Positions 1 through 63,545 of a stretch of DNA of 63,545 bases are shown here, piece after piece. The notes below the pieces were generated by a model, which saw only the letters and a program-made list of their open reading frames with translations, did not search any database and was not told where the DNA came from. Source of the stretch: a virus. Its lineage: Duplodnaviria; Caudoviricetes. The position numbers and the translations under genes are program-made. Location of the stretch: the IMG/VR virus record IMGVR_UViG_3300010155_000006, positions 1 through 63,545 of that record; one strand, written 5' to 3'. Each line of letters opens with the position of its first letter. Within the stretch, counting starts at the first letter, position 1.

Positions 1-1
1 A

Positions 2-235
2 GATTTAAAAACTTTATTGGATTCACGTTTCGTATTTTTTGACGAATACCTACCCATCCAAGGGAAAAACGGTAACAGGTCCAAAGGTCAAAGAGTTTTA
101 CAATTATTGAAAAAATATCCACAGGTAGAAGAAGTAGAATATTGGGAAGATAAAGATAAACATATTGTAGATGTGTTAGAAGTATTAGAAGCTTTTCCTG
201 ATATTAAAATTACAATTAATAAGATACCTACTTAA
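2..235 (+). CDS. C-terminal part of a HAD-superfamily phosphatase-like protein (5' truncated by window)
   Basis: Frame is open from base 2; 'KGQRV...VEEVEYWEDKDKHI' resembles HAD motifs III/IV. Confidence 0.5.
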   Translation, partial: DLKTLLDSRFVFFDEYLPIQGKNGNRSKGQRVLQLLKKYPQVEEVEYWEDKDKHIVDVLEVLEAFPDIKITINKIPT

Positions 236-881
236 GTTGGTGTATCCTTCCCAACGGTCTTTCACTAGGAGCTAAATCCTGAGTATTATCAATTACCCAA
301 TAATTATCTACATACGGTACTAAATTTGAGACCGCATTTTTAACTTTATCGTGATAATCTACAACCATTTCTGGTGGTAAGCTCCTCTCTCTTTCTAGAT
401 TACGTTCTAAAGCTTTTTCTAATTCAGTTACGACATGAACAATACTCACAACGAATCCATTTTCTTCTGCAAGTTTTATAATATCTCTCATTACTTTTTC
501 TTGTCCTCCACCCGCGTCATAGACGATATTCGTAGGTTCTTTTCTTTCTGATTCTAAGAAGTTTTTTAGAAACTGAATGGTTACATTACGTGGGTCTGAA
601 GTGGTATGAGTTAAATCTAGAATTGTTTTATACCCCTCATCTGTGGATATAATTTCTTCCCAGTTATCTCCCCACAATTTTTTTGCTGTTGCTATTCTAT
701 AGTTGTCTACATTAAAGGGTTTAACATTATCTAAATCTATAAAATGTTGACTGACGTAACTTTTACCGGCACCGGGACCACCAGCTAAGATTACAAAATT
801 TCCATTAGGTTGGTTAAAGGTAACCATTTTGGCTTCCATTAACATTAAATTTTTCATTCTATTTATTTGTTCTACTAACAT
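228..881 (-). CDS. P-loop kinase (zeta-toxin/AAA_33-like)
   Basis: Walker A GGPGAGKS, 'NIVYDAGG' Walker B-like, lid motif 'ALERNLERERSLP'. Confidence 0.75.
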   Translation of the reverse strand: MLVEQINRMKNLMLMEAKMVTFNQPNGNFVILAGGPGAGKSYVSQHFIDLDNVKPFNVDNYRIATAKKLWGDNWEEIISTDEGYKTILDLTHTTSDPRNVTIQFLKNFLESERKEPTNIVYDAGGGQEKVMRDIIKLAEENGFVVSIVHVVTELEKALERNLERERSLPPEMVVDYHDKVKNAVSNLVPYVDNYWVIDNTQDLAPSERPLGRIHQLK

Positions 882-887
882 ACCTAC

Positions 888-905
888 TAATAAATATATT
901 TATTA
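888..905. promoter_or_regulatory. Perfect 18-bp palindrome TAATAAATATATTTATTA between divergent genes (back-to-back TATTTAT motifs)
   Basis: Read directly; sits in the 43-bp gap between the kinase and HAD ATG starts. Confidence 0.55.
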
Positions 906-924
906 TGTAGAACTATAATTGTTT

Positions 925-1572
925 ATGAAAAGTTTAATAAAACAAATTCTTAATGAATACGCAAAAACTAATAGATTAATACTATTAGATGTGGACGACA
1001 CCCTCTTAAAACCAACTGGGGTATATATCTATAGAAAACTCCCAAGCGACTCACAGGAGGTAGCATTGACCCCTTACGAGTATGGTTTGGAACACGTAAC
1101 ACCCCAGACCAAACAATATTATGATTATCGGGATTTCATGAACCCTGAAAAAACTAGACAGTCCATTTCTCAGGCGGAACCCATAGTAGCAAATTTATCT
1201 ATAATGGATGATTTTATTAAACAAGGACATCAGATTGGGATTTTAACGGCGAGGTCCAACGAAGATATTGTCTATCAAGGTTTAAAGGATTGGTTGATGT
1301 ATAAAGATAAACGAGGAGACTTAATCCCCTTGGGGGACAGGTTAGAACGAGAGAATATATTTGCGGTTAATGATATTAAGAGGATGGAAGAGTTAGAAGC
1401 GGAAACGGATTACGAAAAAAAGGCTGAAGTCGTAGAAAGATTATTAACATCCTATGATGAGATTGTTTTTATAGACGATGATTTAAAGAATATTAAACAA
1501 ATGATGATACTAAAACGAGATTTACCAAAAGAATTAAGTAAAAAGTTATTTGTAATGCATGCTAAAGAATAA
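925..1572 (+). CDS. HAD-superfamily phosphatase
   Basis: Motif I LLDVDDTLL, motif II ILTARS, Lys in 'EKKA', motif IV FIDDDLKNI; ATG at 925 preferred over TTG at 919. Confidence 0.8.
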   Translation: MKSLIKQILNEYAKTNRLILLDVDDTLLKPTGVYIYRKLPSDSQEVALTPYEYGLEHVTPQTKQYYDYRDFMNPEKTRQSISQAEPIVANLSIMDDFIKQGHQIGILTARSNEDIVYQGLKDWLMYKDKRGDLIPLGDRLERENIFAVNDIKRMEELEAETDYEKKAEVVERLLTSYDEIVFIDDDLKNIKQMMILKRDLPKELSKKLFVMHAKE

Positions 1573-1718
1573 GCTTCTAATATTTATATTATATAATGAA
1601 ATGGCTTTATGCTTTGCATATTATAATTTTAAAATATTAAAGTAAAGAGTTTTAATATCGGTTTTTGTAAAACTGTATATTTATTAAGAAATAACACTAG
1701 AAAAACAAAAATATTACC

Positions 1719-2207
1719 ATGGCTGATTTATTAATGAAAATGCCCATACCGTATGAACCCAAAAAGAAAAATAGGTTTATTCTTAGATTTCCTTCATCGT
1801 TGGGTATTAATGAATGGTATGTGGAAACAACATCTGGACCACAGGTTACAGTTAATTCTGTAGAAATTCCTTTTTTAAATACTTCTACCTATGTTGCTGG
1901 TAGATTTGTATGGAATACAATAAATGTAACATTCAGAGACCCAATTGGTCCTTCGGCTGCACAAGCATTGATGGAATGGGTAAGATTACACGCGGAATCG
2001 GTAACAGGAAGAATGGGATATGCCGCAGGATACAAAAAAGACATTGATTTAGAGATGTTAGACCCTACAGGTGTAGTTGTAGAAAAATGGATTTTACAAG
2101 GAACATTCTTAACAGATGTTAACTTTGATAGTTTAGGATATAGTGATGATGCACTTGCTACCATTAGTGCGACTCTTCGACCAGATAGATGTATCTTAGT
2201 TTACTAA
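1719..2207 (+). CDS. Tail tube protein (T4 gp19-like)
   Basis: 162 aa; 'NRFILRF', 'YVAGRFVWNTINVTFRD', 'EW', 'YKKDIDLEMLDPTGVVVEKWILQGTF' are typical of the gp19 family. Confidence 0.9.
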   Translation: MADLLMKMPIPYEPKKKNRFILRFPSSLGINEWYVETTSGPQVTVNSVEIPFLNTSTYVAGRFVWNTINVTFRDPIGPSAAQALMEWVRLHAESVTGRMGYAAGYKKDIDLEMLDPTGVVVEKWILQGTFLTDVNFDSLGYSDDALATISATLRPDRCILVY

Positions 2208-2236
2208 GAAATTAGACAAATTATAAAGACCTACAT

Positions 2237-2878
2237 TTAACCCACGCTTACAGGTGTGGGTTTTTTATTTAAAGGAGATTTATTTTCTTCTTTAGGATAC
2301 GGAAATTTACCCCACTTACATTTTAAATTTGAATCATAGATTAGTAGATAACGATGTTTACGAGCTCTAGGTCTCCACTCCCCCTTAAATCCTTTTACTG
2401 GTCCTCTTTGGTGTTTAGTGTAGGTTCCATCTCCATTATCGAACCAGAAATCCTTTTTCTTATCGGTTAGACCATAGTAACCAAAATTAGTAGCTTGATA
2501 GATATATCCATTATGGAATGATGAATCCGCATATGAAAGAAGTGCTCTTACAGTAATTTCTTTTCGGAGTAATTTAATACATTTTGATATAAACCATGAA
2601 AGTATGTTTTTTTGGGTAATATTTGGTCTTAAACATAGTCTCCCCAATTCAAAAATACCTTCTTGTTGGTCTCTGTTTAAACTAAAACACCCCTTTACTG
2701 TTTCAGGGACGGACGGCGAGTGAAAGACACACACCCCCACTAATACATTATTGGTAAATAATCCGAAATTGTACCCACATCTAAATCCTTTATTAATTTT
2801 AGATAGATAATGGTACTCTTCAAGTATAGACTTACACTCGGTTTTAGTTATTTTTTTTATGTTAAAATTTTTAATCAT
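2237..2878 (-). CDS. Mom-like (GNAT-fold) DNA-modification protein
   Basis: 'HYL', 'FGLF...LVGVCVF', 'ELGRLCL', 'SWFISKCIKLL', 'LLSYADSSFHNGYIYQATNF' match the Mu Mom family pattern. Confidence 0.75.
   Translation of the reverse strand: MIKNFNIKKITKTECKSILEEYHYLSKINKGFRCGYNFGLFTNNVLVGVCVFHSPSVPETVKGCFSLNRDQQEGIFELGRLCLRPNITQKNILSWFISKCIKLLRKEITVRALLSYADSSFHNGYIYQATNFGYYGLTDKKKDFWFDNGDGTYTKHQRGPVKGFKGEWRPRARKHRYLLIYDSNLKCKWGKFPYPKEENKSPLNKKPTPVSVG
2239..2266 (+). terminator. Rho-independent terminator after the tail tube gene
   Basis: Stem AACCCACGC / GTGTGGGTT followed by a T run; overlaps the 3' end of the convergent Mom-like ORF. Confidence 0.7.
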
Positions 2879-2937
2879 AGTGTATTTATATAAAACATTG
2901 ACTTCTTAAAATATAAAATTAAATTTATAAAAAACAA

Positions 2938-3699
2938 ATGGACCCGAGCCACTATTCCGATATCAGCCAAATAAAAGTACCTTATGATGTAGTTAGTTTA
3001 CCATCACAGGGCATCTTTTATGTGAATAAAGTAAAAGAGGTAAAGATAACTTATCTTAATGCCTCGGATGAAAATTTGTTAAGTTCACCGAGTATTGTTA
3101 AATCAGGAAATTTAATTGATGGATTATTAAAGAGAAAAGTGGTAGGTGGGGAATTAAGAGTAGAGGAAATGTTAGACTGTGATAAACAGGCTCTTTTAAT
3201 ATTTTTACGAAACACCGCTTATGGACCCAGCTATGAATTCACTTTGACTGACCCAAAAACCAACACTAATTTTACCCACACACATGATTTAAGTAATGTA
3301 AAAATAAAAGATTTTACATTAAAAGCTGACAGTAATGGTGAATTTGATTATATATTTCCCCAGACGAAGAAAAAAATTAAGTTTAAATTTTTAAATTCAC
3401 AACAAGAGAATGAACTTACAAATTTAGACGAACAATACCACAATGGACAAATTACTCCAATAGCAACTCGCAGATTAGAACTTTTAATTCAAGAAATTGA
3501 AGGAGAAAGAGATTTAGGAAAACTTTCAGAAATGATACAAACGATGCCAATACGTGACTCACAGGAGTTTAAAAAATACGTTTGGAATAATCAACCGGGA
3601 CTAGATTTATCAGTTACGGTCAAAGCGCCATCAGGAGAAGATATCACGACATCAGTGGTGTTTGGCGCCCACTTTTTTCGCTCTTTCTTCGGAGTATAG
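2938..3699 (+). CDS. Baseplate hub assembly / tail chaperone (T4 gp26-like)
   Basis: 'VSLPSQGIFY', 'DENLL', 'DKQALLIFLRNTAYG', C-terminal 'FF'; lies between tube and tape measure. Confidence 0.75.
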   Translation: MDPSHYSDISQIKVPYDVVSLPSQGIFYVNKVKEVKITYLNASDENLLSSPSIVKSGNLIDGLLKRKVVGGELRVEEMLDCDKQALLIFLRNTAYGPSYEFTLTDPKTNTNFTHTHDLSNVKIKDFTLKADSNGEFDYIFPQTKKKIKFKFLNSQQENELTNLDEQYHNGQITPIATRRLELLIQEIEGERDLGKLSEMIQTMPIRDSQEFKKYVWNNQPGLDLSVTVKAPSGEDITTSVVFGAHFFRSFFGV

Positions 3700-3871
3700 G
3701 CAAGCTGTGCTCGATGAAATCTACTACCTAGTCAAACTCGCAAATTTTTCTCATAGTGACATTATGGAAATGCCTATATATGAACGTAGGTATTATATAG
3801 GGAAACTTACAGAAGAATTCGAGAAAAAAAGAGAAGCTACCGACCAAGCAAAAAACAAAAGTAGACTCTAG
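3662..3871 (+). CDS. Small gp51-like / tail-chaperone second ORF (start uncertain, possibly reached by frameshift)
   Basis: 'FSHSDIMEMPIYERRYYIGKLTEE' resembles gp51-like proteins; overlaps the upstream gene in the +1 frame. Confidence 0.6.
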   Translation: MAPTFFALSSEYRQAVLDEIYYLVKLANFSHSDIMEMPIYERRYYIGKLTEEFEKKREATDQAKNKSRL

Positions 3872-3911
3872 AAAATTAATCCCCATCTATTTATTAATAA
3901 AACTATAGCTG

Positions 3912-6044
3912 ATGCCTAAAACTAATACGCAGATATACCAAGAAAATGAAGCCGCATTAAAAAAGGTAGGTGTATCTACCCTAGGGGTCTGGAATGCACT
4001 CGATGCAGACCAAAAGTTGCAGAAGCTTAATGAGGCCAAGGCAAAATCTATGACCTCTAATACAAATACGGGAAGTGCAAATAGTGCGGGTGCTCTTAAT
4101 AGTGCCCTTCCTGAATTAGATAAACTTCTAACTCGATATGATGCGTTAACTAACAAGCAGACTGTGATGCTTGAACTTTTGACTATAGCGGGGGAGGCCC
4201 TTGAACATGAGGCTAAAACTAGAAAAGCTATTGTCACTGAGTTAGGTCAAGTTGGGGTCCTACAACAACGTACCAATGCCCGTATCACTGAGGCAGAACA
4301 GACGACCGCAAAATGGGGGATTTCACAAGAGGACATTCTCAATACAGTTACTGCAATAGGAAAGGAAGTGGGAAGAAATATTTCTTTTACTGCAGACGAA
4401 ATAGACAGACTATCGGTATTCCAAAAAGCATTTAAACTTACTGAACATGAGGTTGCATCTATGGTTAAAATGTTCGACCAAATGGGTGACACCATTGGTA
4501 ACAATATAACCAAGGCTACGGAGATGGCTGATGTTGCAAGAATGATGGGTGTTAATATGGAAGCTTTCATGGAAAACATGGGGCAAAACATGAAAATGCT
4601 CAATCTTTATAATTTTGCAGATGGTGTAAAAGGATTTGCAAAAATGGCAGCCCAATCCGAACGATTAGGTCTGGGAATGGAGCAAGTAGCTGGTTTAGCT
4701 GAAAAGGTTATGGACCCAGAGGGGGCAATTGATTTAGCTGCACAATTACAAGTAATAGGTGGGGGATTTGGAGATTTAGCAGACCCAATGAAGTTAATGT
4801 ATATGGCCACCAATGATTTAGAGGGATTACAAGACGCAATAGTTGGTGTAGGAAAAGAGATGGTTGTTGTAGGTGAGAATGGGGAACTAATGTTCCCACC
4901 AACCGCACAACGACAATTAAGAGATATGGCCAAAGCTCTTGATATTCCTAAAGATGAGTTAGCGAATATGATAAAACTTCAAAAGAAGTTTGAAACCATT
5001 CAAAATCAGATGACGGGAGACCTATTAGGTGAATCTGAAGAAGTACAAAATTTTATTAGTAGTATCGCGAAACTTGGTAAAGGAGGAAAGTATGAAGTAG
5101 AAATAGAATCATTAGGGAAAGATGGGGAAATGGTTAAATCTTTCAAGAATATCAATGAACTACAAGGGAACGACATTAAGGACCTAGTGAAGATGCAAAA
5201 ACAGCAAAAGATGTCCGAAAAAGATGTTTTACGGGAACAAACAGGTCTTTTGGAAGCTATAAATAATAGTGTTGGGGCTATGAATAAAACCCTAACGCTC
5301 GGACTAATTAAGAACTTAGACCTATCTGAAATACAGACTTCGTTAGTTGGAAATGTAACAAGTGATAAATTTTTACCCGGAGGAATAGTTGCAGAAATAG
5401 GAGATGATATTAGTGAAGGAGTTAAAAAAGGAATGTTAGAATTAACAGGGGCAGAATCTTGGACAGATATGAAAGAGGGTATATTAGAATTAGGGGACAG
5501 CATAGAAAAATTACCCCAATTGAGTATAACGGCACTGGATAAAGCGTTAAATGGTGGTAATTTTATGATAGAACTGATGAAGGGACTCGGCATACGTACT
5601 GTAGAAAACTTAGAAATAAATGCAGATGGGGGATATAAATTTGATGATTTTGATATCAAACCAGACGGTACCCCAAAGTATGTTGTAGGTAATAAATCTG
5701 GTGGTGGTGGGGGAATAGGTGCCATCCAAACCCATGGCAATGACTGGATATCGGGTAGACTGAAACCAGAGATGGGTAGTACCGCAAGCTTAGCCGCTGC
5801 AGGTGGAGGGACTACTAAAACCCAAGTAGAATTAGTGGGCAACAAATCCATCAATATAACTTTAGAGAAAATGCCGTGGTTTACAATGGATGGGAAGAAT
5901 ATGTTTGGAAAAATAGTAAAGACTCTAAAAGAGTCCTCGGTGGCGGCACGTGCAATGAATAATGCATTACAAGAAGGTTCTAATACCGTAGCTCCTAATT
6001 ATCAAAATATGGACCCCCAAGCGTTTGGACCATTAAACACATAA
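3912..6044 (+). CDS. Probable tape measure protein
   Basis: 710 aa, helical Ala/Met/Gln/Lys-rich; canonical position after tube and chaperones. Confidence 0.65.
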   Translation: MPKTNTQIYQENEAALKKVGVSTLGVWNALDADQKLQKLNEAKAKSMTSNTNTGSANSAGALNSALPELDKLLTRYDALTNKQTVMLELLTIAGEALEHEAKTRKAIVTELGQVGVLQQRTNARITEAEQTTAKWGISQEDILNTVTAIGKEVGRNISFTADEIDRLSVFQKAFKLTEHEVASMVKMFDQMGDTIGNNITKATEMADVARMMGVNMEAFMENMGQNMKMLNLYNFADGVKGFAKMAAQSERLGLGMEQVAGLAEKVMDPEGAIDLAAQLQVIGGGFGDLADPMKLMYMATNDLEGLQDAIVGVGKEMVVVGENGELMFPPTAQRQLRDMAKALDIPKDELANMIKLQKKFETIQNQMTGDLLGESEEVQNFISSIAKLGKGGKYEVEIESLGKDGEMVKSFKNINELQGNDIKDLVKMQKQQKMSEKDVLREQTGLLEAINNSVGAMNKTLTLGLIKNLDLSEIQTSLVGNVTSDKFLPGGIVAEIGDDISEGVKKGMLELTGAESWTDMKEGILELGDSIEKLPQLSITALDKALNGGNFMIELMKGLGIRTVENLEINADGGYKFDDFDIKPDGTPKYVVGNKSGGGGGIGAIQTHGNDWISGRLKPEMGSTASLAAAGGGTTKTQVELVGNKSINITLEKMPWFTMDGKNMFGKIVKTLKESSVAARAMNNALQEGSNTVAPNYQNMDPQAFGPLNT

Positions 6045-6064
6045 TATATAGATAAAAAAGAATC

Positions 6065-9000
6065 ATGCCAGGATTACCACAAAATGATAATAAGAAACCT
6101 AATTTAAGTTTTTCAGGGACCAAAGCCCTTAGAGATTTAATGTTATCTAAAAATCTGCCCAATCCAACCACAACACCTTATTTTGATAAGCGTAATACTG
6201 GACCAGATGATTTTACTGATGGACAGGTAAGGGTAGATTCATTAAGAGATTTAGCAGTACCAGACCAACCAACAGTAGACGAACAAGCAGAGTTCTATAT
6301 AGATAAAGCTTATTTGGCGAATGCATATGGACCATCAGGTGGGTTTTCTGATTGGATTCAGATATATGATGTATCACAAAAAATTGCAAAAGTAAATGAG
6401 GGGGAATATCCAAACTTTACTGCACCAGAAACAGGAGCTGGTTTATTTGGTGCCAATCCCTTTAGAACTGTAGCCAAATATTATTCCCCCATTGATATTT
6501 TATTGGGTGTAACGGCAGAAGGATTATTATCTACTACTTTATTAGAAGATAGTGCATTACAACAACAGGGTGCACTTGCATTGAGACGCGAATTCCAATC
6601 ACGGATTCAGCAGGAACTATACCAAGAAACTATAGGAAGATTAAATTTTGTAGATGCTTTAAAAGACCCCTTTAAAGCTTTAGATATCGTGACAGGACGG
6701 GAATCTTTAATTGAAAGAGATAATAATATAACTGTTCCCAAATCTTTAGTAGGGAAAGGATTAGACTTTGTTTCAAGATTAACTGGTGTATATGTCCCGT
6801 ATTCCTACATACCAGGAGATTATTTCGAGTTGGAACCCCCAAGAGGATTAGGTACCGCAGGAAAAATAATATCCGATGTTACAGGAATATTAGGTAGTTT
6901 AATTGGAATACCCAGAAGAAGACAATCCCCATCACAACGATTTTTAGACTATACGGGAGGGGCATCAAAGAATCAATTATTTAAACATATAAGATATAAT
7001 GTATATGGTCCACAATATGGAGAAGGTGCACAAGCCCAAACAGCAATTGGAGCAGGATTTGGTGAAGCAATAGATTTTATTAAGGGTGGTATATTAGGAG
7101 CGGGTAATTTTCCACCTAACCCACCACAATATGTCGGAGGGCCTAGAAATAGAATTGCTGATATGACTAGTCCACCAGAGAGTACCTATGCTGGTAAAAA
7201 TTATGTCCCTCAATTTGGTCCTGATGCAGTAGCTAAAGAATTCGATAGTAATGAATATGACTTTGGTATGAAAGGAAGAACATACATTAACCAAGGAAAT
7301 GTACCGGGAGGGTTTACTTGGTTTACCGATAGTTCTGGTAGAGGTAAATTAGCTGAATTTTTCGGAGCAGGTCCCGGCCCACAAGAACCAGGAACGTCCC
7401 AAGGTGCTGAAGGGTCAACAGATGATACGAAGGAATATCAGACCCCACCAGACTACGATAGAACCAAGTCCACCAATTATGATTTTAGAGATGATTCGGT
7501 GATGGATGTTACCCAACAAATTATTGATTCAGTCCCAAAAGGAGGAGCTAAACTTAAATCAGTTTCTCATGCGATGAATCAAGTAAGTAAAGTTTTTAAC
7601 GATGGGTATAAAGAATTAACAAAAGGTTCCCGAGTTAGAACATATATTAATACTGACCCAATTAATGAGGAAGTTGCTAGTGATAAGAATAAACCTAAAA
7701 ACGGAGTAGGAAGAGGAGCAGAAGTAGCTAGAGAATATTGCCGAGTATGGACTAAGGATATTCCTTATTACACATATGGTAGATTAATGAAGACACGGAT
7801 GAACCATCGTAAAGAAACTTATTCGGTATTAGATAGTCCTTACAATTTAAATATTGCTCCATGGAGGACAGATGAAACAGGTAAAGGTTCCACTAATATA
7901 GTGGGTGGTAAAGTTAAAAAATATATGTTTTCTTTGGAAAATTTAGCATGGAGAACTAGTTCTGCTAAAGGATTAACTTATGACGACCTCCCCACTTGTG
8001 AGAAAGGACCTAACGGTGGAAGAATAATGTGGTTCCCACCATATGATTTACAAGTAGATGAATCAAGCAATGCTAATTGGACTGAAAATAATTTTGTAGG
8101 AAGACCAGAGCCTGTTTACACCTACAACAACACTAATAGAACGGGCACCTTACGGTTTAAAATTGTAGTAGACCACCCTAGTATTTTAAATCTCATTGTT
8201 AGAAAATATTTAAAAAATATGACACCCGAAGAAACTGATGGTATTGTAGATTCTTTTTTTGCTGGATGTAAAAATTTTGATATTTACGATTTAGCACGAA
8301 AGTGGCCTCAATTTTCTGTTAATGAACTAGCCGGATTACAAGAACAATTAGACAACAAAAACTTGACCAAAGAAGGTAAAGGTAAGATTGCACAAGACAC
8401 TATAACCGACGTAGAGACTGTAATAGAACCCACCCCAGAAATACCTAATTTAGACGATTACAAAGGACTAACTTTTTATTTCCAGAATGACCAACCTAAC
8501 CCTAATAGCAGGGATAAAACAAGTAAACAACCATTTAATATATTAGCTGGGGATTATTTAACGGTAAGTGCACGAGATACTAATGTTGGAGAAGCTCTAG
8601 AACAAGATAAAGATAGTTTTAGAAATTTCTATAATGAAACTATGATAAATCATTGGGATACCAAATGGCCCGCATTTGCAAAAGAATTGTATAAGATTTT
8701 AACTGGTGGATTATATAAAGTACGTTTATCCTTTAAAGGGGCGGCGAGCTCTATTGCGTCTAGTGATTACAATGTTGATTTATCCAAAAGAAGATTAGAT
8801 GCCGTAAAACAATTATTTGAAAATTATACTCTAGGGAATGAAAATGCTTTTAAAGAATATATGACTAAGGATATTTTAACTAATTTTGAAGGGCAAGCTT
8901 TGGGTGAAAGTATTTGTAATTCTGAACAACGAGACGCCAATGGAGACATATCCCAACCAAAAGCTATTTCCGCGGTTTATTCACAGGCGGCAGCTCAATG

Positions 9001-11176
9001 TAGAAAAGTGTGGATTGATAATATAGAGTTTGAAAAAATAGATGTAGAAGAAGAAGAAGTTCAACTCACACCCCCACCAAATCCACCAATTATCCGAAAG
9101 GATAGACCTTTAGCTAAGAAAAAGAAAGAACAAAAACTTATAAGTAAGAATACTAGAAGAGAAATTGCTAATACGGTATTAATGAAAATGGTAACCGAAT
9201 GTGATTATTTTGATTTAATAAAAGAAGAAAACGAATTTATTTATGATAGATTAAGTGAAAAGTTTAAGTTTTTCCAACCTGCTTTTCATTCTATTACCCC
9301 TGAAGGGTTAAATAGTAGATTAACCTTTCTTAACCAATGTGTTAGACCGGGAGCCACTATTCCTACCAAACAAGAAGGTGGTGGGTTAAGTACCGGTGTG
9401 GATGCAAAAAATACTGCCTTTGGTGCTCCACCCATATGTGTTTTAAGAATTGGAGATTTTTACCATACTAAAATTGCTATTGGAAATATTGGATTTTCCT
9501 ATGATGATAATTTATTGGATTTAAATCCAGAAGGTATAGGGGTACAACCGATGATTGCGAGTGTAACTTTAACTTTTAATTATCTTGGTGGTCAAGGAAT
9601 AAAAGAACCAGTCAATAGATTACAAAATGCTTTATCTTTTAATTATTATGCTAATACAGAAATGTATGATTCACGGTCCATCTTAACTGTTACAGATGAA
9701 GACCCAGATGAGGCAGCGTGGTTAAAGGAGAATGCTGATTTAGTAGGGACAACCCAAGAGACAGGTTCAGGTGACCCAGAAGAAGCAGCTAATAAACAGG
9801 AAGAAGCAGACACATCACCTAATGATGGTTTTACCATAGGTAATAGAGAAAACCAAGTATTAACCGAAAGTGGGGAAACTGGAACCATAAAGTATGATAC
9901 AAAATTTAATGAATTAAATTCACAAACATATAATTATTTTCACGAAACTCACCAGTCCATTTATGATGTTATGAGCACATTAAATTATGGTGTTATACAA
10001 GTATATTTTAGTGATAAAATATGGAATGAAGGTGAATATTATGAAGCAGACACAGATTCAACCATAACTCCTTTTACGTTAAACGGAGAATTAATAGGTG
10101 TAGGTAAGGATTACGATGCCAGGCTCACTGAAATAGTGAATATATATAGAGGAAAGATTAAAAGTGAAACCACCTATATTCAAGGACAAGCAGATAACTT
10201 TTTATCAGGAGGTGAAAAAAGAAAATTAAAAAAGTTTTTGGAACAAAAATTAACTAATGCAGATGCAGACTTAAGACAAGTTTTTAGTGATTTAGATGAA
10301 GGTTTGAAGAAGACACATTTAAATTATTTAAAAGAAGTTAATGCGTTTAATGTTGTTAATAGATATACAGATGGATTTATAGAAAATGGTAAAACTACTG
10401 TTTTTAGATTAAGTGGTGGAACGCCAGTATACGAAACTTCATCACTGGACTTCCAACCTACATGGCCTAGTAACACATTAAAGGAATTAGGAAATGATTA
10501 CAAATATCTCACTAATAGTTTAAGTTGTTATTCTAAAATTATGAATGGTAGTATATTGGTAGACCTTAATGGATATAATACCGCATCTGCAGCAGCACTT
10601 ACCCAATCAGGAAAATATAATAGTAATCCTGGTGGCATTAATTTCATTCAAACTTCGGATGAATCTCCCAAACTTAATCAAACTATTTTATTTGAGTATT
10701 TTCTATTCTCAGAACAAATGATTGATAAAAATACTGTAGCCCCATTGAATGTTCCACAGTTTAAAGAAGATAATATTTATGCAGAGACAGGTGAAGGTGA
10801 ATTTTTTACTGAATTAAAAACTGCATTAGGCATATCGGAACCAGAACCTAATTGGATTAGTGATATGAGAGTATTAATGAATCAGGCGATTGCTGAAAAT
10901 GAAAATTTTTATTTAACACAATTGTGGGAAATTCAAAACGACGTAATTTATGTATTAGCCCAAATTGTGGATGATAATGTCCTTGTAGATGGATTAGCTA
11001 GTGATAGTGATTTAGGTACTAAAGGAGATACCAGCACTAGACCAGTTATTAGTAAAGATAAACCTAGAGAACTATTATATGAAAAAGAGTCTAATGGGGT
11101 TTATGAAGAATATATTAGAGAATACAATAGTGACACCAATAGTGATAATGATACCTTTAATTTAAAATTTAACTAA
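6065..11176 (+). CDS. Giant baseplate/tail-tube-initiator-like protein with internal OmpA-like domain
   Basis: 1703 aa; 'WTENNFVGRPEPVYTYNNTNRTGTLRF' and 'APPICVLRIGD' tube-initiator-like motifs; 'GAASSIASSDYNVDLSKRRLDAVK' OmpA-C-like motif. Confidence 0.6.
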   Translation: MPGLPQNDNKKPNLSFSGTKALRDLMLSKNLPNPTTTPYFDKRNTGPDDFTDGQVRVDSLRDLAVPDQPTVDEQAEFYIDKAYLANAYGPSGGFSDWIQIYDVSQKIAKVNEGEYPNFTAPETGAGLFGANPFRTVAKYYSPIDILLGVTAEGLLSTTLLEDSALQQQGALALRREFQSRIQQELYQETIGRLNFVDALKDPFKALDIVTGRESLIERDNNITVPKSLVGKGLDFVSRLTGVYVPYSYIPGDYFELEPPRGLGTAGKIISDVTGILGSLIGIPRRRQSPSQRFLDYTGGASKNQLFKHIRYNVYGPQYGEGAQAQTAIGAGFGEAIDFIKGGILGAGNFPPNPPQYVGGPRNRIADMTSPPESTYAGKNYVPQFGPDAVAKEFDSNEYDFGMKGRTYINQGNVPGGFTWFTDSSGRGKLAEFFGAGPGPQEPGTSQGAEGSTDDTKEYQTPPDYDRTKSTNYDFRDDSVMDVTQQIIDSVPKGGAKLKSVSHAMNQVSKVFNDGYKELTKGSRVRTYINTDPINEEVASDKNKPKNGVGRGAEVAREYCRVWTKDIPYYTYGRLMKTRMNHRKETYSVLDSPYNLNIAPWRTDETGKGSTNIVGGKVKKYMFSLENLAWRTSSAKGLTYDDLPTCEKGPNGGRIMWFPPYDLQVDESSNANWTENNFVGRPEPVYTYNNTNRTGTLRFKIVVDHPSILNLIVRKYLKNMTPEETDGIVDSFFAGCKNFDIYDLARKWPQFSVNELAGLQEQLDNKNLTKEGKGKIAQDTITDVETVIEPTPEIPNLDDYKGLTFYFQNDQPNPNSRDKTSKQPFNILAGDYLTVSARDTNVGEALEQDKDSFRNFYNETMINHWDTKWPAFAKELYKILTGGLYKVRLSFKGAASSIASSDYNVDLSKRRLDAVKQLFENYTLGNENAFKEYMTKDILTNFEGQALGESICNSEQRDANGDISQPKAISAVYSQAAAQCRKVWIDNIEFEKIDVEEEEVQLTPPPNPPIIRKDRPLAKKKKEQKLISKNTRREIANTVLMKMVTECDYFDLIKEENEFIYDRLSEKFKFFQPAFHSITPEGLNSRLTFLNQCVRPGATIPTKQEGGGLSTGVDAKNTAFGAPPICVLRIGDFYHTKIAIGNIGFSYDDNLLDLNPEGIGVQPMIASVTLTFNYLGGQGIKEPVNRLQNALSFNYYANTEMYDSRSILTVTDEDPDEAAWLKENADLVGTTQETGSGDPEEAANKQEEADTSPNDGFTIGNRENQVLTESGETGTIKYDTKFNELNSQTYNYFHETHQSIYDVMSTLNYGVIQVYFSDKIWNEGEYYEADTDSTITPFTLNGELIGVGKDYDARLTEIVNIYRGKIKSETTYIQGQADNFLSGGEKRKLKKFLEQKLTNADADLRQVFSDLDEGLKKTHLNYLKEVNAFNVVNRYTDGFIENGKTTVFRLSGGTPVYETSSLDFQPTWPSNTLKELGNDYKYLTNSLSCYSKIMNGSILVDLNGYNTASAAALTQSGKYNSNPGGINFIQTSDESPKLNQTILFEYFLFSEQMIDKNTVAPLNVPQFKEDNIYAETGEGEFFTELKTALGISEPEPNWISDMRVLMNQAIAENENFYLTQLWEIQNDVIYVLAQIVDDNVLVDGLASDSDLGTKGDTSTRPVISKDKPRELLYEKESNGVYEEYIREYNSDTNSDNDTFNLKFN

Positions 11177-11177
11177 T

Positions 11178-11597
11178 ATGTCTAATTATTATAACAGATA
11201 TTCAGATTTTAACATCAACGGAGAAAATATAACCGTCCCCTATATAAAATTACCTTCTAAATCTACTGATAAGAGAGTAATATATAAGGTAGGGAGGTCA
11301 CGTTTAGATAAAGTTAGTCAACAATATTATGAGAGTCCGTACTTTGGTTGGTTAATATTACAAGCTAATCCTTCTGTTGGGGGTTTAGAGTGGAATATTA
11401 AAGATGGGCAAGTATTGATTGTACCATATCCTTTAGTAGCTTCTTTACAGGTTTATAAAACAGCGATAGATAATCATTTCTTTTTTTACGGTAAAAGTTT
11501 ACCAACAAAGAATTACGCAGTTCCCTATATAGAAAGTAAACCCATAACGGAGGTGGCACCAACCACTAACAAGAATATTGGTGGTTCCTCTTATTAA
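11178..11597 (+). CDS. Baseplate wedge gp53/LysM-like (tail X-like) protein
   Basis: 'RLDKVSQQYYESPYFGWLILQANP...IKDGQVLIVP'. Confidence 0.7.
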   Translation: MSNYYNRYSDFNINGENITVPYIKLPSKSTDKRVIYKVGRSRLDKVSQQYYESPYFGWLILQANPSVGGLEWNIKDGQVLIVPYPLVASLQVYKTAIDNHFFFYGKSLPTKNYAVPYIESKPITEVAPTTNKNIGGSSY

Positions 11598-11610
11598 ATT
11601 ATGTAAATAG

Positions 11611-14600
11611 ATGGCAAATGAGATTTTAAATGGTGACGATGTACTAGTTGAATTTTCAGAGAATAATATTCTTTTAGTTGACCCCAATCGCATATACCAA
11701 AATGGTCAAGCGGTTGATAGGGCAGTTAAACATGAAAATTTAACCATTTATGCCAATCTTAAAGCACGAGTAGTACCACGTAGTAAATTAATTAGTGGTG
11801 TAGGAATTGATAGTGAAACTCCAGAAGCATTTGTAGATGTGTTTGAAGGGGAAATAAATTTTTTAAAACCTGGTTCAAAAGAGTATATGACTACTGATTG
11901 GGCCGATAGTCAAACAGGTAAAGGATTTAATGTAGCAACAGGAGGGGGTAATTTAAATCAAAAAGTTTATACTACTTTAAAAGATATCAATACAGGTGAA
12001 GATGTAACAACAGAAAAAATTACTAATAAGTTAGATACCGAATCTTTTGGAATAGAAAGTATTTCAGTTACCCTAAACAGGTCATACACCCCAACAGTTC
12101 AAATAAATTTTGTTGATGTAAGAGGACAAACTCTTTTTGAACAAGGAAAAGATTCACCATATGCTGCTTTTTTCCAACTCCCCTACCCTCTTTTTAAATT
12201 AATTTTAAAGGGGTATTATGGGAAAGCCGTGGAGTACCAACTTATGTGTCAAAAGTTTAATGCTTCATTTGACGCTAGTAGTGGAAATTATATTGTTACC
12301 TGTTCTTTTATTGGTAGAATATCTGCTCTTCTTAATGACATAACATTACAAGAACTTAAAATGGCTCCTTATATGTTTTCAAAAACATATGAAATAAATG
12401 ATGGAGAAAGTGACCCCAGAACAGTAATAACCAGTAAAGGAAGACAAACACTACATGAGGTTTATACAGGATATAAAAATCTAGGCCTTGTGAGTCAAGG
12501 ATTACCTGAAATGACATTAGTAGAGTTAATTGAAAAGGTGGAAAAGCTTGAGACAGATATCCAACAAAACCTAAAAAAAGAAGACTTAGAGGGATTAGAT
12601 GATATTGATAATTATGAAAGAAATGTTTTAAATTATAGAAGAAAGATTTTAGAATCTGGTGGTTGGAAATATATCCATATGGAGCATAAATTAGACTCCC
12701 CACAACATTTTATTGTTAATCACAACACCCAACAAAAGTACTACAGATGGACTAAATTTTATCAAGACGATGTTGAAAAAAGAACTAATGCTTTAACAGA
12801 GTTAGATAAACACATAGAAACGTATAATAATTTATTATTAGATAATAAGACATTTGGTAAAAATGGTATTAGTGCTATTCCTATTAATATTACATTTAAT
12901 GATTTTTTAGCTCCCCCAAGTGACCTTATAGCGATGGGAGAAGCCCCAGACGCTCAATGGTTTATTTTTGACACACGGGCTACCACTTTTGGAGTTAAAA
13001 TCGGTAAAATAATTGCTCAGTTTAACGCTAAAAGAAATCAAATAGAACAGAAGATTACAGGAAAGATTAATAGCACAGTTATTGATATATTAGGATTTAA
13101 ACCCACCATTAGAAATTTATTTGCTATTTTAATAGCTCAAGCAGATACATTTTTAAGATTAATGGATGAAACCCACACTAAAGCATTTGCAGTAAGAGAT
13201 AGTCAGTATAGATTAGAGGCCGTAAAGGGAGATGGTAAATCCAATCAAAATACGGAACCACCAGAACAACCTTTTGTATATCCATGGCCCCATTATTATG
13301 TTAGAAAAGAAACTGAAGGAACCACTTCATTTGTAAGTACTTATCCCGGTGCATATATGGTACAAGATAAAATTATGTCCTATGATGCTACATTATGGCC
13401 TGAGGTAAATTTTGTGGAAGAGTACCTCAAAGCTCACACCGTAAAAGATAATGCAGTTGGTTCAGAATTCACCAACACTTCTATATCACAAAAATGGTTA
13501 CCCATAACATCATTTGATTTATTTGAAAATGATTTATATGCTATTGCTTCATATACTACTTTAAGTTATGAGATTTGGGACAGAGCCACCGTACATACTT
13601 TTTTTTCAGGCATTATTCCTAGAATTACCACCAATCAGGGAAGTGGTGTTTTGGATGCATGGGGAATGTTTGAAGCGTTAAATATAAAACAAAGAACTCA
13701 AGGATTTTTTCAAATACGAGAATTCTGGAAAAATCAAACTTTTAATTATAATACATTTTTAGACTATCTAAAAGAGTTAGCTCCCCTCACCGATTACCAA
13801 ATATTGTTAGAAGATAATTACAATACTCCTTATTTAAGAACAAAAATTCATAATAGTAGATTTTCTTTATTACCAGCAAGTCAATTTGAGGGGGTAATAT
13901 ATAGTGTAGATGATGCAGATATAAAAAATGAAGAAGCATTGCTTGAATCGGTTTTACAAGTTCGAGTGGATAGAGATAATATTTTGGAAACATATCCACT
14001 TTCAGATTTTCTTTCACCAAGTTCAAATATAGAACCATTCCCGTGGGTTAAAGAAAATTTAGCGGGGGGTCAATATATAAAGAGTTACGAAGAATTGAAT
14101 TATATTCACAATGGTGTTCAGTACGGTAAAGACCAAAAAATGTACACCTCCTTTCCTTATGAAGATACCTTACCCCTTAATGTAAGATTTTATTCTAATG
14201 CCCGTTGGGCAGTTAGTAAACTTCGTGAAACTTGGGATGCTATCGGACTAAAAAAAGTGAAAATTGAGGAATTCCAACTGTATTACCAAGATATCCTTAC
14301 CAAGCGAACCACTGAAACCGACCATAACACTAACCTTAAATATAAAGAGGTATATGATAACTATATTTTAAAAGAAAATTTCGTACACGGCAAGAATCAT
14401 AATATGTTTTTAACAGAAGGACCTCTTAATTACGGTAATCAATATTCGGGCAATACCACCCCTACTCAGGTTACATCTATTTTAAATACTCCATATTTTA
14501 TTAATGGGTTGATTCAAGGAATTAATAATGAAATTAATGATTCACCAACCCCATATGTGGCAGCATCCTATTTGTTTTTAAATTCTCTACCTTTAGGTAC

Positions 14601-17600
14601 TCTAAGAGAAAAAACTATTGAGAGTATTGGAAATATTAGTGTATATGGAGACTATATTGCTAAAGTTTTAAATCAAGTTTCTGCAGTTCATCCACTTCCC
14701 TACGCATGGATTTTAAAATACGGGAGTATTTGGCACCGGTATAAGAATTTCGTTAAAACAGGAACTGACATTTTGACAGATGTGTGGGATAATTATGATG
14801 CTGGTACCTATTTTAATGCAGATAATGGTATTTCTCACACCTATAATTTAGATGTTGGACCCAGTAATAGTTCTATCACCTTTGGAGGACAATGGTATAT
14901 TGGAGGTAATTTTACAAAAATGAATGTGGGTGTTTATCCTGAATTAAATAATTTAATAAATTATTTTATCACAGGCCGTTTATTGTACAATGGAACCAAC
15001 ATTACAGGAGCACCATTAACTAGTAACGAAATTAATGCATTTATTAGTAATGATGCATTAATATTAAAAGAAGCAAATGAATTAATCATTAATACCGAAC
15101 CCAATACTTTAAATCAAGATATGAATTGTAGTTTCTGGTATGGTTATTATGATTTAAGTAGAGATGGTTATTTAACGGGTTATAGTCCTACACAATATTA
15201 TTTATTCCCTTCTTGTGGTGGAATGAAAACACAACAACTCCAATTTGAGACTAAAGAATCAATAGATTTACTTAATAATCCTAGTGTGCATAATGGGGCA
15301 ATTCGTTTAGCGTGGGGAATGTCCAACTACGGGTTTTTCCAACATAATAAAAATACTTTTCCTTCTCCTACTCAATATTTCAAAGTTATAGATTCAGAAG
15401 AAAATGAACAATATGCTTTTAATATTACTAACCAAAGTGAATACGCAAGTATTGAGGAATTATTTGATATTTTTACTCCCGACATATTAGACGTATTTGA
15501 ACAATATTTTTTAAATTTTTCTGAAAAAGATTCAGCAGTTTCATTTTTACTTCCAGGGTTTTCCGGAACTACACACGCCGACGGAGTATTACCTGACGAT
15601 AATTATGCTCCTACCTCTGCTACATTAGGGGTGACTAACTATAAAAGTTTCCAAAGCATTATTAGAAATATATTGGTGGTGGACCACAGTGCGGTGAAGG
15701 ATGCTACAGACAACACCCAACTTAGTTTTAATTTAGGTGAAGCACAACTGACTAAAATTAATTCCGTACTTACTCATTTTTTGAGTGAAAAAATGGCTTT
15801 TAATTTTTACAACCCAAAAGATATTGACCCACGAGTATTAAGAAGTTTTGCGGGTAGTGCAAAGTTTTATGAGTTTGGACCAACAGACGGCGTAGAAGAC
15901 CGTACCACAAATACCTATACGGGCAATTTACCTCCAGAAATATCGTTTAGCCAATCACAACTCGATTATCCATTAGAGTGGGAAACACTTAAATTAGAGG
16001 TGGGATTTTATACGGACCCAGTTTACCCAACCCAAACATTTACTATTCCTTATTTTTCAGGTGGTTTACCCGTAGGGACTATACAAGTTACTGGAACAAG
16101 TCTTACCACTTCAGCATTATCCTATAGTGGAAATAGTTCTCTAGTAACTGATTTCTTTAGGGAAATGAATATAGCTTTTACTATACCCAACATTAAAGCC
16201 TTGAGAAAGGTAATTAGAATGTATGTTACCCAACGGATTAATAATAAAGCGTTGGTTCCTGGTTATTCTGGTGATACCACTGTTCAGACTACTTTTAGAA
16301 CCCAAGTCCAAACACTAATGGACAAATTAGACACCGCACAAGGAGATTTATTAGAACAATTATTTGAAGATATGAGAAAGATATTTCCAGACATTAGAGA
16401 GACACAAGCAGATGAAGCTAAAAAAAATACTGCAATGCAAACTGATGAAAATAAGTTGGAACAATATCTTTTGTTTAAAGCATTTAACGATAAATGGATT
16501 GGGGGTGAGGATTATAGTAGCAAATTTTTGTTTAAAGATTTTTTATTTTTTGATGTTGCCAATAGGGATATTGGAGACGTGGCTATTTTAGATACAGATA
16601 GAATTAAAGAGTTTAATAATCCAGACAACGCAAAGCTAAGTTTATTACATATTATTAGTAGAATGTTACAAGGTAACTTTTTTAATTTTTTAGCACTCCC
16701 TAGTTATATCAATTTTTATGGTATAACCTCTACGGGAAATAATACCATACCAAAACTTAGTACTAGAGAAGAAGCAAATGCATTATTTGGTACTCATTTA
16801 GAAGTAGATTTTTTAGATTCTTCACCAAAATTTTTATGTCAATATGTGGGGGAAACCTCGAATCAGTTAGCAGACTTGAATGAGAAAACAAAATATAATA
16901 ACGATTCTTTTAATATAGGTAGAACAGCAGACAACCCTCTATTTTCTAATTGTTACGACCCACAGAGATGCAATAAAGTAGTAGCTTTTGCCGTAGATTT
17001 TGGAATACAAAGTCAAGGGATTTTTAAAGGGATTAGTTTGGACACCACAGAATTTCAAAATACATCTGAGTCTTATGGTATATTAGAGGCAATGGCTCAA
17101 TCCACCAACGATAAAAGTATAAAATCACAAGGGTTAAATTTATTTAATGTATATAAGTCAAGGTCTTACACTTGTAAAATTGAGGCTATGGGAAATGTCT
17201 GTATCCAACCCACAATGTATTTTAGTTTAAGACATGTTCCAATGTTTAATGGTCCATATATGATATTAAGTGTAGAACATAACATTCAACCTAATACGAT
17301 GACTACAACATTTACGGGGGTTAGAGTACCATTCCATCAATTACCAGCAATTGAAAATTTAGTGGGAAAAGTGAATAAATCTTTTATTAATAAGATAAAA
17401 ACAAAAATAAAGAATGAGGAGGCTCTTGCTACACAAGGTGGGTTTGACGCGGAAAATGAAGATGAAGAAAAAGTACATGCTGCTACTACTTGGCCTGCGG
17501 CTAATAGCGATAAAGTAAAAATGTTGATTATTCATGTAACTGGAGGATTGGATTATGGTTCGAACCCCGTAGAACGAATTAATAAACAACATAAAGATAG

Positions 17601-18246
17601 AGGTTTTGCGGGGATTGGATATCATTATGTAATTTCTAGAGGTACTGGAGGGAGCAGGCCAGATGGTACATTATATGCTGCACGTCCCGACACATATATT
17701 GGGGCACATGTCCGGGGTAAAAATACAGAATCTTTGGGTATTTCTATGATAGCGGACTGTGCAAAAATAGGGTATTATGACAGTAAAGGTGATTATGCAA
17801 CAACTGCACAAAAAACAACTTTGGAATGGGTATTATTAGCTCTTTTATTTAAAAAAAGAATTTTTTACCTTAAAAAGGTTAGTGGGAAATTAGAATTATA
17901 TATTAGGCCTATTAATATTACCGTAACGGACCCTGAAAATATAAGTGACAGTACTAGAGGAGTAACATCTGCTATATGGTATAAAGTAATAAAAGGACAT
18001 AATGATTTTACTAATAGAAAAAGATGTCCCTGTTTTAAAGTACAAACAGCATTAAATGGTACATTCGGCATTAATCTAAGAAAGAATTTAGCAATTATTA
18101 TACAAGAAATAAACATGTCATTAGACAATGCAAGTATAAATAATGAGGCACAAAGTATTGCCTTTAGTAAACTAGGGTCAGGACGAACTTTAGTGGCGAC
18201 ACCATACCAACCAGATAAAGAGGGAGATATTAAGACTTTGGCCTAA
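11611..18246 (+). CDS. Giant baseplate hub protein with C-terminal N-acetylmuramoyl-L-alanine amidase (Amidase_2)
   Basis: 2211 aa; hub-like 'YTCKIEAMGNVCIQPTMYF...GPYMILSVEHNI...TTTFTGVR'; amidase motifs 'IIHVT', 'GFAGIGYHYVI', 'GAHVRGKN', 'GHNDF', 'KRCPCF'. Confidence 0.7.
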   Translation: MANEILNGDDVLVEFSENNILLVDPNRIYQNGQAVDRAVKHENLTIYANLKARVVPRSKLISGVGIDSETPEAFVDVFEGEINFLKPGSKEYMTTDWADSQTGKGFNVATGGGNLNQKVYTTLKDINTGEDVTTEKITNKLDTESFGIESISVTLNRSYTPTVQINFVDVRGQTLFEQGKDSPYAAFFQLPYPLFKLILKGYYGKAVEYQLMCQKFNASFDASSGNYIVTCSFIGRISALLNDITLQELKMAPYMFSKTYEINDGESDPRTVITSKGRQTLHEVYTGYKNLGLVSQGLPEMTLVELIEKVEKLETDIQQNLKKEDLEGLDDIDNYERNVLNYRRKILESGGWKYIHMEHKLDSPQHFIVNHNTQQKYYRWTKFYQDDVEKRTNALTELDKHIETYNNLLLDNKTFGKNGISAIPINITFNDFLAPPSDLIAMGEAPDAQWFIFDTRATTFGVKIGKIIAQFNAKRNQIEQKITGKINSTVIDILGFKPTIRNLFAILIAQADTFLRLMDETHTKAFAVRDSQYRLEAVKGDGKSNQNTEPPEQPFVYPWPHYYVRKETEGTTSFVSTYPGAYMVQDKIMSYDATLWPEVNFVEEYLKAHTVKDNAVGSEFTNTSISQKWLPITSFDLFENDLYAIASYTTLSYEIWDRATVHTFFSGIIPRITTNQGSGVLDAWGMFEALNIKQRTQGFFQIREFWKNQTFNYNTFLDYLKELAPLTDYQILLEDNYNTPYLRTKIHNSRFSLLPASQFEGVIYSVDDADIKNEEALLESVLQVRVDRDNILETYPLSDFLSPSSNIEPFPWVKENLAGGQYIKSYEELNYIHNGVQYGKDQKMYTSFPYEDTLPLNVRFYSNARWAVSKLRETWDAIGLKKVKIEEFQLYYQDILTKRTTETDHNTNLKYKEVYDNYILKENFVHGKNHNMFLTEGPLNYGNQYSGNTTPTQVTSILNTPYFINGLIQGINNEINDSPTPYVAASYLFLNSLPLGTLREKTIESIGNISVYGDYIAKVLNQVSAVHPLPYAWILKYGSIWHRYKNFVKTGTDILTDVWDNYDAGTYFNADNGISHTYNLDVGPSNSSITFGGQWYIGGNFTKMNVGVYPELNNLINYFITGRLLYNGTNITGAPLTSNEINAFISNDALILKEANELIINTEPNTLNQDMNCSFWYGYYDLSRDGYLTGYSPTQYYLFPSCGGMKTQQLQFETKESIDLLNNPSVHNGAIRLAWGMSNYGFFQHNKNTFPSPTQYFKVIDSEENEQYAFNITNQSEYASIEELFDIFTPDILDVFEQYFLNFSEKDSAVSFLLPGFSGTTHADGVLPDDNYAPTSATLGVTNYKSFQSIIRNILVVDHSAVKDATDNTQLSFNLGEAQLTKINSVLTHFLSEKMAFNFYNPKDIDPRVLRSFAGSAKFYEFGPTDGVEDRTTNTYTGNLPPEISFSQSQLDYPLEWETLKLEVGFYTDPVYPTQTFTIPYFSGGLPVGTIQVTGTSLTTSALSYSGNSSLVTDFFREMNIAFTIPNIKALRKVIRMYVTQRINNKALVPGYSGDTTVQTTFRTQVQTLMDKLDTAQGDLLEQLFEDMRKIFPDIRETQADEAKKNTAMQTDENKLEQYLLFKAFNDKWIGGEDYSSKFLFKDFLFFDVANRDIGDVAILDTDRIKEFNNPDNAKLSLLHIISRMLQGNFFNFLALPSYINFYGITSTGNNTIPKLSTREEANALFGTHLEVDFLDSSPKFLCQYVGETSNQLADLNEKTKYNNDSFNIGRTADNPLFSNCYDPQRCNKVVAFAVDFGIQSQGIFKGISLDTTEFQNTSESYGILEAMAQSTNDKSIKSQGLNLFNVYKSRSYTCKIEAMGNVCIQPTMYFSLRHVPMFNGPYMILSVEHNIQPNTMTTTFTGVRVPFHQLPAIENLVGKVNKSFINKIKTKIKNEEALATQGGFDAENEDEEKVHAATTWPAANSDKVKMLIIHVTGGLDYGSNPVERINKQHKDRGFAGIGYHYVISRGTGGSRPDGTLYAARPDTYIGAHVRGKNTESLGISMIADCAKIGYYDSKGDYATTAQKTTLEWVLLALLFKKRIFYLKKVSGKLELYIRPINITVTDPENISDSTRGVTSAIWYKVIKGHNDFTNRKRCPCFKVQTALNGTFGINLRKNLAIIIQEINMSLDNASINNEAQSIAFSKLGSGRTLVATPYQPDKEGDIKTLA

Positions 18247-18291
18247 TAATTTTATGGTATAAGGATATATTTATAGTAAAAGAAAATAATC

Positions 18292-18498
18292 ATGGAAAAT
18301 TTAGAAAAAAAATTAGATAAATTTCTAGGTAAAAAAACTAAAACTAAAGAAGAGCTAAAAGTAGAGGAAGAAGGATTTGAAGAAGTGTGTGATAAAGATA
18401 CTGGTGAATGTTATACTATTAGGTCTAAAGATGGTTTAATAGAAAGGGTAAATAAAAAAATGGTCACCGAAGATGGTCGTACCCTTTTAATGGATTAA
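18292..18498 (+). CDS. Small hypothetical protein
   Basis: 68-aa ORF preceded by a TATTTAT motif and an A-rich leader. Confidence 0.65.
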   Translation: MENLEKKLDKFLGKKTKTKEELKVEEEGFEEVCDKDTGECYTIRSKDGLIERVNKKMVTEDGRTLLMD

Positions 18499-18512
18499 AA
18501 CTGTATATAGAA

Positions 18513-19292
18513 ATGAGTTTAATAGAAGATTTAATAGCAGAAGAATTTAAAAGATTTAATAACATTAATACTTATGTTCAAAATCTTAACGAACAATTTA
18601 TTGGGTTAGCTGGAAATACACATGCTTTCGACTTAGGAGAACAAGCCGAAACACCCCCAGAGGAAGATGAAGGAATTGACCCATTAGCTGGTGGAGAAGA
18701 AGCGATTGACCCATTAGCGGGTGGAGAAGAAGGAAGTGAGACATTAGCTGCTGGAGAAGAAGGAATTGACCCCTTAGGTGATACTGCAGAAGGTGATGTA
18801 GACCCATTAGCGGGTGGAGAAGATGGTGGAGAGACATTAACCCCACCAGTTGAGGATGAGTCAGGTAAAGAAGAACTAGATGTAACTGATATTGTTACCA
18901 TGACTAAAGAAACTGGAGAAAAGGCAGAGAATTTAGAAAAAAGTATTAATACTCAGCAAAATAGTGTAGATGCTTTAATTAGTAAATTAGATGATTTGGA
19001 AACCAAATTAGGTGATATGGATAAAATTGTTGCATCCATTGATGAATTAGAAGGTAAGTTTGAAAAATACAGACCACAGACCCCAGTAGAAAAATTGGAA
19101 TTACGATATTTGGATAGTGGCCCATTTAATCAAAAACCTAGTGATTATTGGGAAGAAAAAACCGGAGAACTAGAAAAACAAAAAGATAAACACGAGTATG
19201 TCCTCACCCAAGGTGAAGTAGAGAATTATAATGATTCAGATATTAAACAAAGTTGGACATATGAGGATGATAATGATGAAGATTCTTTTTAA
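18513..19292 (+). CDS. Acidic coiled-coil protein with internal repeats (possible scaffold/internal head protein)
   Basis: 259 aa, very E/D-rich, IDPLAGGEE repeats, heptad region 'VDALISKLDDLETKLGDMDKIV'. Confidence 0.6.
   Translation: MSLIEDLIAEEFKRFNNINTYVQNLNEQFIGLAGNTHAFDLGEQAETPPEEDEGIDPLAGGEEAIDPLAGGEEGSETLAAGEEGIDPLGDTAEGDVDPLAGGEDGGETLTPPVEDESGKEELDVTDIVTMTKETGEKAENLEKSINTQQNSVDALISKLDDLETKLGDMDKIVASIDELEGKFEKYRPQTPVEKLELRYLDSGPFNQKPSDYWEEKTGELEKQKDKHEYVLTQGEVENYNDSDIKQSWTYEDDNDEDSF
18669..18839 (+). repeat. Degenerate ~30-bp coding tandem repeat (about 5-6 units; EGIDPLAGGE)
   Basis: GACCCATTAGC(T/G)GGTGGAGAAGA recurs three times with diverged units between. Confidence 0.85.
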
Positions 19293-19321
19293 TTATATAA
19301 AATAATAGTAAAATTTAGGTG

Positions 19322-19350
19322 GGGAAGTGGGTTGACTTCCCTATTTTTTT
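19322..19350 (+). terminator. Rho-independent terminator ending the tail/hub unit
   Basis: GGGAAGT-gggttg-ACTTCCC followed by TATTTTTTT. Confidence 0.7.
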
Positions 19351-19362
19351 GTGTTACTTTTG
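19332..19362 (+). promoter_or_regulatory. Putative host-RNAP promoter for the replication block (TTGACT-N17-TACTTTTG)
   Basis: Downstream element fits the Bacteroidota -7 consensus TAnnTTTG; 35 bp upstream of the SSB start. Confidence 0.55.
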
Positions 19363-19397
19363 GGTATTAAAAACATTTTAAATTAAAAAATATAATT

Positions 19398-20252
19398 ATG
19401 AGCACTTTAGATGCAGTTTTAAAACAATACGAACAAAATCAAGTTAACGGTAGCTCTACAAATAATATTAGTAGAGAAGAAAGATTAAAAAAATATTTTG
19501 CTACCTTTTTACCGAAAGGTGAAACAGAGGGGGAAAAAATTATACGCATATTACCCACTATAGATGGGAGTTCCCCATTTAAAGAAGTCTATTATCATGA
19601 AGTACAGATAGATGGAAAATGGACTAAATTATTAGACCCCGGTAAAAATGGTGATGGTACACCTACAGGTGAAAGAAGTCCGTTAAATGAAGTTGAAGAA
19701 GCTTTAAAAATGACAGGCAATGAGAAAGATAAAGAAATTGCAAGACAATATAGGTCTAAAAAATTCTATATTGTAAAAGTTATTGATAGAGAAAACGAGG
19801 AAGATGGTGTGAAATTTTGGAGATTTAAGTGGAACTATAAAGGTGACGGTGTTATCGATAAAATAATTCCCATTTTTCAAAAAAGAGGTGACATCACCGA
19901 TACAAAAGAAGGTAGAGATTTAACTTTAGTTCTTAAATCAGTTCCCCTTCCTAGTGGAAAAGGAACTTACACCGTAGTTTCTATGGTAATGGCTGAAGAC
20001 CCAAGTACACTTACTTCAGATAAAGCTAACCTTAAAGAATGGACTGAAAATACTGAGACATGGCAAGATGTGTACGCCAAAAAACCAGTTGAGTATTTAG
20101 AAGCAATTGCTAGAGGTGAAACTCCAGTGTGGGATAGTCAATTAAAGAAGTATGTTTACACTGATTCAACAGAAACAGTTACCGTAGATGGTGGTGGTAC
20201 TGTTGTAGACCCACAAAAAGATTCCCCAACAGACAACGATTTACCATTTTAA
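19398..20252 (+). CDS. Single-stranded DNA-binding protein (T4 gp32-like)
   Basis: 'IRILP', 'PFKEVYYH', 'VKVIDRE', 'DITDTKEGRDL', acidic tail ending 'DNDLPF'. Confidence 0.8.
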   Translation: MSTLDAVLKQYEQNQVNGSSTNNISREERLKKYFATFLPKGETEGEKIIRILPTIDGSSPFKEVYYHEVQIDGKWTKLLDPGKNGDGTPTGERSPLNEVEEALKMTGNEKDKEIARQYRSKKFYIVKVIDRENEEDGVKFWRFKWNYKGDGVIDKIIPIFQKRGDITDTKEGRDLTLVLKSVPLPSGKGTYTVVSMVMAEDPSTLTSDKANLKEWTENTETWQDVYAKKPVEYLEAIARGETPVWDSQLKKYVYTDSTETVTVDGGGTVVDPQKDSPTDNDLPF

Positions 20253-20264
20253 TAACGAGTAGTT

Positions 20265-21275
20265 ATGGCTATAAAGAAGAAAAACTTTAAAGACATTAAA
20301 GCAAAATTTTCCAAAAAAGCCTCCTTCAAACCAGACAGATTTTTTGATTTGGGGGAAGCTTTTTTAGATGCTACAGGCATTCCCGGTCCAGCGATGGGAC
20401 ATATCAATATGTTTTTAGGACATACCGATACTGGAAAAACCACCGCATTAGTTAAAACTGCAAGTGATGCTCAAAAGAAAGGAATTCTTCCTGTTTTTAT
20501 TATAACTGAACAAAAATGGGATTTTAGTCATGCCAAATTATTGGGTCTAGAATGTGAAGAAAGTGTAGATAAAGAGACTGGTGAAATAGAGTGGGACGGA
20601 TTTTTTCTATTTAATAACGATTTTCATTATATAGAACAAATTACCGATTATATTAATGAACTAATAGACGCACAAGATAAGGGTGAGGTGGATTATGATT
20701 TATTATTTCTGTGGGATTCAGTTGGGTCAGTTCCGTGTAAAATGACTTTTGATGGTAAGGGTGGTAAAATGCATAATGCGAGTACATTAGCTGATAAAAT
20801 TGGCATGGGAATAAACCAACGAATTACTGGGTCCAGAAAAGACACATCAAAGTTTACAAATACCTTATTGATTGTTAACCAACCTTGGGTAGAGTTACCA
20901 GATAATCCTTTTGGGCAACCTAAAATAAAGGCTAAAGGTGGAGAATCATTATGGTTAAATTCTACTTTAGTATTTTTATTTGGGAATCAAAAAAATGCTG
21001 GAATAACAAAAATAACTGCTACCAAAGATAAACGTAAAGTTAAATTTGCAAGCCGTACAAAGGTATCAATTTTAAAGAATCATGTTAATGGTTTGGGATA
21101 TGAAGATGGTAAAATTATGGTTACACCACACGGGTTTTTAAAAGGGAAAGACCAAACCGAAGAAAAAAAATCAATTGAAATATATAAAGAAGAAAACGCA
21201 ACCTATTGGAAAGAAATTATTGGTTCTGATGGTGATTACAACTTAGCAGTAGAAGATACTGGTGAATTATTTTAA
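20265..21275 (+). CDS. recA: RecA/UvsX-like recombinase
   Basis: Walker A GHTDTGKT, 'FIITEQK', 'FLWDSVGS', 'IVNQ', 'KGGESL', 'KNHV'. Confidence 0.85.
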   Translation: MAIKKKNFKDIKAKFSKKASFKPDRFFDLGEAFLDATGIPGPAMGHINMFLGHTDTGKTTALVKTASDAQKKGILPVFIITEQKWDFSHAKLLGLECEESVDKETGEIEWDGFFLFNNDFHYIEQITDYINELIDAQDKGEVDYDLLFLWDSVGSVPCKMTFDGKGGKMHNASTLADKIGMGINQRITGSRKDTSKFTNTLLIVNQPWVELPDNPFGQPKIKAKGGESLWLNSTLVFLFGNQKNAGITKITATKDKRKVKFASRTKVSILKNHVNGLGYEDGKIMVTPHGFLKGKDQTEEKKSIEIYKEENATYWKEIIGSDGDYNLAVEDTGELF

Positions 21276-21291
21276 ATTAAAAAAACAAATT

Positions 21292-21726
21292 ATGAAACAA
21301 GTAGAAAAAGGAAACAAAATAAAAGTTCATTATACCGGAACTTTAAATGACGGAAATAAGTTTGATAGTTCCCACGACAGAGGAGATACTTTAAATTTTG
21401 AAGTAGGAGCTGGTCAAATGATTAAAGGATTTGATGAAGCGGTAGTTGGAATGGAAACTGGAGAAACTAAAAAAATTAATTTAAAACCAACCGATGCTTA
21501 TGGGGATGTTAATCCTAAAGCATTGACTGAGGTTCCTACTAACTCATTTCCTACGGATTTTAATCCTAAAGTAGATGAAATGGTACAAGGAAGTACTATA
21601 GATGGTAAACCAATAATTGCCAAGGTTAAAGAATTAAAAGAATCAACAATTGTTTTAGATTTAAATCATCCCTTAGCTGGTCAAGAACTTAATTTTGAAA
21701 TAGAATTAGTAGAAATAGAAAAATAG
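21292..21726 (+). CDS. FKBP-type peptidyl-prolyl isomerase (SlyD/FkpB-like)
   Basis: 'VHYTGTLNDGNKFDSS', 'GAGQMIKGFDEAVVGM', 'AYG', 'DLNHPLAGQELNFEIELV'; ATG at 21292. Confidence 0.95.
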   Translation: MKQVEKGNKIKVHYTGTLNDGNKFDSSHDRGDTLNFEVGAGQMIKGFDEAVVGMETGETKKINLKPTDAYGDVNPKALTEVPTNSFPTDFNPKVDEMVQGSTIDGKPIIAKVKELKESTIVLDLNHPLAGQELNFEIELVEIEK

Positions 21727-21750
21727 TGTTTAACCCTTTAAAAATAAAAT

Positions 21751-22761
21751 ATGTTAAAGACATTAGTAGTCGATGGGAATAGCCTTTTACAGACAGGATT
21801 TCACGGTGTCAAAGATTTTTACCACAAAGGTAAACATTTTGGAGCTATTTTCCATTTCTTACACACTATTAAGAAACATTTAGAGAAATTTGACCATGAT
21901 AAGGTTGTAGTTTTTTGGGACGGTAAAAATAATCGTTCCCAAAGACAGGAATTTTACCCCTCCTATAAGCTCAAGAGAAAAAGTAGATTAAATAAATCCC
22001 AGACTGATGATATGTTTAGACAAAAACATAGAATCACCCAATATCTAGAAGAGTTATTTATTCGCCAAGGCGATTTTGAAGGTTGTGAAGCGGATGATTG
22101 TATTGCTTATTATTGCCAAAATTCCACCCATGAACATAAAACAATTATTACTACTGATAAAGATTTGGGTCAACTCATTTCTCAAAAAGTTAATTTATAT
22201 TTTCCTAGAGAAGACAAATTAATTACTTTCACAGACAAGATTAAAATAGGTGGACTGAGAGTTCCTATTAGTAATTTAATAATAGTTAAAACATTATTAG
22301 GCGATAAAAGTGACAATATCAAAGGAATTTCTTATTTTGGTGAAAAGTCTTTATTAAAATATTTTCCAGAAATAGAAGAAAAAGATATTACTTTAAAAAC
22401 TATTTTAAGAAAAACTAAAGAAATTGTAGAAAGTGGTAATAAAGAAAAAGGAATAAAAAATCTAAATGAAGGAATTTCTTCCGATGGAAGAAGTGGTACT
22501 GAATTCTTTAGTATTAGTGAAAAATTGATTAATCTTGATAATGTATTCCTTCCTGATACCGTTAAAGATGAAATTATCACTTTAATAAATGAAGGATTAG
22601 ACCCAGAAGGAAGGGAGAGTGAACACATATTAAGAATGATGATGGAAGATGGGATGTTTAAGGTACTCCCACAAAAAGAAGATGGCTGGACCATTTTTTT
22701 TAAACCCTTAATTAAATTAAAGAAAAAAGAAATAAAATTTTATAACACCAAAAAAGTTTAA
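21751..22761 (+). CDS. 5'-3' exonuclease / flap endonuclease (Pol I N-terminal, T4 RNase H-like)
   Basis: 'LVVDGNSL', 'VVFWDG', 'YK..R', 'EADDCIA', 'TTDKDL', 'GDKSDNIKGI'. Confidence 0.92.
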   Translation: MLKTLVVDGNSLLQTGFHGVKDFYHKGKHFGAIFHFLHTIKKHLEKFDHDKVVVFWDGKNNRSQRQEFYPSYKLKRKSRLNKSQTDDMFRQKHRITQYLEELFIRQGDFEGCEADDCIAYYCQNSTHEHKTIITTDKDLGQLISQKVNLYFPREDKLITFTDKIKIGGLRVPISNLIIVKTLLGDKSDNIKGISYFGEKSLLKYFPEIEEKDITLKTILRKTKEIVESGNKEKGIKNLNEGISSDGRSGTEFFSISEKLINLDNVFLPDTVKDEIITLINEGLDPEGRESEHILRMMMEDGMFKVLPQKEDGWTIFFKPLIKLKKKEIKFYNTKKV

Positions 22762-22765
22762 AAAA

Positions 22766-23215
22766 ATGGAAGATAAAAAGCTTACAAAGTTTGAATTTTT
22801 AATGTCATTAGAAGACAACATTATTTGTCAACGATACTTTAATGTAAAAGGATATAAGCCTCAAAATAGGCGATGTTTTGATTTGTATGAACATTTGAAG
22901 TGGATAGAGCATGTAATTGAGGATGACTTAAAAATGAAGTCAATGGATTACTTAATGGAACAATATAATCGTTATACTAATCATGTCAATTTGTCCGACC
23001 AAGACAAAAATATACAACAAGATGAAATGTTTCATATGTATTTGAAACTTAATAATGAAATAGTAAGCCATAAAATTTTCCCTGCATGGATATACCCATC
23101 AAGGATAAGATATACTGTAGACATTAGACCTTTTATTTCAGGGTTCTTAAAAAACTTAAGTGACGTTTTGTCATCAGAAAAAGTTCAAAGAAAATACCTA
23201 GAAACAACTCTTTGA
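22766..23215 (+). CDS. Hypothetical protein
   Basis: 149-aa ORF tightly packed in the replication operon. Confidence 0.7.
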   Translation: MEDKKLTKFEFLMSLEDNIICQRYFNVKGYKPQNRRCFDLYEHLKWIEHVIEDDLKMKSMDYLMEQYNRYTNHVNLSDQDKNIQQDEMFHMYLKLNNEIVSHKIFPAWIYPSRIRYTVDIRPFISGFLKNLSDVLSSEKVQRKYLETTL

Positions 23216-23249
23216 TAGTATTTATATTATACCTAAACCAGCAAACTAT

Positions 23250-24626
23250 ATGAAGGAAAGTAAAAGTTTTGGGTACTTGGGGCATTCGTTCCAGCTCAAA
23301 TTAATGAATCAATTAATTACGGATAAAAAATTCGCTAATAATATAGTGGATGTTATAGACCCGAAGTATTTTGACAACCAATATTTTAAGTTAATTTCTC
23401 AAATGGTAAAAGAATATCATGAGAATTATGATACCCCTCCGAGCTTTGATGCGTTGGACCAATTGACACGATTAGAGGTATCCTCAGAAATGGCAAAAAG
23501 AACTATTTTTGATATGTTAGCTGATATTAGAGATTGTACATTAGAAGACCATTTATGGATTCAAGAAAAAGCTTTAAAATTCTGTAAACAACAAGAATTA
23601 AAAAAAGCAATTAATAAGGTTAATAAAATATTAGAAAAAGGAGATTTTGAATCCTATGATAGGTGTGAGGAATATATTAGAGATGCGATACAAGTAGGAG
23701 AAAATGGGGACGAATCTAGGGATGTATTTAGTGAGTTAGATGAAGTTTTAATTGATGATTTTAGACATCCTATCCCTTTAGGTATTACTGGAATAGATAA
23801 TTTAATGGATGGTGGATTAGCTAAAGGAGAAATTGGGGTTTTTCTTGCACCTACAGGGGTGGGGAAAACAACTGTTCTTACTAAAGTAGCTAATACCGCT
23901 TATAATTTAGGATTTAATGTGTTACAAATCTTTTTTGAGGATAACCCTAAAGTAATTCAACGAAAACACCTTACATGTTGGACAAAGATTCCCGCAATAG
24001 AACAAGCAAGTAGAAAGTCAGAAGTATTGAGTAAACTTAAACCATTTAGAGAGGGACGAGGTAAACTTATCTTAGAAAAATTACCATCCGATAGTATCAC
24101 TATCCCAAAAATAAAAAATAGAATTAGAAAATTAGTAGCGGAAGGTAATAAGTTTGATATGGTAGTATTAGATTATATTGATTGTATATTACCCGATAAA
24201 CATTTTAATGAAAGTTGGCAAGGTGAAGGGTTGGTAATGAGACAGTTTGAAAGTATGTGTAATGAGTTAGATGTAGTCGGTTGGACAGCCTCACAAGGTA
24301 ATCGTACTTCAATAAGTGCGGAAGTGGTAACGACAGATATGATTGGCGGGTCTATTAAAAAAGCACAGGTAGGGCATGTAATTATTACTGTAGCAAAAAC
24401 TTTACAACAAAAAGAAATGGGTCTTGCGACTATTGCTATTACTAAGTCTAGAGTAGGGAAAGATGGTATTGTTTTTCAGAATTGTACTTTTAATAATGAA
24501 ACCTTAGAAATAGATACGGAACAAGCACAAACACTATTAGATTTAGAACACCAACGAGAAGAACAGAACGCTGAAAGAGTAAGACAGGCACTTGAAAGGC
24601 GAAGACAAACAATAAATAACCAATAA
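23250..24626 (+). CDS. dnaB: Replicative DnaB-like helicase (T4 gp41-like)
   Basis: Walker A APTGVGKT, 'VLDYID', 'WTASQGNR', 'KSRVGKDG'. Confidence 0.9.
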   Translation: MKESKSFGYLGHSFQLKLMNQLITDKKFANNIVDVIDPKYFDNQYFKLISQMVKEYHENYDTPPSFDALDQLTRLEVSSEMAKRTIFDMLADIRDCTLEDHLWIQEKALKFCKQQELKKAINKVNKILEKGDFESYDRCEEYIRDAIQVGENGDESRDVFSELDEVLIDDFRHPIPLGITGIDNLMDGGLAKGEIGVFLAPTGVGKTTVLTKVANTAYNLGFNVLQIFFEDNPKVIQRKHLTCWTKIPAIEQASRKSEVLSKLKPFREGRGKLILEKLPSDSITIPKIKNRIRKLVAEGNKFDMVVLDYIDCILPDKHFNESWQGEGLVMRQFESMCNELDVVGWTASQGNRTSISAEVVTTDMIGGSIKKAQVGHVIITVAKTLQQKEMGLATIAITKSRVGKDGIVFQNCTFNNETLEIDTEQAQTLLDLEHQREEQNAERVRQALERRRQTINNQ

Positions 24627-24639
24627 TTAAAATTAACGT

Positions 24640-26547
24640 ATGGAGATTTCAAGTAAAATTTTATCAGACATTACCGTATACATGAAGTATGCAAAATATT
24701 ATCCAGAACTTAATAGAAGAGAAACGTGGGCAGAATTAGTTACACGTAATAAGAACATGCACCTCAAAAAATTTCCACACTTAAAGGAAGAAATTGAAAA
24801 GAATTATAAATTTGTCTACGATAAAAAAGTACTCCCCTCTATGAGAAGTATGCAATTTGGGGGAAAACCCATTGAGATATCCCCAAATAGAATCTATAAC
24901 TGTGCTTATATGCCTATAGACCATATCGATACCTTTAGTGAATGTATGTTTTTATTGTTAGGTGGAACAGGTGTGGGGTATTCTGTACAGAAACATCATG
25001 TGGAAAAATTACCCCCAATAAACAAACCATACCCAAAACGTAAAAGGAGATTTTTAATTGGGGATTCTATTGAAGGCTGGGCGGATTCTATTAAAGTATT
25101 GATAAAATCGTATTTAAATGGAAAAGGGTCCAGAATTGAGTTTGATTATTCGGATATTAGACCTAAAGGAGCGAGATTAGTTACTTCTGGTGGTAAAGCA
25201 CCGGGACCCCAACCATTAAAAGAATGTTTAGTTAAAATAGAAGGATTATTAAGTGAAAAAGAAGATGGAGATAAACTTTCTCCAATTGAGGTCCATGATA
25301 TTGTATGTTATATTGCGGATGCAGTTTTAGCGGGAGGTATTAGACGGGCAGCACTTATTTCTTTATTTAGTGCAGATGATACTGAAATGATAGGATGTAA
25401 GTCAGGGTCTTGGTGGGAATTAAATCCACAAAGAGGCAGGGCAAACAATTCAGTGGTATTAATGAGACATAAAATCACCAAGGAATTTTTTCTAGATGTA
25501 TGGAAACGTGTAGAGTTAAGTGGAGCGGGAGAACCAGGAATTTATTTTTCCAATGATAAAGACTGGGGAACCAATCCTTGTTGTGAAATTGCTTTACGAC
25601 CCTACCAATTTTGTAATTTATGTGAAGTAAATGTTTCAGATATTGAAACACAAGAAGACCTGAATGAACGAGTTAAGGTAGCTACATTTATAGGAACCTT
25701 ACAAGCGGGTTATACTGAATTTCATTATTTAAGAGAGGTATGGCAAGAAACTACAGAAAAAGAAGCTTTAATTGGTATTAGTATGACGGGTATAGGTTCG
25801 GGAAGTGTATTAGGATATGATATGTCAAAAGCCGCCAGTTTAGTTAAAAGAGAAAATACTAGAGTATCTAAATTACTGGATATAAATCCCGCAGCTAGAT
25901 GTACAACAGTTAAACCAGCAGGGACCACTTCATTAACATTAGGAACGTCATCAGGTATTCATGCTTGGCATAATGAGTATTATATTAGAAGAATGAGGGT
26001 AGGAAAAAATGAATCCATTTATAATTATTTGGTAACTTACCACCCGGAGTTAATAGAAGATGAATATTTTAGGCCACACGATACTGCAGTTATTTCTGTA
26101 CCCCAAAAAGCACCAGAAGGTGCAATTATGAGAACCGAATCTCCATTTCAGTTACTAGAAAGAGTTAAAAAAGTATCCAAAGGGTGGGTTAAAGCAGGAC
26201 ATCGAAAGGGTTCTAACACCCACAATGTATCTGCTACAGTTTCACTCGAAGAAGCAGATTGGGAATTAGCTGGAGAATGGATGTGGGAAAATAGAGAATA
26301 TTATAATGGGTTATCTGTCTTACCTTACAATGGAGGTTCCTATAAACAAGCTCCTTTTGAGGACTGCACTAAAGAAACTTATGAAAAGATGTTAAAAAGT
26401 TTAACGGAGGTTGACTTAACAAAAATTATAGAGTTAGACGATAACACTAACTTAACAGGAGAACTTGCATGTGCGGGAGGACAATGTGAAATAGATGTAG
26501 GTGCCACCTATATTAAAAAAAATAAAGAAATTAGTGAAATTACATAA
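24640..26547 (+). CDS. nrdJ: Class II (adenosylcobalamin-dependent) ribonucleotide reductase, monomeric RTPR-like
   Basis: 'PSMR', 'NCAY', 'GGIRRAA', 'TNPCCEI', 'TTVKPAGT', C-terminal 'CAGGQC'; no beta-subunit gene adjacent. Confidence 0.85.
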   Translation: MEISSKILSDITVYMKYAKYYPELNRRETWAELVTRNKNMHLKKFPHLKEEIEKNYKFVYDKKVLPSMRSMQFGGKPIEISPNRIYNCAYMPIDHIDTFSECMFLLLGGTGVGYSVQKHHVEKLPPINKPYPKRKRRFLIGDSIEGWADSIKVLIKSYLNGKGSRIEFDYSDIRPKGARLVTSGGKAPGPQPLKECLVKIEGLLSEKEDGDKLSPIEVHDIVCYIADAVLAGGIRRAALISLFSADDTEMIGCKSGSWWELNPQRGRANNSVVLMRHKITKEFFLDVWKRVELSGAGEPGIYFSNDKDWGTNPCCEIALRPYQFCNLCEVNVSDIETQEDLNERVKVATFIGTLQAGYTEFHYLREVWQETTEKEALIGISMTGIGSGSVLGYDMSKAASLVKRENTRVSKLLDINPAARCTTVKPAGTTSLTLGTSSGIHAWHNEYYIRRMRVGKNESIYNYLVTYHPELIEDEYFRPHDTAVISVPQKAPEGAIMRTESPFQLLERVKKVSKGWVKAGHRKGSNTHNVSATVSLEEADWELAGEWMWENREYYNGLSVLPYNGGSYKQAPFEDCTKETYEKMLKSLTEVDLTKIIELDDNTNLTGELACAGGQCEIDVGATYIKKNKEISEIT

Positions 26548-26710
26548 AGTAAGTAAGGAGATATTATATCATTTCCAATGCGGAGAATGTACTAAATGGT
26601 GGACTATTGCGGACCACCATTTATTATTAGAGGATACCGATAATTGGGTTAGTTGTCCACATTGTGGACAGAGACATAAAACAATAGAAAAGAGTGAGGA
26701 GTTACGATGA
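26534..26710 (+). CDS. Small zinc-ribbon protein
   Basis: CGEC...CPHCG; GTG at 26534 overlaps the end of RNR; ATGA overlap with next gene. Confidence 0.6.
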   Translation: MKLHKVSKEILYHFQCGECTKWWTIADHHLLLEDTDNWVSCPHCGQRHKTIEKSEELR

Positions 26711-26928
26711 TAGTAACCTTAGATTTACATGGTTATAAAATCACTCAAACTACCAATATTATAGATAGTTTTATTTCTGACCAACTTTTATTTGGGATTA
26801 AAAAAATAGAAATAATTACTGGAGATAGTAAAGACATAAAAAGTGTCGTTAAAAAAGTGGTAAAAAATTATGGGTTACAGTGTAAAGAACACCTATACAA
26901 TAAACAAGTTTTAACAATACTATTTTAG
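26707..26928 (+). CDS. Stand-alone Smr-domain protein
   Basis: 'LDLHG' and 'IEIITG' Smr motifs. Confidence 0.7.
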   Translation: MIVTLDLHGYKITQTTNIIDSFISDQLLFGIKKIEIITGDSKDIKSVVKKVVKNYGLQCKEHLYNKQVLTILF

Positions 26929-26963
26929 ATTCTAAGTTAGAAGTATTTATAAAGAAAACAATT

Positions 26964-27422
26964 ATGCCCGAGTTTGGAACATATGGGATAGATTTTCCTT
27001 TTCAAGATAGTGACTTAGGATATTATTTACAATTAACGGAAACTCCAGAAGAAGAAATTAAAGCCAATTTAATTCATCTTTTACTGACGAGAAAAGGCAC
27101 TAGATATTTTTTACCAGATTTTGGTACTCGACTTTATGAATATATATTTGAGCCGTTAGATGCACCCACTTTTGATTCTATTGAGGCAGAAATTAGAGAA
27201 CAGGTGGATAAATATATCCCTAACTTAAAATTAAACACTGTTACCGTAACCCCAGCGTTAGATACCGAAGACTCACCCGGTACGATTGTAGCGGAAAATG
27301 ACCCTAGAGTATATAGGATAGCGGGAGAGGGAACAAAAGAACATACGGCTAAGGTGAGGTTAGATTATACCATAACTAGTAACGCATTTGAAACTAGAGA
27401 TTTTATTATAATTAATTTATAA
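26964..27422 (+). CDS. Baseplate wedge protein gp25/GpW-like
   Basis: 'IKANLIHLLLTRKGTRYFLPDFGTRLYEYIFEP'. Confidence 0.92.
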   Translation: MPEFGTYGIDFPFQDSDLGYYLQLTETPEEEIKANLIHLLLTRKGTRYFLPDFGTRLYEYIFEPLDAPTFDSIEAEIREQVDKYIPNLKLNTVTVTPALDTEDSPGTIVAENDPRVYRIAGEGTKEHTAKVRLDYTITSNAFETRDFIIINL

Positions 27423-27423
27423 C

Positions 27424-29277
27424 GTGGCAAGTAACAAAATATCATACACTGAAAGAGATTTCGTAGGAATTAGGAGTGAACTTCTAAACTATGTACAACA
27501 ACAATATCCGGAGTTAATCCAAAACGCAAATGACGCTTCTATTTTTTCTGTATTTCTAGATTTAAATGCGGCAGTCGCTGATAACCTTCATTACCATATT
27601 GACCGTAGTCTACAAGAGACTGTCCTACAATTTGCAAATCAAAAATCTTCCCTTTATAATATTGCAAGGACTTATGGACTTAAAATACCGGGAAATCGTC
27701 CTTCAGTTTCTGTCTGTGATTTTACTACTACGGTTCCTGTAGCTCAAGTGTCAGGTGGAGGAGATAAAGAAGATGTACGTTATTTAGGGGTTTTACAACG
27801 TGGAACCCAAGTACGTGGTGGTGGACAAGTATTTGAAAATATATACGATATAGATTTTGCTCTACCTTTTGATTCTACGGGAGCACCGAATAGAACTAAA
27901 ATACCTAATTTTGATTCCAATGGAACAGTAGTAAGTTATAATATAACTAAACGAGAAGTGGTGGTTAATGGAATTACCAAAGTATTTAAACGTGTAATAA
28001 CCGATACTGATATCTTACCATTTTTAAAAGTATTTTTACCTGAAAAAAATGTATTGGGGATTACCGCTGTAATTCAAAAAGATGGTACTAACATACAATC
28101 TATTCCTAAAGCTAGTGAGTTTATATCTTCTGCAAATCAATGGTATGAAGTAGACGCTTTAGCAGAAGATAAAGTTTTTGTTATAGATACCACTAAAAAA
28201 TCAGACCTACCCGGCATAAAAGTAGGAAAATGGGAGATAGTGAATCAGCGATTTATTACTGAATATACCCCAGAAGGATTTTTCTTTTTAACTTTAGGTG
28301 GTGGAACTAGCACTTCCCAAGACAGTTTAGATGACCTCACTACGGAAGGATTCTCCATGGATTTAAGTAGATATATGAATAATATTTCATTGGGTACAAC
28401 ACCTAAGTCAAATACCACTCTTTTTATTCAGTATAGAGTAGGTGGTGGTAAAGCGACTAATATTGGCCCTAATTCTATTAATAGTTTTGGAACTATAGTT
28501 TTTGTAATTAATGGTCCTAATTCTAATATTAATACTTCGGTAGAAAATTCCTTACAGGTTAATAATGTGACTGCTGCAATAGGAGGTTCTAACCAACCTA
28601 CAGTAGAGGAAATAAGAAATTATGTGGGATTTAATTTTTCTGCCCAAAAACGTGCCGTCACTATTACTGATTATAAATCATTAATTGATGGAATGCCAGG
28701 CATTTTTGGGGCACCAGCAAAATGTGGAATTATAGAAGAAGAAAATAAGATATTAGTAAATCTCTTATCATACGCGAGTGATGGCACATTAACTTCACAA
28801 GTAAGTAGCACCCTTATGCATAATATTGCAGAATATTTATCAGATTATAGGATGTTAAACGATTATATTTTAACACAACCAGCACAAGTAATTGATTTAG
28901 CGGTGGAAATAGACCTATTAGTTCAACCCTCTTTTAATCAAGGAGAATTAGTGGCAAATATAATTAATACAGTAAGTGATTTCTTTTCTCCCAATAATAA
29001 GGAAATGGGGCAAGACGTATATGTAGGAGAACTAGTTAAAGTAGTTTCACTTCAAGATGGAGTAACTAATTTAATTAATTTAAGAATATACAATAAAGTG
29101 GGTGGTCGTTATTCTAGTAATGAAGTATCACAAAGATATCTAGATGACAATACTAAACAAATTGAATTGATTGATGGTATTATTTTTTCACAACCTAACC
29201 AATCTTTTCAGATTAAATTCCCTAATAAAGATATTGTAATTAGAATTAAATCAACTGACCAAACTAGAATCTCTTAA
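27424..29277 (+). CDS. Baseplate wedge protein gp6 / baseplate J-like
   Basis: 'RDFVGIRSEL', 'SLYNIARTYG', 'YRVGGG...N', 'GGSNQPTVEEIR', 'QKRAVTITDY'; GTG start. Confidence 0.88.
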   Translation: MASNKISYTERDFVGIRSELLNYVQQQYPELIQNANDASIFSVFLDLNAAVADNLHYHIDRSLQETVLQFANQKSSLYNIARTYGLKIPGNRPSVSVCDFTTTVPVAQVSGGGDKEDVRYLGVLQRGTQVRGGGQVFENIYDIDFALPFDSTGAPNRTKIPNFDSNGTVVSYNITKREVVVNGITKVFKRVITDTDILPFLKVFLPEKNVLGITAVIQKDGTNIQSIPKASEFISSANQWYEVDALAEDKVFVIDTTKKSDLPGIKVGKWEIVNQRFITEYTPEGFFFLTLGGGTSTSQDSLDDLTTEGFSMDLSRYMNNISLGTTPKSNTTLFIQYRVGGGKATNIGPNSINSFGTIVFVINGPNSNINTSVENSLQVNNVTAAIGGSNQPTVEEIRNYVGFNFSAQKRAVTITDYKSLIDGMPGIFGAPAKCGIIEEENKILVNLLSYASDGTLTSQVSSTLMHNIAEYLSDYRMLNDYILTQPAQVIDLAVEIDLLVQPSFNQGELVANIINTVSDFFSPNNKEMGQDVYVGELVKVVSLQDGVTNLINLRIYNKVGGRYSSNEVSQRYLDDNTKQIELIDGIIFSQPNQSFQIKFPNKDIVIRIKSTDQTRIS

Positions 29278-29349
29278 TTAGTTTACATATTTGTAGCTTG
29301 AAGTAAATTTGATTTTATTAGGATAACTATTTATTTGAAAAGATAATTT

Positions 29350-32300
29350 ATGCCCAAGACAGTTAGAATAAAGGCTACTCCACAAGCAGATAAAAATATA
29401 CACGTCAAATTAGAACAAGATTTTGATTTATTAGAAATACTCAGCTTAAAAATTTCTAAGTCAGACATCTATACTCGAATGTGTGCAGAATATGGGGTTA
29501 TTGTAGGAAGAGCTTTGGCTAATAGTGGGTTTGGAATTCCCAATGCAAAAATATCTGTTTTTGTACCCTTGACGAAAGAAGATGAAAAGGACCCAATCAT
29601 CTCCCAATTATATCCTTATAAGCAAGTTAATGACAAAAATGAGGAAGGGTATCGTTATAATTTATTACCTAAAACATCGGAAGGATGTAACCACAAAGCA
29701 ACGGGTAGTTTTTTCACTGCAGAAGAGGCTATAAACAATCCTATAGTGGTAGAAGTATTTGAAAAATATTATAAGTATACCACTAAGACTAATAAGAGTG
29801 GAGATTTTATGTTATGGGGTATCCCATTAGGGGTTCAAACAGTACATGCAAGTATTGATGTGAGTGATATTGGGTGTTATTCTATGCGACCCTATCAATT
29901 TATTAAACAAGGGGTTAGTCCCGCTAAATTTGAAAGTTCCTTAGAATTTAAATCGTCTAATAATTTGGACACCCTACCCCAGATTATTATTCAGAATAAA
30001 GTTGTGGATGTAGTTCCTTTTTGGGGTGACGACGAATTATGTAATGTAGGCATTACTAGAACTGATTTTGACTTAAGGGATTCTGGCGTAGAAATTATAC
30101 CTAGTGCCACATTCATGGGGTCTATTATCACAGATGAGGATAGTAATTATGTAAAGATTAGAGGTGATGCGAGTAGGAACCAAGGCAATTTATGTAGTTT
30201 GACTACAGGTACTGGCACTATAGAAGCCGTCAGACATACAATTCTAAAAGAAGAAGATGGTTGCACCCCAAAATTAGAATATTTTACTTTAGAAAGTGGT
30301 GGAAAAGTAATAGATGGTGATGGGTCTTGGGTTATACAAGTACCAATGAATCTCGAATTCGTAGTTACCAACGAATATGGTGAACAAGTCATTTCCAACA
30401 ATCCAAAGGTAGGTATACCTACAGAGGGAAAGTATAGATTTAGAATAAGTTTTGACGCTAATAGTGGGGAGAATAGGAAAGGTAGTTATTTAGTACCCAA
30501 TATTAGAGAATATGAGTTAGAGAGCAGCCCTATATCCGATTATATTAATCCCATTACTGGTGAGGTATATAGTTCACCCAGTTATACGTTTTCAGATAAA
30601 TTAATTAATTATCCTTTAGACAATAATGGTTCATGGGAAAATTCTCCAGCTTATAAATGTGAAGACTATTTTTATCATTTTGAACCTAATAAGGTATATA
30701 CTATTGCAAATTTTATTGACAATTACAGGAAACATTACGACGGTGCGGACCCAAGAAATAGTCGTTGGAATTTTATAGGGATTAAAAGTATTAATCCACC
30801 ACCTGAAAGTACATGTGCGGATATAACTAAAGAATTTCCCACTAATGATGTTTTTAGAGGGGGGACGATGTTTTTTACTGCTCAACAACTTCTGCGGACT
30901 TATCAGATAGTCACAGTACTATTAACTGCTTTGACGACTATGGCGAGTGTTATACTTATGTTTTTTGATATAGGACGATTCTGGCAACAACTGGCTATAC
31001 TCACGACGGGAGGTGTTAGTGGTATTTTGGCTGCTATAGTTTTTGGAATTTCAGCTATTGGACAAGCAATAGCTGCGGGAGTTGCTACTACACTATACCT
31101 TTCACTGATGTTTATTTTATTAAAGTCCTTTTATTTTGTAAGAAGACTTTATAATTTTCCCAGTTGTGAACCGTGCAGTTGTGGTGCTGCTTGGTATTTA
31201 CGGGTACTGGGTAGCCAATTTATTACCGACGAAGATGAAATACAAGAAACACATGGTGAAGATAATAAGTCGGTAGGGACTTGTGATGAAAATCCATATA
31301 TGACGGGATATGCTAATAATAATAAATATTGGCAAGGAAAAGACAACGGATTCCCTCAAGGTTGTTATGTTATTACGTGGAGTAACGCTATATATGGGAC
31401 CTTATTGGTTATTACTATAGTAATAGTTGTTCTTGCAATTATTCCAATGGCTGGGCCAGGCGCTGTAGGAAACGCAGTTGCGATAGCCGCAGGTATACAG
31501 GCAGTAGTCATGGTTCTGGATATAGGAAAGATGTTGGTGGGGATGAACCAATGGAGAAGGTTAGCGGATATTTATATGGGTTTATGTCAGGGAGTATTTA
31601 ATATGAAATTTAGTAATAATTGGGTAAATGGTGTTTTGTATCATTTTAGGTTTATGCGTAAAACGAGAAAAGTAGATAGTAGTGGTACCGCGTTACTTAA
31701 TCCTGTTGATTTATACCCCGATAGAGTAATTTGGAGACAACAGGAGAATGATACAACCTATTATTATTATAGGAGTTGTCCTTTTACTTTAACGGGTGGG
31801 TTCCGCGCTCAAAATGTTAATGTAGACACTAGTGGTGACTGGCCCTTAAATTCGGTGGACCCGGAGATAGGTAATGCACATTGTGGAATTAATTTTCCCA
31901 CCACGATAGTAGATTTAGGTCCTTTAGACCCCTGTATAACGGAATTATGTTCTGAAACAGGAATAGTGAACCCAGACGAATGTTTTTTTGTAGACAAATT
32001 AAAACCCAGCAGTTACCAACCAACCCAAGAATTATTGGGTCGTATAATCCAACAAAAAATAGGAATACAAGACTGGTACCAATTCCGATATAGTGGAATA
32101 AATAAGTGGTTTGGCCCTATTTATGTGGACCTAAATATCACTAGTTTTTTAACACAAGTATTTAATGGTAATGTTACTTTTAATGAGAGAATAGGAAGTG
32201 CGGGAGCAGGTGAAGGAACGGGAAGACTGATAGATGGTGATATTGCTCAATTAATCGCTACTAATAGTATGTTATCTATTTCGACATATACTACAGATAA

Positions 32301-32862
32301 TCAAGACCCCTATTATGGGCTATCATTAGGTGGTTCTAATCAGCAATGGTATGACCAGTTTGGCCCAGAACAAGTGGGAGTAGTCAACGCTTCCACCACC
32401 CAATTTCATTTATTAGTTAGAGACAATAGATTATTACAATGTTTAACTGGGGATAGAAATGGATTAAGCCACACCCAAGTAGTACCATCTTATATATGGA
32501 ATAAACAGAGTCAGGGGTATGGTAATTTGGACGCAGATTATATTTTTGACAGTACATGTAATAATACCGAGATTTACACTATGGGATACCAGCAAGGTTA
32601 TGGGACATATTTACCACATCCAGACTATCCGGAAGGAACAAATAGTGGTGATTGGAGCTCACCCGCCTTTTATGCACTTGGTCCCCCCGCTACGCTCCCT
32701 CCCCTAGGTATCTTTAATACTACCGCACAAATGGGTTATTTCACTGCAAGTAGTTGGTCTAGACTAGGGAGTAATTTATTTTTCTATTTTGGATTAAGAC
32801 AGGGGGCTAGCTCTTATGATAAATTTATAAACGAATACTTACCACCAGGAGAAAATGAATAA
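29350..32862 (+). CDS. Large tail-cluster protein with N-terminal beta-sandwich (carboxypeptidase-regulatory-like) region and central hydrophobic helices
   Basis: 1170 aa; 'GVIVGRA...GIPNAKISVF', 'TKTNKSGDF...G.P.G'; several 20-aa apolar stretches. Confidence 0.55.
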   Translation: MPKTVRIKATPQADKNIHVKLEQDFDLLEILSLKISKSDIYTRMCAEYGVIVGRALANSGFGIPNAKISVFVPLTKEDEKDPIISQLYPYKQVNDKNEEGYRYNLLPKTSEGCNHKATGSFFTAEEAINNPIVVEVFEKYYKYTTKTNKSGDFMLWGIPLGVQTVHASIDVSDIGCYSMRPYQFIKQGVSPAKFESSLEFKSSNNLDTLPQIIIQNKVVDVVPFWGDDELCNVGITRTDFDLRDSGVEIIPSATFMGSIITDEDSNYVKIRGDASRNQGNLCSLTTGTGTIEAVRHTILKEEDGCTPKLEYFTLESGGKVIDGDGSWVIQVPMNLEFVVTNEYGEQVISNNPKVGIPTEGKYRFRISFDANSGENRKGSYLVPNIREYELESSPISDYINPITGEVYSSPSYTFSDKLINYPLDNNGSWENSPAYKCEDYFYHFEPNKVYTIANFIDNYRKHYDGADPRNSRWNFIGIKSINPPPESTCADITKEFPTNDVFRGGTMFFTAQQLLRTYQIVTVLLTALTTMASVILMFFDIGRFWQQLAILTTGGVSGILAAIVFGISAIGQAIAAGVATTLYLSLMFILLKSFYFVRRLYNFPSCEPCSCGAAWYLRVLGSQFITDEDEIQETHGEDNKSVGTCDENPYMTGYANNNKYWQGKDNGFPQGCYVITWSNAIYGTLLVITIVIVVLAIIPMAGPGAVGNAVAIAAGIQAVVMVLDIGKMLVGMNQWRRLADIYMGLCQGVFNMKFSNNWVNGVLYHFRFMRKTRKVDSSGTALLNPVDLYPDRVIWRQQENDTTYYYYRSCPFTLTGGFRAQNVNVDTSGDWPLNSVDPEIGNAHCGINFPTTIVDLGPLDPCITELCSETGIVNPDECFFVDKLKPSSYQPTQELLGRIIQQKIGIQDWYQFRYSGINKWFGPIYVDLNITSFLTQVFNGNVTFNERIGSAGAGEGTGRLIDGDIAQLIATNSMLSISTYTTDNQDPYYGLSLGGSNQQWYDQFGPEQVGVVNASTTQFHLLVRDNRLLQCLTGDRNGLSHTQVVPSYIWNKQSQGYGNLDADYIFDSTCNNTEIYTMGYQQGYGTYLPHPDYPEGTNSGDWSSPAFYALGPPATLPPLGIFNTTAQMGYFTASSWSRLGSNLFFYFGLRQGASSYDKFINEYLPPGENE

Positions 32863-34564
32863 TATTAAAGTTATAGCATCCGACAAAAAATTTAAGGGGG
32901 CTCCACCCTTAGACCAACATTTTAATATAGAGTTAGAACAACAATATTTAGAAATGGTAGAAGGGGATAGAAGTGTTCCCCTTAATTTAGCGGAGAGATT
33001 TAATGAAGAGAGACAAAATATTTCTGAATATCGTTTATATGGTAAAATACAACCTTTTATAGATAATGCATATTCTGGTATTACGGACCCTAGCCAATCT
33101 AGATTATTTTATAATATGTATAATATTGGGAGTTCTCTGACCGGCCAACCTATAGGGTTTCCTGAATTTGAAGAATTTGATTTTATCCGTCTTTTTAATT
33201 CTAGAACACAAATAGATGAATCGGTAGGTGATGAGACCAACTGGAACATATATGTAACAGTACCAAGTACTTGTAACTCAACACAACCTATGGTGTATCA
33301 ACCCCAGAAGAATGGTAATACTCTTTCTTTTGTGGCTTCCGACGGTATTCCTTTTCATATACAAAATATTACAAAAGGTGGTAAAAAGTTAATACAGTTT
33401 AAATGTGCTGCACCCCATGGACTGAAAGTGGGGGAGTATGCCCAACTTAATATCCCCATACAACCTAATTATCCATCTGGATTTGCTTTTATTAATAATA
33501 GAAATACCTTTCCAGTTTATAGTGTTGGAGACGGTACCCGAAAATCCGACCTTACTATTTTTTCTTTAATTATTCCCGAGATAAATTATACACTTCCTTT
33601 ACTACTTAATACTCTGGGGACTTTTAAAAGACAAATATTACTTAACGACCCCACCACTCTCTCTTATTATTATGTTATTGAACATGAAATTATAACTAAT
33701 GTAAAAGATTATAACTTAAATAAATGTGCATTCGCTAAGGGAGTGTTTAAAAAAGTAGAAAAATTCCAACCCGCAATAGAAAATCCAGATGTAAAAGATA
33801 GGGTGAGTGTGAAAGTGGCTTACCCCAGTTACTTATATGTAATTAGTAAAGACATTAATGTTAAGAACTATTTAGATAATTTAAAAAAACCTTTAACTAC
33901 TTTATATATCACCATTATGTTACGTAGTAATTTAGGGTATTTCGATTACCCCCCCAACTATGGGTGGGGGTGGAACTTTCCTTATGACTTTGCCGATAGT
34001 AATGTAAATAATTTTGTGGTGAGAGGAGCCACCTTATCCGATGCCCAACCAGTTACGGGAATTATATTTAATCAGTCACTCACATCTGCCAATTTAAAGT
34101 CGGGTATTCCCTTGCATCCTGGTGATAGATTGAGGGGAGAATTTGCGGAATATAATATGCAGGAGTTAAAAGAAAGAATTATTTCTGATATTAGACATAG
34201 ATTTAATTTTAATTCTTTTATTTTTACTGGTGGGGAAGCGGGGTATGTGTATAAACCTCACTATCCAGTACCTATTCGTGTTTATTCCGATTATATTGAG
34301 GAGGGAGACCCAACTAAAGTTGCACACATCCCTTTTTATGCCACATATTTTAAAGATGAAAAAATATGGAAATGGAGAGATTTATATGATATAGGTTTTA
34401 TAGAAGCTGGAAGAGGAGTAGATTATCCATTTATTAATACTGCACATTACCCACAGACTGATATTGATTTTAGGGTTCATAGAACCATTCGTGCGGATGC
34501 ATTTACCGATATTAGTATATCGGCTAACACTCTTGAAAATTTTGTTGTAGATGGCTGTGAATAG
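32855..34564 (+). CDS. Putative baseplate/tail structural protein
   Basis: 569 aa, overlaps both neighbours in the structural operon. Confidence 0.55.
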   Translation: MNNIKVIASDKKFKGAPPLDQHFNIELEQQYLEMVEGDRSVPLNLAERFNEERQNISEYRLYGKIQPFIDNAYSGITDPSQSRLFYNMYNIGSSLTGQPIGFPEFEEFDFIRLFNSRTQIDESVGDETNWNIYVTVPSTCNSTQPMVYQPQKNGNTLSFVASDGIPFHIQNITKGGKKLIQFKCAAPHGLKVGEYAQLNIPIQPNYPSGFAFINNRNTFPVYSVGDGTRKSDLTIFSLIIPEINYTLPLLLNTLGTFKRQILLNDPTTLSYYYVIEHEIITNVKDYNLNKCAFAKGVFKKVEKFQPAIENPDVKDRVSVKVAYPSYLYVISKDINVKNYLDNLKKPLTTLYITIMLRSNLGYFDYPPNYGWGWNFPYDFADSNVNNFVVRGATLSDAQPVTGIIFNQSLTSANLKSGIPLHPGDRLRGEFAEYNMQELKERIISDIRHRFNFNSFIFTGGEAGYVYKPHYPVPIRVYSDYIEEGDPTKVAHIPFYATYFKDEKIWKWRDLYDIGFIEAGRGVDYPFINTAHYPQTDIDFRVHRTIRADAFTDISISANTLENFVVDGCE

Positions 34565-35591
34565 ACTTAAAATAAAAATAAATAACTCTCAGGATGAAAA
34601 CTTGGATAAAGTTTTGGTTATTCCTATACCACAAACTACAGATGAAGTAGGAAGAGGAGATTTAATAGATGAATATGAGAGAGAAACCATAGAGAGACTC
34701 CTTCACCTTAAAAAAGATTATGAGGTAATTAGATATACTCAGGCTCCCCTTATTGGAGGAGACCCGAGCCCAAATATGGTTTATAATTTTAATTTTGGGG
34801 TTGGGGACCCCAACACACCGGGTCCAGTTTATTATAATAATGTTCCTGAAGTGACTATGGCGACGACGTGGAACAATGCAGGTACCAGTCCATGCCCCCA
34901 ACAATTAGAAGCAATATATGGGATGGGTGGTAGTGACCCAGAGTTGTTGCCTGATGGTATCACTGTCGCCCCTATCCTTACACCTTCTCTTTATCCTACC
35001 TTCCCCCCTACATGGTATGGGTACGACGCAGCAGGGTTTTCAGCCGAAGAGGCATATAGAAATGAGAAAAGTTTTGTTAAAAGTTTTTTTAAATTAGATT
35101 TATATGATAGTCCTATAAGAAATAATCAAAAGCTATATATTAGTATAATTTTAAATCCTATTAATAGTGAAAAAATTTACCGACCTACTTTAAATAATAG
35201 TTGTCCTGCGGATGCTTTAGCTGATGGAAGATGGAATTGTAAACCTTATGGTGATAGATGGGTTCCTACTCCTCATTTTAATTTGGACCCATTTGGAAAC
35301 AATGATGGGTATTACATATATTGGTTAAAAGATGATAAATTTTTAGATATAAAGGATTTCTATATGAGTGCTAAATTTTATAATGGAAAAACGGGTGTTA
35401 TTACTTCTTTTATAAACCAAAGCCAAAACACATTACCTAATCCCTTTAATTTTACACCAGAAAATTTTTCTTACTATAAAATAACATTAGATAGGATTAA
35501 TTACACTTATACTATGTTTGATAGTAGTAATAACAGAGCGGGTATTCCCAGTAACCCCATAATCTTTTGGCAATATATAAATAAAGGATAA
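34551..35591 (+). CDS. Putative baseplate/tail structural protein
   Basis: 346 aa, Pro-rich central insert, overlaps both neighbours. Confidence 0.55.
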   Translation: MAVNRLKIKINNSQDENLDKVLVIPIPQTTDEVGRGDLIDEYERETIERLLHLKKDYEVIRYTQAPLIGGDPSPNMVYNFNFGVGDPNTPGPVYYNNVPEVTMATTWNNAGTSPCPQQLEAIYGMGGSDPELLPDGITVAPILTPSLYPTFPPTWYGYDAAGFSAEEAYRNEKSFVKSFFKLDLYDSPIRNNQKLYISIILNPINSEKIYRPTLNNSCPADALADGRWNCKPYGDRWVPTPHFNLDPFGNNDGYYIYWLKDDKFLDIKDFYMSAKFYNGKTGVITSFINQSQNTLPNPFNFTPENFSYYKITLDRINYTYTMFDSSNNRAGIPSNPIIFWQYINKG

Positions 35592-37294
35592 TGGAAAAGT
35601 ATTCGTTTACTATTAAGAGAAAATTTTATCCCGGTGAAACCACAGCAATGTCGCCGCAGTTACCTCTCCATTATATATCTGACACTAATTCTGCAGTACC
35701 TGTCGGTCAAAATTGTAATAATTGTTTTTTTAATAGTGGTGGAAATTGTCAATATTGGAAATCTAATATACGAAAAAATTATTGGTGTGATAAATGGACC
35801 AATTTAAATTCTACAGTTTTTCCGACAAACCCCCCTTGTTTAACCGGCTTTACTGTTCCTATAATAATAACTGAAGATTTTAATGATATTGGAGTTTATA
35901 CACCATTTGATGGTTTAGTTATACAAAGAAATATAATAAATAATTTTATTTATATTGCGAATAATTTAACCGTAGAAGTATATAATACTTCCGATTTAGA
36001 GTTTAAAAGATTTTTAACCTTCGGTGACTATACTGTGTATTGGGGTGATGGAAATAGTTCCACCCTAACTATAGGAGGTCCCCAACTGAGTACTCACACC
36101 TACGGCGGTGCAGGTAGTTATACCATCACCTTACAACAAGCTAACCCGTGGGGTATAACTAAGATGCAAAAAATAATTAAATTACCTTATACTTCACAAG
36201 TTAACATCCCCAACCCTTTTGGTGTCCTAGAAATATACCCACCTAATTTAGGTGACCCTATTGCGTGTAATTCTATTTATCAGAGTTATCTTTTTAGTGG
36301 TGATAGTAATCCGGATGTATATGATTTCTTAAGTTTTAATTATGTATCGGTTCCTTACTCAGTTACAGGATATACTAGTAATAGTCGGTTATCCTTATTT
36401 AAACAATATGGTACAAACGGCATTCCTTTAACTGGAATAACCATAGAATTGGTAGATAAGGCAACGGGGCATATTGTTGATGTAACTCCCACCTACACAT
36501 CCTATACAGTTAATAATATAATTTATACAGATTTTAAAAATGGTAAGACTTATTTTAATGCTCGTAGTACGGGTTTTGATGTTAATAATTTAGACTGGGA
36601 CTGTTGTACGGAGGAAGAAGACCCTACGGGGTGTACTTGTGAAGAATATGCTGATTTGGGTGAACTAATAGTGGGTGGTAATTGGTCACCCGGCACTGCC
36701 TATATGCTTAATACTATCATCGAGGCAAATGGTTGTTGTTGGGTATGTACGAGTAGAAGTTTAGAAGGATGTAGGGAGGAACCACACTTTGAAAGTAGAG
36801 AATGGTCTCCGTGTCTACCTTGTGTTGCTCCTGTAGCACCGGTGGGGTGTCCTTGTGAGGACGGTACATTTAGTCCTGAGTGTTGTGACAACATAGACCC
36901 CACCATTCCTGAAGATTGTAGTTTGACCTTGTATATGGAACTTAGGGTTAATGAGGGTGCAACTAGTGGGTGGTATGGTGCATCGGTAGATATATATTTT
37001 GATAATCAATTTAATCAATCTTATACAGTACCAATTGGGTCCACTGATAATACAGTTACAATTACCATTCCTGCTGGACAAACAATGTCTGTTGAATATG
37101 TAGGTGAGAATCAAGGACAAGGAAATACACCTATGGCATATAAAATTTTAGATAATGGGATAGAAATATTTTCTGATGGTTATGGAGGCAATCAAGCCCA
37201 ATATGGTAATTGTTGTTCACCAGCTCCCGGTATCGTTTATTGTGCAGAATGCAATAATGGAAGCATAAGTGAAGTAGTATGTTTAGATGATTAA
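35591..37294 (+). CDS. Modular structural protein: HiPIP-like Cys motif, PKD-like domain, CBM5/12-like motif, Cys-rich tail
   Basis: 'QNCNNCFF...C...YWCDKW'; 'VYWGDG...HTYGGAGSYTITL'; 'WSPGTAYMLNTIIEANGCCWVC'. Confidence 0.6.
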   Translation: MEKYSFTIKRKFYPGETTAMSPQLPLHYISDTNSAVPVGQNCNNCFFNSGGNCQYWKSNIRKNYWCDKWTNLNSTVFPTNPPCLTGFTVPIIITEDFNDIGVYTPFDGLVIQRNIINNFIYIANNLTVEVYNTSDLEFKRFLTFGDYTVYWGDGNSSTLTIGGPQLSTHTYGGAGSYTITLQQANPWGITKMQKIIKLPYTSQVNIPNPFGVLEIYPPNLGDPIACNSIYQSYLFSGDSNPDVYDFLSFNYVSVPYSVTGYTSNSRLSLFKQYGTNGIPLTGITIELVDKATGHIVDVTPTYTSYTVNNIIYTDFKNGKTYFNARSTGFDVNNLDWDCCTEEEDPTGCTCEEYADLGELIVGGNWSPGTAYMLNTIIEANGCCWVCTSRSLEGCREEPHFESREWSPCLPCVAPVAPVGCPCEDGTFSPECCDNIDPTIPEDCSLTLYMELRVNEGATSGWYGASVDIYFDNQFNQSYTVPIGSTDNTVTITIPAGQTMSVEYVGENQGQGNTPMAYKILDNGIEIFSDGYGGNQAQYGNCCSPAPGIVYCAECNNGSISEVVCLDD

Positions 37295-37303
37295 TAAAAT
37301 TAG

Positions 37304-39859
37304 ATGATGAGAAAAAATTTATATAGACCCAAACATAAACCCTACCCTAAAGCGTTAAGTCATCCGAGTCTAGTGTTCAATCCATGTGGTGCATATTGTA
37401 CAGGTGGTTGTAGTAATGATTTTGATATGGGTAATTCTATGAATACTGATTGTAGAACCCACGCGGGAAGTGGTCATGACGATGGATTTTGTTGTGACAT
37501 GATGGGACGTATTGCTCCTGCCACAGGGTGGGAATACGGTAAAAATTATAAAATCTACCAAAACATTGTTGCTCAACATAACGATTGTGCTGGGTGTTAT
37601 GTTAATGCGTGGGAGGACAATCACTCAGACGAGGGTGCGTGTTCCACCACAATGAATTTTACCTTCTATAAGAATGAACCCTGTAAGGGTTGTCTAGTTA
37701 CCCCACCCGGGGTTGTCGAAGGATGGAGATATGTGTGGAGTGGGTGTGCCGACCCCTTAAATTTTATTGGTAGAGACGGGTGTACCAACCCAAATTCATT
37801 TGGGACTATTACTAATGCGACTACGGTTGCAGAACAGAGCAACGCGGGGTGCCCTAATCCTAATTCTATGTGTACCCAAAATTGTATGATGTTACTGCCG
37901 GGATATTATAATACTCATGTAGCGGGAACGAATGCCACCAACAGGGTGAATACGTTGATATATGGTGGTTTTGATAAAAAGAATTGTTTTGATTGTGAAC
38001 CTAATGACCCTAATAATTACGACAACACATCCATACAAGGTATGAAATTAATTTTTGCAGGCGTAGGGAATAATAGTAGTACGGGGAACTACCAGACTGC
38101 ATCGTCGGATGCTATAGATGGCCAATCCTATTCATTTAAGAGTGGGAGCTGGAGGGGATATCGGAACACCATGTGGCATTATAATAATGCACACGGACAG
38201 TTGGGACAGCCTGGTGGTCCTCCCACCCAAGCCAGTTCTCATTTATGGAGAAGACGAAGTCAATTTAAAATCAATGGTGTCAATAGGTACAGTACGGATT
38301 TTGATTCTTGCTGTAATTATGTGTCATTTGGATGTACGGACCCTAATTTTGGAAACTATGATAATGCAGCACAACTTAATTGTGCGGGAATTCCTTACAA
38401 TAATAAAGAGGACCAAAACGGAGATTGTTTAACACCTTTGGGTGACCCAGGAACTTGTTATGATAGTTTTACATTGGACTGTGCACCATGTCTCGACAAT
38501 AATGGTGAGTATGCGAGTGGTAACATAGGGACGGTAGTTGGGTGTACCCAAGATATTTGGGATGCATGTGGGGGTGGTGGTACATTACTCTCCGCTGCAT
38601 GGACTGATATGTGGGCGGCACGGCCTACTAGTCATATATATGGACAAGGACAGGTTTATACTAAGGAAGGCACTAGACTTACTGTTTCTTCAGCCCCCAA
38701 GTGTCAGTGTACAAATACTGGGTGCATGAATCCCATTTACGATAACGGTTCTAACACTAATACTAAGGACTGTGAAGAAGCAGCACCTGGTTTTGGAACC
38801 TACCCTACTGCTCCTTTTGGGAACGAAAGATGTTGTACTACCCAAATGTTTGGGTGTACGGACGAGAGTAGTGATAATTATTTTTGTTCTATAATCGGGT
38901 CTACTCCGGGGGTTCCACAAAATCAAATGTGGTGTATGGACCCAACCACTGGAGATAATTGTGCTGCCTTTCCTACATCACCGGGTTGTCTAACTACTGC
39001 AAGTCCTCCGGGTGGGGCACCACTTAATAATGTCACTAGCACTAACCAAAGTGTAAATAATGGTGTAGTTCAATTAATAGATGACGGTACCTGTAATCTT
39101 AATTTAGCTTCTGGGTGTAATGATAATGGTTTAACTTTTACATCACTATACCCTCCAGGCTCTACCCAGTGTCCTAATGGATGTGCAGCTTTAAATTATG
39201 ATGGTACTATAGGTATAAATAACCCCGCTGCTTGTATATATGCATTAGCGTGTACGGACCCTTTAGCGGATAATGTCATTAATGGAACACAATATTGTGT
39301 TCCGGGTTTCCCTAATGAAACCTCTGCGGGAGCACTTGCCACTGCAATTAATGCTCTTCCCGACCCACCCCCTGTCCCAATTACAGCTCAATATGTTTTA
39401 GATAATACAGTATCTAATCCAATTTGTTGTGACTACCCCTTTGAAGGAGGACCGGGATGTATGGACCCTTCCGCATTAAATTTTGACCCCACTGCGACGG
39501 TTCCTTTGGCTGGTGCCTGTTTATACGCTACGGAAGGATGTACCGACCCTAACGCTATTAATTATAACTCCCTCAATCCACCCATGGTTGATGACGGTTC
39601 CTGCATCTACTCAATAGATGACCCAGCAGAAGGAACTAATTTTTTAGATGGTTCGGAAATTTTATTGTGTATGGACCCACTAACTAAAGAAGAGGTGTTA
39701 ATGAATGTATGTGAACCCCCAAAAATTCAATCCGAAGTATTTATTGAAAGAGGTACACAAACAGTTTTTGAGCCAAACCAAAGATTAGGTGAAATTAATA
39801 CAATTGGGGGATTAGAAATTTACGGTTATGGATTTTATAACATAAAAAGACAAATATAA
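37304..39859 (+). CDS. Cys-rich repeat protein (GCTDP/GCMDP repeats)
   Basis: About 7 GC(T/M/N)(D/N)-type repeats, e.g. 'GCMDPSALNFDPTAT', 'GCTDPNAINYN...DDGSC'. Confidence 0.7.
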   Translation: MMRKNLYRPKHKPYPKALSHPSLVFNPCGAYCTGGCSNDFDMGNSMNTDCRTHAGSGHDDGFCCDMMGRIAPATGWEYGKNYKIYQNIVAQHNDCAGCYVNAWEDNHSDEGACSTTMNFTFYKNEPCKGCLVTPPGVVEGWRYVWSGCADPLNFIGRDGCTNPNSFGTITNATTVAEQSNAGCPNPNSMCTQNCMMLLPGYYNTHVAGTNATNRVNTLIYGGFDKKNCFDCEPNDPNNYDNTSIQGMKLIFAGVGNNSSTGNYQTASSDAIDGQSYSFKSGSWRGYRNTMWHYNNAHGQLGQPGGPPTQASSHLWRRRSQFKINGVNRYSTDFDSCCNYVSFGCTDPNFGNYDNAAQLNCAGIPYNNKEDQNGDCLTPLGDPGTCYDSFTLDCAPCLDNNGEYASGNIGTVVGCTQDIWDACGGGGTLLSAAWTDMWAARPTSHIYGQGQVYTKEGTRLTVSSAPKCQCTNTGCMNPIYDNGSNTNTKDCEEAAPGFGTYPTAPFGNERCCTTQMFGCTDESSDNYFCSIIGSTPGVPQNQMWCMDPTTGDNCAAFPTSPGCLTTASPPGGAPLNNVTSTNQSVNNGVVQLIDDGTCNLNLASGCNDNGLTFTSLYPPGSTQCPNGCAALNYDGTIGINNPAACIYALACTDPLADNVINGTQYCVPGFPNETSAGALATAINALPDPPPVPITAQYVLDNTVSNPICCDYPFEGGPGCMDPSALNFDPTATVPLAGACLYATEGCTDPNAINYNSLNPPMVDDGSCIYSIDDPAEGTNFLDGSEILLCMDPLTKEEVLMNVCEPPKIQSEVFIERGTQTVFEPNQRLGEINTIGGLEIYGYGFYNIKRQI

Positions 39860-39865
39860 ATTAAA

Positions 39866-40777
39866 ATGGCTTTAGGAACTTACGGAATAAAAAGATTATC
39901 AGATGTATCTCCAGAAGATGTAGAAATATTATTACTCTACACCACATCTAGAGAAACAGTAGAAAATGCAACAATAACAACCTTAGACGCAAAAAGTGTA
40001 TTAACCCCTTATTATCACAATGCTAATACAAGTGGGAATAACGCAATTGAGTTACTGGGTGGTGTATATAATTTACGCTTACCATATAATGAGTTTAATA
40101 GTAAGGGATTTTATACTTTAATTATTAGACCTCTAGAAATTAGAACAACAATAACAGATTGTGGGGTTTTATCTTCATTACCTAATGTTAAAGGTTTAGT
40201 ATTTGATATTAATAATGTAACCGTAAGTTCTAGAAATAAATTTGTTAACAACGGTTTAGTGGGGTATAGAATTGAATATTTAAATTCTGATGGTAGTAAA
40301 ATACCTAATTTTTATAGGATTGTAACATCTTCTTTTTTCTGTGAACCCATTACACAAAATTTAACTAATAGCAATCAAAAAGCTATTAGATATCGTTATT
40401 TAAATGGGGGGAGTAATCTACTCTTTTGTACTTTAACCCCCACTTCGGCCCCCTCTAACAATCCTACCGCGTTACCCTATATTGGACAACCTACGCAGAA
40501 TGTAATAATTACTAATACTCATTTTAATCCTATAAGTATAGATATTGAAATGGTAGATTATGATATAGAAAGTTTGGGTATTGCATTATATGGTAATCAA
40601 ACCAAATCTTTAAGTGATGGAATTTATACCATTTATGATAGTGCAAATAACATTTATAAACAATATAATTTATATGAAACCAGAGACCAGTTTGGAGCCC
40701 CACTTTATGAGGTTAAACAAGACAGGGGGAATAATATAGATTTTACTAAAGCGTTTAATAATATTGCACAACAATAA
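39866..40777 (+). CDS. Putative virion structural protein
   Basis: 303 aa beta-rich ORF; TAATG coupling to the next gene. Confidence 0.55.
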   Translation: MALGTYGIKRLSDVSPEDVEILLLYTTSRETVENATITTLDAKSVLTPYYHNANTSGNNAIELLGGVYNLRLPYNEFNSKGFYTLIIRPLEIRTTITDCGVLSSLPNVKGLVFDINNVTVSSRNKFVNNGLVGYRIEYLNSDGSKIPNFYRIVTSSFFCEPITQNLTNSNQKAIRYRYLNGGSNLLFCTLTPTSAPSNNPTALPYIGQPTQNVIITNTHFNPISIDIEMVDYDIESLGIALYGNQTKSLSDGIYTIYDSANNIYKQYNLYETRDQFGAPLYEVKQDRGNNIDFTKAFNNIAQQ

Positions 40778-43700
40778 TGGCAAACGGCATTTACAATAAT
40801 AGTACACCGATTCCCGGAAATGGAGCAGATAGATTTGGGGACAAGTTAGTGGGGAACCAATTTACTGACGGCACCTCTCAATTTACCCTAGGGAATTTTG
40901 ATATGTATTCTAATGTTGCCCCAAAAGATTCCAGAGACTTTTCTTTAGGTAACTTTTCTGAGCCTATAACATTAGAAACTCTTCATATTGAAAATATTGC
41001 AGAATCTAAACTTTTTGCCAGTAATAGACTTGAAATTTTTATTAATTTTGACCGTTCTAAGGTTACTAATTTTACGTTATATGGCTCACTTAGGGAGAGA
41101 TTAAAAGTTGCGGTACATAACGTTATTAAAAAATTTCCAGCTGCAATGCTTTTCAATTCGATGCGGACATGGTCGGATTATAAAACAGGAACTACCGCTA
41201 TTAATATTGCGTATGAGCCCGACGATAATGAAACTTTTATAGATTTAAACCTTTATACTGTTTATAATCCATTTAGTTTAGAATTCACTACAGGTGATTT
41301 GTTGGTTGGAGCATCCGATAGTATTCCGATAAGAAATCTTGGTAATTCTTTTATACAATATTCTTTATATATAAATAATAAAGAATATCCCCTTACTTTT
41401 TTGGTCCCTACTACAGGAAATACAGATACGGGCTTATTACAGATTGCTGTAAAAGGAAAACCTTTTTCTGGTAATTCTCCAACCACTATATCCTCTTTTT
41501 ATATTAAACCTAATACAGTAGAAACAGAAAAAGCTTTTGATGGACTTCAAGAAGTAGAGAAATTTTTAGTAGAGAGAGCCACCACCCCAATTTATACTGC
41601 AACTTTTGACCAACCTAGAGAAACTGAAAGTGGTAAATTAATTAAATCTACCACTAGCATAACGTGGCCTACGGGAGATAAATGGAATATTCGGATAACA
41701 GGAGATTTATTTGAGACTTATTTAGATAAACTATATGAAGTAGGAGATTCATTTGATAGATACAAAACTAATTTAATTTCCAGATTTTTAACAACTGCTG
41801 CATTTAAGGAATTTGATACCTATGATGAAAAAGTAGATAAGATATTAAAAATTTATGGAAGAAGTTTTGATGAGGTTAAAAAGTATATTGACGGATTAGC
41901 CTATATGACTAATGTCACCTATGACAGTAAAAATAATATCCCCAACGAGCTTATTAAAAATTTCGCTAGAACTCTAGGATGGTCAACACCCTCAGCTATA
42001 AAAGATGAGGGATTTTTAGAATCTATATTTAAAAGAAATCCTGAGAAACAATATGCAGGAGAAGGGGAGACTCAGACACCAGCTGAATTAGATACTGAAC
42101 TATATAGACGGTTATTAATGAATACTGCCTATCTTTTTAAATCTAAGGGAACGAGACGAGGTATAGAATTTATGCTCAGATTTATTGGGGCTCCCCAAGC
42201 TTTAATTGAGTTTAATGAAAATATCTACCTAGCAGGACAACGTATTAATATGACTAAATTTAACAACCAGATGTTAAAGATTTCTGGTGGTACATATACG
42301 GAAGAAGTACCAGTTAAAAATCTCTATTTCTCCGCTATCACTAACACCTTCCCACCAATGAGCATAACAGGTTTTAGTTTTGGATATAAAACCCTTACAA
42401 AAACTACTACCGCACAACGAGACCTTTATCCTGTAGATAAAAAAGGGTATCCTGTTACACCCAAATATGGGCCAGACGCTTATTTTCAAGCAGGAGCAGG
42501 TTGGTTTGAAGAGACTATAGAACATAGAGGTAAAAGAATAATAAATTACGATAAGTCAGTATTTACGGGAAATGACCCCATTACTAAGACTAAATTAAAC
42601 CAGTTCACCTATGGTGAACCTTATTTGGATTTATATAGAAAATTTCCAGATAGTAAACTAGGATTTTCTATTGTTAGAACTCACGATAACAAAAAATCGT
42701 GGGTAACACAAGACAGTCCAGATTCTAGGTATTATGGTTTACCATTAAGAGGAACTCAGTATGAAACGGCTAAAGATAAATTAGTTATTAATGTTAAAAA
42801 TGTTGAATTATTTTTAAATGTTGGTCAAGGATTAGAGTGGGATGTGTGGAATTATTCACGGAAATATGGATGTCCATTTGGTCCACATGCTTTAAGTGCA
42901 CCTTATCCGGGTTATGGTGGTCCTGATTGGACTAAAGTTTTAATTGATGCATCAAAAGTCTCATTTTTTGAATTTGCTAATAAATTTTGGAGAGTGTTGG
43001 TGAATGTTAAAAATAGATTAACAATTGATGATGGGCATGCCGGTGGGTACCCTACATTATTAATGATTTACCTCAATTATTTAAAGAGTGACCTTACTTG
43101 CGGAACTGCTAGCAATAACTACACATATGAAAAGATGATTAAATATGTGGAAAAATTGGGGGAGTATTGGATGCGATTAATAGAACAGTTTATTCCAGCT
43201 ACCACTATTTGGACGGGAGGGGTTAAATACGAAAATTCTATTTTCCACCAAGATAAGTTTGCGTATAAACATGAACCTTTATGTGATGATACGGAATGTT
43301 TTGGGTCATTTATAACATGTTGTGCACCAATAATGAATGATATTCTGGTGGAGGCCGCGAATTCATGTGAAGGGTTGCTTTTTACGGGAGCCACATGGCA
43401 GAATCAAATAACGTTAGGGGGTCAAGAGTATACGGGAAATATCTACTATAGTAGTACTACCTTATATGATATACCGGGTACCCAGATGTGGTTAGATGAT
43501 ATGGTAACAATATTGAGTGGCATTACCCAAGATATTACAGACCCGAACCATCTTCTTAACTACTATCTTATTAATAATATAACTACTCCTAATATTCCCG
43601 GTTTAACTAATCCAAACTGTGTAATTGTCCAAGGACCATGTGGTACTGGTGAGCCCATATGTGATTGTCCTTCAGGGTATACATTTAGTGCCACTAGTGT

Positions 43701-46700
43701 GGACAGGAGTGGTTCTGTACAGGGTATTTGTTTAGGCCCTCAAGTGAGTGGAACTACCGGAACTACCACACTAACTGCTGCCACTACATGTGTTACTTAT
43801 CCTGCCGGTCAAGATGTATGGAACGCAAATAATGGTATAGACCCACATTATTTTAAATCCGAAATTTGCTTACATATGCAATCGGTACAGGTGACACCTA
43901 TCCCCAACGATACCGACATTTATGCTTTTTACGATACTTCTTCTACTCCGTTTCAGACTTCGCAAACCGCTAAACAAAGTTTGGATACATGGGTAGGGAG
44001 CAATACCTCTTATACGGGTAATCTATATCATATTCCACTTTCCGATGAAAGATGGTTGCGCTGGGCAACGATACCTAGTATGGGTGGTACATTTGAAACG
44101 CCCACTTGTTGTGGTTGGCAAAATACTACTGTTGGTGGTGGAAATGGTGGAACTTTTGCGGTTTTACCCCCCGGTACTTCCTACTCTCCCACACCCTGTA
44201 ATACCGCAGGTGCAAAAGATGGAGCGTTCTATACTTTTCCACCTAATTTATCTACTGATGTCTTAGTTCTTACTTTTATTGATGAAGCCGGGGGACTACA
44301 GAGTGTGGGGGACTACTATCACGGTGCACGGGGGTTTACCGCCGACCTAGGCCAACCGTGTAGGTTGAATACGAAGATAGGTACACCTCCAGGATGGGAA
44401 GCCATTGCTGGAATTCCTTATAGTCCCTCCAGTGATTGGGATTCTCCAAGAATTACTACAAGTGCACCCCCCTACGTCCAACCCACCCCCGCCTACACAT
44501 CGGATTTTGGTGCGTTTACCACTGCACATGCTTCTTATACTTCATTTAAGGGGTTTATGTATCCTATTATATTTTTAGACCACAATGAAAATATGATGTT
44601 TCCATTACATGTGTATGGAGCAATGTTTTCTGGAACGGTAGACCCTTCTCAGGTAATAGAAAATCCTACAGTTATTGCGGCGGGAGGATGCTTTAGTGCA
44701 ATAACCCTCACCAATCCCTATAGTGTTTTAACTGCAACCAATACACTAACGGGGTATGTGGGTGCGGGCCTTAATAATTTTGGATGGGGAGCCCAATTTG
44801 ATTTAGGGGTGAATTGCCCCACCCAATGTGGTGATTGTAGTAATCCTGATTGTTTTAGTCCCAACTGTCCTGATAATGAGTCCCCTAATCCGTGTCGAAC
44901 GGGTGACCCCTTTGGATGTGACTCGTCATTTGGGGCCCGGCAGCGTAACCTTTGTACCGACCCTTCTACTTTTTTCACTGAAGACAGATTCCAACAAGAT
45001 TTATATAATTTTTTATTAGGTGACAGTACTGTTACCATTATTGATTGTAATATCTGTTTACCTGTTTGTTCTACTGAAGAAAATTTACCCATACGTCCTT
45101 GGGATAAAGGAATACTGGTAGAATATGGAGACTTAATTTCCTTTAATGGAGTGGTATACCAATATATTGGACATATTTCCCCAACATACCCTTTTTGTCC
45201 TACGTGTTATGATACGTGGCACGAGCAGTGGGTAGTGTATGATGCCGCACCAACAGGAATTCCATTCCTAGGTGGTAATAACTTTACCGAAGGAGATAAT
45301 TGTGACGACTATCAGGAAATTGTTATACCCACCAATCCACCTATTACTGGTGAGACCATCACTACTAACCCCGTTATTTTTAAAGAGGGAATTTTTAATG
45401 TGGGAGCACAAGATTGTTTTGAATCTAAATATCGCCCATGTGAAGAATTAGTAGACCCTTGTGTCTGTCTTACTATATGGACGCCCGAGAATAGTGGTAC
45501 ACTTTATAATGTGGGTGATGTAGTATGTTGTGATTTTGATGGGGATGGCATAGGGGATATAGCTTATATCTTAAAAGATGACCCCATTAATTGTTCTCCC
45601 CCCCGAACATTTCCTGGAGGTGATAGCCCACTTTGTGAGGGATTTGTTGATGAGTGTTGGATACCTTGTGAGTCACTTGCAGCGTCAGGCACTAGAGAAA
45701 AAGTTGGGAAAGATATTATTTCCCTCCCTACTAATGACCCTACGGACCCTTGTAATCCAGATACACCAGTTTTCCCAGAGCCGGCGAAATGTGGGTGTGA
45801 ACCGACAACTATCGGTGAGGGAGGGACTACATCACAGAATATTGATTTAGACTTTTACAGTATTACCGCAGCTGAGGTTCCACCAGCAGTATTAGAATTC
45901 TATCTCGATGAAGAAGAGTCACAACCCACCATTTTATGGACCCTACCCGCCAGTACCAATACCAGCCCGATATGGAGAAAAGCTATTATGAATCCGTGTT
46001 GTCTAGCCGATATATTTAAAATTCATTTTCATCAGTATCATTACGACTACGATAATGCTCATGCATCTTATGGTCACCCTGCGAGTGGATTATATACCAC
46101 CACAGATGTTGCAGTATATGATGTAGCAATTAATGACAATACTCAAATAGAATTTTATAGGGCTATTGTTCCTAACCGTGGACCGAGATTTTATATGTAT
46201 TTTCCATGTCTTCAGACGTGTGGTATTAACTTATCTGTTGAATCTGTTTCACCTTATGATACTAGTACAGAATTCCCAACCTCTCAAACTTTAGTTTTAC
46301 AATTGGGTGGAATGGTTGGTATAACGGAGACTACCGCATTTTTCCTCCAAAAAGTTAATGATAGTACTTATCTTACTGATAATGGAACTATGAGCAATAA
46401 TACCGACCTAGGTGTGGTACCAGACAGATATTGGTATACACAACAATGGGGTGATATAGGTAATTATGGTGCATTAACTGCTCAGGAACTAGGTCGTATT
46501 CTTCCTAATACTATCCCTAACAATGTGGGAGGACATCCTTTTGAAGGATATACGTACAATATGGAAATAGAGGTAGCGTGTCAAGGAGTAGAATGTAGTT
46601 TTCTACAATTTAATGTAGTAGAACGTGAGGCGGATGTTACCAATCCGTGCCCCACCAATAGGGGAGCTTCACGAGTAGCTCAAACCGCACCTATAGTACC

Positions 46701-49572
46701 AAAAGAAGTAAACATCACAGAAACAGTAGGGGCTGGAAATGTTGTAGAATTATTCAATCTTAAAGATGTATTATATACAGTTAATCCTGATTTAAAAGCT
46801 GACGATTATACTATTGATACTACCCAATTATATCTAGTAGAAAATACTAGAACTGTTGTGGGTGTTCCTTTTAATTGGAATAAAGCCATTCCTACAATGA
46901 CCACACCTACCACGGATATCTTAGGGAAGGCTACGGTGGGTAAAATACGTACTTCTGAAACCTTTATTTCTCCTATGACTGGAAGAAAATTAGTAGCACT
47001 TTCATGGATGGATGATATTCTACAGAATAACACTAATGAAGAAGTGAAAATTAGTTTTGTAAGTAAATCCAATCAACGAACTTTCACACAATCCTTACCT
47101 TATCATTTTGTAGGTCAAGGGGCAGAACCCTTTCAAACGTATAACTCTAAAGATGTTAATGGTATTAAGACTGCTTATGCTACCTATGGAACTTTAGATA
47201 CATGGATAACACGAAGTATAGGAGATGTAGACCAATTTTACCCCAAAGAGGCCATATATACAAATGGAATCTTTGATTATTTCGTGGTAACTCCAGTAAG
47301 AACCATAGATACCACTAATTCCCAATATATTACTGGGGTAGCACCTATTGCGAATACTACAACAGATTTCATAGTTACCAACGAAGGAAGTTGGTCTAAA
47401 TTTTTGGCCACACAAAGTGGAGCAACCGTCTCCGCTGTAACTACTACTTATTCTGGATATACAAATTTAAGTGGATACACAAATCTAGAGGGGCAAGCTA
47501 ATTCCCCAGACGCGGTATTTAATCTTACTTTTAATTCTCCAAGTGTTCTCTGGAAGAATTACATTCCTTTATCAGATAGAATAAAAGCACCGTTTAATTT
47601 TATTGGGAGTAAAATAAACTATATGCCCACCATACCTCTCGATGCATTGATTCAGAAGTGTGGGCCTTTCGAGATATTACGAAATCCTGGGGAGTATTCT
47701 CGTTATGTGGTAAGTGAAGGAGGAATTTATAACTTCCAATATAAAACAAATGTGGATATTACATATAAGGATGAAGGGTGGTGTAGTTACTTACAAGCGA
47801 ATTATTGGGACTTTACAGATAATGAATATCCCTCTACCAATAAGGATTATTTTGATTTATTTAATACCAGTATTCTCCGATTAGGGGGCAATAATTTAAG
47901 TACCGAGATAGAAGGAAATGTGGCAAATGAGAAATTAAATAGAAAGAAAAGGTATGTACCTGCTTTTGGATTTAGTCCTAACACGGGATTAGAATTAGAT
48001 ATGAAGTTCACCATCAAAAGGATTCTTTCTGGAACTACTTCTGCAAGTACATTGGCAGAATACACCATTAAAAGAACAGTGGATGATGGGAAGGCAGATG
48101 CTTATATGAGTTTTGAGGTTAATCCAACGGATGAAAAGACAAGTACCTATAGTTGTTCGGGAACTTCGGCTACCACCGTAGTTTTCCATAAACAATTTAC
48201 TCCTTATTTAGATACGGGTTGTGTTAAATTAAATAAAGGAGATGTAATTGAATTAGTGGGTCACGCGAATTGGGTAAGTACCACTAAATTTCAAGGAACA
48301 GGAACCACCGCTACTACTTTATCAGTTATAATCGGAAGTGATAATCAGAATAATTATCCTTACTTTAGAGGTACCTCATGTACCAACCAAACCATAACAG
48401 AAAATAAAGAAAAGAACGAACTATTTTTATACTGGAATCCTGATGTTCCCCCATTACCCCCCACTATTGCATATGTAGATGGGCAACCTGTGGAGGGTGA
48501 TTTTAATAGTAATACAGGCACTTTAAATATGGTAACGAGTCGAGATGAAATAAATAACCCTTACTCGCCCCCCATAATTAATGCTTCCACCTTTGGTAGT
48601 CTTACATTTGTAGATATACCCACTAAAGATTACACTGGACCTTTATTTCTTATTCCCACTACAAAACAATCTAATTTATGGGTTCAGGCAATTATAGATA
48701 ATAAAATTGATGGATTTAAGGTGAATGCATTAAAAATGGTAGATATAATTGACGGGAATAGAGCAATTTGGAATACCCCCGTCCCAATCACCATTAAGGA
48801 CTTGGTTTCGTCGGATGTAGTCGAGACGAGTTTTAATCCTACAGGGGATGTTATAGGGTATGACATACCCTTAAAGAGTACAGAAACTCTTGAGCTTGAA
48901 GACCTTGCATCCCCCAATACAAGTCTGAGTCAAGGGGATGATGCGTGGAACTTTTTGAGAAGAGGGTCCATCAAAAGAAGTGGTACGGCCGATAATATAT
49001 ACAACCCGAGATATACCCTTGTTTATACAGCGGCTATTAGAATTAAAGGGACCCGGGAGACATTTAATTGGGTTGGTGCCCTTCTACCAAAAGTTAAAAC
49101 TCCTTTAAATTATGTGGTCCCCACACCAGCACCCGAGACGGAGTTTAATAATATGAGTGAACATATCAGTGTGACTTCCTCATCATTATTAGAAGACAGA
49201 ACTATAGATTTTACCCAGAACCAACTTATAATTGGTAAAAAGATTGTTAATATGACACCCGCCTCATACTCCACTACTACACCGACTACAGTGAAAGGAA
49301 GTAGTAGAGTTACTTATTGTAAGTGTGCACCAGATACATATCTCCCAATTGATGGAGATAGTGTGGCTAATTGTAAACAATGGTGCTGTGCGTTTAGACA
49401 TAACGATTATTATCCTTGTAGTGAGAAAACACCTAAACAATGGGTAAAAGAATTGGGTAGTATAGATATAGCCTCAGACGCCGATTTAATTACGGATAAA
49501 AATAAACTTAAAGGTGTAGTTAGAGACCCTGTAATAGGAACAATCAGGTGGACGCAACCCAAACTTAAATAA
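40777..49572 (+). CDS. Giant baseplate wedge/fibre protein (P2 gpI / T4 gp7-like core plus ~2000-aa adhesin-like extension)
   Basis: 2931 aa; 'LIKNFARTLGW...YRRLLMNTAYLFKSKGTRRGIEFMLRFIG' tail-protein-I motif; 'FIPATT'; Cys/Thr-rich C-terminal part. Confidence 0.65.
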   Translation: MANGIYNNSTPIPGNGADRFGDKLVGNQFTDGTSQFTLGNFDMYSNVAPKDSRDFSLGNFSEPITLETLHIENIAESKLFASNRLEIFINFDRSKVTNFTLYGSLRERLKVAVHNVIKKFPAAMLFNSMRTWSDYKTGTTAINIAYEPDDNETFIDLNLYTVYNPFSLEFTTGDLLVGASDSIPIRNLGNSFIQYSLYINNKEYPLTFLVPTTGNTDTGLLQIAVKGKPFSGNSPTTISSFYIKPNTVETEKAFDGLQEVEKFLVERATTPIYTATFDQPRETESGKLIKSTTSITWPTGDKWNIRITGDLFETYLDKLYEVGDSFDRYKTNLISRFLTTAAFKEFDTYDEKVDKILKIYGRSFDEVKKYIDGLAYMTNVTYDSKNNIPNELIKNFARTLGWSTPSAIKDEGFLESIFKRNPEKQYAGEGETQTPAELDTELYRRLLMNTAYLFKSKGTRRGIEFMLRFIGAPQALIEFNENIYLAGQRINMTKFNNQMLKISGGTYTEEVPVKNLYFSAITNTFPPMSITGFSFGYKTLTKTTTAQRDLYPVDKKGYPVTPKYGPDAYFQAGAGWFEETIEHRGKRIINYDKSVFTGNDPITKTKLNQFTYGEPYLDLYRKFPDSKLGFSIVRTHDNKKSWVTQDSPDSRYYGLPLRGTQYETAKDKLVINVKNVELFLNVGQGLEWDVWNYSRKYGCPFGPHALSAPYPGYGGPDWTKVLIDASKVSFFEFANKFWRVLVNVKNRLTIDDGHAGGYPTLLMIYLNYLKSDLTCGTASNNYTYEKMIKYVEKLGEYWMRLIEQFIPATTIWTGGVKYENSIFHQDKFAYKHEPLCDDTECFGSFITCCAPIMNDILVEAANSCEGLLFTGATWQNQITLGGQEYTGNIYYSSTTLYDIPGTQMWLDDMVTILSGITQDITDPNHLLNYYLINNITTPNIPGLTNPNCVIVQGPCGTGEPICDCPSGYTFSATSVDRSGSVQGICLGPQVSGTTGTTTLTAATTCVTYPAGQDVWNANNGIDPHYFKSEICLHMQSVQVTPIPNDTDIYAFYDTSSTPFQTSQTAKQSLDTWVGSNTSYTGNLYHIPLSDERWLRWATIPSMGGTFETPTCCGWQNTTVGGGNGGTFAVLPPGTSYSPTPCNTAGAKDGAFYTFPPNLSTDVLVLTFIDEAGGLQSVGDYYHGARGFTADLGQPCRLNTKIGTPPGWEAIAGIPYSPSSDWDSPRITTSAPPYVQPTPAYTSDFGAFTTAHASYTSFKGFMYPIIFLDHNENMMFPLHVYGAMFSGTVDPSQVIENPTVIAAGGCFSAITLTNPYSVLTATNTLTGYVGAGLNNFGWGAQFDLGVNCPTQCGDCSNPDCFSPNCPDNESPNPCRTGDPFGCDSSFGARQRNLCTDPSTFFTEDRFQQDLYNFLLGDSTVTIIDCNICLPVCSTEENLPIRPWDKGILVEYGDLISFNGVVYQYIGHISPTYPFCPTCYDTWHEQWVVYDAAPTGIPFLGGNNFTEGDNCDDYQEIVIPTNPPITGETITTNPVIFKEGIFNVGAQDCFESKYRPCEELVDPCVCLTIWTPENSGTLYNVGDVVCCDFDGDGIGDIAYILKDDPINCSPPRTFPGGDSPLCEGFVDECWIPCESLAASGTREKVGKDIISLPTNDPTDPCNPDTPVFPEPAKCGCEPTTIGEGGTTSQNIDLDFYSITAAEVPPAVLEFYLDEEESQPTILWTLPASTNTSPIWRKAIMNPCCLADIFKIHFHQYHYDYDNAHASYGHPASGLYTTTDVAVYDVAINDNTQIEFYRAIVPNRGPRFYMYFPCLQTCGINLSVESVSPYDTSTEFPTSQTLVLQLGGMVGITETTAFFLQKVNDSTYLTDNGTMSNNTDLGVVPDRYWYTQQWGDIGNYGALTAQELGRILPNTIPNNVGGHPFEGYTYNMEIEVACQGVECSFLQFNVVEREADVTNPCPTNRGASRVAQTAPIVPKEVNITETVGAGNVVELFNLKDVLYTVNPDLKADDYTIDTTQLYLVENTRTVVGVPFNWNKAIPTMTTPTTDILGKATVGKIRTSETFISPMTGRKLVALSWMDDILQNNTNEEVKISFVSKSNQRTFTQSLPYHFVGQGAEPFQTYNSKDVNGIKTAYATYGTLDTWITRSIGDVDQFYPKEAIYTNGIFDYFVVTPVRTIDTTNSQYITGVAPIANTTTDFIVTNEGSWSKFLATQSGATVSAVTTTYSGYTNLSGYTNLEGQANSPDAVFNLTFNSPSVLWKNYIPLSDRIKAPFNFIGSKINYMPTIPLDALIQKCGPFEILRNPGEYSRYVVSEGGIYNFQYKTNVDITYKDEGWCSYLQANYWDFTDNEYPSTNKDYFDLFNTSILRLGGNNLSTEIEGNVANEKLNRKKRYVPAFGFSPNTGLELDMKFTIKRILSGTTSASTLAEYTIKRTVDDGKADAYMSFEVNPTDEKTSTYSCSGTSATTVVFHKQFTPYLDTGCVKLNKGDVIELVGHANWVSTTKFQGTGTTATTLSVIIGSDNQNNYPYFRGTSCTNQTITENKEKNELFLYWNPDVPPLPPTIAYVDGQPVEGDFNSNTGTLNMVTSRDEINNPYSPPIINASTFGSLTFVDIPTKDYTGPLFLIPTTKQSNLWVQAIIDNKIDGFKVNALKMVDIIDGNRAIWNTPVPITIKDLVSSDVVETSFNPTGDVIGYDIPLKSTETLELEDLASPNTSLSQGDDAWNFLRRGSIKRSGTADNIYNPRYTLVYTAAIRIKGTRETFNWVGALLPKVKTPLNYVVPTPAPETEFNNMSEHISVTSSSLLEDRTIDFTQNQLIIGKKIVNMTPASYSTTTPTTVKGSSRVTYCKCAPDTYLPIDGDSVANCKQWCCAFRHNDYYPCSEKTPKQWVKELGSIDIASDADLITDKNKLKGVVRDPVIGTIRWTQPKLK

Positions 49573-49577
49573 AATAA

Positions 49578-52500
49578 ATGGCGACAATTTCCCAAATAAT
49601 AACGACAGGAGAACCTTACATCAGGTCGTATAGGAAACAAAATATTATACAAAACATTTTGTCTAATGATTGTACGGGATTTATTGATAATGTAACTTTA
49701 GATGGTGGAAGTGCTCCTTACGAGATTTTATGGCGAGGACCTAGTGGGTATACCGCTACTACTTTAGACAATTATAATTTATGTGGGGGAGTTTATTCTG
49801 GTACTGTTACTGATACACAGTTTAGTGCACATACTAGTGTTATCTTTCTCGATACTCAACCAGCACCCACCTTATCTGCAACTACTATAGACAGTGGATG
49901 CACCACAAATATTAATCAGTTTTGTAAAATTAAAGTCCATCAATTTACCCACACCCAACCTACATTTACCTATATCCTATATAAGGATGGGGTACCCTAT
50001 AAAGATTATATTGGTAGTACGGGAAATGAAATACACACTTTTACTAATTTATCCTGTGGGTCTTATGCATTATCCGCGTATGACGGAATAGAAGTAGATA
50101 TTCAGTACCTAATCAATGAAGCCAAGTGTAGTGACGGCTATTTTTTAGATAGTGATGTGTTTGGAGGAACTGGGAGTCCTACTATCTTTACGGGACTTAC
50201 CCCACAACATATTGTAGAGGAATGGAATAAAACCATCAAATTTACTGATTCGGTTATTCCTTTTCGAGTAGGAGCAGGACCCAATTCATATAGTGGATTT
50301 GGGTTTACCATATACTACGATACAGGACTTATTAGTGGTGGTACTATCGAAACTAATAATCCCGATGCTTGGTTTTACACTGGAAGTACCGCAACTAGAC
50401 GTACTGACAAAAATGAGGATTGGTTTTTAGGCACCTCCGCGTTAACAATGACTGAAGGTGCAAATATAGGGCCTGTGGGATTGAGTACCTTAGCTGATAT
50501 AGGAAAATTTTATTATAATTCTTTTATTAAAAAGTTTGTGGTAAATTATAGAGCCACTCCGTTCACTAATTCGTGGGTTACATATAACCCCACAGAATAC
50601 TATGGGGTTAATGGAAATCCTGTGGCCTCCCAACTTTTAACTGGTACCAGTTATTATAACACTACCACCCCACTGGGCACATTAATATTTGATTATACCG
50701 TTACTGCTGATACTAATACCGTCATCCGATGGGATAGTGTTACGGCAGGTAACTCTGTGTTTTTATTAGACGGAAATGTGGGAATTCCTATCGGTAATAG
50801 TAGTACCTGTTATTACGGTAATTATAGCCATGAAGTGACCTTAGGTTCCAGTGCAATTGATAATGATTTGATTGGTATTGTATTAGCATCTTCAAGAGAT
50901 GAGTTAGGATTATATGGTGAGGTAAACCACACACATAATCTCATTTTATGGTTTAAAAATACATCTTCCGCTTCTGCGGTAGGAATCCAATTTAATTATG
51001 CTGACCGTACTAATGGATTTGTTGGAAGTAATGGAATTCGTCATTGTGGAAATCCTAGTAATCCATGTACTACCGCTTATAGTGGGTATTCCTCAACCAT
51101 AACCACTAGACCGGTCGCTAACTCTCCATTTAGTATCGCCAATTTTAATACTCAAGGAACAACCAGAGTAAAAATTGAAAGAAAGGGATTATTCGGTGAA
51201 AGATTTAGAATTAGGATGACGGATTTAATTACGGCTCCGAGTGGGGGTGTTATTCCTTATAATCCCCTTTATGAAATGAATTTGAATTTATTAGATAAAA
51301 CTACATGGTCAGGTGAAACGGCTTCCGCTCCTAGTTATGTGGATGATTTAGATTTAATAAGATTTTTAGGTGGACAACAAATAGGGTACTATCAAAGCTC
51401 ACAAGCAGACAGTAGATTTTTTCATATCTCTTTTAGTGGTCACCAATCTAATAATTTAAGTACTGTGGGTGGTTATGGTGCAAGTGCTACTCAACTATTT
51501 CCCTTTTGTAGCTATCAATTACGTAGTATGGATATGTCCAATACTACTAATCAGAATTATTGGAAGTCTATTGGTGGTGGTGGAGTTGTAGGGAATAGTA
51601 CGGTCCCCGTTGCACAACCCATCCCCCAGATTACTATGGAAACTATTGAAGAACCTAAAGTTGTAATAACTAAAGGAGGTACTAAGGTAACAGTGCCCTC
51701 GACAGATATTGTAATTATAGACCCTAAAGATTATAGGGAGAAATGTTTAGAACTAGGATTTGAATGGCAAACACATACAGACAGAATCCAACATAATGTG
51801 ATGTTAGCGGGATATGCTCTTTATGGGTATAAACCCGAAGACCAAAAATTCAGTAAAAAAGCACTTCAGATGAGATTTTTTGATAAACTATCTACCACTA
51901 TACAATATATAAAAAAGGAAGATAATGAAGTGATAGGTGAAGGTGTTGCACAAACTGATTGTTTACCCTTTAATTTCTTGGACCCAAATATTTGTGAATA
52001 TGGGATTAAACCTATCTTTTTAACTGCCAGTGTGCTGGACCAAGTAGTGGTAGAACCAGGCACTATTGCGGCTTTAGTTGAGGACGCATGTGACCCCAAT
52101 ACCTCTAGTACGTGGTTATCTACCTTAGATGTGAATGCCGATGATGATAGTCCATATGGCAACTTCAACATTGACAAAGATTTTTATTTTGCACAATACC
52201 CCAGTATCAGTAAACCTAATTTACTCACCAATACTTTAGATTATGGGGCTCCTAGGTGTAGCAACGAGTTAATAAATAAACAAGTGACGGTAGTACCCTA
52301 TCCCGTGTGGTCAGGTGATACCCCCACCACAGGAAGTACCGAACGACCTTATTTAGTTGAAGGCAAACCTTTTGCGTTTACCTTAGACTATAATTGTATA
52401 GGAACTGCTCTACAAGTTACACTTAATGGTGTTACCCAAACACAAGGACAAGTCGGAGTTCCTAGTTATGGTGATTATACATTTACTAATCCTATTGTTA

Positions 52501-53222
52501 CTTTTTTTCCAGACACACTGGCGGCTGAGGATGAAATCCAAGTAATTTATATGCCTGATAGTAATAGAGACTCGTATCATTTTAATTCCTATGTCGTACC
52601 TCCTGTTATACCTTCTATTTCCGCGACTACTTCAGCAACTACTTTAACTCAGAATGGATTCTTTTATTTTTACACTCTTGATGAACCAGTTCTGGGGATT
52701 GTAGGGATGGTATTAAATGGAATAGTCCTTACGGATGGGGAGGATTATAAATTAATTTCTAATAATAAAGTCCAACTTTTAAGTGTTACTTATCCAGGTG
52801 GTCTTGTAGAAGGGGATATCTTGTCCTTTTTCTATATTACACAAGTAGATGTGTTGGGGTTAGCACGTCATAAAGAACCAGTGTTAGAGGTAGGTATTAG
52901 ATGTTCACCTAATTATGATATTGATTTAACATGTAATGTTTTAAACACTCGAGGAAAGGTAGTATACACCTATACCAACACCTTAAGAAAAGAAAAATGT
53001 ATAAACGAGAATGTTAGCCGTATAGAATATAAATTAAAAGTGCCGGGACCCGGCACCTATAGTTATCATATAATTTCCACCTCTAAATATATGAGTATAA
53101 CGGGGTTACCATTAACTAATTCTTTTACTTCTGATACTTACATGTTTAATATAACTCCAGCAGTTTACTATAGTGTATCTGGTGGAGATGATAGTGGTAC
53201 CACCCAACCCTCCCAACTATAG
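49578..53222 (+). CDS. Large fibre/adhesin-like protein with SprB-like repeat
   Basis: 'GGSAPYEILWRGPSGYTATTLDNYNLCGGVYSGTVTD'; two C-terminal 'LNG....G.DY' repeats. Confidence 0.55.
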   Translation: MATISQIITTGEPYIRSYRKQNIIQNILSNDCTGFIDNVTLDGGSAPYEILWRGPSGYTATTLDNYNLCGGVYSGTVTDTQFSAHTSVIFLDTQPAPTLSATTIDSGCTTNINQFCKIKVHQFTHTQPTFTYILYKDGVPYKDYIGSTGNEIHTFTNLSCGSYALSAYDGIEVDIQYLINEAKCSDGYFLDSDVFGGTGSPTIFTGLTPQHIVEEWNKTIKFTDSVIPFRVGAGPNSYSGFGFTIYYDTGLISGGTIETNNPDAWFYTGSTATRRTDKNEDWFLGTSALTMTEGANIGPVGLSTLADIGKFYYNSFIKKFVVNYRATPFTNSWVTYNPTEYYGVNGNPVASQLLTGTSYYNTTTPLGTLIFDYTVTADTNTVIRWDSVTAGNSVFLLDGNVGIPIGNSSTCYYGNYSHEVTLGSSAIDNDLIGIVLASSRDELGLYGEVNHTHNLILWFKNTSSASAVGIQFNYADRTNGFVGSNGIRHCGNPSNPCTTAYSGYSSTITTRPVANSPFSIANFNTQGTTRVKIERKGLFGERFRIRMTDLITAPSGGVIPYNPLYEMNLNLLDKTTWSGETASAPSYVDDLDLIRFLGGQQIGYYQSSQADSRFFHISFSGHQSNNLSTVGGYGASATQLFPFCSYQLRSMDMSNTTNQNYWKSIGGGGVVGNSTVPVAQPIPQITMETIEEPKVVITKGGTKVTVPSTDIVIIDPKDYREKCLELGFEWQTHTDRIQHNVMLAGYALYGYKPEDQKFSKKALQMRFFDKLSTTIQYIKKEDNEVIGEGVAQTDCLPFNFLDPNICEYGIKPIFLTASVLDQVVVEPGTIAALVEDACDPNTSSTWLSTLDVNADDDSPYGNFNIDKDFYFAQYPSISKPNLLTNTLDYGAPRCSNELINKQVTVVPYPVWSGDTPTTGSTERPYLVEGKPFAFTLDYNCIGTALQVTLNGVTQTQGQVGVPSYGDYTFTNPIVTFFPDTLAAEDEIQVIYMPDSNRDSYHFNSYVVPPVIPSISATTSATTLTQNGFFYFYTLDEPVLGIVGMVLNGIVLTDGEDYKLISNNKVQLLSVTYPGGLVEGDILSFFYITQVDVLGLARHKEPVLEVGIRCSPNYDIDLTCNVLNTRGKVVYTYTNTLRKEKCINENVSRIEYKLKVPGPGTYSYHIISTSKYMSITGLPLTNSFTSDTYMFNITPAVYYSVSGGDDSGTTQPSQL

Positions 53223-53308
53223 GGTATTAAAAATGAAAATGAATAAAAACATATGATGTTTACAACAAGTAAAAATAAGACTTATAATATTTATAAATAA
53301 ATTAGAAG

Positions 53309-55765
53309 ATGAGTTATATATTAAAAACAGGCAGCAGTGGCTTAATAAATGTACGATTAACTGACGCGGGAAGAAAAAAGTTGTCCCAAGGTAAGCTAAC
53401 TCTCAATTTATTTCAATTTGGAGATAGTGAAATGTGTTATAATTGTTATACTGACATTTTAACACAGTCCAACGGAGTTTTCATTACGGAACCAAAATGG
53501 AATGCACAAAATATTTCCAACTTTTCGAATGAGTTGAATAAAATGGATGTAAAGTATCCAATCCCAATAACAGACACTAACAGTGGACAAACTTATGGGG
53601 TCCTCACTCCTGGTGCTACTGAAAATACTGTATATAATACTGCTCGTCAACGAGGATTTTTTAGTGGAAACACCACCACCCCATTTTCTGCTATTACTAA
53701 TGCTCAATATGTTTATTCTGCTAACTGGTGTTATCCCCTTAATGAAATGACGGGTGGAACAGAAATGGTATTATTTAGTGCGGCCTGTAATACTATTGCT
53801 TATACTCCAGTAATAGGGGACCTTATTATGGTACAGTATATAAATCCTTTCCAAACCACAACCTCCAATTGTAATACTAGTTATTTAAATATTCCTTCTA
53901 ACAATCCCGTACCTTACTTATTTTATCAAGTAGTGTCCGCCGCTACCAATATGACTGGTGGTAGTATTGTTACTAGTGCTAATACCGAAAGTCAAATTAA
54001 AGTACCAGTAGACCGAGAATTACCTAATTATACCATGTTTCCATCTGCAACAGGATGTTCACGCGTATTGATTTATCCTCCAGGTGGTATACTAAATTTT
54101 TATGGAGAAGACACACCAATCCCTTATTGGTCTCCAGGTTCACTATCTTTTGATAATAATTGTGATGTTTCAGTTAAAGATGTTAAGGTGTGGAATATGA
54201 ATATTAACTGGACCCAAGTATATGATAGCAGCCTTAATTGGGGTACCGTTGCGGGGGTTAATAATAATACATATGGTGATGTAAACACCTATGGTTCCAG
54301 TGGATATTGTGGAACTAAAGAATGGTTAGGTTATAACAGTAATGTAGGACAATATGACAGTACCAACGTTACTGATTTTTATAGTTCCGAGAATGTACCT
54401 GGTTATCAAAATAATCCCATCCCTACTTCTGGAACTTATATTAGAGATTCGTTTGGTAAAATCCGAACTATTTTACCAGATGACCAAAGATGTATTGCTA
54501 TATTACATTATAGTAACGAAACAATTTCTAATTTTTATGGAGAAAAATTTGCATTAGAACCTACGGGTCAAGGCACCATTAATGGCATAGGAGAATCTCG
54601 TAATTTTAAGATTCATATGCCTACATTGATGTGGCATAAAAAGAAAGGTGGTGCATTAGGAAGTGGTACAGGAACAGGAAGAGGAGATGAATGTACTATT
54701 GGACAAACTTTTTATGTTAATCCTCCGGGTTTTGAGAATGTAGATGGTGTTAAATTTATTGCTTCTCTTCCTAATCCTGATATGAATGAACCGGGTATCC
54801 GTTATTATCATTTATGGGACGATAATGTTGCAACCATAAGTGGTGCGACTGCAGTACCAAATAGAGTGGGTAAGGTTTTTCCTGATTTACAAATAATAGT
54901 AATTGATGACCAAGAATTAGTGGCAGCTATGACTTATAAATCTAATAGAAATTGGACACTTCCGATGCCTCGTTTAGGTTTGATTGAAGCAGGACAAGCA
55001 TGTGCTACTACCGATAGTAACGCAGGATTTTTTAATGGATTCCCTAATAGTGAACAAGTATGGGTAAGTTATTTATTAGAAAATCATTCTGGTCATACAA
55101 CAGGGTTACATTGTAATTATTACACTAAAATAATAGGGGATACTTCGGGGTCCAATAAAGATGTGGTGATGAATTTTGGAGATGAGTTTCCATATATACG
55201 ACCTTATAATAATACCTTATGTGGAGCATATTCTGGTTCTGGAGTTCAAGTGGATACGTTTAATGTTTTATTTCAGAAGACACCTAATGGTGTAGCTCCT
55301 GACCCCGCACAATGGCAAATATTAGACATTAGTTCCCAAGTTCCAAGCTATACTGCAACCACCCCCCTTCAGGCGGGAGCACTTATTTCTTCCAATAGTT
55401 GTTCCTTTTATTTAACGGCTGATAGTATTATTAGTGCAACAACTTATAATTTACATGATTATATAAACATTCCATTGAATAATAATCAAGAACCTACTAA
55501 CCTACAATTTGGGGATGAATATTTCTTTTATGGAAGTCTGGATACTGATATTATGGCTACCATTTATGAGATGAGATACGGTATAGGAATTGCTGCGAAT
55601 CAATTTACCACATCAACTAACCCTACTTGGACTTCAGGTAATATTGTAAGAATAACTGAGATAGGACTTTTTGATAATGATAAAGATTTAATGGCAATTG
55701 CAAAACTTAAAAATCCCACTAAACGTGTAGGAATCCAGAATTATCAGATAAAAATTGATTTTTAA
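53309..55765 (+). CDS. Tail-collar/fibre-attachment (DUF3751-like) protein with large insertion
   Basis: N-term 'LTDAGRKKLSQG...FQFGDSE'; C-term 'ITEIGLFDNDKDLMAIAKLKNP'. Confidence 0.6.
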   Translation: MSYILKTGSSGLINVRLTDAGRKKLSQGKLTLNLFQFGDSEMCYNCYTDILTQSNGVFITEPKWNAQNISNFSNELNKMDVKYPIPITDTNSGQTYGVLTPGATENTVYNTARQRGFFSGNTTTPFSAITNAQYVYSANWCYPLNEMTGGTEMVLFSAACNTIAYTPVIGDLIMVQYINPFQTTTSNCNTSYLNIPSNNPVPYLFYQVVSAATNMTGGSIVTSANTESQIKVPVDRELPNYTMFPSATGCSRVLIYPPGGILNFYGEDTPIPYWSPGSLSFDNNCDVSVKDVKVWNMNINWTQVYDSSLNWGTVAGVNNNTYGDVNTYGSSGYCGTKEWLGYNSNVGQYDSTNVTDFYSSENVPGYQNNPIPTSGTYIRDSFGKIRTILPDDQRCIAILHYSNETISNFYGEKFALEPTGQGTINGIGESRNFKIHMPTLMWHKKKGGALGSGTGTGRGDECTIGQTFYVNPPGFENVDGVKFIASLPNPDMNEPGIRYYHLWDDNVATISGATAVPNRVGKVFPDLQIIVIDDQELVAAMTYKSNRNWTLPMPRLGLIEAGQACATTDSNAGFFNGFPNSEQVWVSYLLENHSGHTTGLHCNYYTKIIGDTSGSNKDVVMNFGDEFPYIRPYNNTLCGAYSGSGVQVDTFNVLFQKTPNGVAPDPAQWQILDISSQVPSYTATTPLQAGALISSNSCSFYLTADSIISATTYNLHDYINIPLNNNQEPTNLQFGDEYFFYGSLDTDIMATIYEMRYGIGIAANQFTTSTNPTWTSGNIVRITEIGLFDNDKDLMAIAKLKNPTKRVGIQNYQIKIDF

Positions 55766-55777
55766 TTAATCAACCAT

Positions 55778-58700
55778 ATGGGGTTTCTAGAACTAGATAA
55801 AGTAAATACCTTAGAACTTTTTTTAACCGATAGAGGGAAAGAATTAATGCTCAAACAAAACGGTCAAGGTTTATATGACCTCATTAATCAATTTTCCACT
55901 GATGATAGAGATTATGACTATAGACGAAGTAGTGATATTTGGGTAGAAGGGATATCCCCCCAACCGGACGGTAGTGGCCTTCCATGGGGGACCACAGGTA
56001 TTCCCGGCGCTGGTAATTCCCAAGGTATAACTGGGGGTGTTAACCCATGTGCAACTGGTCCTGTAACCAACCAGTGTTGGTTTGATATGCCTGATGTAAG
56101 AGGAGATAGGGGACAAAAAATCATTAGTTGTAATATGATTACGGCTACTACCGAAGGAATTGCAGCATGTACCAATATCTATTGTTTTTATGATGTGACA
56201 TCTACTAGAATAGCAGATGCACGCGCTGCTAAACTCGGACTTACTGATTGGTTTAATAGTATAACTGCTAGTACCCCCAATTATACTGGTAAAATATTTC
56301 ATATTCCCGTATATGGGGAGACATGGATTAATACAAGTTATTATCCGTGGAATGGTAAATTGGATGCATGGGATTGGGCACCAGGAAGAAATACAGCAGG
56401 CACAAGTTGGACCCCAGCATTTTGTGGTGACCCTACTTTACCTAATTATGCTAGATGTACTACTTATTGGGCACAAGGTGGTGTAAATACTGTGGGCCCA
56501 AGTCCCACCACCAGTTTTGATGGTGAAACTACGCGAAAATATCCCACACCAATTACTGGGTTGTTTCTTCAAGCGAACAATTGGGGGGTTAATACTGGGA
56601 ATTATTCGGGTTTTCCTGTATTACCTCCTGGTGCGGGTTCACAGACAGGAAGCAGAGCAGAGTTTTGGACTACCGGATGTACCTTAAATACTTTAGGGGG
56701 GAAACCAGATGCAGGACCAATCCCCAATGGTGAATTTGCAGTTAGTAGTTTTAAAATGATTATTAATAACCCTATTGTGTCTTTTACCGCAACAAGCATT
56801 GGTGGGGGTTATTCATCTGTTAACTTTGACCCAACGGCTTTAGAACCACCTTATCCTACTATATTTGGTGGTCTCATTTACCCTGGGTTGAGTGGATACA
56901 CATTAGAAGAGTACTTCGATGTATTTGACAGTGTATTAGTAACTAGTGCTGCTTCCCAGTATTCAGAATATGCGTCCCCTGAAAATCTATGTGTGGATAA
57001 TTGTTGTCCCGACCCTTTGACTTATACAGGACCGGGTTTATTTGGTTGTCAAGACTGTAGTCCATTTGATAGTACTATTACTACTGCAGCACAGTACCGG
57101 GTATTTGCTTCTGGGTGGAACCCCACCACTGAACTTGCACCAGGAATAAGTGCAGGAACCGCCCATATACAAGTGCATGAATGGGGCATACCCTGCGAAA
57201 AATATAGAGGTATGGACCGAAATGTTCTAGTAGTAAATATTTTTGATGAAGTTGATGCACAACCTCGACAATCTCATGCTGGAAATTTAATGTTGGGAGC
57301 TAAAAACTTTTATAATCTTACAGATAGTAGTAATTGGCAAAATTCATATCCGGGAAATTATATGAGTGACCCTTTTCCTTATATTGGACAACTAAATGGG
57401 ACTCAAACTGGGAGTGCAGGTGAGTGGTTAGACAAGAACTTTCTAGGTTATCATGGACATAATAGGGCAGATACTTCTGCTGGTTCCGCCCCATGCTGGG
57501 ATTATAAACCCTGTTGTGCTCCTACTGGCGTTCCATCTGATTGGAATCAATGGAATATCAACGCTACGTGTGGTACTGGAATAATTGAAGCAAATAAACA
57601 AATACAACCCACAATCTCCTATGTTTATGGAGAAGATTTATTTCATAAGACTAATGCTTTTTATAATAATTTTAGAGGTTTTGTGTATCCTGTTTTAGCT
57701 ACAGAAAGTTCTGCCTTCTGGGGTGGAATTTTTGCACTTCACTTATATGGAGCTATGAAAGGTAGGGTAATTAGTCAGAGTGAGTTCGTTGATAACCCTA
57801 CGTGTCTTTCTCAGGGGATGACCTTATCTGCTATCACTAATTCTAACCCCTATAGTACGATTACTCCAGTAATATATACAGTTAATACTACACAATGGTA
57901 TGAACCCGCGTCTACCACTGAACCCTACGATTCAGGTCAATTGGGACCTGGTTATAATTCATGGTACGGTTTTTATGGTCACACTAATGGTGGGAATGGG
58001 CAGAGTGGAACACCAGTTAGAGGACTTCAAAATTTTGGATGGGGATTTAGTCCAGATGTGGGATGTGCAGTTCCAGACTGTAATACATCTCTTATTTTTT
58101 CTGGTGGAACTTTTGAAAAAGATTTGAATGCGTTTCTTAGTGGTAGTAGTTACTTAATAGAGACCGTTACTACTGGGTGTACAGAATGTCAGTGTTTACC
58201 ATCAGTTTTTCTAAATCATCCAGGCCCTATATTAGTAGACCCAGTAGACCCAGTAGGATGTCCTTGTCCGGATGGTAGTACTAGTCCCGAGTGTTGTCCC
58301 CCACCAACACCTACACCAGAAACTTTATGTGGTCCTTCCCCATTAAGTACTACGAACCTCCAAACATCACAAACCACCGTGAACAGTACCGGAGAAATGC
58401 AAAGAAGAAGTGCACGACAAGCAACCTACACAATACCATCTCCTCAAACCTCATTAATGACCGGTAATCATTCTCTAACTAAAGGATTAGAAGTACTGGA
58501 CGCACCGAAAAGAGTTAATTCTTTAGATAAAAGATATAGGGGGGATTGCAGTATAGGATTTGAACCACATTTACACCAATATTTAGATAATGAGGGGATG
58601 GTTCAGTATACTATAGAATTAAGAAGTACTTCTAGGTATAATGGAAAATTAATTGAATCTAATGCTCTATTTTATTGGAAGTGGTCTTCTGGGTTTAAAT

Positions 58701-58972
58701 TTAATAAAGGCACACTAAAAGAAACTCAGCCGTGTATAAAGGTAACTAAAAGTCAAATTCTTAAATTAGGAACTAAGGCTGGTCCTGTATTTTATTTTAA
58801 CCCATTAGAAGAAAACCAAGATATCTTTACACAAGATATGAAGGCATCTATTCTTACTCAAGAATTGTGTATGTCAATGGGATATATACTACATGGAAGT
58901 CTTCTAACTAAAACTAAAAGAATTAGAGTCTGGGGTAATACAGGGTTTGGCTGGGGAATGAAGGTTTTATAA
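55778..58972 (+). CDS. Tail fibre-like protein with collar-type N-terminus and a domain paralogous to part of the 2931-aa protein
   Basis: 'LFLTDRGKELM...DDRDYDY...PDVRG'; shared motifs with 43909-45022. Confidence 0.55.
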   Translation: MGFLELDKVNTLELFLTDRGKELMLKQNGQGLYDLINQFSTDDRDYDYRRSSDIWVEGISPQPDGSGLPWGTTGIPGAGNSQGITGGVNPCATGPVTNQCWFDMPDVRGDRGQKIISCNMITATTEGIAACTNIYCFYDVTSTRIADARAAKLGLTDWFNSITASTPNYTGKIFHIPVYGETWINTSYYPWNGKLDAWDWAPGRNTAGTSWTPAFCGDPTLPNYARCTTYWAQGGVNTVGPSPTTSFDGETTRKYPTPITGLFLQANNWGVNTGNYSGFPVLPPGAGSQTGSRAEFWTTGCTLNTLGGKPDAGPIPNGEFAVSSFKMIINNPIVSFTATSIGGGYSSVNFDPTALEPPYPTIFGGLIYPGLSGYTLEEYFDVFDSVLVTSAASQYSEYASPENLCVDNCCPDPLTYTGPGLFGCQDCSPFDSTITTAAQYRVFASGWNPTTELAPGISAGTAHIQVHEWGIPCEKYRGMDRNVLVVNIFDEVDAQPRQSHAGNLMLGAKNFYNLTDSSNWQNSYPGNYMSDPFPYIGQLNGTQTGSAGEWLDKNFLGYHGHNRADTSAGSAPCWDYKPCCAPTGVPSDWNQWNINATCGTGIIEANKQIQPTISYVYGEDLFHKTNAFYNNFRGFVYPVLATESSAFWGGIFALHLYGAMKGRVISQSEFVDNPTCLSQGMTLSAITNSNPYSTITPVIYTVNTTQWYEPASTTEPYDSGQLGPGYNSWYGFYGHTNGGNGQSGTPVRGLQNFGWGFSPDVGCAVPDCNTSLIFSGGTFEKDLNAFLSGSSYLIETVTTGCTECQCLPSVFLNHPGPILVDPVDPVGCPCPDGSTSPECCPPPTPTPETLCGPSPLSTTNLQTSQTTVNSTGEMQRRSARQATYTIPSPQTSLMTGNHSLTKGLEVLDAPKRVNSLDKRYRGDCSIGFEPHLHQYLDNEGMVQYTIELRSTSRYNGKLIESNALFYWKWSSGFKFNKGTLKETQPCIKVTKSQILKLGTKAGPVFYFNPLEENQDIFTQDMKASILTQELCMSMGYILHGSLLTKTKRIRVWGNTGFGWGMKVL

Positions 58973-59038
58973 CATAAATGAAAATTATTTACTATACAGA
59001 AATAAAAGTTAAGATAATTATATAATAGAAAAGAAACA

Positions 59039-60694
59039 ATGGGATATATAGCAAGTTCACCAACCGAGTATTTAGACCTCCATTTAACAGAAAGAGGTAG
59101 AAGACTTCTACTGCAAGGTAGTTTAGGAGACCAAATTGTAAAATTCGCATTAGGTGATGGGGATGAAGATTACCAAAATAGCCAACAACTAACGAGTGGG
59201 TTTGTACCAGATGTAACTGGTGCTCATCTTAATTGTATTTTTGGTGTTAATGACGGATATGAAATAAAAGATAAAATCCAATGGGTTGAAGGGGGACAGA
59301 GTTTATTAAGACAACAACAACAAGCGGAAATGGTGTTTGGATATCAGAGTGAAGGTAGTTATCTATGGGCTAATAAAGCCCTTGTTAATGTATATCTTCA
59401 TGATTATTTAGCAATGCTCAAAGTCTTGGCATTACATAATGCACCTTATCATTCTTTTGGTACTTTTAATAGTAGTAATTTTACCACTTATTTTAGTCAG
59501 ATTTTTGATTCAGGTGGGGTTGCCTGGAGTCAAGACATAAAAGAATTTTTTGAAACTTTAGAGGAACAAGGAAAGGATTTAAATTTAAATTTTATTGATA
59601 AAATTTTTAAAAGAGTAACAGGTACCATTTCACCTACAAACGTTAAATTAACGTTAGTTGGAAATAATAATCAAACCTTATTTAAGAAGTTTGTAGGTTC
59701 AGTCTATATCCAAAGTGATAGTACTCCCATGACTCAAGACGGTCCTCAGTATGGATTAGGTAATCCTGATAAAATTCTTTCTCCTTTTTGTATGAGTAAT
59801 AGCATTTATACAGATGTAAATAATACTTCATGGGCGGGAGCAGGACCTATGGGCATCAACATAGGCGGTGCAATTGACTATGGTTATAGTTTTGTTTCTG
59901 TTATTCAACCTAATGTTGCATATTATCCTGACTATGGTTTTGAAAATACTATAGGTGGGTATTATAATATTTTCCAAACTCAAAATTCTAGTTTTAATCA
60001 ACAATTTGACACCACCAACTTAGATTGTATTATTCCTAGTGCAAGATTTATACTGCCCCAGAATCCAGACACTAATGCTTATTTTATTTTACAGACTAAT
60101 CAGATTAATATGTCTAATACTAATACTCATTTTACATCTGCATCGGGGGGGTTACAAGGACAAGCAGCTACTGAATCTACATCAGCGTGGGAAACATTTG
60201 GAATGTTTATGGCTGGAACTGCACAATATGAGGTTAAACCGGGTGTGGGGTATGGTAAACAATTTAAAAAACAGAATCACCCCAACACTAATTTGGAGCC
60301 CAAAATGGGGGTAACTACTTTGATATATCAAACTATACAATTTTTTGAGGCATTAGAACTGGACCCACTCTGTTCTACATTTATTACAGTGAGTGGAACT
60401 GGTGTTAATAAAGTTTATACTGTTCCCTTTACTATTCAAGCGAGTGATAATGCTAATATAGGAACCGCGACCGCCACCTTAAATTTAAATTTTATATTAA
60501 GTTTACCTGCTTTATATAGTAATTTTACTTTAGATAGTCCTATTGCGTTCCGTACATATGACACTAGCCAATTGGAAGCGAGATTTTATGGTGGTGGGTA
60601 TGATGGATTAACTGAATACACTACTGACCCAACTCATTGGCATACAACGGGAGTTAATGAGTATAAAACATTTGTAGACTTTAAACCTTTATAA
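59039..60694 (+). CDS. Tail protein with collar-type N-terminus
   Basis: 'LHLTERGRRLLLQG...FALGDGDEDY...VPDVTG'. Confidence 0.55.
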   Translation: MGYIASSPTEYLDLHLTERGRRLLLQGSLGDQIVKFALGDGDEDYQNSQQLTSGFVPDVTGAHLNCIFGVNDGYEIKDKIQWVEGGQSLLRQQQQAEMVFGYQSEGSYLWANKALVNVYLHDYLAMLKVLALHNAPYHSFGTFNSSNFTTYFSQIFDSGGVAWSQDIKEFFETLEEQGKDLNLNFIDKIFKRVTGTISPTNVKLTLVGNNNQTLFKKFVGSVYIQSDSTPMTQDGPQYGLGNPDKILSPFCMSNSIYTDVNNTSWAGAGPMGINIGGAIDYGYSFVSVIQPNVAYYPDYGFENTIGGYYNIFQTQNSSFNQQFDTTNLDCIIPSARFILPQNPDTNAYFILQTNQINMSNTNTHFTSASGGLQGQAATESTSAWETFGMFMAGTAQYEVKPGVGYGKQFKKQNHPNTNLEPKMGVTTLIYQTIQFFEALELDPLCSTFITVSGTGVNKVYTVPFTIQASDNANIGTATATLNLNFILSLPALYSNFTLDSPIAFRTYDTSQLEARFYGGGYDGLTEYTTDPTHWHTTGVNEYKTFVDFKPL

Positions 60695-60696
60695 TT

Positions 60697-61089
60697 ATGG
60701 CAACTAATACCTCACAAACTATCATCAATTTTACTTCTAATTTTGGAGACACACCTTATGGTAATTCTACCCCTAATATTCAGTATAAATCTGGAGTAAA
60801 TTATATAGATAATATGACATCTATGCAAACTCCACCTAGAATCGCCCCCAATAATAAACACACCGCAGGAGAATTGGCCAATACTTCTTTAATACCCACT
60901 AAATTCTTATCTGTAGATAATCCTATACGTGATACTAGTATTAAAGGAGTAAATTTATTAGTGTTTTCTCCTCAAGCAATTAATTATACTACTAATGGAA
61001 ATGTGGTAATGGACCCAAGAGCCTATGTTAAATTCTTTTTTTCAGGTGTACAATTTTTAAAATTAAATGGTAGTGAACTTACCCCATAA
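60697..61089 (+). CDS. Hypothetical protein
   Basis: 130-aa ORF packed in the operon. Confidence 0.55.
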   Translation: MATNTSQTIINFTSNFGDTPYGNSTPNIQYKSGVNYIDNMTSMQTPPRIAPNNKHTAGELANTSLIPTKFLSVDNPIRDTSIKGVNLLVFSPQAINYTTNGNVVMDPRAYVKFFFSGVQFLKLNGSELTP

Positions 61090-61115
61090 TAAAACAAAGA
61101 TAAAAATATAGAGAA

Positions 61116-62243
61116 ATGGATTTTAAACCAGTAACATTAAAAACAGTAGATTCTGAAATAATACCTTTTGGAACCCTAAACCCCAACTTTAACGGGTATA
61201 ATCAAATAAGTGGTTCCAATCTGAAATTTACAGTGGCTCAAAGAGACCCAAATAACGGAAGACCTTTTTCTAACTTATATTCTTCTTTTGGACTTCCGGC
61301 TGCTCCCTTTGAGGTAAATGCGTGGGATACCGAATGGGGAAATAATAGTGCATTGACAACTATTGATAACGCACTTAATGTAGTGGTGGTAGAAATTCCA
61401 AAAAATACGTATGGGGAATTGATAGATGGAAGGACTTTCCGACTTAAATTACCTTTAGTGGGTGGTGTTAGTGTCAATTGTTATAGTTCATATTACGCTT
61501 CTTATAATGCTTCGAGTGACCCGAGTATTGAGGCAGAAAGATTTGGACATACCTCAGCCTTAAGTTTAGGACTTACCCCAGATATTGAAACACCGAGTAC
61601 TAATGTATCATTTTTATTTGCAGATACTTTTGGTACTCCAGTAAATGGTGGAAGTTGGTCCGCTGGTTATACCACTAGTTCTCCACCAGCTGGTTATCCT
61701 GACGCGACTTCATTCTTTAGTTTTACTCAAGATAAAGTAGTTGCCGTTCCTAGTGATGGTGGAAGTGGAGTAGATTATCCTATAGGCATATGTTATTTAG
61801 ATAAAGGATTTATTGTATTAACTAGTTCTGCCCTTACTCAAAGCATAGATTGGTCTGCCTCTACCGCGTCCGGTTGTATACCAGCAGGAACTGGTTGTAC
61901 AGGAACTACTGTAATATATAGTGCTATCACCCAAGATTATTTTGCACCCAGTGCTGCAGATTTAACCTATTATAGTTTTGAAAAACAATGGGTACTAAGC
62001 GTTCAATGTGATGCAATAACAGATGAATTTTATTTAAGTAGTAATCCTACCGCTGCACCTTTAAATCCTATAGTCACTTCTAATGGAGAATATGATTTAA
62101 GTAGTGTTAATAAACCCGTTTACATTACTGAAATTGGGTTGTATGATTCTAATGGAGATATGCTAGCAATAGCTAAACCCGATAGGCCAATTGAAAAATA
62201 TAGGAATCAAACACAAACTTTTGACTTGAAATTTAGATTTTAA
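61116..62243 (+). CDS. Tail protein with collar-type C-terminus
   Basis: 'SSNPT...VYITEIGLYDSNGDMLAIAKPDRPIEK'. Confidence 0.6.
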   Translation: MDFKPVTLKTVDSEIIPFGTLNPNFNGYNQISGSNLKFTVAQRDPNNGRPFSNLYSSFGLPAAPFEVNAWDTEWGNNSALTTIDNALNVVVVEIPKNTYGELIDGRTFRLKLPLVGGVSVNCYSSYYASYNASSDPSIEAERFGHTSALSLGLTPDIETPSTNVSFLFADTFGTPVNGGSWSAGYTTSSPPAGYPDATSFFSFTQDKVVAVPSDGGSGVDYPIGICYLDKGFIVLTSSALTQSIDWSASTASGCIPAGTGCTGTTVIYSAITQDYFAPSAADLTYYSFEKQWVLSVQCDAITDEFYLSSNPTAAPLNPIVTSNGEYDLSSVNKPVYITEIGLYDSNGDMLAIAKPDRPIEKYRNQTQTFDLKFRF

Positions 62244-62836
62244 TGGAATTAAAAAATGAACCCAAAGTACTGGGATTAGATATCTCAACCAAGACTATTG
62301 GTTGGGCTCTTTTTGGGCTCAAGAGTCAAAAATTATTAGAATTAACCCATTTTTCCCCTAGAGTTAGTCCGCGCCCAGAAGATAAAATAGAAGAACACCT
62401 GAAGAAAGCGGCGGCTTTTCAAGAAAAATTAGAAGAAGTAAAAGGATTGGGTGTTATTCGTGTAATCATTGAAGAACCTCTTTTAACTTCTAATAATCTT
62501 TATACGGTAGGGACATTATTACGATACAATTCAATGATTGTTAAAACAGTTTACGATATCCTTAATGTAGTTCCTACTTTTATTTCTACCTACAATTCTA
62601 GAAAATATGCACATTCTTCATTGTATGGTTACAATGACAAAGGTAAAAAAGTATTATTTGGTGGATTTCCTAAAGACACTAATAAAAAAGTAGCAGTCTG
62701 GGAACAAGTTAAAAAATTAGAACCACATATTGTTTGGCCTTATACTAAAAATGATACCCCCAAAAAAGAATGTTTTGATATGGCAGATGCTTACACATGT
62801 GTAAGAGGTCATATGTTACAAAATGAGTTGTGGTAA
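62243..62836 (+). CDS. ruvC: RuvC-like Holliday junction resolvase
   Basis: 'VLGLDISTKTIGW', 'VIIEEP', 'DMADAY'. Confidence 0.8.
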   Translation: MELKNEPKVLGLDISTKTIGWALFGLKSQKLLELTHFSPRVSPRPEDKIEEHLKKAAAFQEKLEEVKGLGVIRVIIEEPLLTSNNLYTVGTLLRYNSMIVKTVYDILNVVPTFISTYNSRKYAHSSLYGYNDKGKKVLFGGFPKDTNKKVAVWEQVKKLEPHIVWPYTKNDTPKKECFDMADAYTCVRGHMLQNELW

Positions 62837-62867
62837 TTGACATTCTCACTTAATAAAATTATATTTA
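62837..62867 (+). promoter_or_regulatory. Putative promoter TTGACA-N17-TATATTTA immediately before primase
   Basis: Read directly; same architecture as 2898, 19332 and 29282. Confidence 0.5.
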
Positions 62868-62870
62868 GGT

Positions 62871-63545
62871 GTGGAAGACTATCAACTTATTATAGAAATA
62901 CTAGAAGAGGTATTTGGTGACATTCACCAACATTACCCCCATAAAGGTCAGATTTCATTTGATTGCCCCGTTTGTTCTTATGATATTAAAGGATTAGAAA
63001 GTGGAGACCGCAAAGGTAATTTAGAAATTAATTATCAAATGGGGGTTTATAAATGTTGGGCTTGTACCGAGACCCACGACACCCATGGATATATTCCTAA
63101 ACTTATCAGAAAATGGGGAGATAAAACCCAACTACGTAATTTTGAATTAGTATGTCCTGATGAATTTCTTCAGGTAGAGAAAAAATTTAATAAAAATATT
63201 AAATTACCATATGGTTTTACTAAATTAACAGACGCTTCACCTTATGATTTAAATGCAAAACAAGCATTTAATTATCTAAGAAAAAGAAACATAGGAGAAG
63301 AGCTAATAAAAAAATATGGAATTGGTTTTACCATTCAAGGAGAATATAAATTTAGAATAATAGTACCGACTTACACTTCAGAAGGGACCCTCCAGTATTT
63401 TGTAGGAAGAAGTTATATTAATGCTAAACTTAAATATAAAAATCCTGAACAGGAAAAAAGTAAAATCATTTTTAATGAAGAGAAAATTGATTGGGAAAAA
63501 GATATATTTTTAGTAGAAGGTGTATTTGATATGTTCTTTTTACCT
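62871..63545 (+). CDS. dnaG: DNA primase (DnaG/gp61-like), 3' truncated; missing from the supplied ORF track
   Basis: Hand translation from GTG 62871: Zn finger CPVC...CWAC, 'YLRKRNI', 'RIIVP', 'YFVGRS', 'KYKNP', TOPRIM 'LVEGVFD'. Confidence 0.9.
   Translation, partial: MEDYQLIIEILEEVFGDIHQHYPHKGQISFDCPVCSYDIKGLESGDRKGNLEINYQMGVYKCWACTETHDTHGYIPKLIRKWGDKTQLRNFELVCPDEFLQVEKKFNKNIKLPYGFTKLTDASPYDLNAKQAFNYLRKRNIGEELIKKYGIGFTIQGEYKFRIIVPTYTSEGTLQYFVGRSYINAKLKYKNPEQEKSKIIFNEEKIDWEKDIFLVEGVFDMFFLP

Follow-up and report, generated by a model that had tools for sequence, protein, structure and literature searches.

The stretch of DNA analysed here, which we call the window (63,545 nucleotides), carries a 567-aa ORF whose product begins with a short strand followed by a four-Cys module, a core with a PKD-like stretch and a variable, Cys-rich C-terminal part (Table 1). 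In the letters TAATG, the stop of the preceding ORF and the start of this one overlap. Four ORFs before it, on the same strand, stand genes resembling gp25 and gp6. The gp6-like product aligns over 99% of its length, with about 25% identity, to a protein of Flavobacterium phage vB_FspM_immuto that is named 'baseplate wedge protein'. Using tblastn, the ORFs starting at 29350, 32855 and 34551 were matched in 77, 79 and 80 of 80 viral loci, respectively, and their order is the same in related phages (order compared for 24 loci). PHROGs gave no family for the target or for the ORFs at 29350, 32855, 34551, 37304 and 39866, and Pfam none for those at 32855, 34551 and 37304; among 50,697 GenBank phage records, tblastn found no match to the target or to the 32855 ORF. 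From synteny we infer that the target, whose gene lies within the baseplate block of an uncultured marine myovirus, is a structural protein located in the baseplate. The initial annotation had called it a tail protein, and it is gene order rather than a direct match that speaks for this.

Table 1 Features of the 567-aa ORF and of the genes upstream of it. Positions are those of the window.
Feature	Position	Strand	Basis
gp25/gpW-like baseplate wedge subunit	26964..27422	+	phrog_261 (E 6.7e-19), phrog_43 (E 9.5e-12)
gp6/gpJ-like baseplate wedge protein	27424..29277	+	phrog_219 (E 8.4e-14)
Three ORFs directly upstream of target (29350-32862, 32855-34564, 34551-35591)	29350..35591	+	tblastn in related loci
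567-aa ORF (target), putative structural protein with module	35591..37294	+	reads MEKYSFTIKRKFYPGETTAMSPQLPLHYISDTNSAVPVGQNCNNCFFNSGGNCQYWKSNIRKNYWCDKW; 95 homologues at E<=0.001; M1 and E2 invariant
N-terminal strand, residues 1-12 (ME.Y.F.I.R..)	35591..35626	+	N-termini compared, invariant columns
HiPIP-like module, residues 13-72 (YPG...LP..Y...C-x2-C-x7-C-x12-C-x2-W)	35627..35806	+	hhalign, AF2, fold matches
Y28, invariant Tyr of LP..Y	35672..35674	+	aligned with conserved Tyr of HiPIP 'AL.Y' (extended hhalign alignment)
C42, proposed cluster ligand 1	35714..35716	+	invariant; aligned to HiPIP ligand Cys
C45, proposed cluster ligand 2	35723..35725	+	invariant; aligned to HiPIP ligand Cys
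C53, proposed cluster ligand 3	35747..35749	+	invariant; aligned to HiPIP ligand Cys
C66, proposed cluster ligand 4, then W69	35786..35788	+	invariant; aligned to HiPIP ligand Cys
C83 (PPC[LI]TG)	35837..35839	+	invariant in module-bearing homologues; S/L-LTG in module-less ones
Conserved core, residues 84-343	35840..36619	+	common to module-less homologues; holds PKD-like stretch
PKD-like stretch, residues 146-188	36026-36154	+	sub-threshold Pfam match
Variable Cys-rich C-terminal part	36602..37291	+	C338, C339 and C348 invariant, C350 in at least 90%

The whole protein contains 26 Cys (4.6%), and the next ORF reaches 6.3%. Residues of about 146-188 match PF00801 with E 0.0012 and 19.2 bits, under the cut-off of 23.5, and PF18911 scores 14.8 bits on the target against a cut-off of 27. 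Of the 95 homologues, 6 have a precomputed PKD-type family. For the target itself, the name 'PKD protein' given in the initial annotation has weak support. The ESM Atlas model of the target (pLDDT 0.45) was uninformative, its neighbours at TM <0.3 being PKD-bearing proteases. Inspection of the N-terminus, MEKYSFTIKRKF, showed no twin-arginine leader.

Conservation and modularity of the four-Cys motif

A four-Cys motif had been noted at positions 35660-35797, which are exactly residues L24-W69 of the target. Its spacing is C42-x2-C45-x7-C53-x12-C66-x2-W69, where C53-x12-C66 corresponds to the 'x11-WC' of the initial annotation. The pattern C..C.{5,10}C.{10,14}C..[WYF] occurs a single time in the six-frame translation of the window. 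Without exception, the 36 full-length homologues (35-94% identity) keep all four Cys, along with E2, R10, Y13, P14, G15, L24, P25, Y28, F47 and W56. Within 21 of 21 viral loci, M1, E2, I8, R10, Y13, P14, G15, L24, P25, Y28, C42, C45, F47, C53, W56 and C66 are invariant. The four Cys are also kept in 172 of the 176 module matches that an HMM defines among 354 collected proteins, the other 4 being truncated or frame-broken fragments. The four-Cys motif is not a product of chance. A putative aromatic shell accompanies it: Y28, F47 and W56 never vary, at least 90% of the sequences keep Y55 and W69, and the residue before C66 is variable (W/Y/I/V/R). These positions are presumably those of the HiPIP shell, i.e. 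an upstream Tyr, an aromatic residue after the second Cys and a Trp next to or after the fourth.

The loop between the second and third Cys had been described as short, and this is correct. It has 7 residues in the target and in 170 of the 171 proteins found by the regular expression, compared to 11-14 in 11 reference HiPIPs (14 in 1eyt). Loops of 14-19 residues occur in 11 of 50 locus copies of the same HMM-defined module family. Judging from these sequences, the short loop of the target is a variable insert.

The module is self-contained, with about 57 aa after the short N-terminal strand. It is present in 24 of 80 related phage loci, and the core protein occurs without it in the other 56. 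By eye, the module-less homologues have a similar 'ME..Y.F.I' start and the module therefore reads as an insertion after it; since those loci lack it, the core protein can do without it. Unrelated phage proteins carry the module too, namely a prohead protease, a portal protein, ADP-ribosyltransferase fusions and fusions to Dps/ferritin domains (P0221, E 6.2e-19; P0307). The last of these were counted as an iron link for the Fe-S reading. Carriers in a head context are the 'prohead protease' gp006 of Pontimonas phage phiPsal1, a portal fusion (L222) and portal-adjacent proteins of about 230 aa (e.g. in L210). The module HMM matches these head-assembly carriers as well as the Dps and ADP-ribosyltransferase fusions, and the motif LP..Y...C-x2-C...C-x12-C-x2-W is common to them and the target. 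Stand-alone versions of 61 aa exist as well, and some phage proteins bear the automatic UniProt name 'High potential iron-sulfur proteins family profile domain-containing protein'.

Comparison of profile and predicted fold with HiPIPs

The initial annotation had proposed a search with the Pfam HIPIP model as a check. As a single sequence the target falls far under the threshold of PF01355 (E 3.1-3.3, 8.5-8.6 bits vs a cut-off of 22). Just 6 of 21 close homologues show the match, with a best E of 0.5, and PF01355 had no match at E<=10 in the six-frame translation of the record from which the window comes. The family is precomputed on none of the 120 module proteins listed. Pfam HIPIP is the recurring best or sole match among module relatives, of which the best are the stand-alone, 61-aa P0230 (19.5 bits), phiPsal1 gp006 (16.1) and P0221 (14.6), all below 22.

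We then compared profiles rather than single sequences. An hhalign alignment of 50 non-redundant modules to the 11 reference HiPIPs, all genuine HiPIPs that pass the Pfam cut-off, had a probability of 94.6%, a P-value of 7.1e-8 and a score of 39.8, and all four module Cys fall on the four HiPIP ligand Cys. The reversed control scored 10.9, 200 column shuffles reached at most 18.3 and 200 shuffles with fixed Cys at most 21.8, so that none of the 400 shuffles came near the real score. When a diverse module profile was searched against 177,635 PDB sequences, the top match was the HiPIP 1eyt (E 0.054), and the HMMER alignment again puts the four Cys on ligand Cys. The same PDB search with the full-length profile and with a narrow module profile gave no HiPIP at E<=10, the sole matches being All3316 (E 1.1) and PhlB (E 0.8).

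For structure prediction, residues 11-74 (35621-35812) were modelled using AF2. With the diverse alignment the model has a pLDDT of 92.9 and a pTM of 0.74; with 21 close homologues the pLDDT was 36 and the model unusable. VIA-align of the model against 48,161 PDB chains gave Z>=2 for 11 chains, and 11 of 11 are HiPIPs or HiPIP-fold [4Fe-4S] subunits. The best match was 1hpi (Z 6.1, a value that the tool's own note calls 'middling'; rmsd 2.4, 55 residues aligned). None of the 11 chains is a Zn fold, Zn ribbons included. HiPIPs also make up 14 of 15 Foldseek matches in the PDB, with E of 0.14-1.1 and none at or below 0.001. The predicted model, as judged by these comparisons, has the HiPIP fold. 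The resemblance to HiPIPs which the initial annotation had suggested is therefore supported in profile and in predicted fold, and its second check, structure prediction, did return HiPIP fold similarity.

Interpretation of the module

Since a conserved four-Cys domain resembles HiPIPs in both profile and predicted fold, an iron-sulfur cluster is probably part of the tail machinery of this phage. Our best reading is that residues 13-72 are a divergent HiPIP-fold structural domain stapled by a cluster, and not a Tat-exported electron carrier; C42, C45, C53 and C66 most likely hold one cubane [4Fe-4S], the metal being putative (we put the probability of this reading at roughly 0.6). The host ISC/SUF machinery would load the cluster in the cytoplasm during virion assembly. 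Shielded by the conserved aromatics Y28, F47, Y55/W56, W65 and W69, the cluster may serve as the hydrophobic core that enables a very small, loop-rich domain to fold, and a shell of the HiPIP type would keep it intact in oxic sea water. In the virion, the folded knob would then provide stable structure or a docking site and would not act as a soluble electron carrier, by analogy to the HiPIP-fold small subunits of glycyl radical enzymes (GRE) and to the Fe-S domain of lambda gpL.

The same fold and cluster could instead have a function of their own, i.e. electron transfer, redox or oxygen sensing that gates assembly or triggering, or a deliberate loading of the tail with iron. By origin HiPIPs carry electrons, fusions of the module to ferritin/Dps domains occur in other proteins, and the Tara names on the target homologues P0013, P0014, P0022 and P0027 indicate a marine phage lineage. 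Marine phages carry iscU/erpA genes (PMC9038755), and the 'Ferrojan Horse' hypothesis, by which phages use the iron in their tails to exploit the host's uptake of iron, is already in print (abstract of bioRxiv 10.1101/674382). However, nothing visible in the window points to a redox partner, a receptor or a link to iron uptake, and the module is dispensable in 56 of the 80 related loci. An iron load that acts as receptor bait would make no sense on head-assembly proteins such as the prohead protease and the portal, where the same module is found. HiPIP-fold subunits with no known redox role also exist (PMC13450708). We regard a functional cluster as possible and rather unlikely.

A HiPIP-derived fold could also have lost its cluster and now bind Zn(II), or form disulfides after lysis, leaving a structural knuckle. 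Cys4 sites are ambiguous in this respect, because Fe-S, Zn and disulfides are indistinguishable from sequence. The C2-C3 loop has shrunk to 7 residues, stray sub-threshold matches to PHD_5 (E 0.097, in 1 of 21 homologues) and Zn_ribbon_bTOP1 (E 0.033, in one relative) were seen, and the Cys content of the target and of the next ORF would fit a disulfide-rich extracellular lifestyle. On the other hand, the fold matches are [4Fe-4S] proteins with no Zn ribbon among the 11 chains, the aromatic shell typical of HiPIPs is conserved, and the relatives with loops of 14-19 residues have canonical HiPIP spacing. The proteins are also made in a reducing cytoplasm. Loss of the cluster is thus improbable in our judgement.

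We consider it very unlikely that the target is a head-interior or ejected cargo protein and not a part of the tail or baseplate. This idea draws on the presence of the module elsewhere in phiPsal1 gp006, in the portal fusion, in the portal-adjacent protein and in the ADP-ribosyltransferase fusions. It is opposed by the position of the gene, which follows the gp25-like and gp6-like baseplate genes on one strand and overlaps at its start with the stop before it, by the conservation of the neighbour block in 77-80 of 80 loci and by the PKD-like domain in the target. By inspection, no conserved [LI]-x-E protease site was seen after the N-termini of the homologues, which speaks weakly against a T4-type capsid-targeting leader. 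Finally, chance resemblance to HiPIPs without shared ancestry, to which the insignificant single-sequence Pfam scores might point, is hardly credible given the family-wide invariance, the shuffle controls and the exclusive match to the HiPIP fold.

If the cluster-stapled structural domain is the correct reading, a second and unrelated Fe-S fold, predicted to be oxygen-tolerant, would be present on baseplate-block, portal, protease and ferritin-like proteins of many uncultured, largely aquatic phages. Virion Fe-S clusters are known from one fold, the gpL tail-tip domain, whose role is still unexplained. Fe-S cofactors would become a general building element of phage particles, virion production would be tied to host iron and Fe-S biogenesis, and the hypothesis of iron in phage tails would gain a concrete protein. 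A bolder extension, which we hold to be unlikely at present, is a large family of HiPIP-type [4Fe-4S] modules in tails (the target) and heads (portal, prohead protease, and Dps and ADP-ribosyltransferase cargo) of abundant environmental phages. If true, virion assembly would depend on the Fe-S supply of the host (or on the phage's own iscU/erpA) and each particle would contain tens of iron atoms in redox-active clusters; this iron could be a checkpoint for assembly or oxygen, a relay for electrons that enters together with the DNA, or a Ferrojan Horse load. The cultured Pontimonas phage phiPsal1 and the 61-aa stand-alone versions make the biochemistry of the module accessible.

Comparison with known systems

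Literature searches found no paper describing a phage HiPIP-like module of this kind. A search on HiPIP and phage had no phage HiPIP among the matches listed, one on high-potential iron-sulfur protein with virion or bacteriophage gave nothing relevant, and one on Fe-S cluster, portal protein and phage had solely gpL-type clusters or Fe-S biogenesis genes among the matches listed. The initial annotation had known of no such description for a virion protein. This remark was too broad, because the tail-tip proteins of lambda (gpL), RcGTA (gp13) and roseophage R4C (hub) carry a Cys4 iron-sulfur cluster (PMC10721106, PMC10276861); the ligands in gpL are C173, C182, C205 and C212 (PMC10721106). What they would have in common with the target is a Cys4 Fe-S cluster in a phage tail protein, with a function that is unknown or structural. 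The gpL-type domain differs from the module in having another fold, another Cys spacing, a place in the siphovirus tip hub and a C-terminal position. The target has no PHROG family and just sub-threshold PKD and HIPIP matches in Pfam, and therefore shows nothing gpL-like.

The head-assembly carriers belong to the same domain family as the target, in a head or portal context as opposed to the baseplate block, and some of them have the long C2-C3 loop of 14-19 residues.

In comparison to HiPIPs (PF01355; 1hpi, 1isu, 1eyt, 8z82 chain a and PioC 6xyv), the four Cys of the module come in the same order and align with the ligands. Both have the surroundings Q-x-C-x-N-C and W-C-x-x-W and the upstream Tyr, the C3-C4 spacing is 12 compared to 12-13 in the reference HiPIPs (n=11), and the predicted fold is the same. 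Unlike HiPIPs, the module stays below the Pfam cut-off and has 7 residues, not 11-14, between its second and third Cys. It also has no Tat signal and is not a free periplasmic electron carrier, being embedded in a 567-aa phage protein.

The small subunits of GRE (benzylsuccinate synthase beta/gamma 4pkf_B and 9pzj_E; HPAD gamma 2y8n_B; MASS 9o8u_B) were found with Z of 2.2-3.3 in the fold search, and the module is less similar to them than to true HiPIPs. They are separate subunits of anaerobic enzymes and not domains of a virion protein. According to PMC13450708, these HiPIP-fold subunits carry [4Fe-4S] and are thought to serve solubility and structure. They use the HiPIP fold as an accessory, largely structural [4Fe-4S] module on a larger protein, which is the role that our reading would assign to the module of the target.

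The target gene, its neighbourhood and its homologues

The stretch 35660-35797, described in the initial annotation as a HiPIP-like four-cysteine motif on a structural PKD protein, is exactly residues 24-69 of a 567-aa ORF product, has the spacing C42-x2-C45-x7-C53-x12-C66-x2-W69, and is the only place where a relaxed motif pattern occurs when the whole window is translated in six frames. The window is 63.5 kb long with 35% G+C, comes from the record of an uncultured virus and is ~20% complete by CheckV. A PKD match is present in the protein but is sub-threshold, and its assignment as a baseplate or tail protein is for that reason inferred from gene order. Two wedge genes lie upstream (see table below), and the product of the second, aligned along 99% of its length, is ~25% identical to a protein of Flavobacterium phage vB_FspM_immuto, the baseplate wedge protein. 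The three ORFs that separate the wedge genes from the target occur in 77, 79 and 80 of the 80 related loci, with unchanged order in the 24 loci listed that bear the module. Downstream there are large ORFs, several of them Cys-rich, and weak T4 gp19 and T4_baseplate matches occur in the window. In the C-terminal third of the target C338, C339 and C348 are invariant and C350 is nearly so; this Cys-rich third and the product of the next ORF could be distal domains that are rich in disulfides or bind metal.

Features in the window and in matched phage loci
Feature	Coordinates	Strand	Remarks
Mom-family protein	2240-2878	-	PF25680, E 4.9e-30
2,211-aa ORF	11611-18246	+	amidase/endolysin domain at residues ~1961-2143, phrog_822 E 2.9e-24; probably a virion-associated cell-wall hydrolase
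FKBP-type prolyl isomerase	21262-21726	+	E 4.7e-24
gp25/gpW-like wedge subunit	26964-27422	+	phrog_261 E 6.7e-19
gp6/gpJ-like wedge protein	27424-29277	+	phrog_219 E 8.4e-14
Target ORF	35591-37294	+	ATG overlaps stop of upstream ORF
Motif	35660-35797	+	reads LPLHY...GQNCNNCFFNSGGNCQYWKSNIRKNYWCDKW
C83 of target	35837-35839		in PPC[LI]TG
C-terminal third of target	36602-37291	+	Cys-rich
Next ORF	37304-39859	+	851 aa; 54 Cys, 6.3%
Locus L210, module protein	4641-5495		between portal and major head protein
Locus L222, portal protein	3663-5858		731 aa; module at ~residue 447, then phrog_2859 domain
phiPsal1 gp006 (L252)	3501-4955		annotated 'prohead protease'; module in N-terminal part

A word-indexed search gave 95 homologues of the target at E<=0.001 among 5,041 candidates, and an exhaustive search over 1.84 billion representatives gave 194. 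Residues E2, R10, Y13, P14, G15, L24, P25, Y28, C42, C45, F47, C53, W56, C66 and C83 are invariant in 36 full-length homologues (35-94% identity) and likewise in 21 viral loci, where M1 and I8 are also invariant. Homologues of ~360-400 aa (database proteins P0045-P0087) keep the conserved core (residues ~84-343) and lack the four-Cys module, and among 80 IMG/VR loci the match starts at residue 1 in 24 and only from residue ~71-95 onwards in 56. Since the N-terminus of module-less proteins resembles, by eye, the 'ME..Y.F.I' strand of the target, the module looks like an insertion after residue ~12 and not a simple N-terminal addition. Many of the module-less proteins P0046-P0087 have a conserved CC dipeptide (e.g. 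D.CC) in their N-terminal segment, at the module site. C83, a fifth cysteine, co-occurs with the module: it is invariant in all module-bearing homologues, and module-less ones read S/L-LTG.

Sequence and predicted-fold similarity to HiPIPs

The Pfam HIPIP search that had been proposed as a check gave no support on the window protein itself, where the match was insignificant (E 3.1-3.3; 8.5-8.6 bits against the gathering cut-off of 22). Just six of 21 close homologues matched (best E 0.5), a six-frame PF01355 search of the window's record found no match, and PDB searches with full-length and narrow module profiles found no HiPIP. On the module, HIPIP is the recurrent best or sole Pfam match, and relatives come near the cut-off: the 61-aa P0230 scores 19.5 bits (E 0.0012), phiPsal1 gp006 16.1 and P0221 14.6.

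For profile comparison, 9 of 121 searched genomes supplied 11 genuine HiPIPs, each scoring above the Pfam cut-off. Aligned to these by hhalign, 50 non-redundant modules scored 39.8 (probability 94.6%, P 7.1e-8), and the four cysteines all fell on the four ligand cysteines; a permissive alignment also pairs the Tyr that is invariant in LP..Y with the Tyr that HiPIPs conserve in their 'AL.Y' motif. The reversed profile scored 10.9, 200 column shuffles averaged 9.7 (maximum 18.3), and 200 shuffles with Cys columns fixed averaged 11.1 (maximum 21.8). As none of the 400 shuffles reached the real score, the similarity exceeds Cys spacing alone, and the resemblance originally noticed in the sequence is borne out at profile level. 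When a profile of diverse modules (44 rows) was searched against 177,635 PDB sequences, the top match was HiPIP 1eyt (E 0.054), followed by three further HiPIP sequences (E 0.79-3.9); 19 Rab matches also appeared, on noise columns outside the module.

Structure prediction, also suggested earlier, agrees. A first AF2 run on 21 close sequences had pLDDT 36; on the diverse alignment, residues 11-74 reached pLDDT 92.9 and pTM 0.74. Against 350,542 PDB chains, Foldseek returned 15 matches at E<=10, 14 of them HiPIPs (best 8z82 chain a, E 0.14, TM 0.57), and none at E<=0.001. VIA-align against 48,161 representatives gave 11 chains at Z>=2, all of which are HiPIPs or HiPIP-fold [4Fe-4S] subunits: 1hpi (Z 6.1, rmsd 2.4, 55 aligned), 8z82_a (5.8), 1isu (5.7), 1pih (5.5), 1hlq (5.4), 3h31 (4.9), PioC (3.5) and small subunits of glycyl radical enzymes (3.3-2.2). 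Since Z below 8 can reflect a common arrangement, the argument is the exclusively HiPIP-fold list and not the height of Z. The best BFVD match was a 484-aa viral protein (E 5e-5) equal in length to phiPsal1 gp006, and several matched phage proteins are auto-named 'High potential iron-sulfur proteins family profile domain-containing protein' in UniProt.

The module in unrelated proteins

In the exhaustive search, residues ~11-75 alone were also matched in unrelated proteins. Of 8,000 candidates scored in a profile search with the module, 248 proteins had E<=10, and 120 of these were listed. A regular expression found it in 171 of 353 proteins collected (spacing 7/12 in 170, 8/12 in one), at N-terminal (49), internal (81) or C-terminal (41) positions. 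HMM-defined matches numbered 176 among 354 proteins, and just four, all fragments, miss a cysteine. The C3-C4 spacing is 12 in every copy; the C2-C3 loop, whose shortness in the target was noted initially, is variable, with 7 residues in 39 locus copies, as in the target, and 14-19 in 11.

Partner domains include ferritin/Dps (P0221, E 6.2e-19; P0307), a second link to iron, ADP-ribosyltransferase (P0307, P0316), DUF5824, Hva1_TUDOR and the phrog_2859 domain. Within a family of ~230-aa proteins the module precedes the phrog_2859 ('FARHEVD') domain in some members and follows it in others, the order being swapped between loci L184/L191/L192 and L172-L177, which shows cassette-like shuffling. 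In gp006 of phiPsal1, a cultured marine actinophage of Pontimonas, the module (HIPIP E 0.014) has a long, canonical C2-C3 loop of 15 residues and Peptidase_S78 occupies residues 256-409; this protein lends itself to experiments on Fe-S binding.

Proposed role and relation to known systems

We propose that the module is a HiPIP-fold domain whose four cysteines would bind one predicted [4Fe-4S] cluster, loaded in the cytoplasm, and that, on a peripheral baseplate protein, this cluster would be the core of a small knob with a structural or docking function. In canonical HiPIPs the cluster is inserted in the cytoplasm, ahead of Tat export, and its burial by aromatic side chains makes these proteins stable in air; such properties would suit particles that enter oxic water on release. 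Non-redox, structural roles have precedents. According to PMC13450708, small subunits of glycyl radical enzymes use the HiPIP fold structurally; the gpL-type tail-tip Fe-S cluster, exposed on the outside of the lambda tip, is needed for assembly and has no known function (PMC10721106, PMC10276861). Alternatively, the cluster may have a functional redox or iron-carrying role, in line with the ferritin fusions, the Ferrojan Horse idea (bioRxiv 10.1101/674382) and Fe-S biogenesis genes in marine phages (PMC9038755). Less probably, the cysteines bind Zn or form disulfides.

The initial annotation regarded such a module as undescribed for a virion protein. This holds for the HiPIP type, on which no phage paper was found in the literature searched, and not for Fe-S clusters in general, given the published gpL-type tail-tip clusters; the target module is not a gpL-type domain. 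In databases, automatic annotation already flags some phage proteins as HiPIP family, and the window adds a tail-side context, inferred from gene order, and the short-loop variant. The module would work like a HiPIP and probably descends from one. It is not a canonical HiPIP: it scores below the Pfam cut-off, its C2-C3 loop in the target is shortened, the target is without a Tat signal, and it is a domain of a larger protein and not a free carrier.
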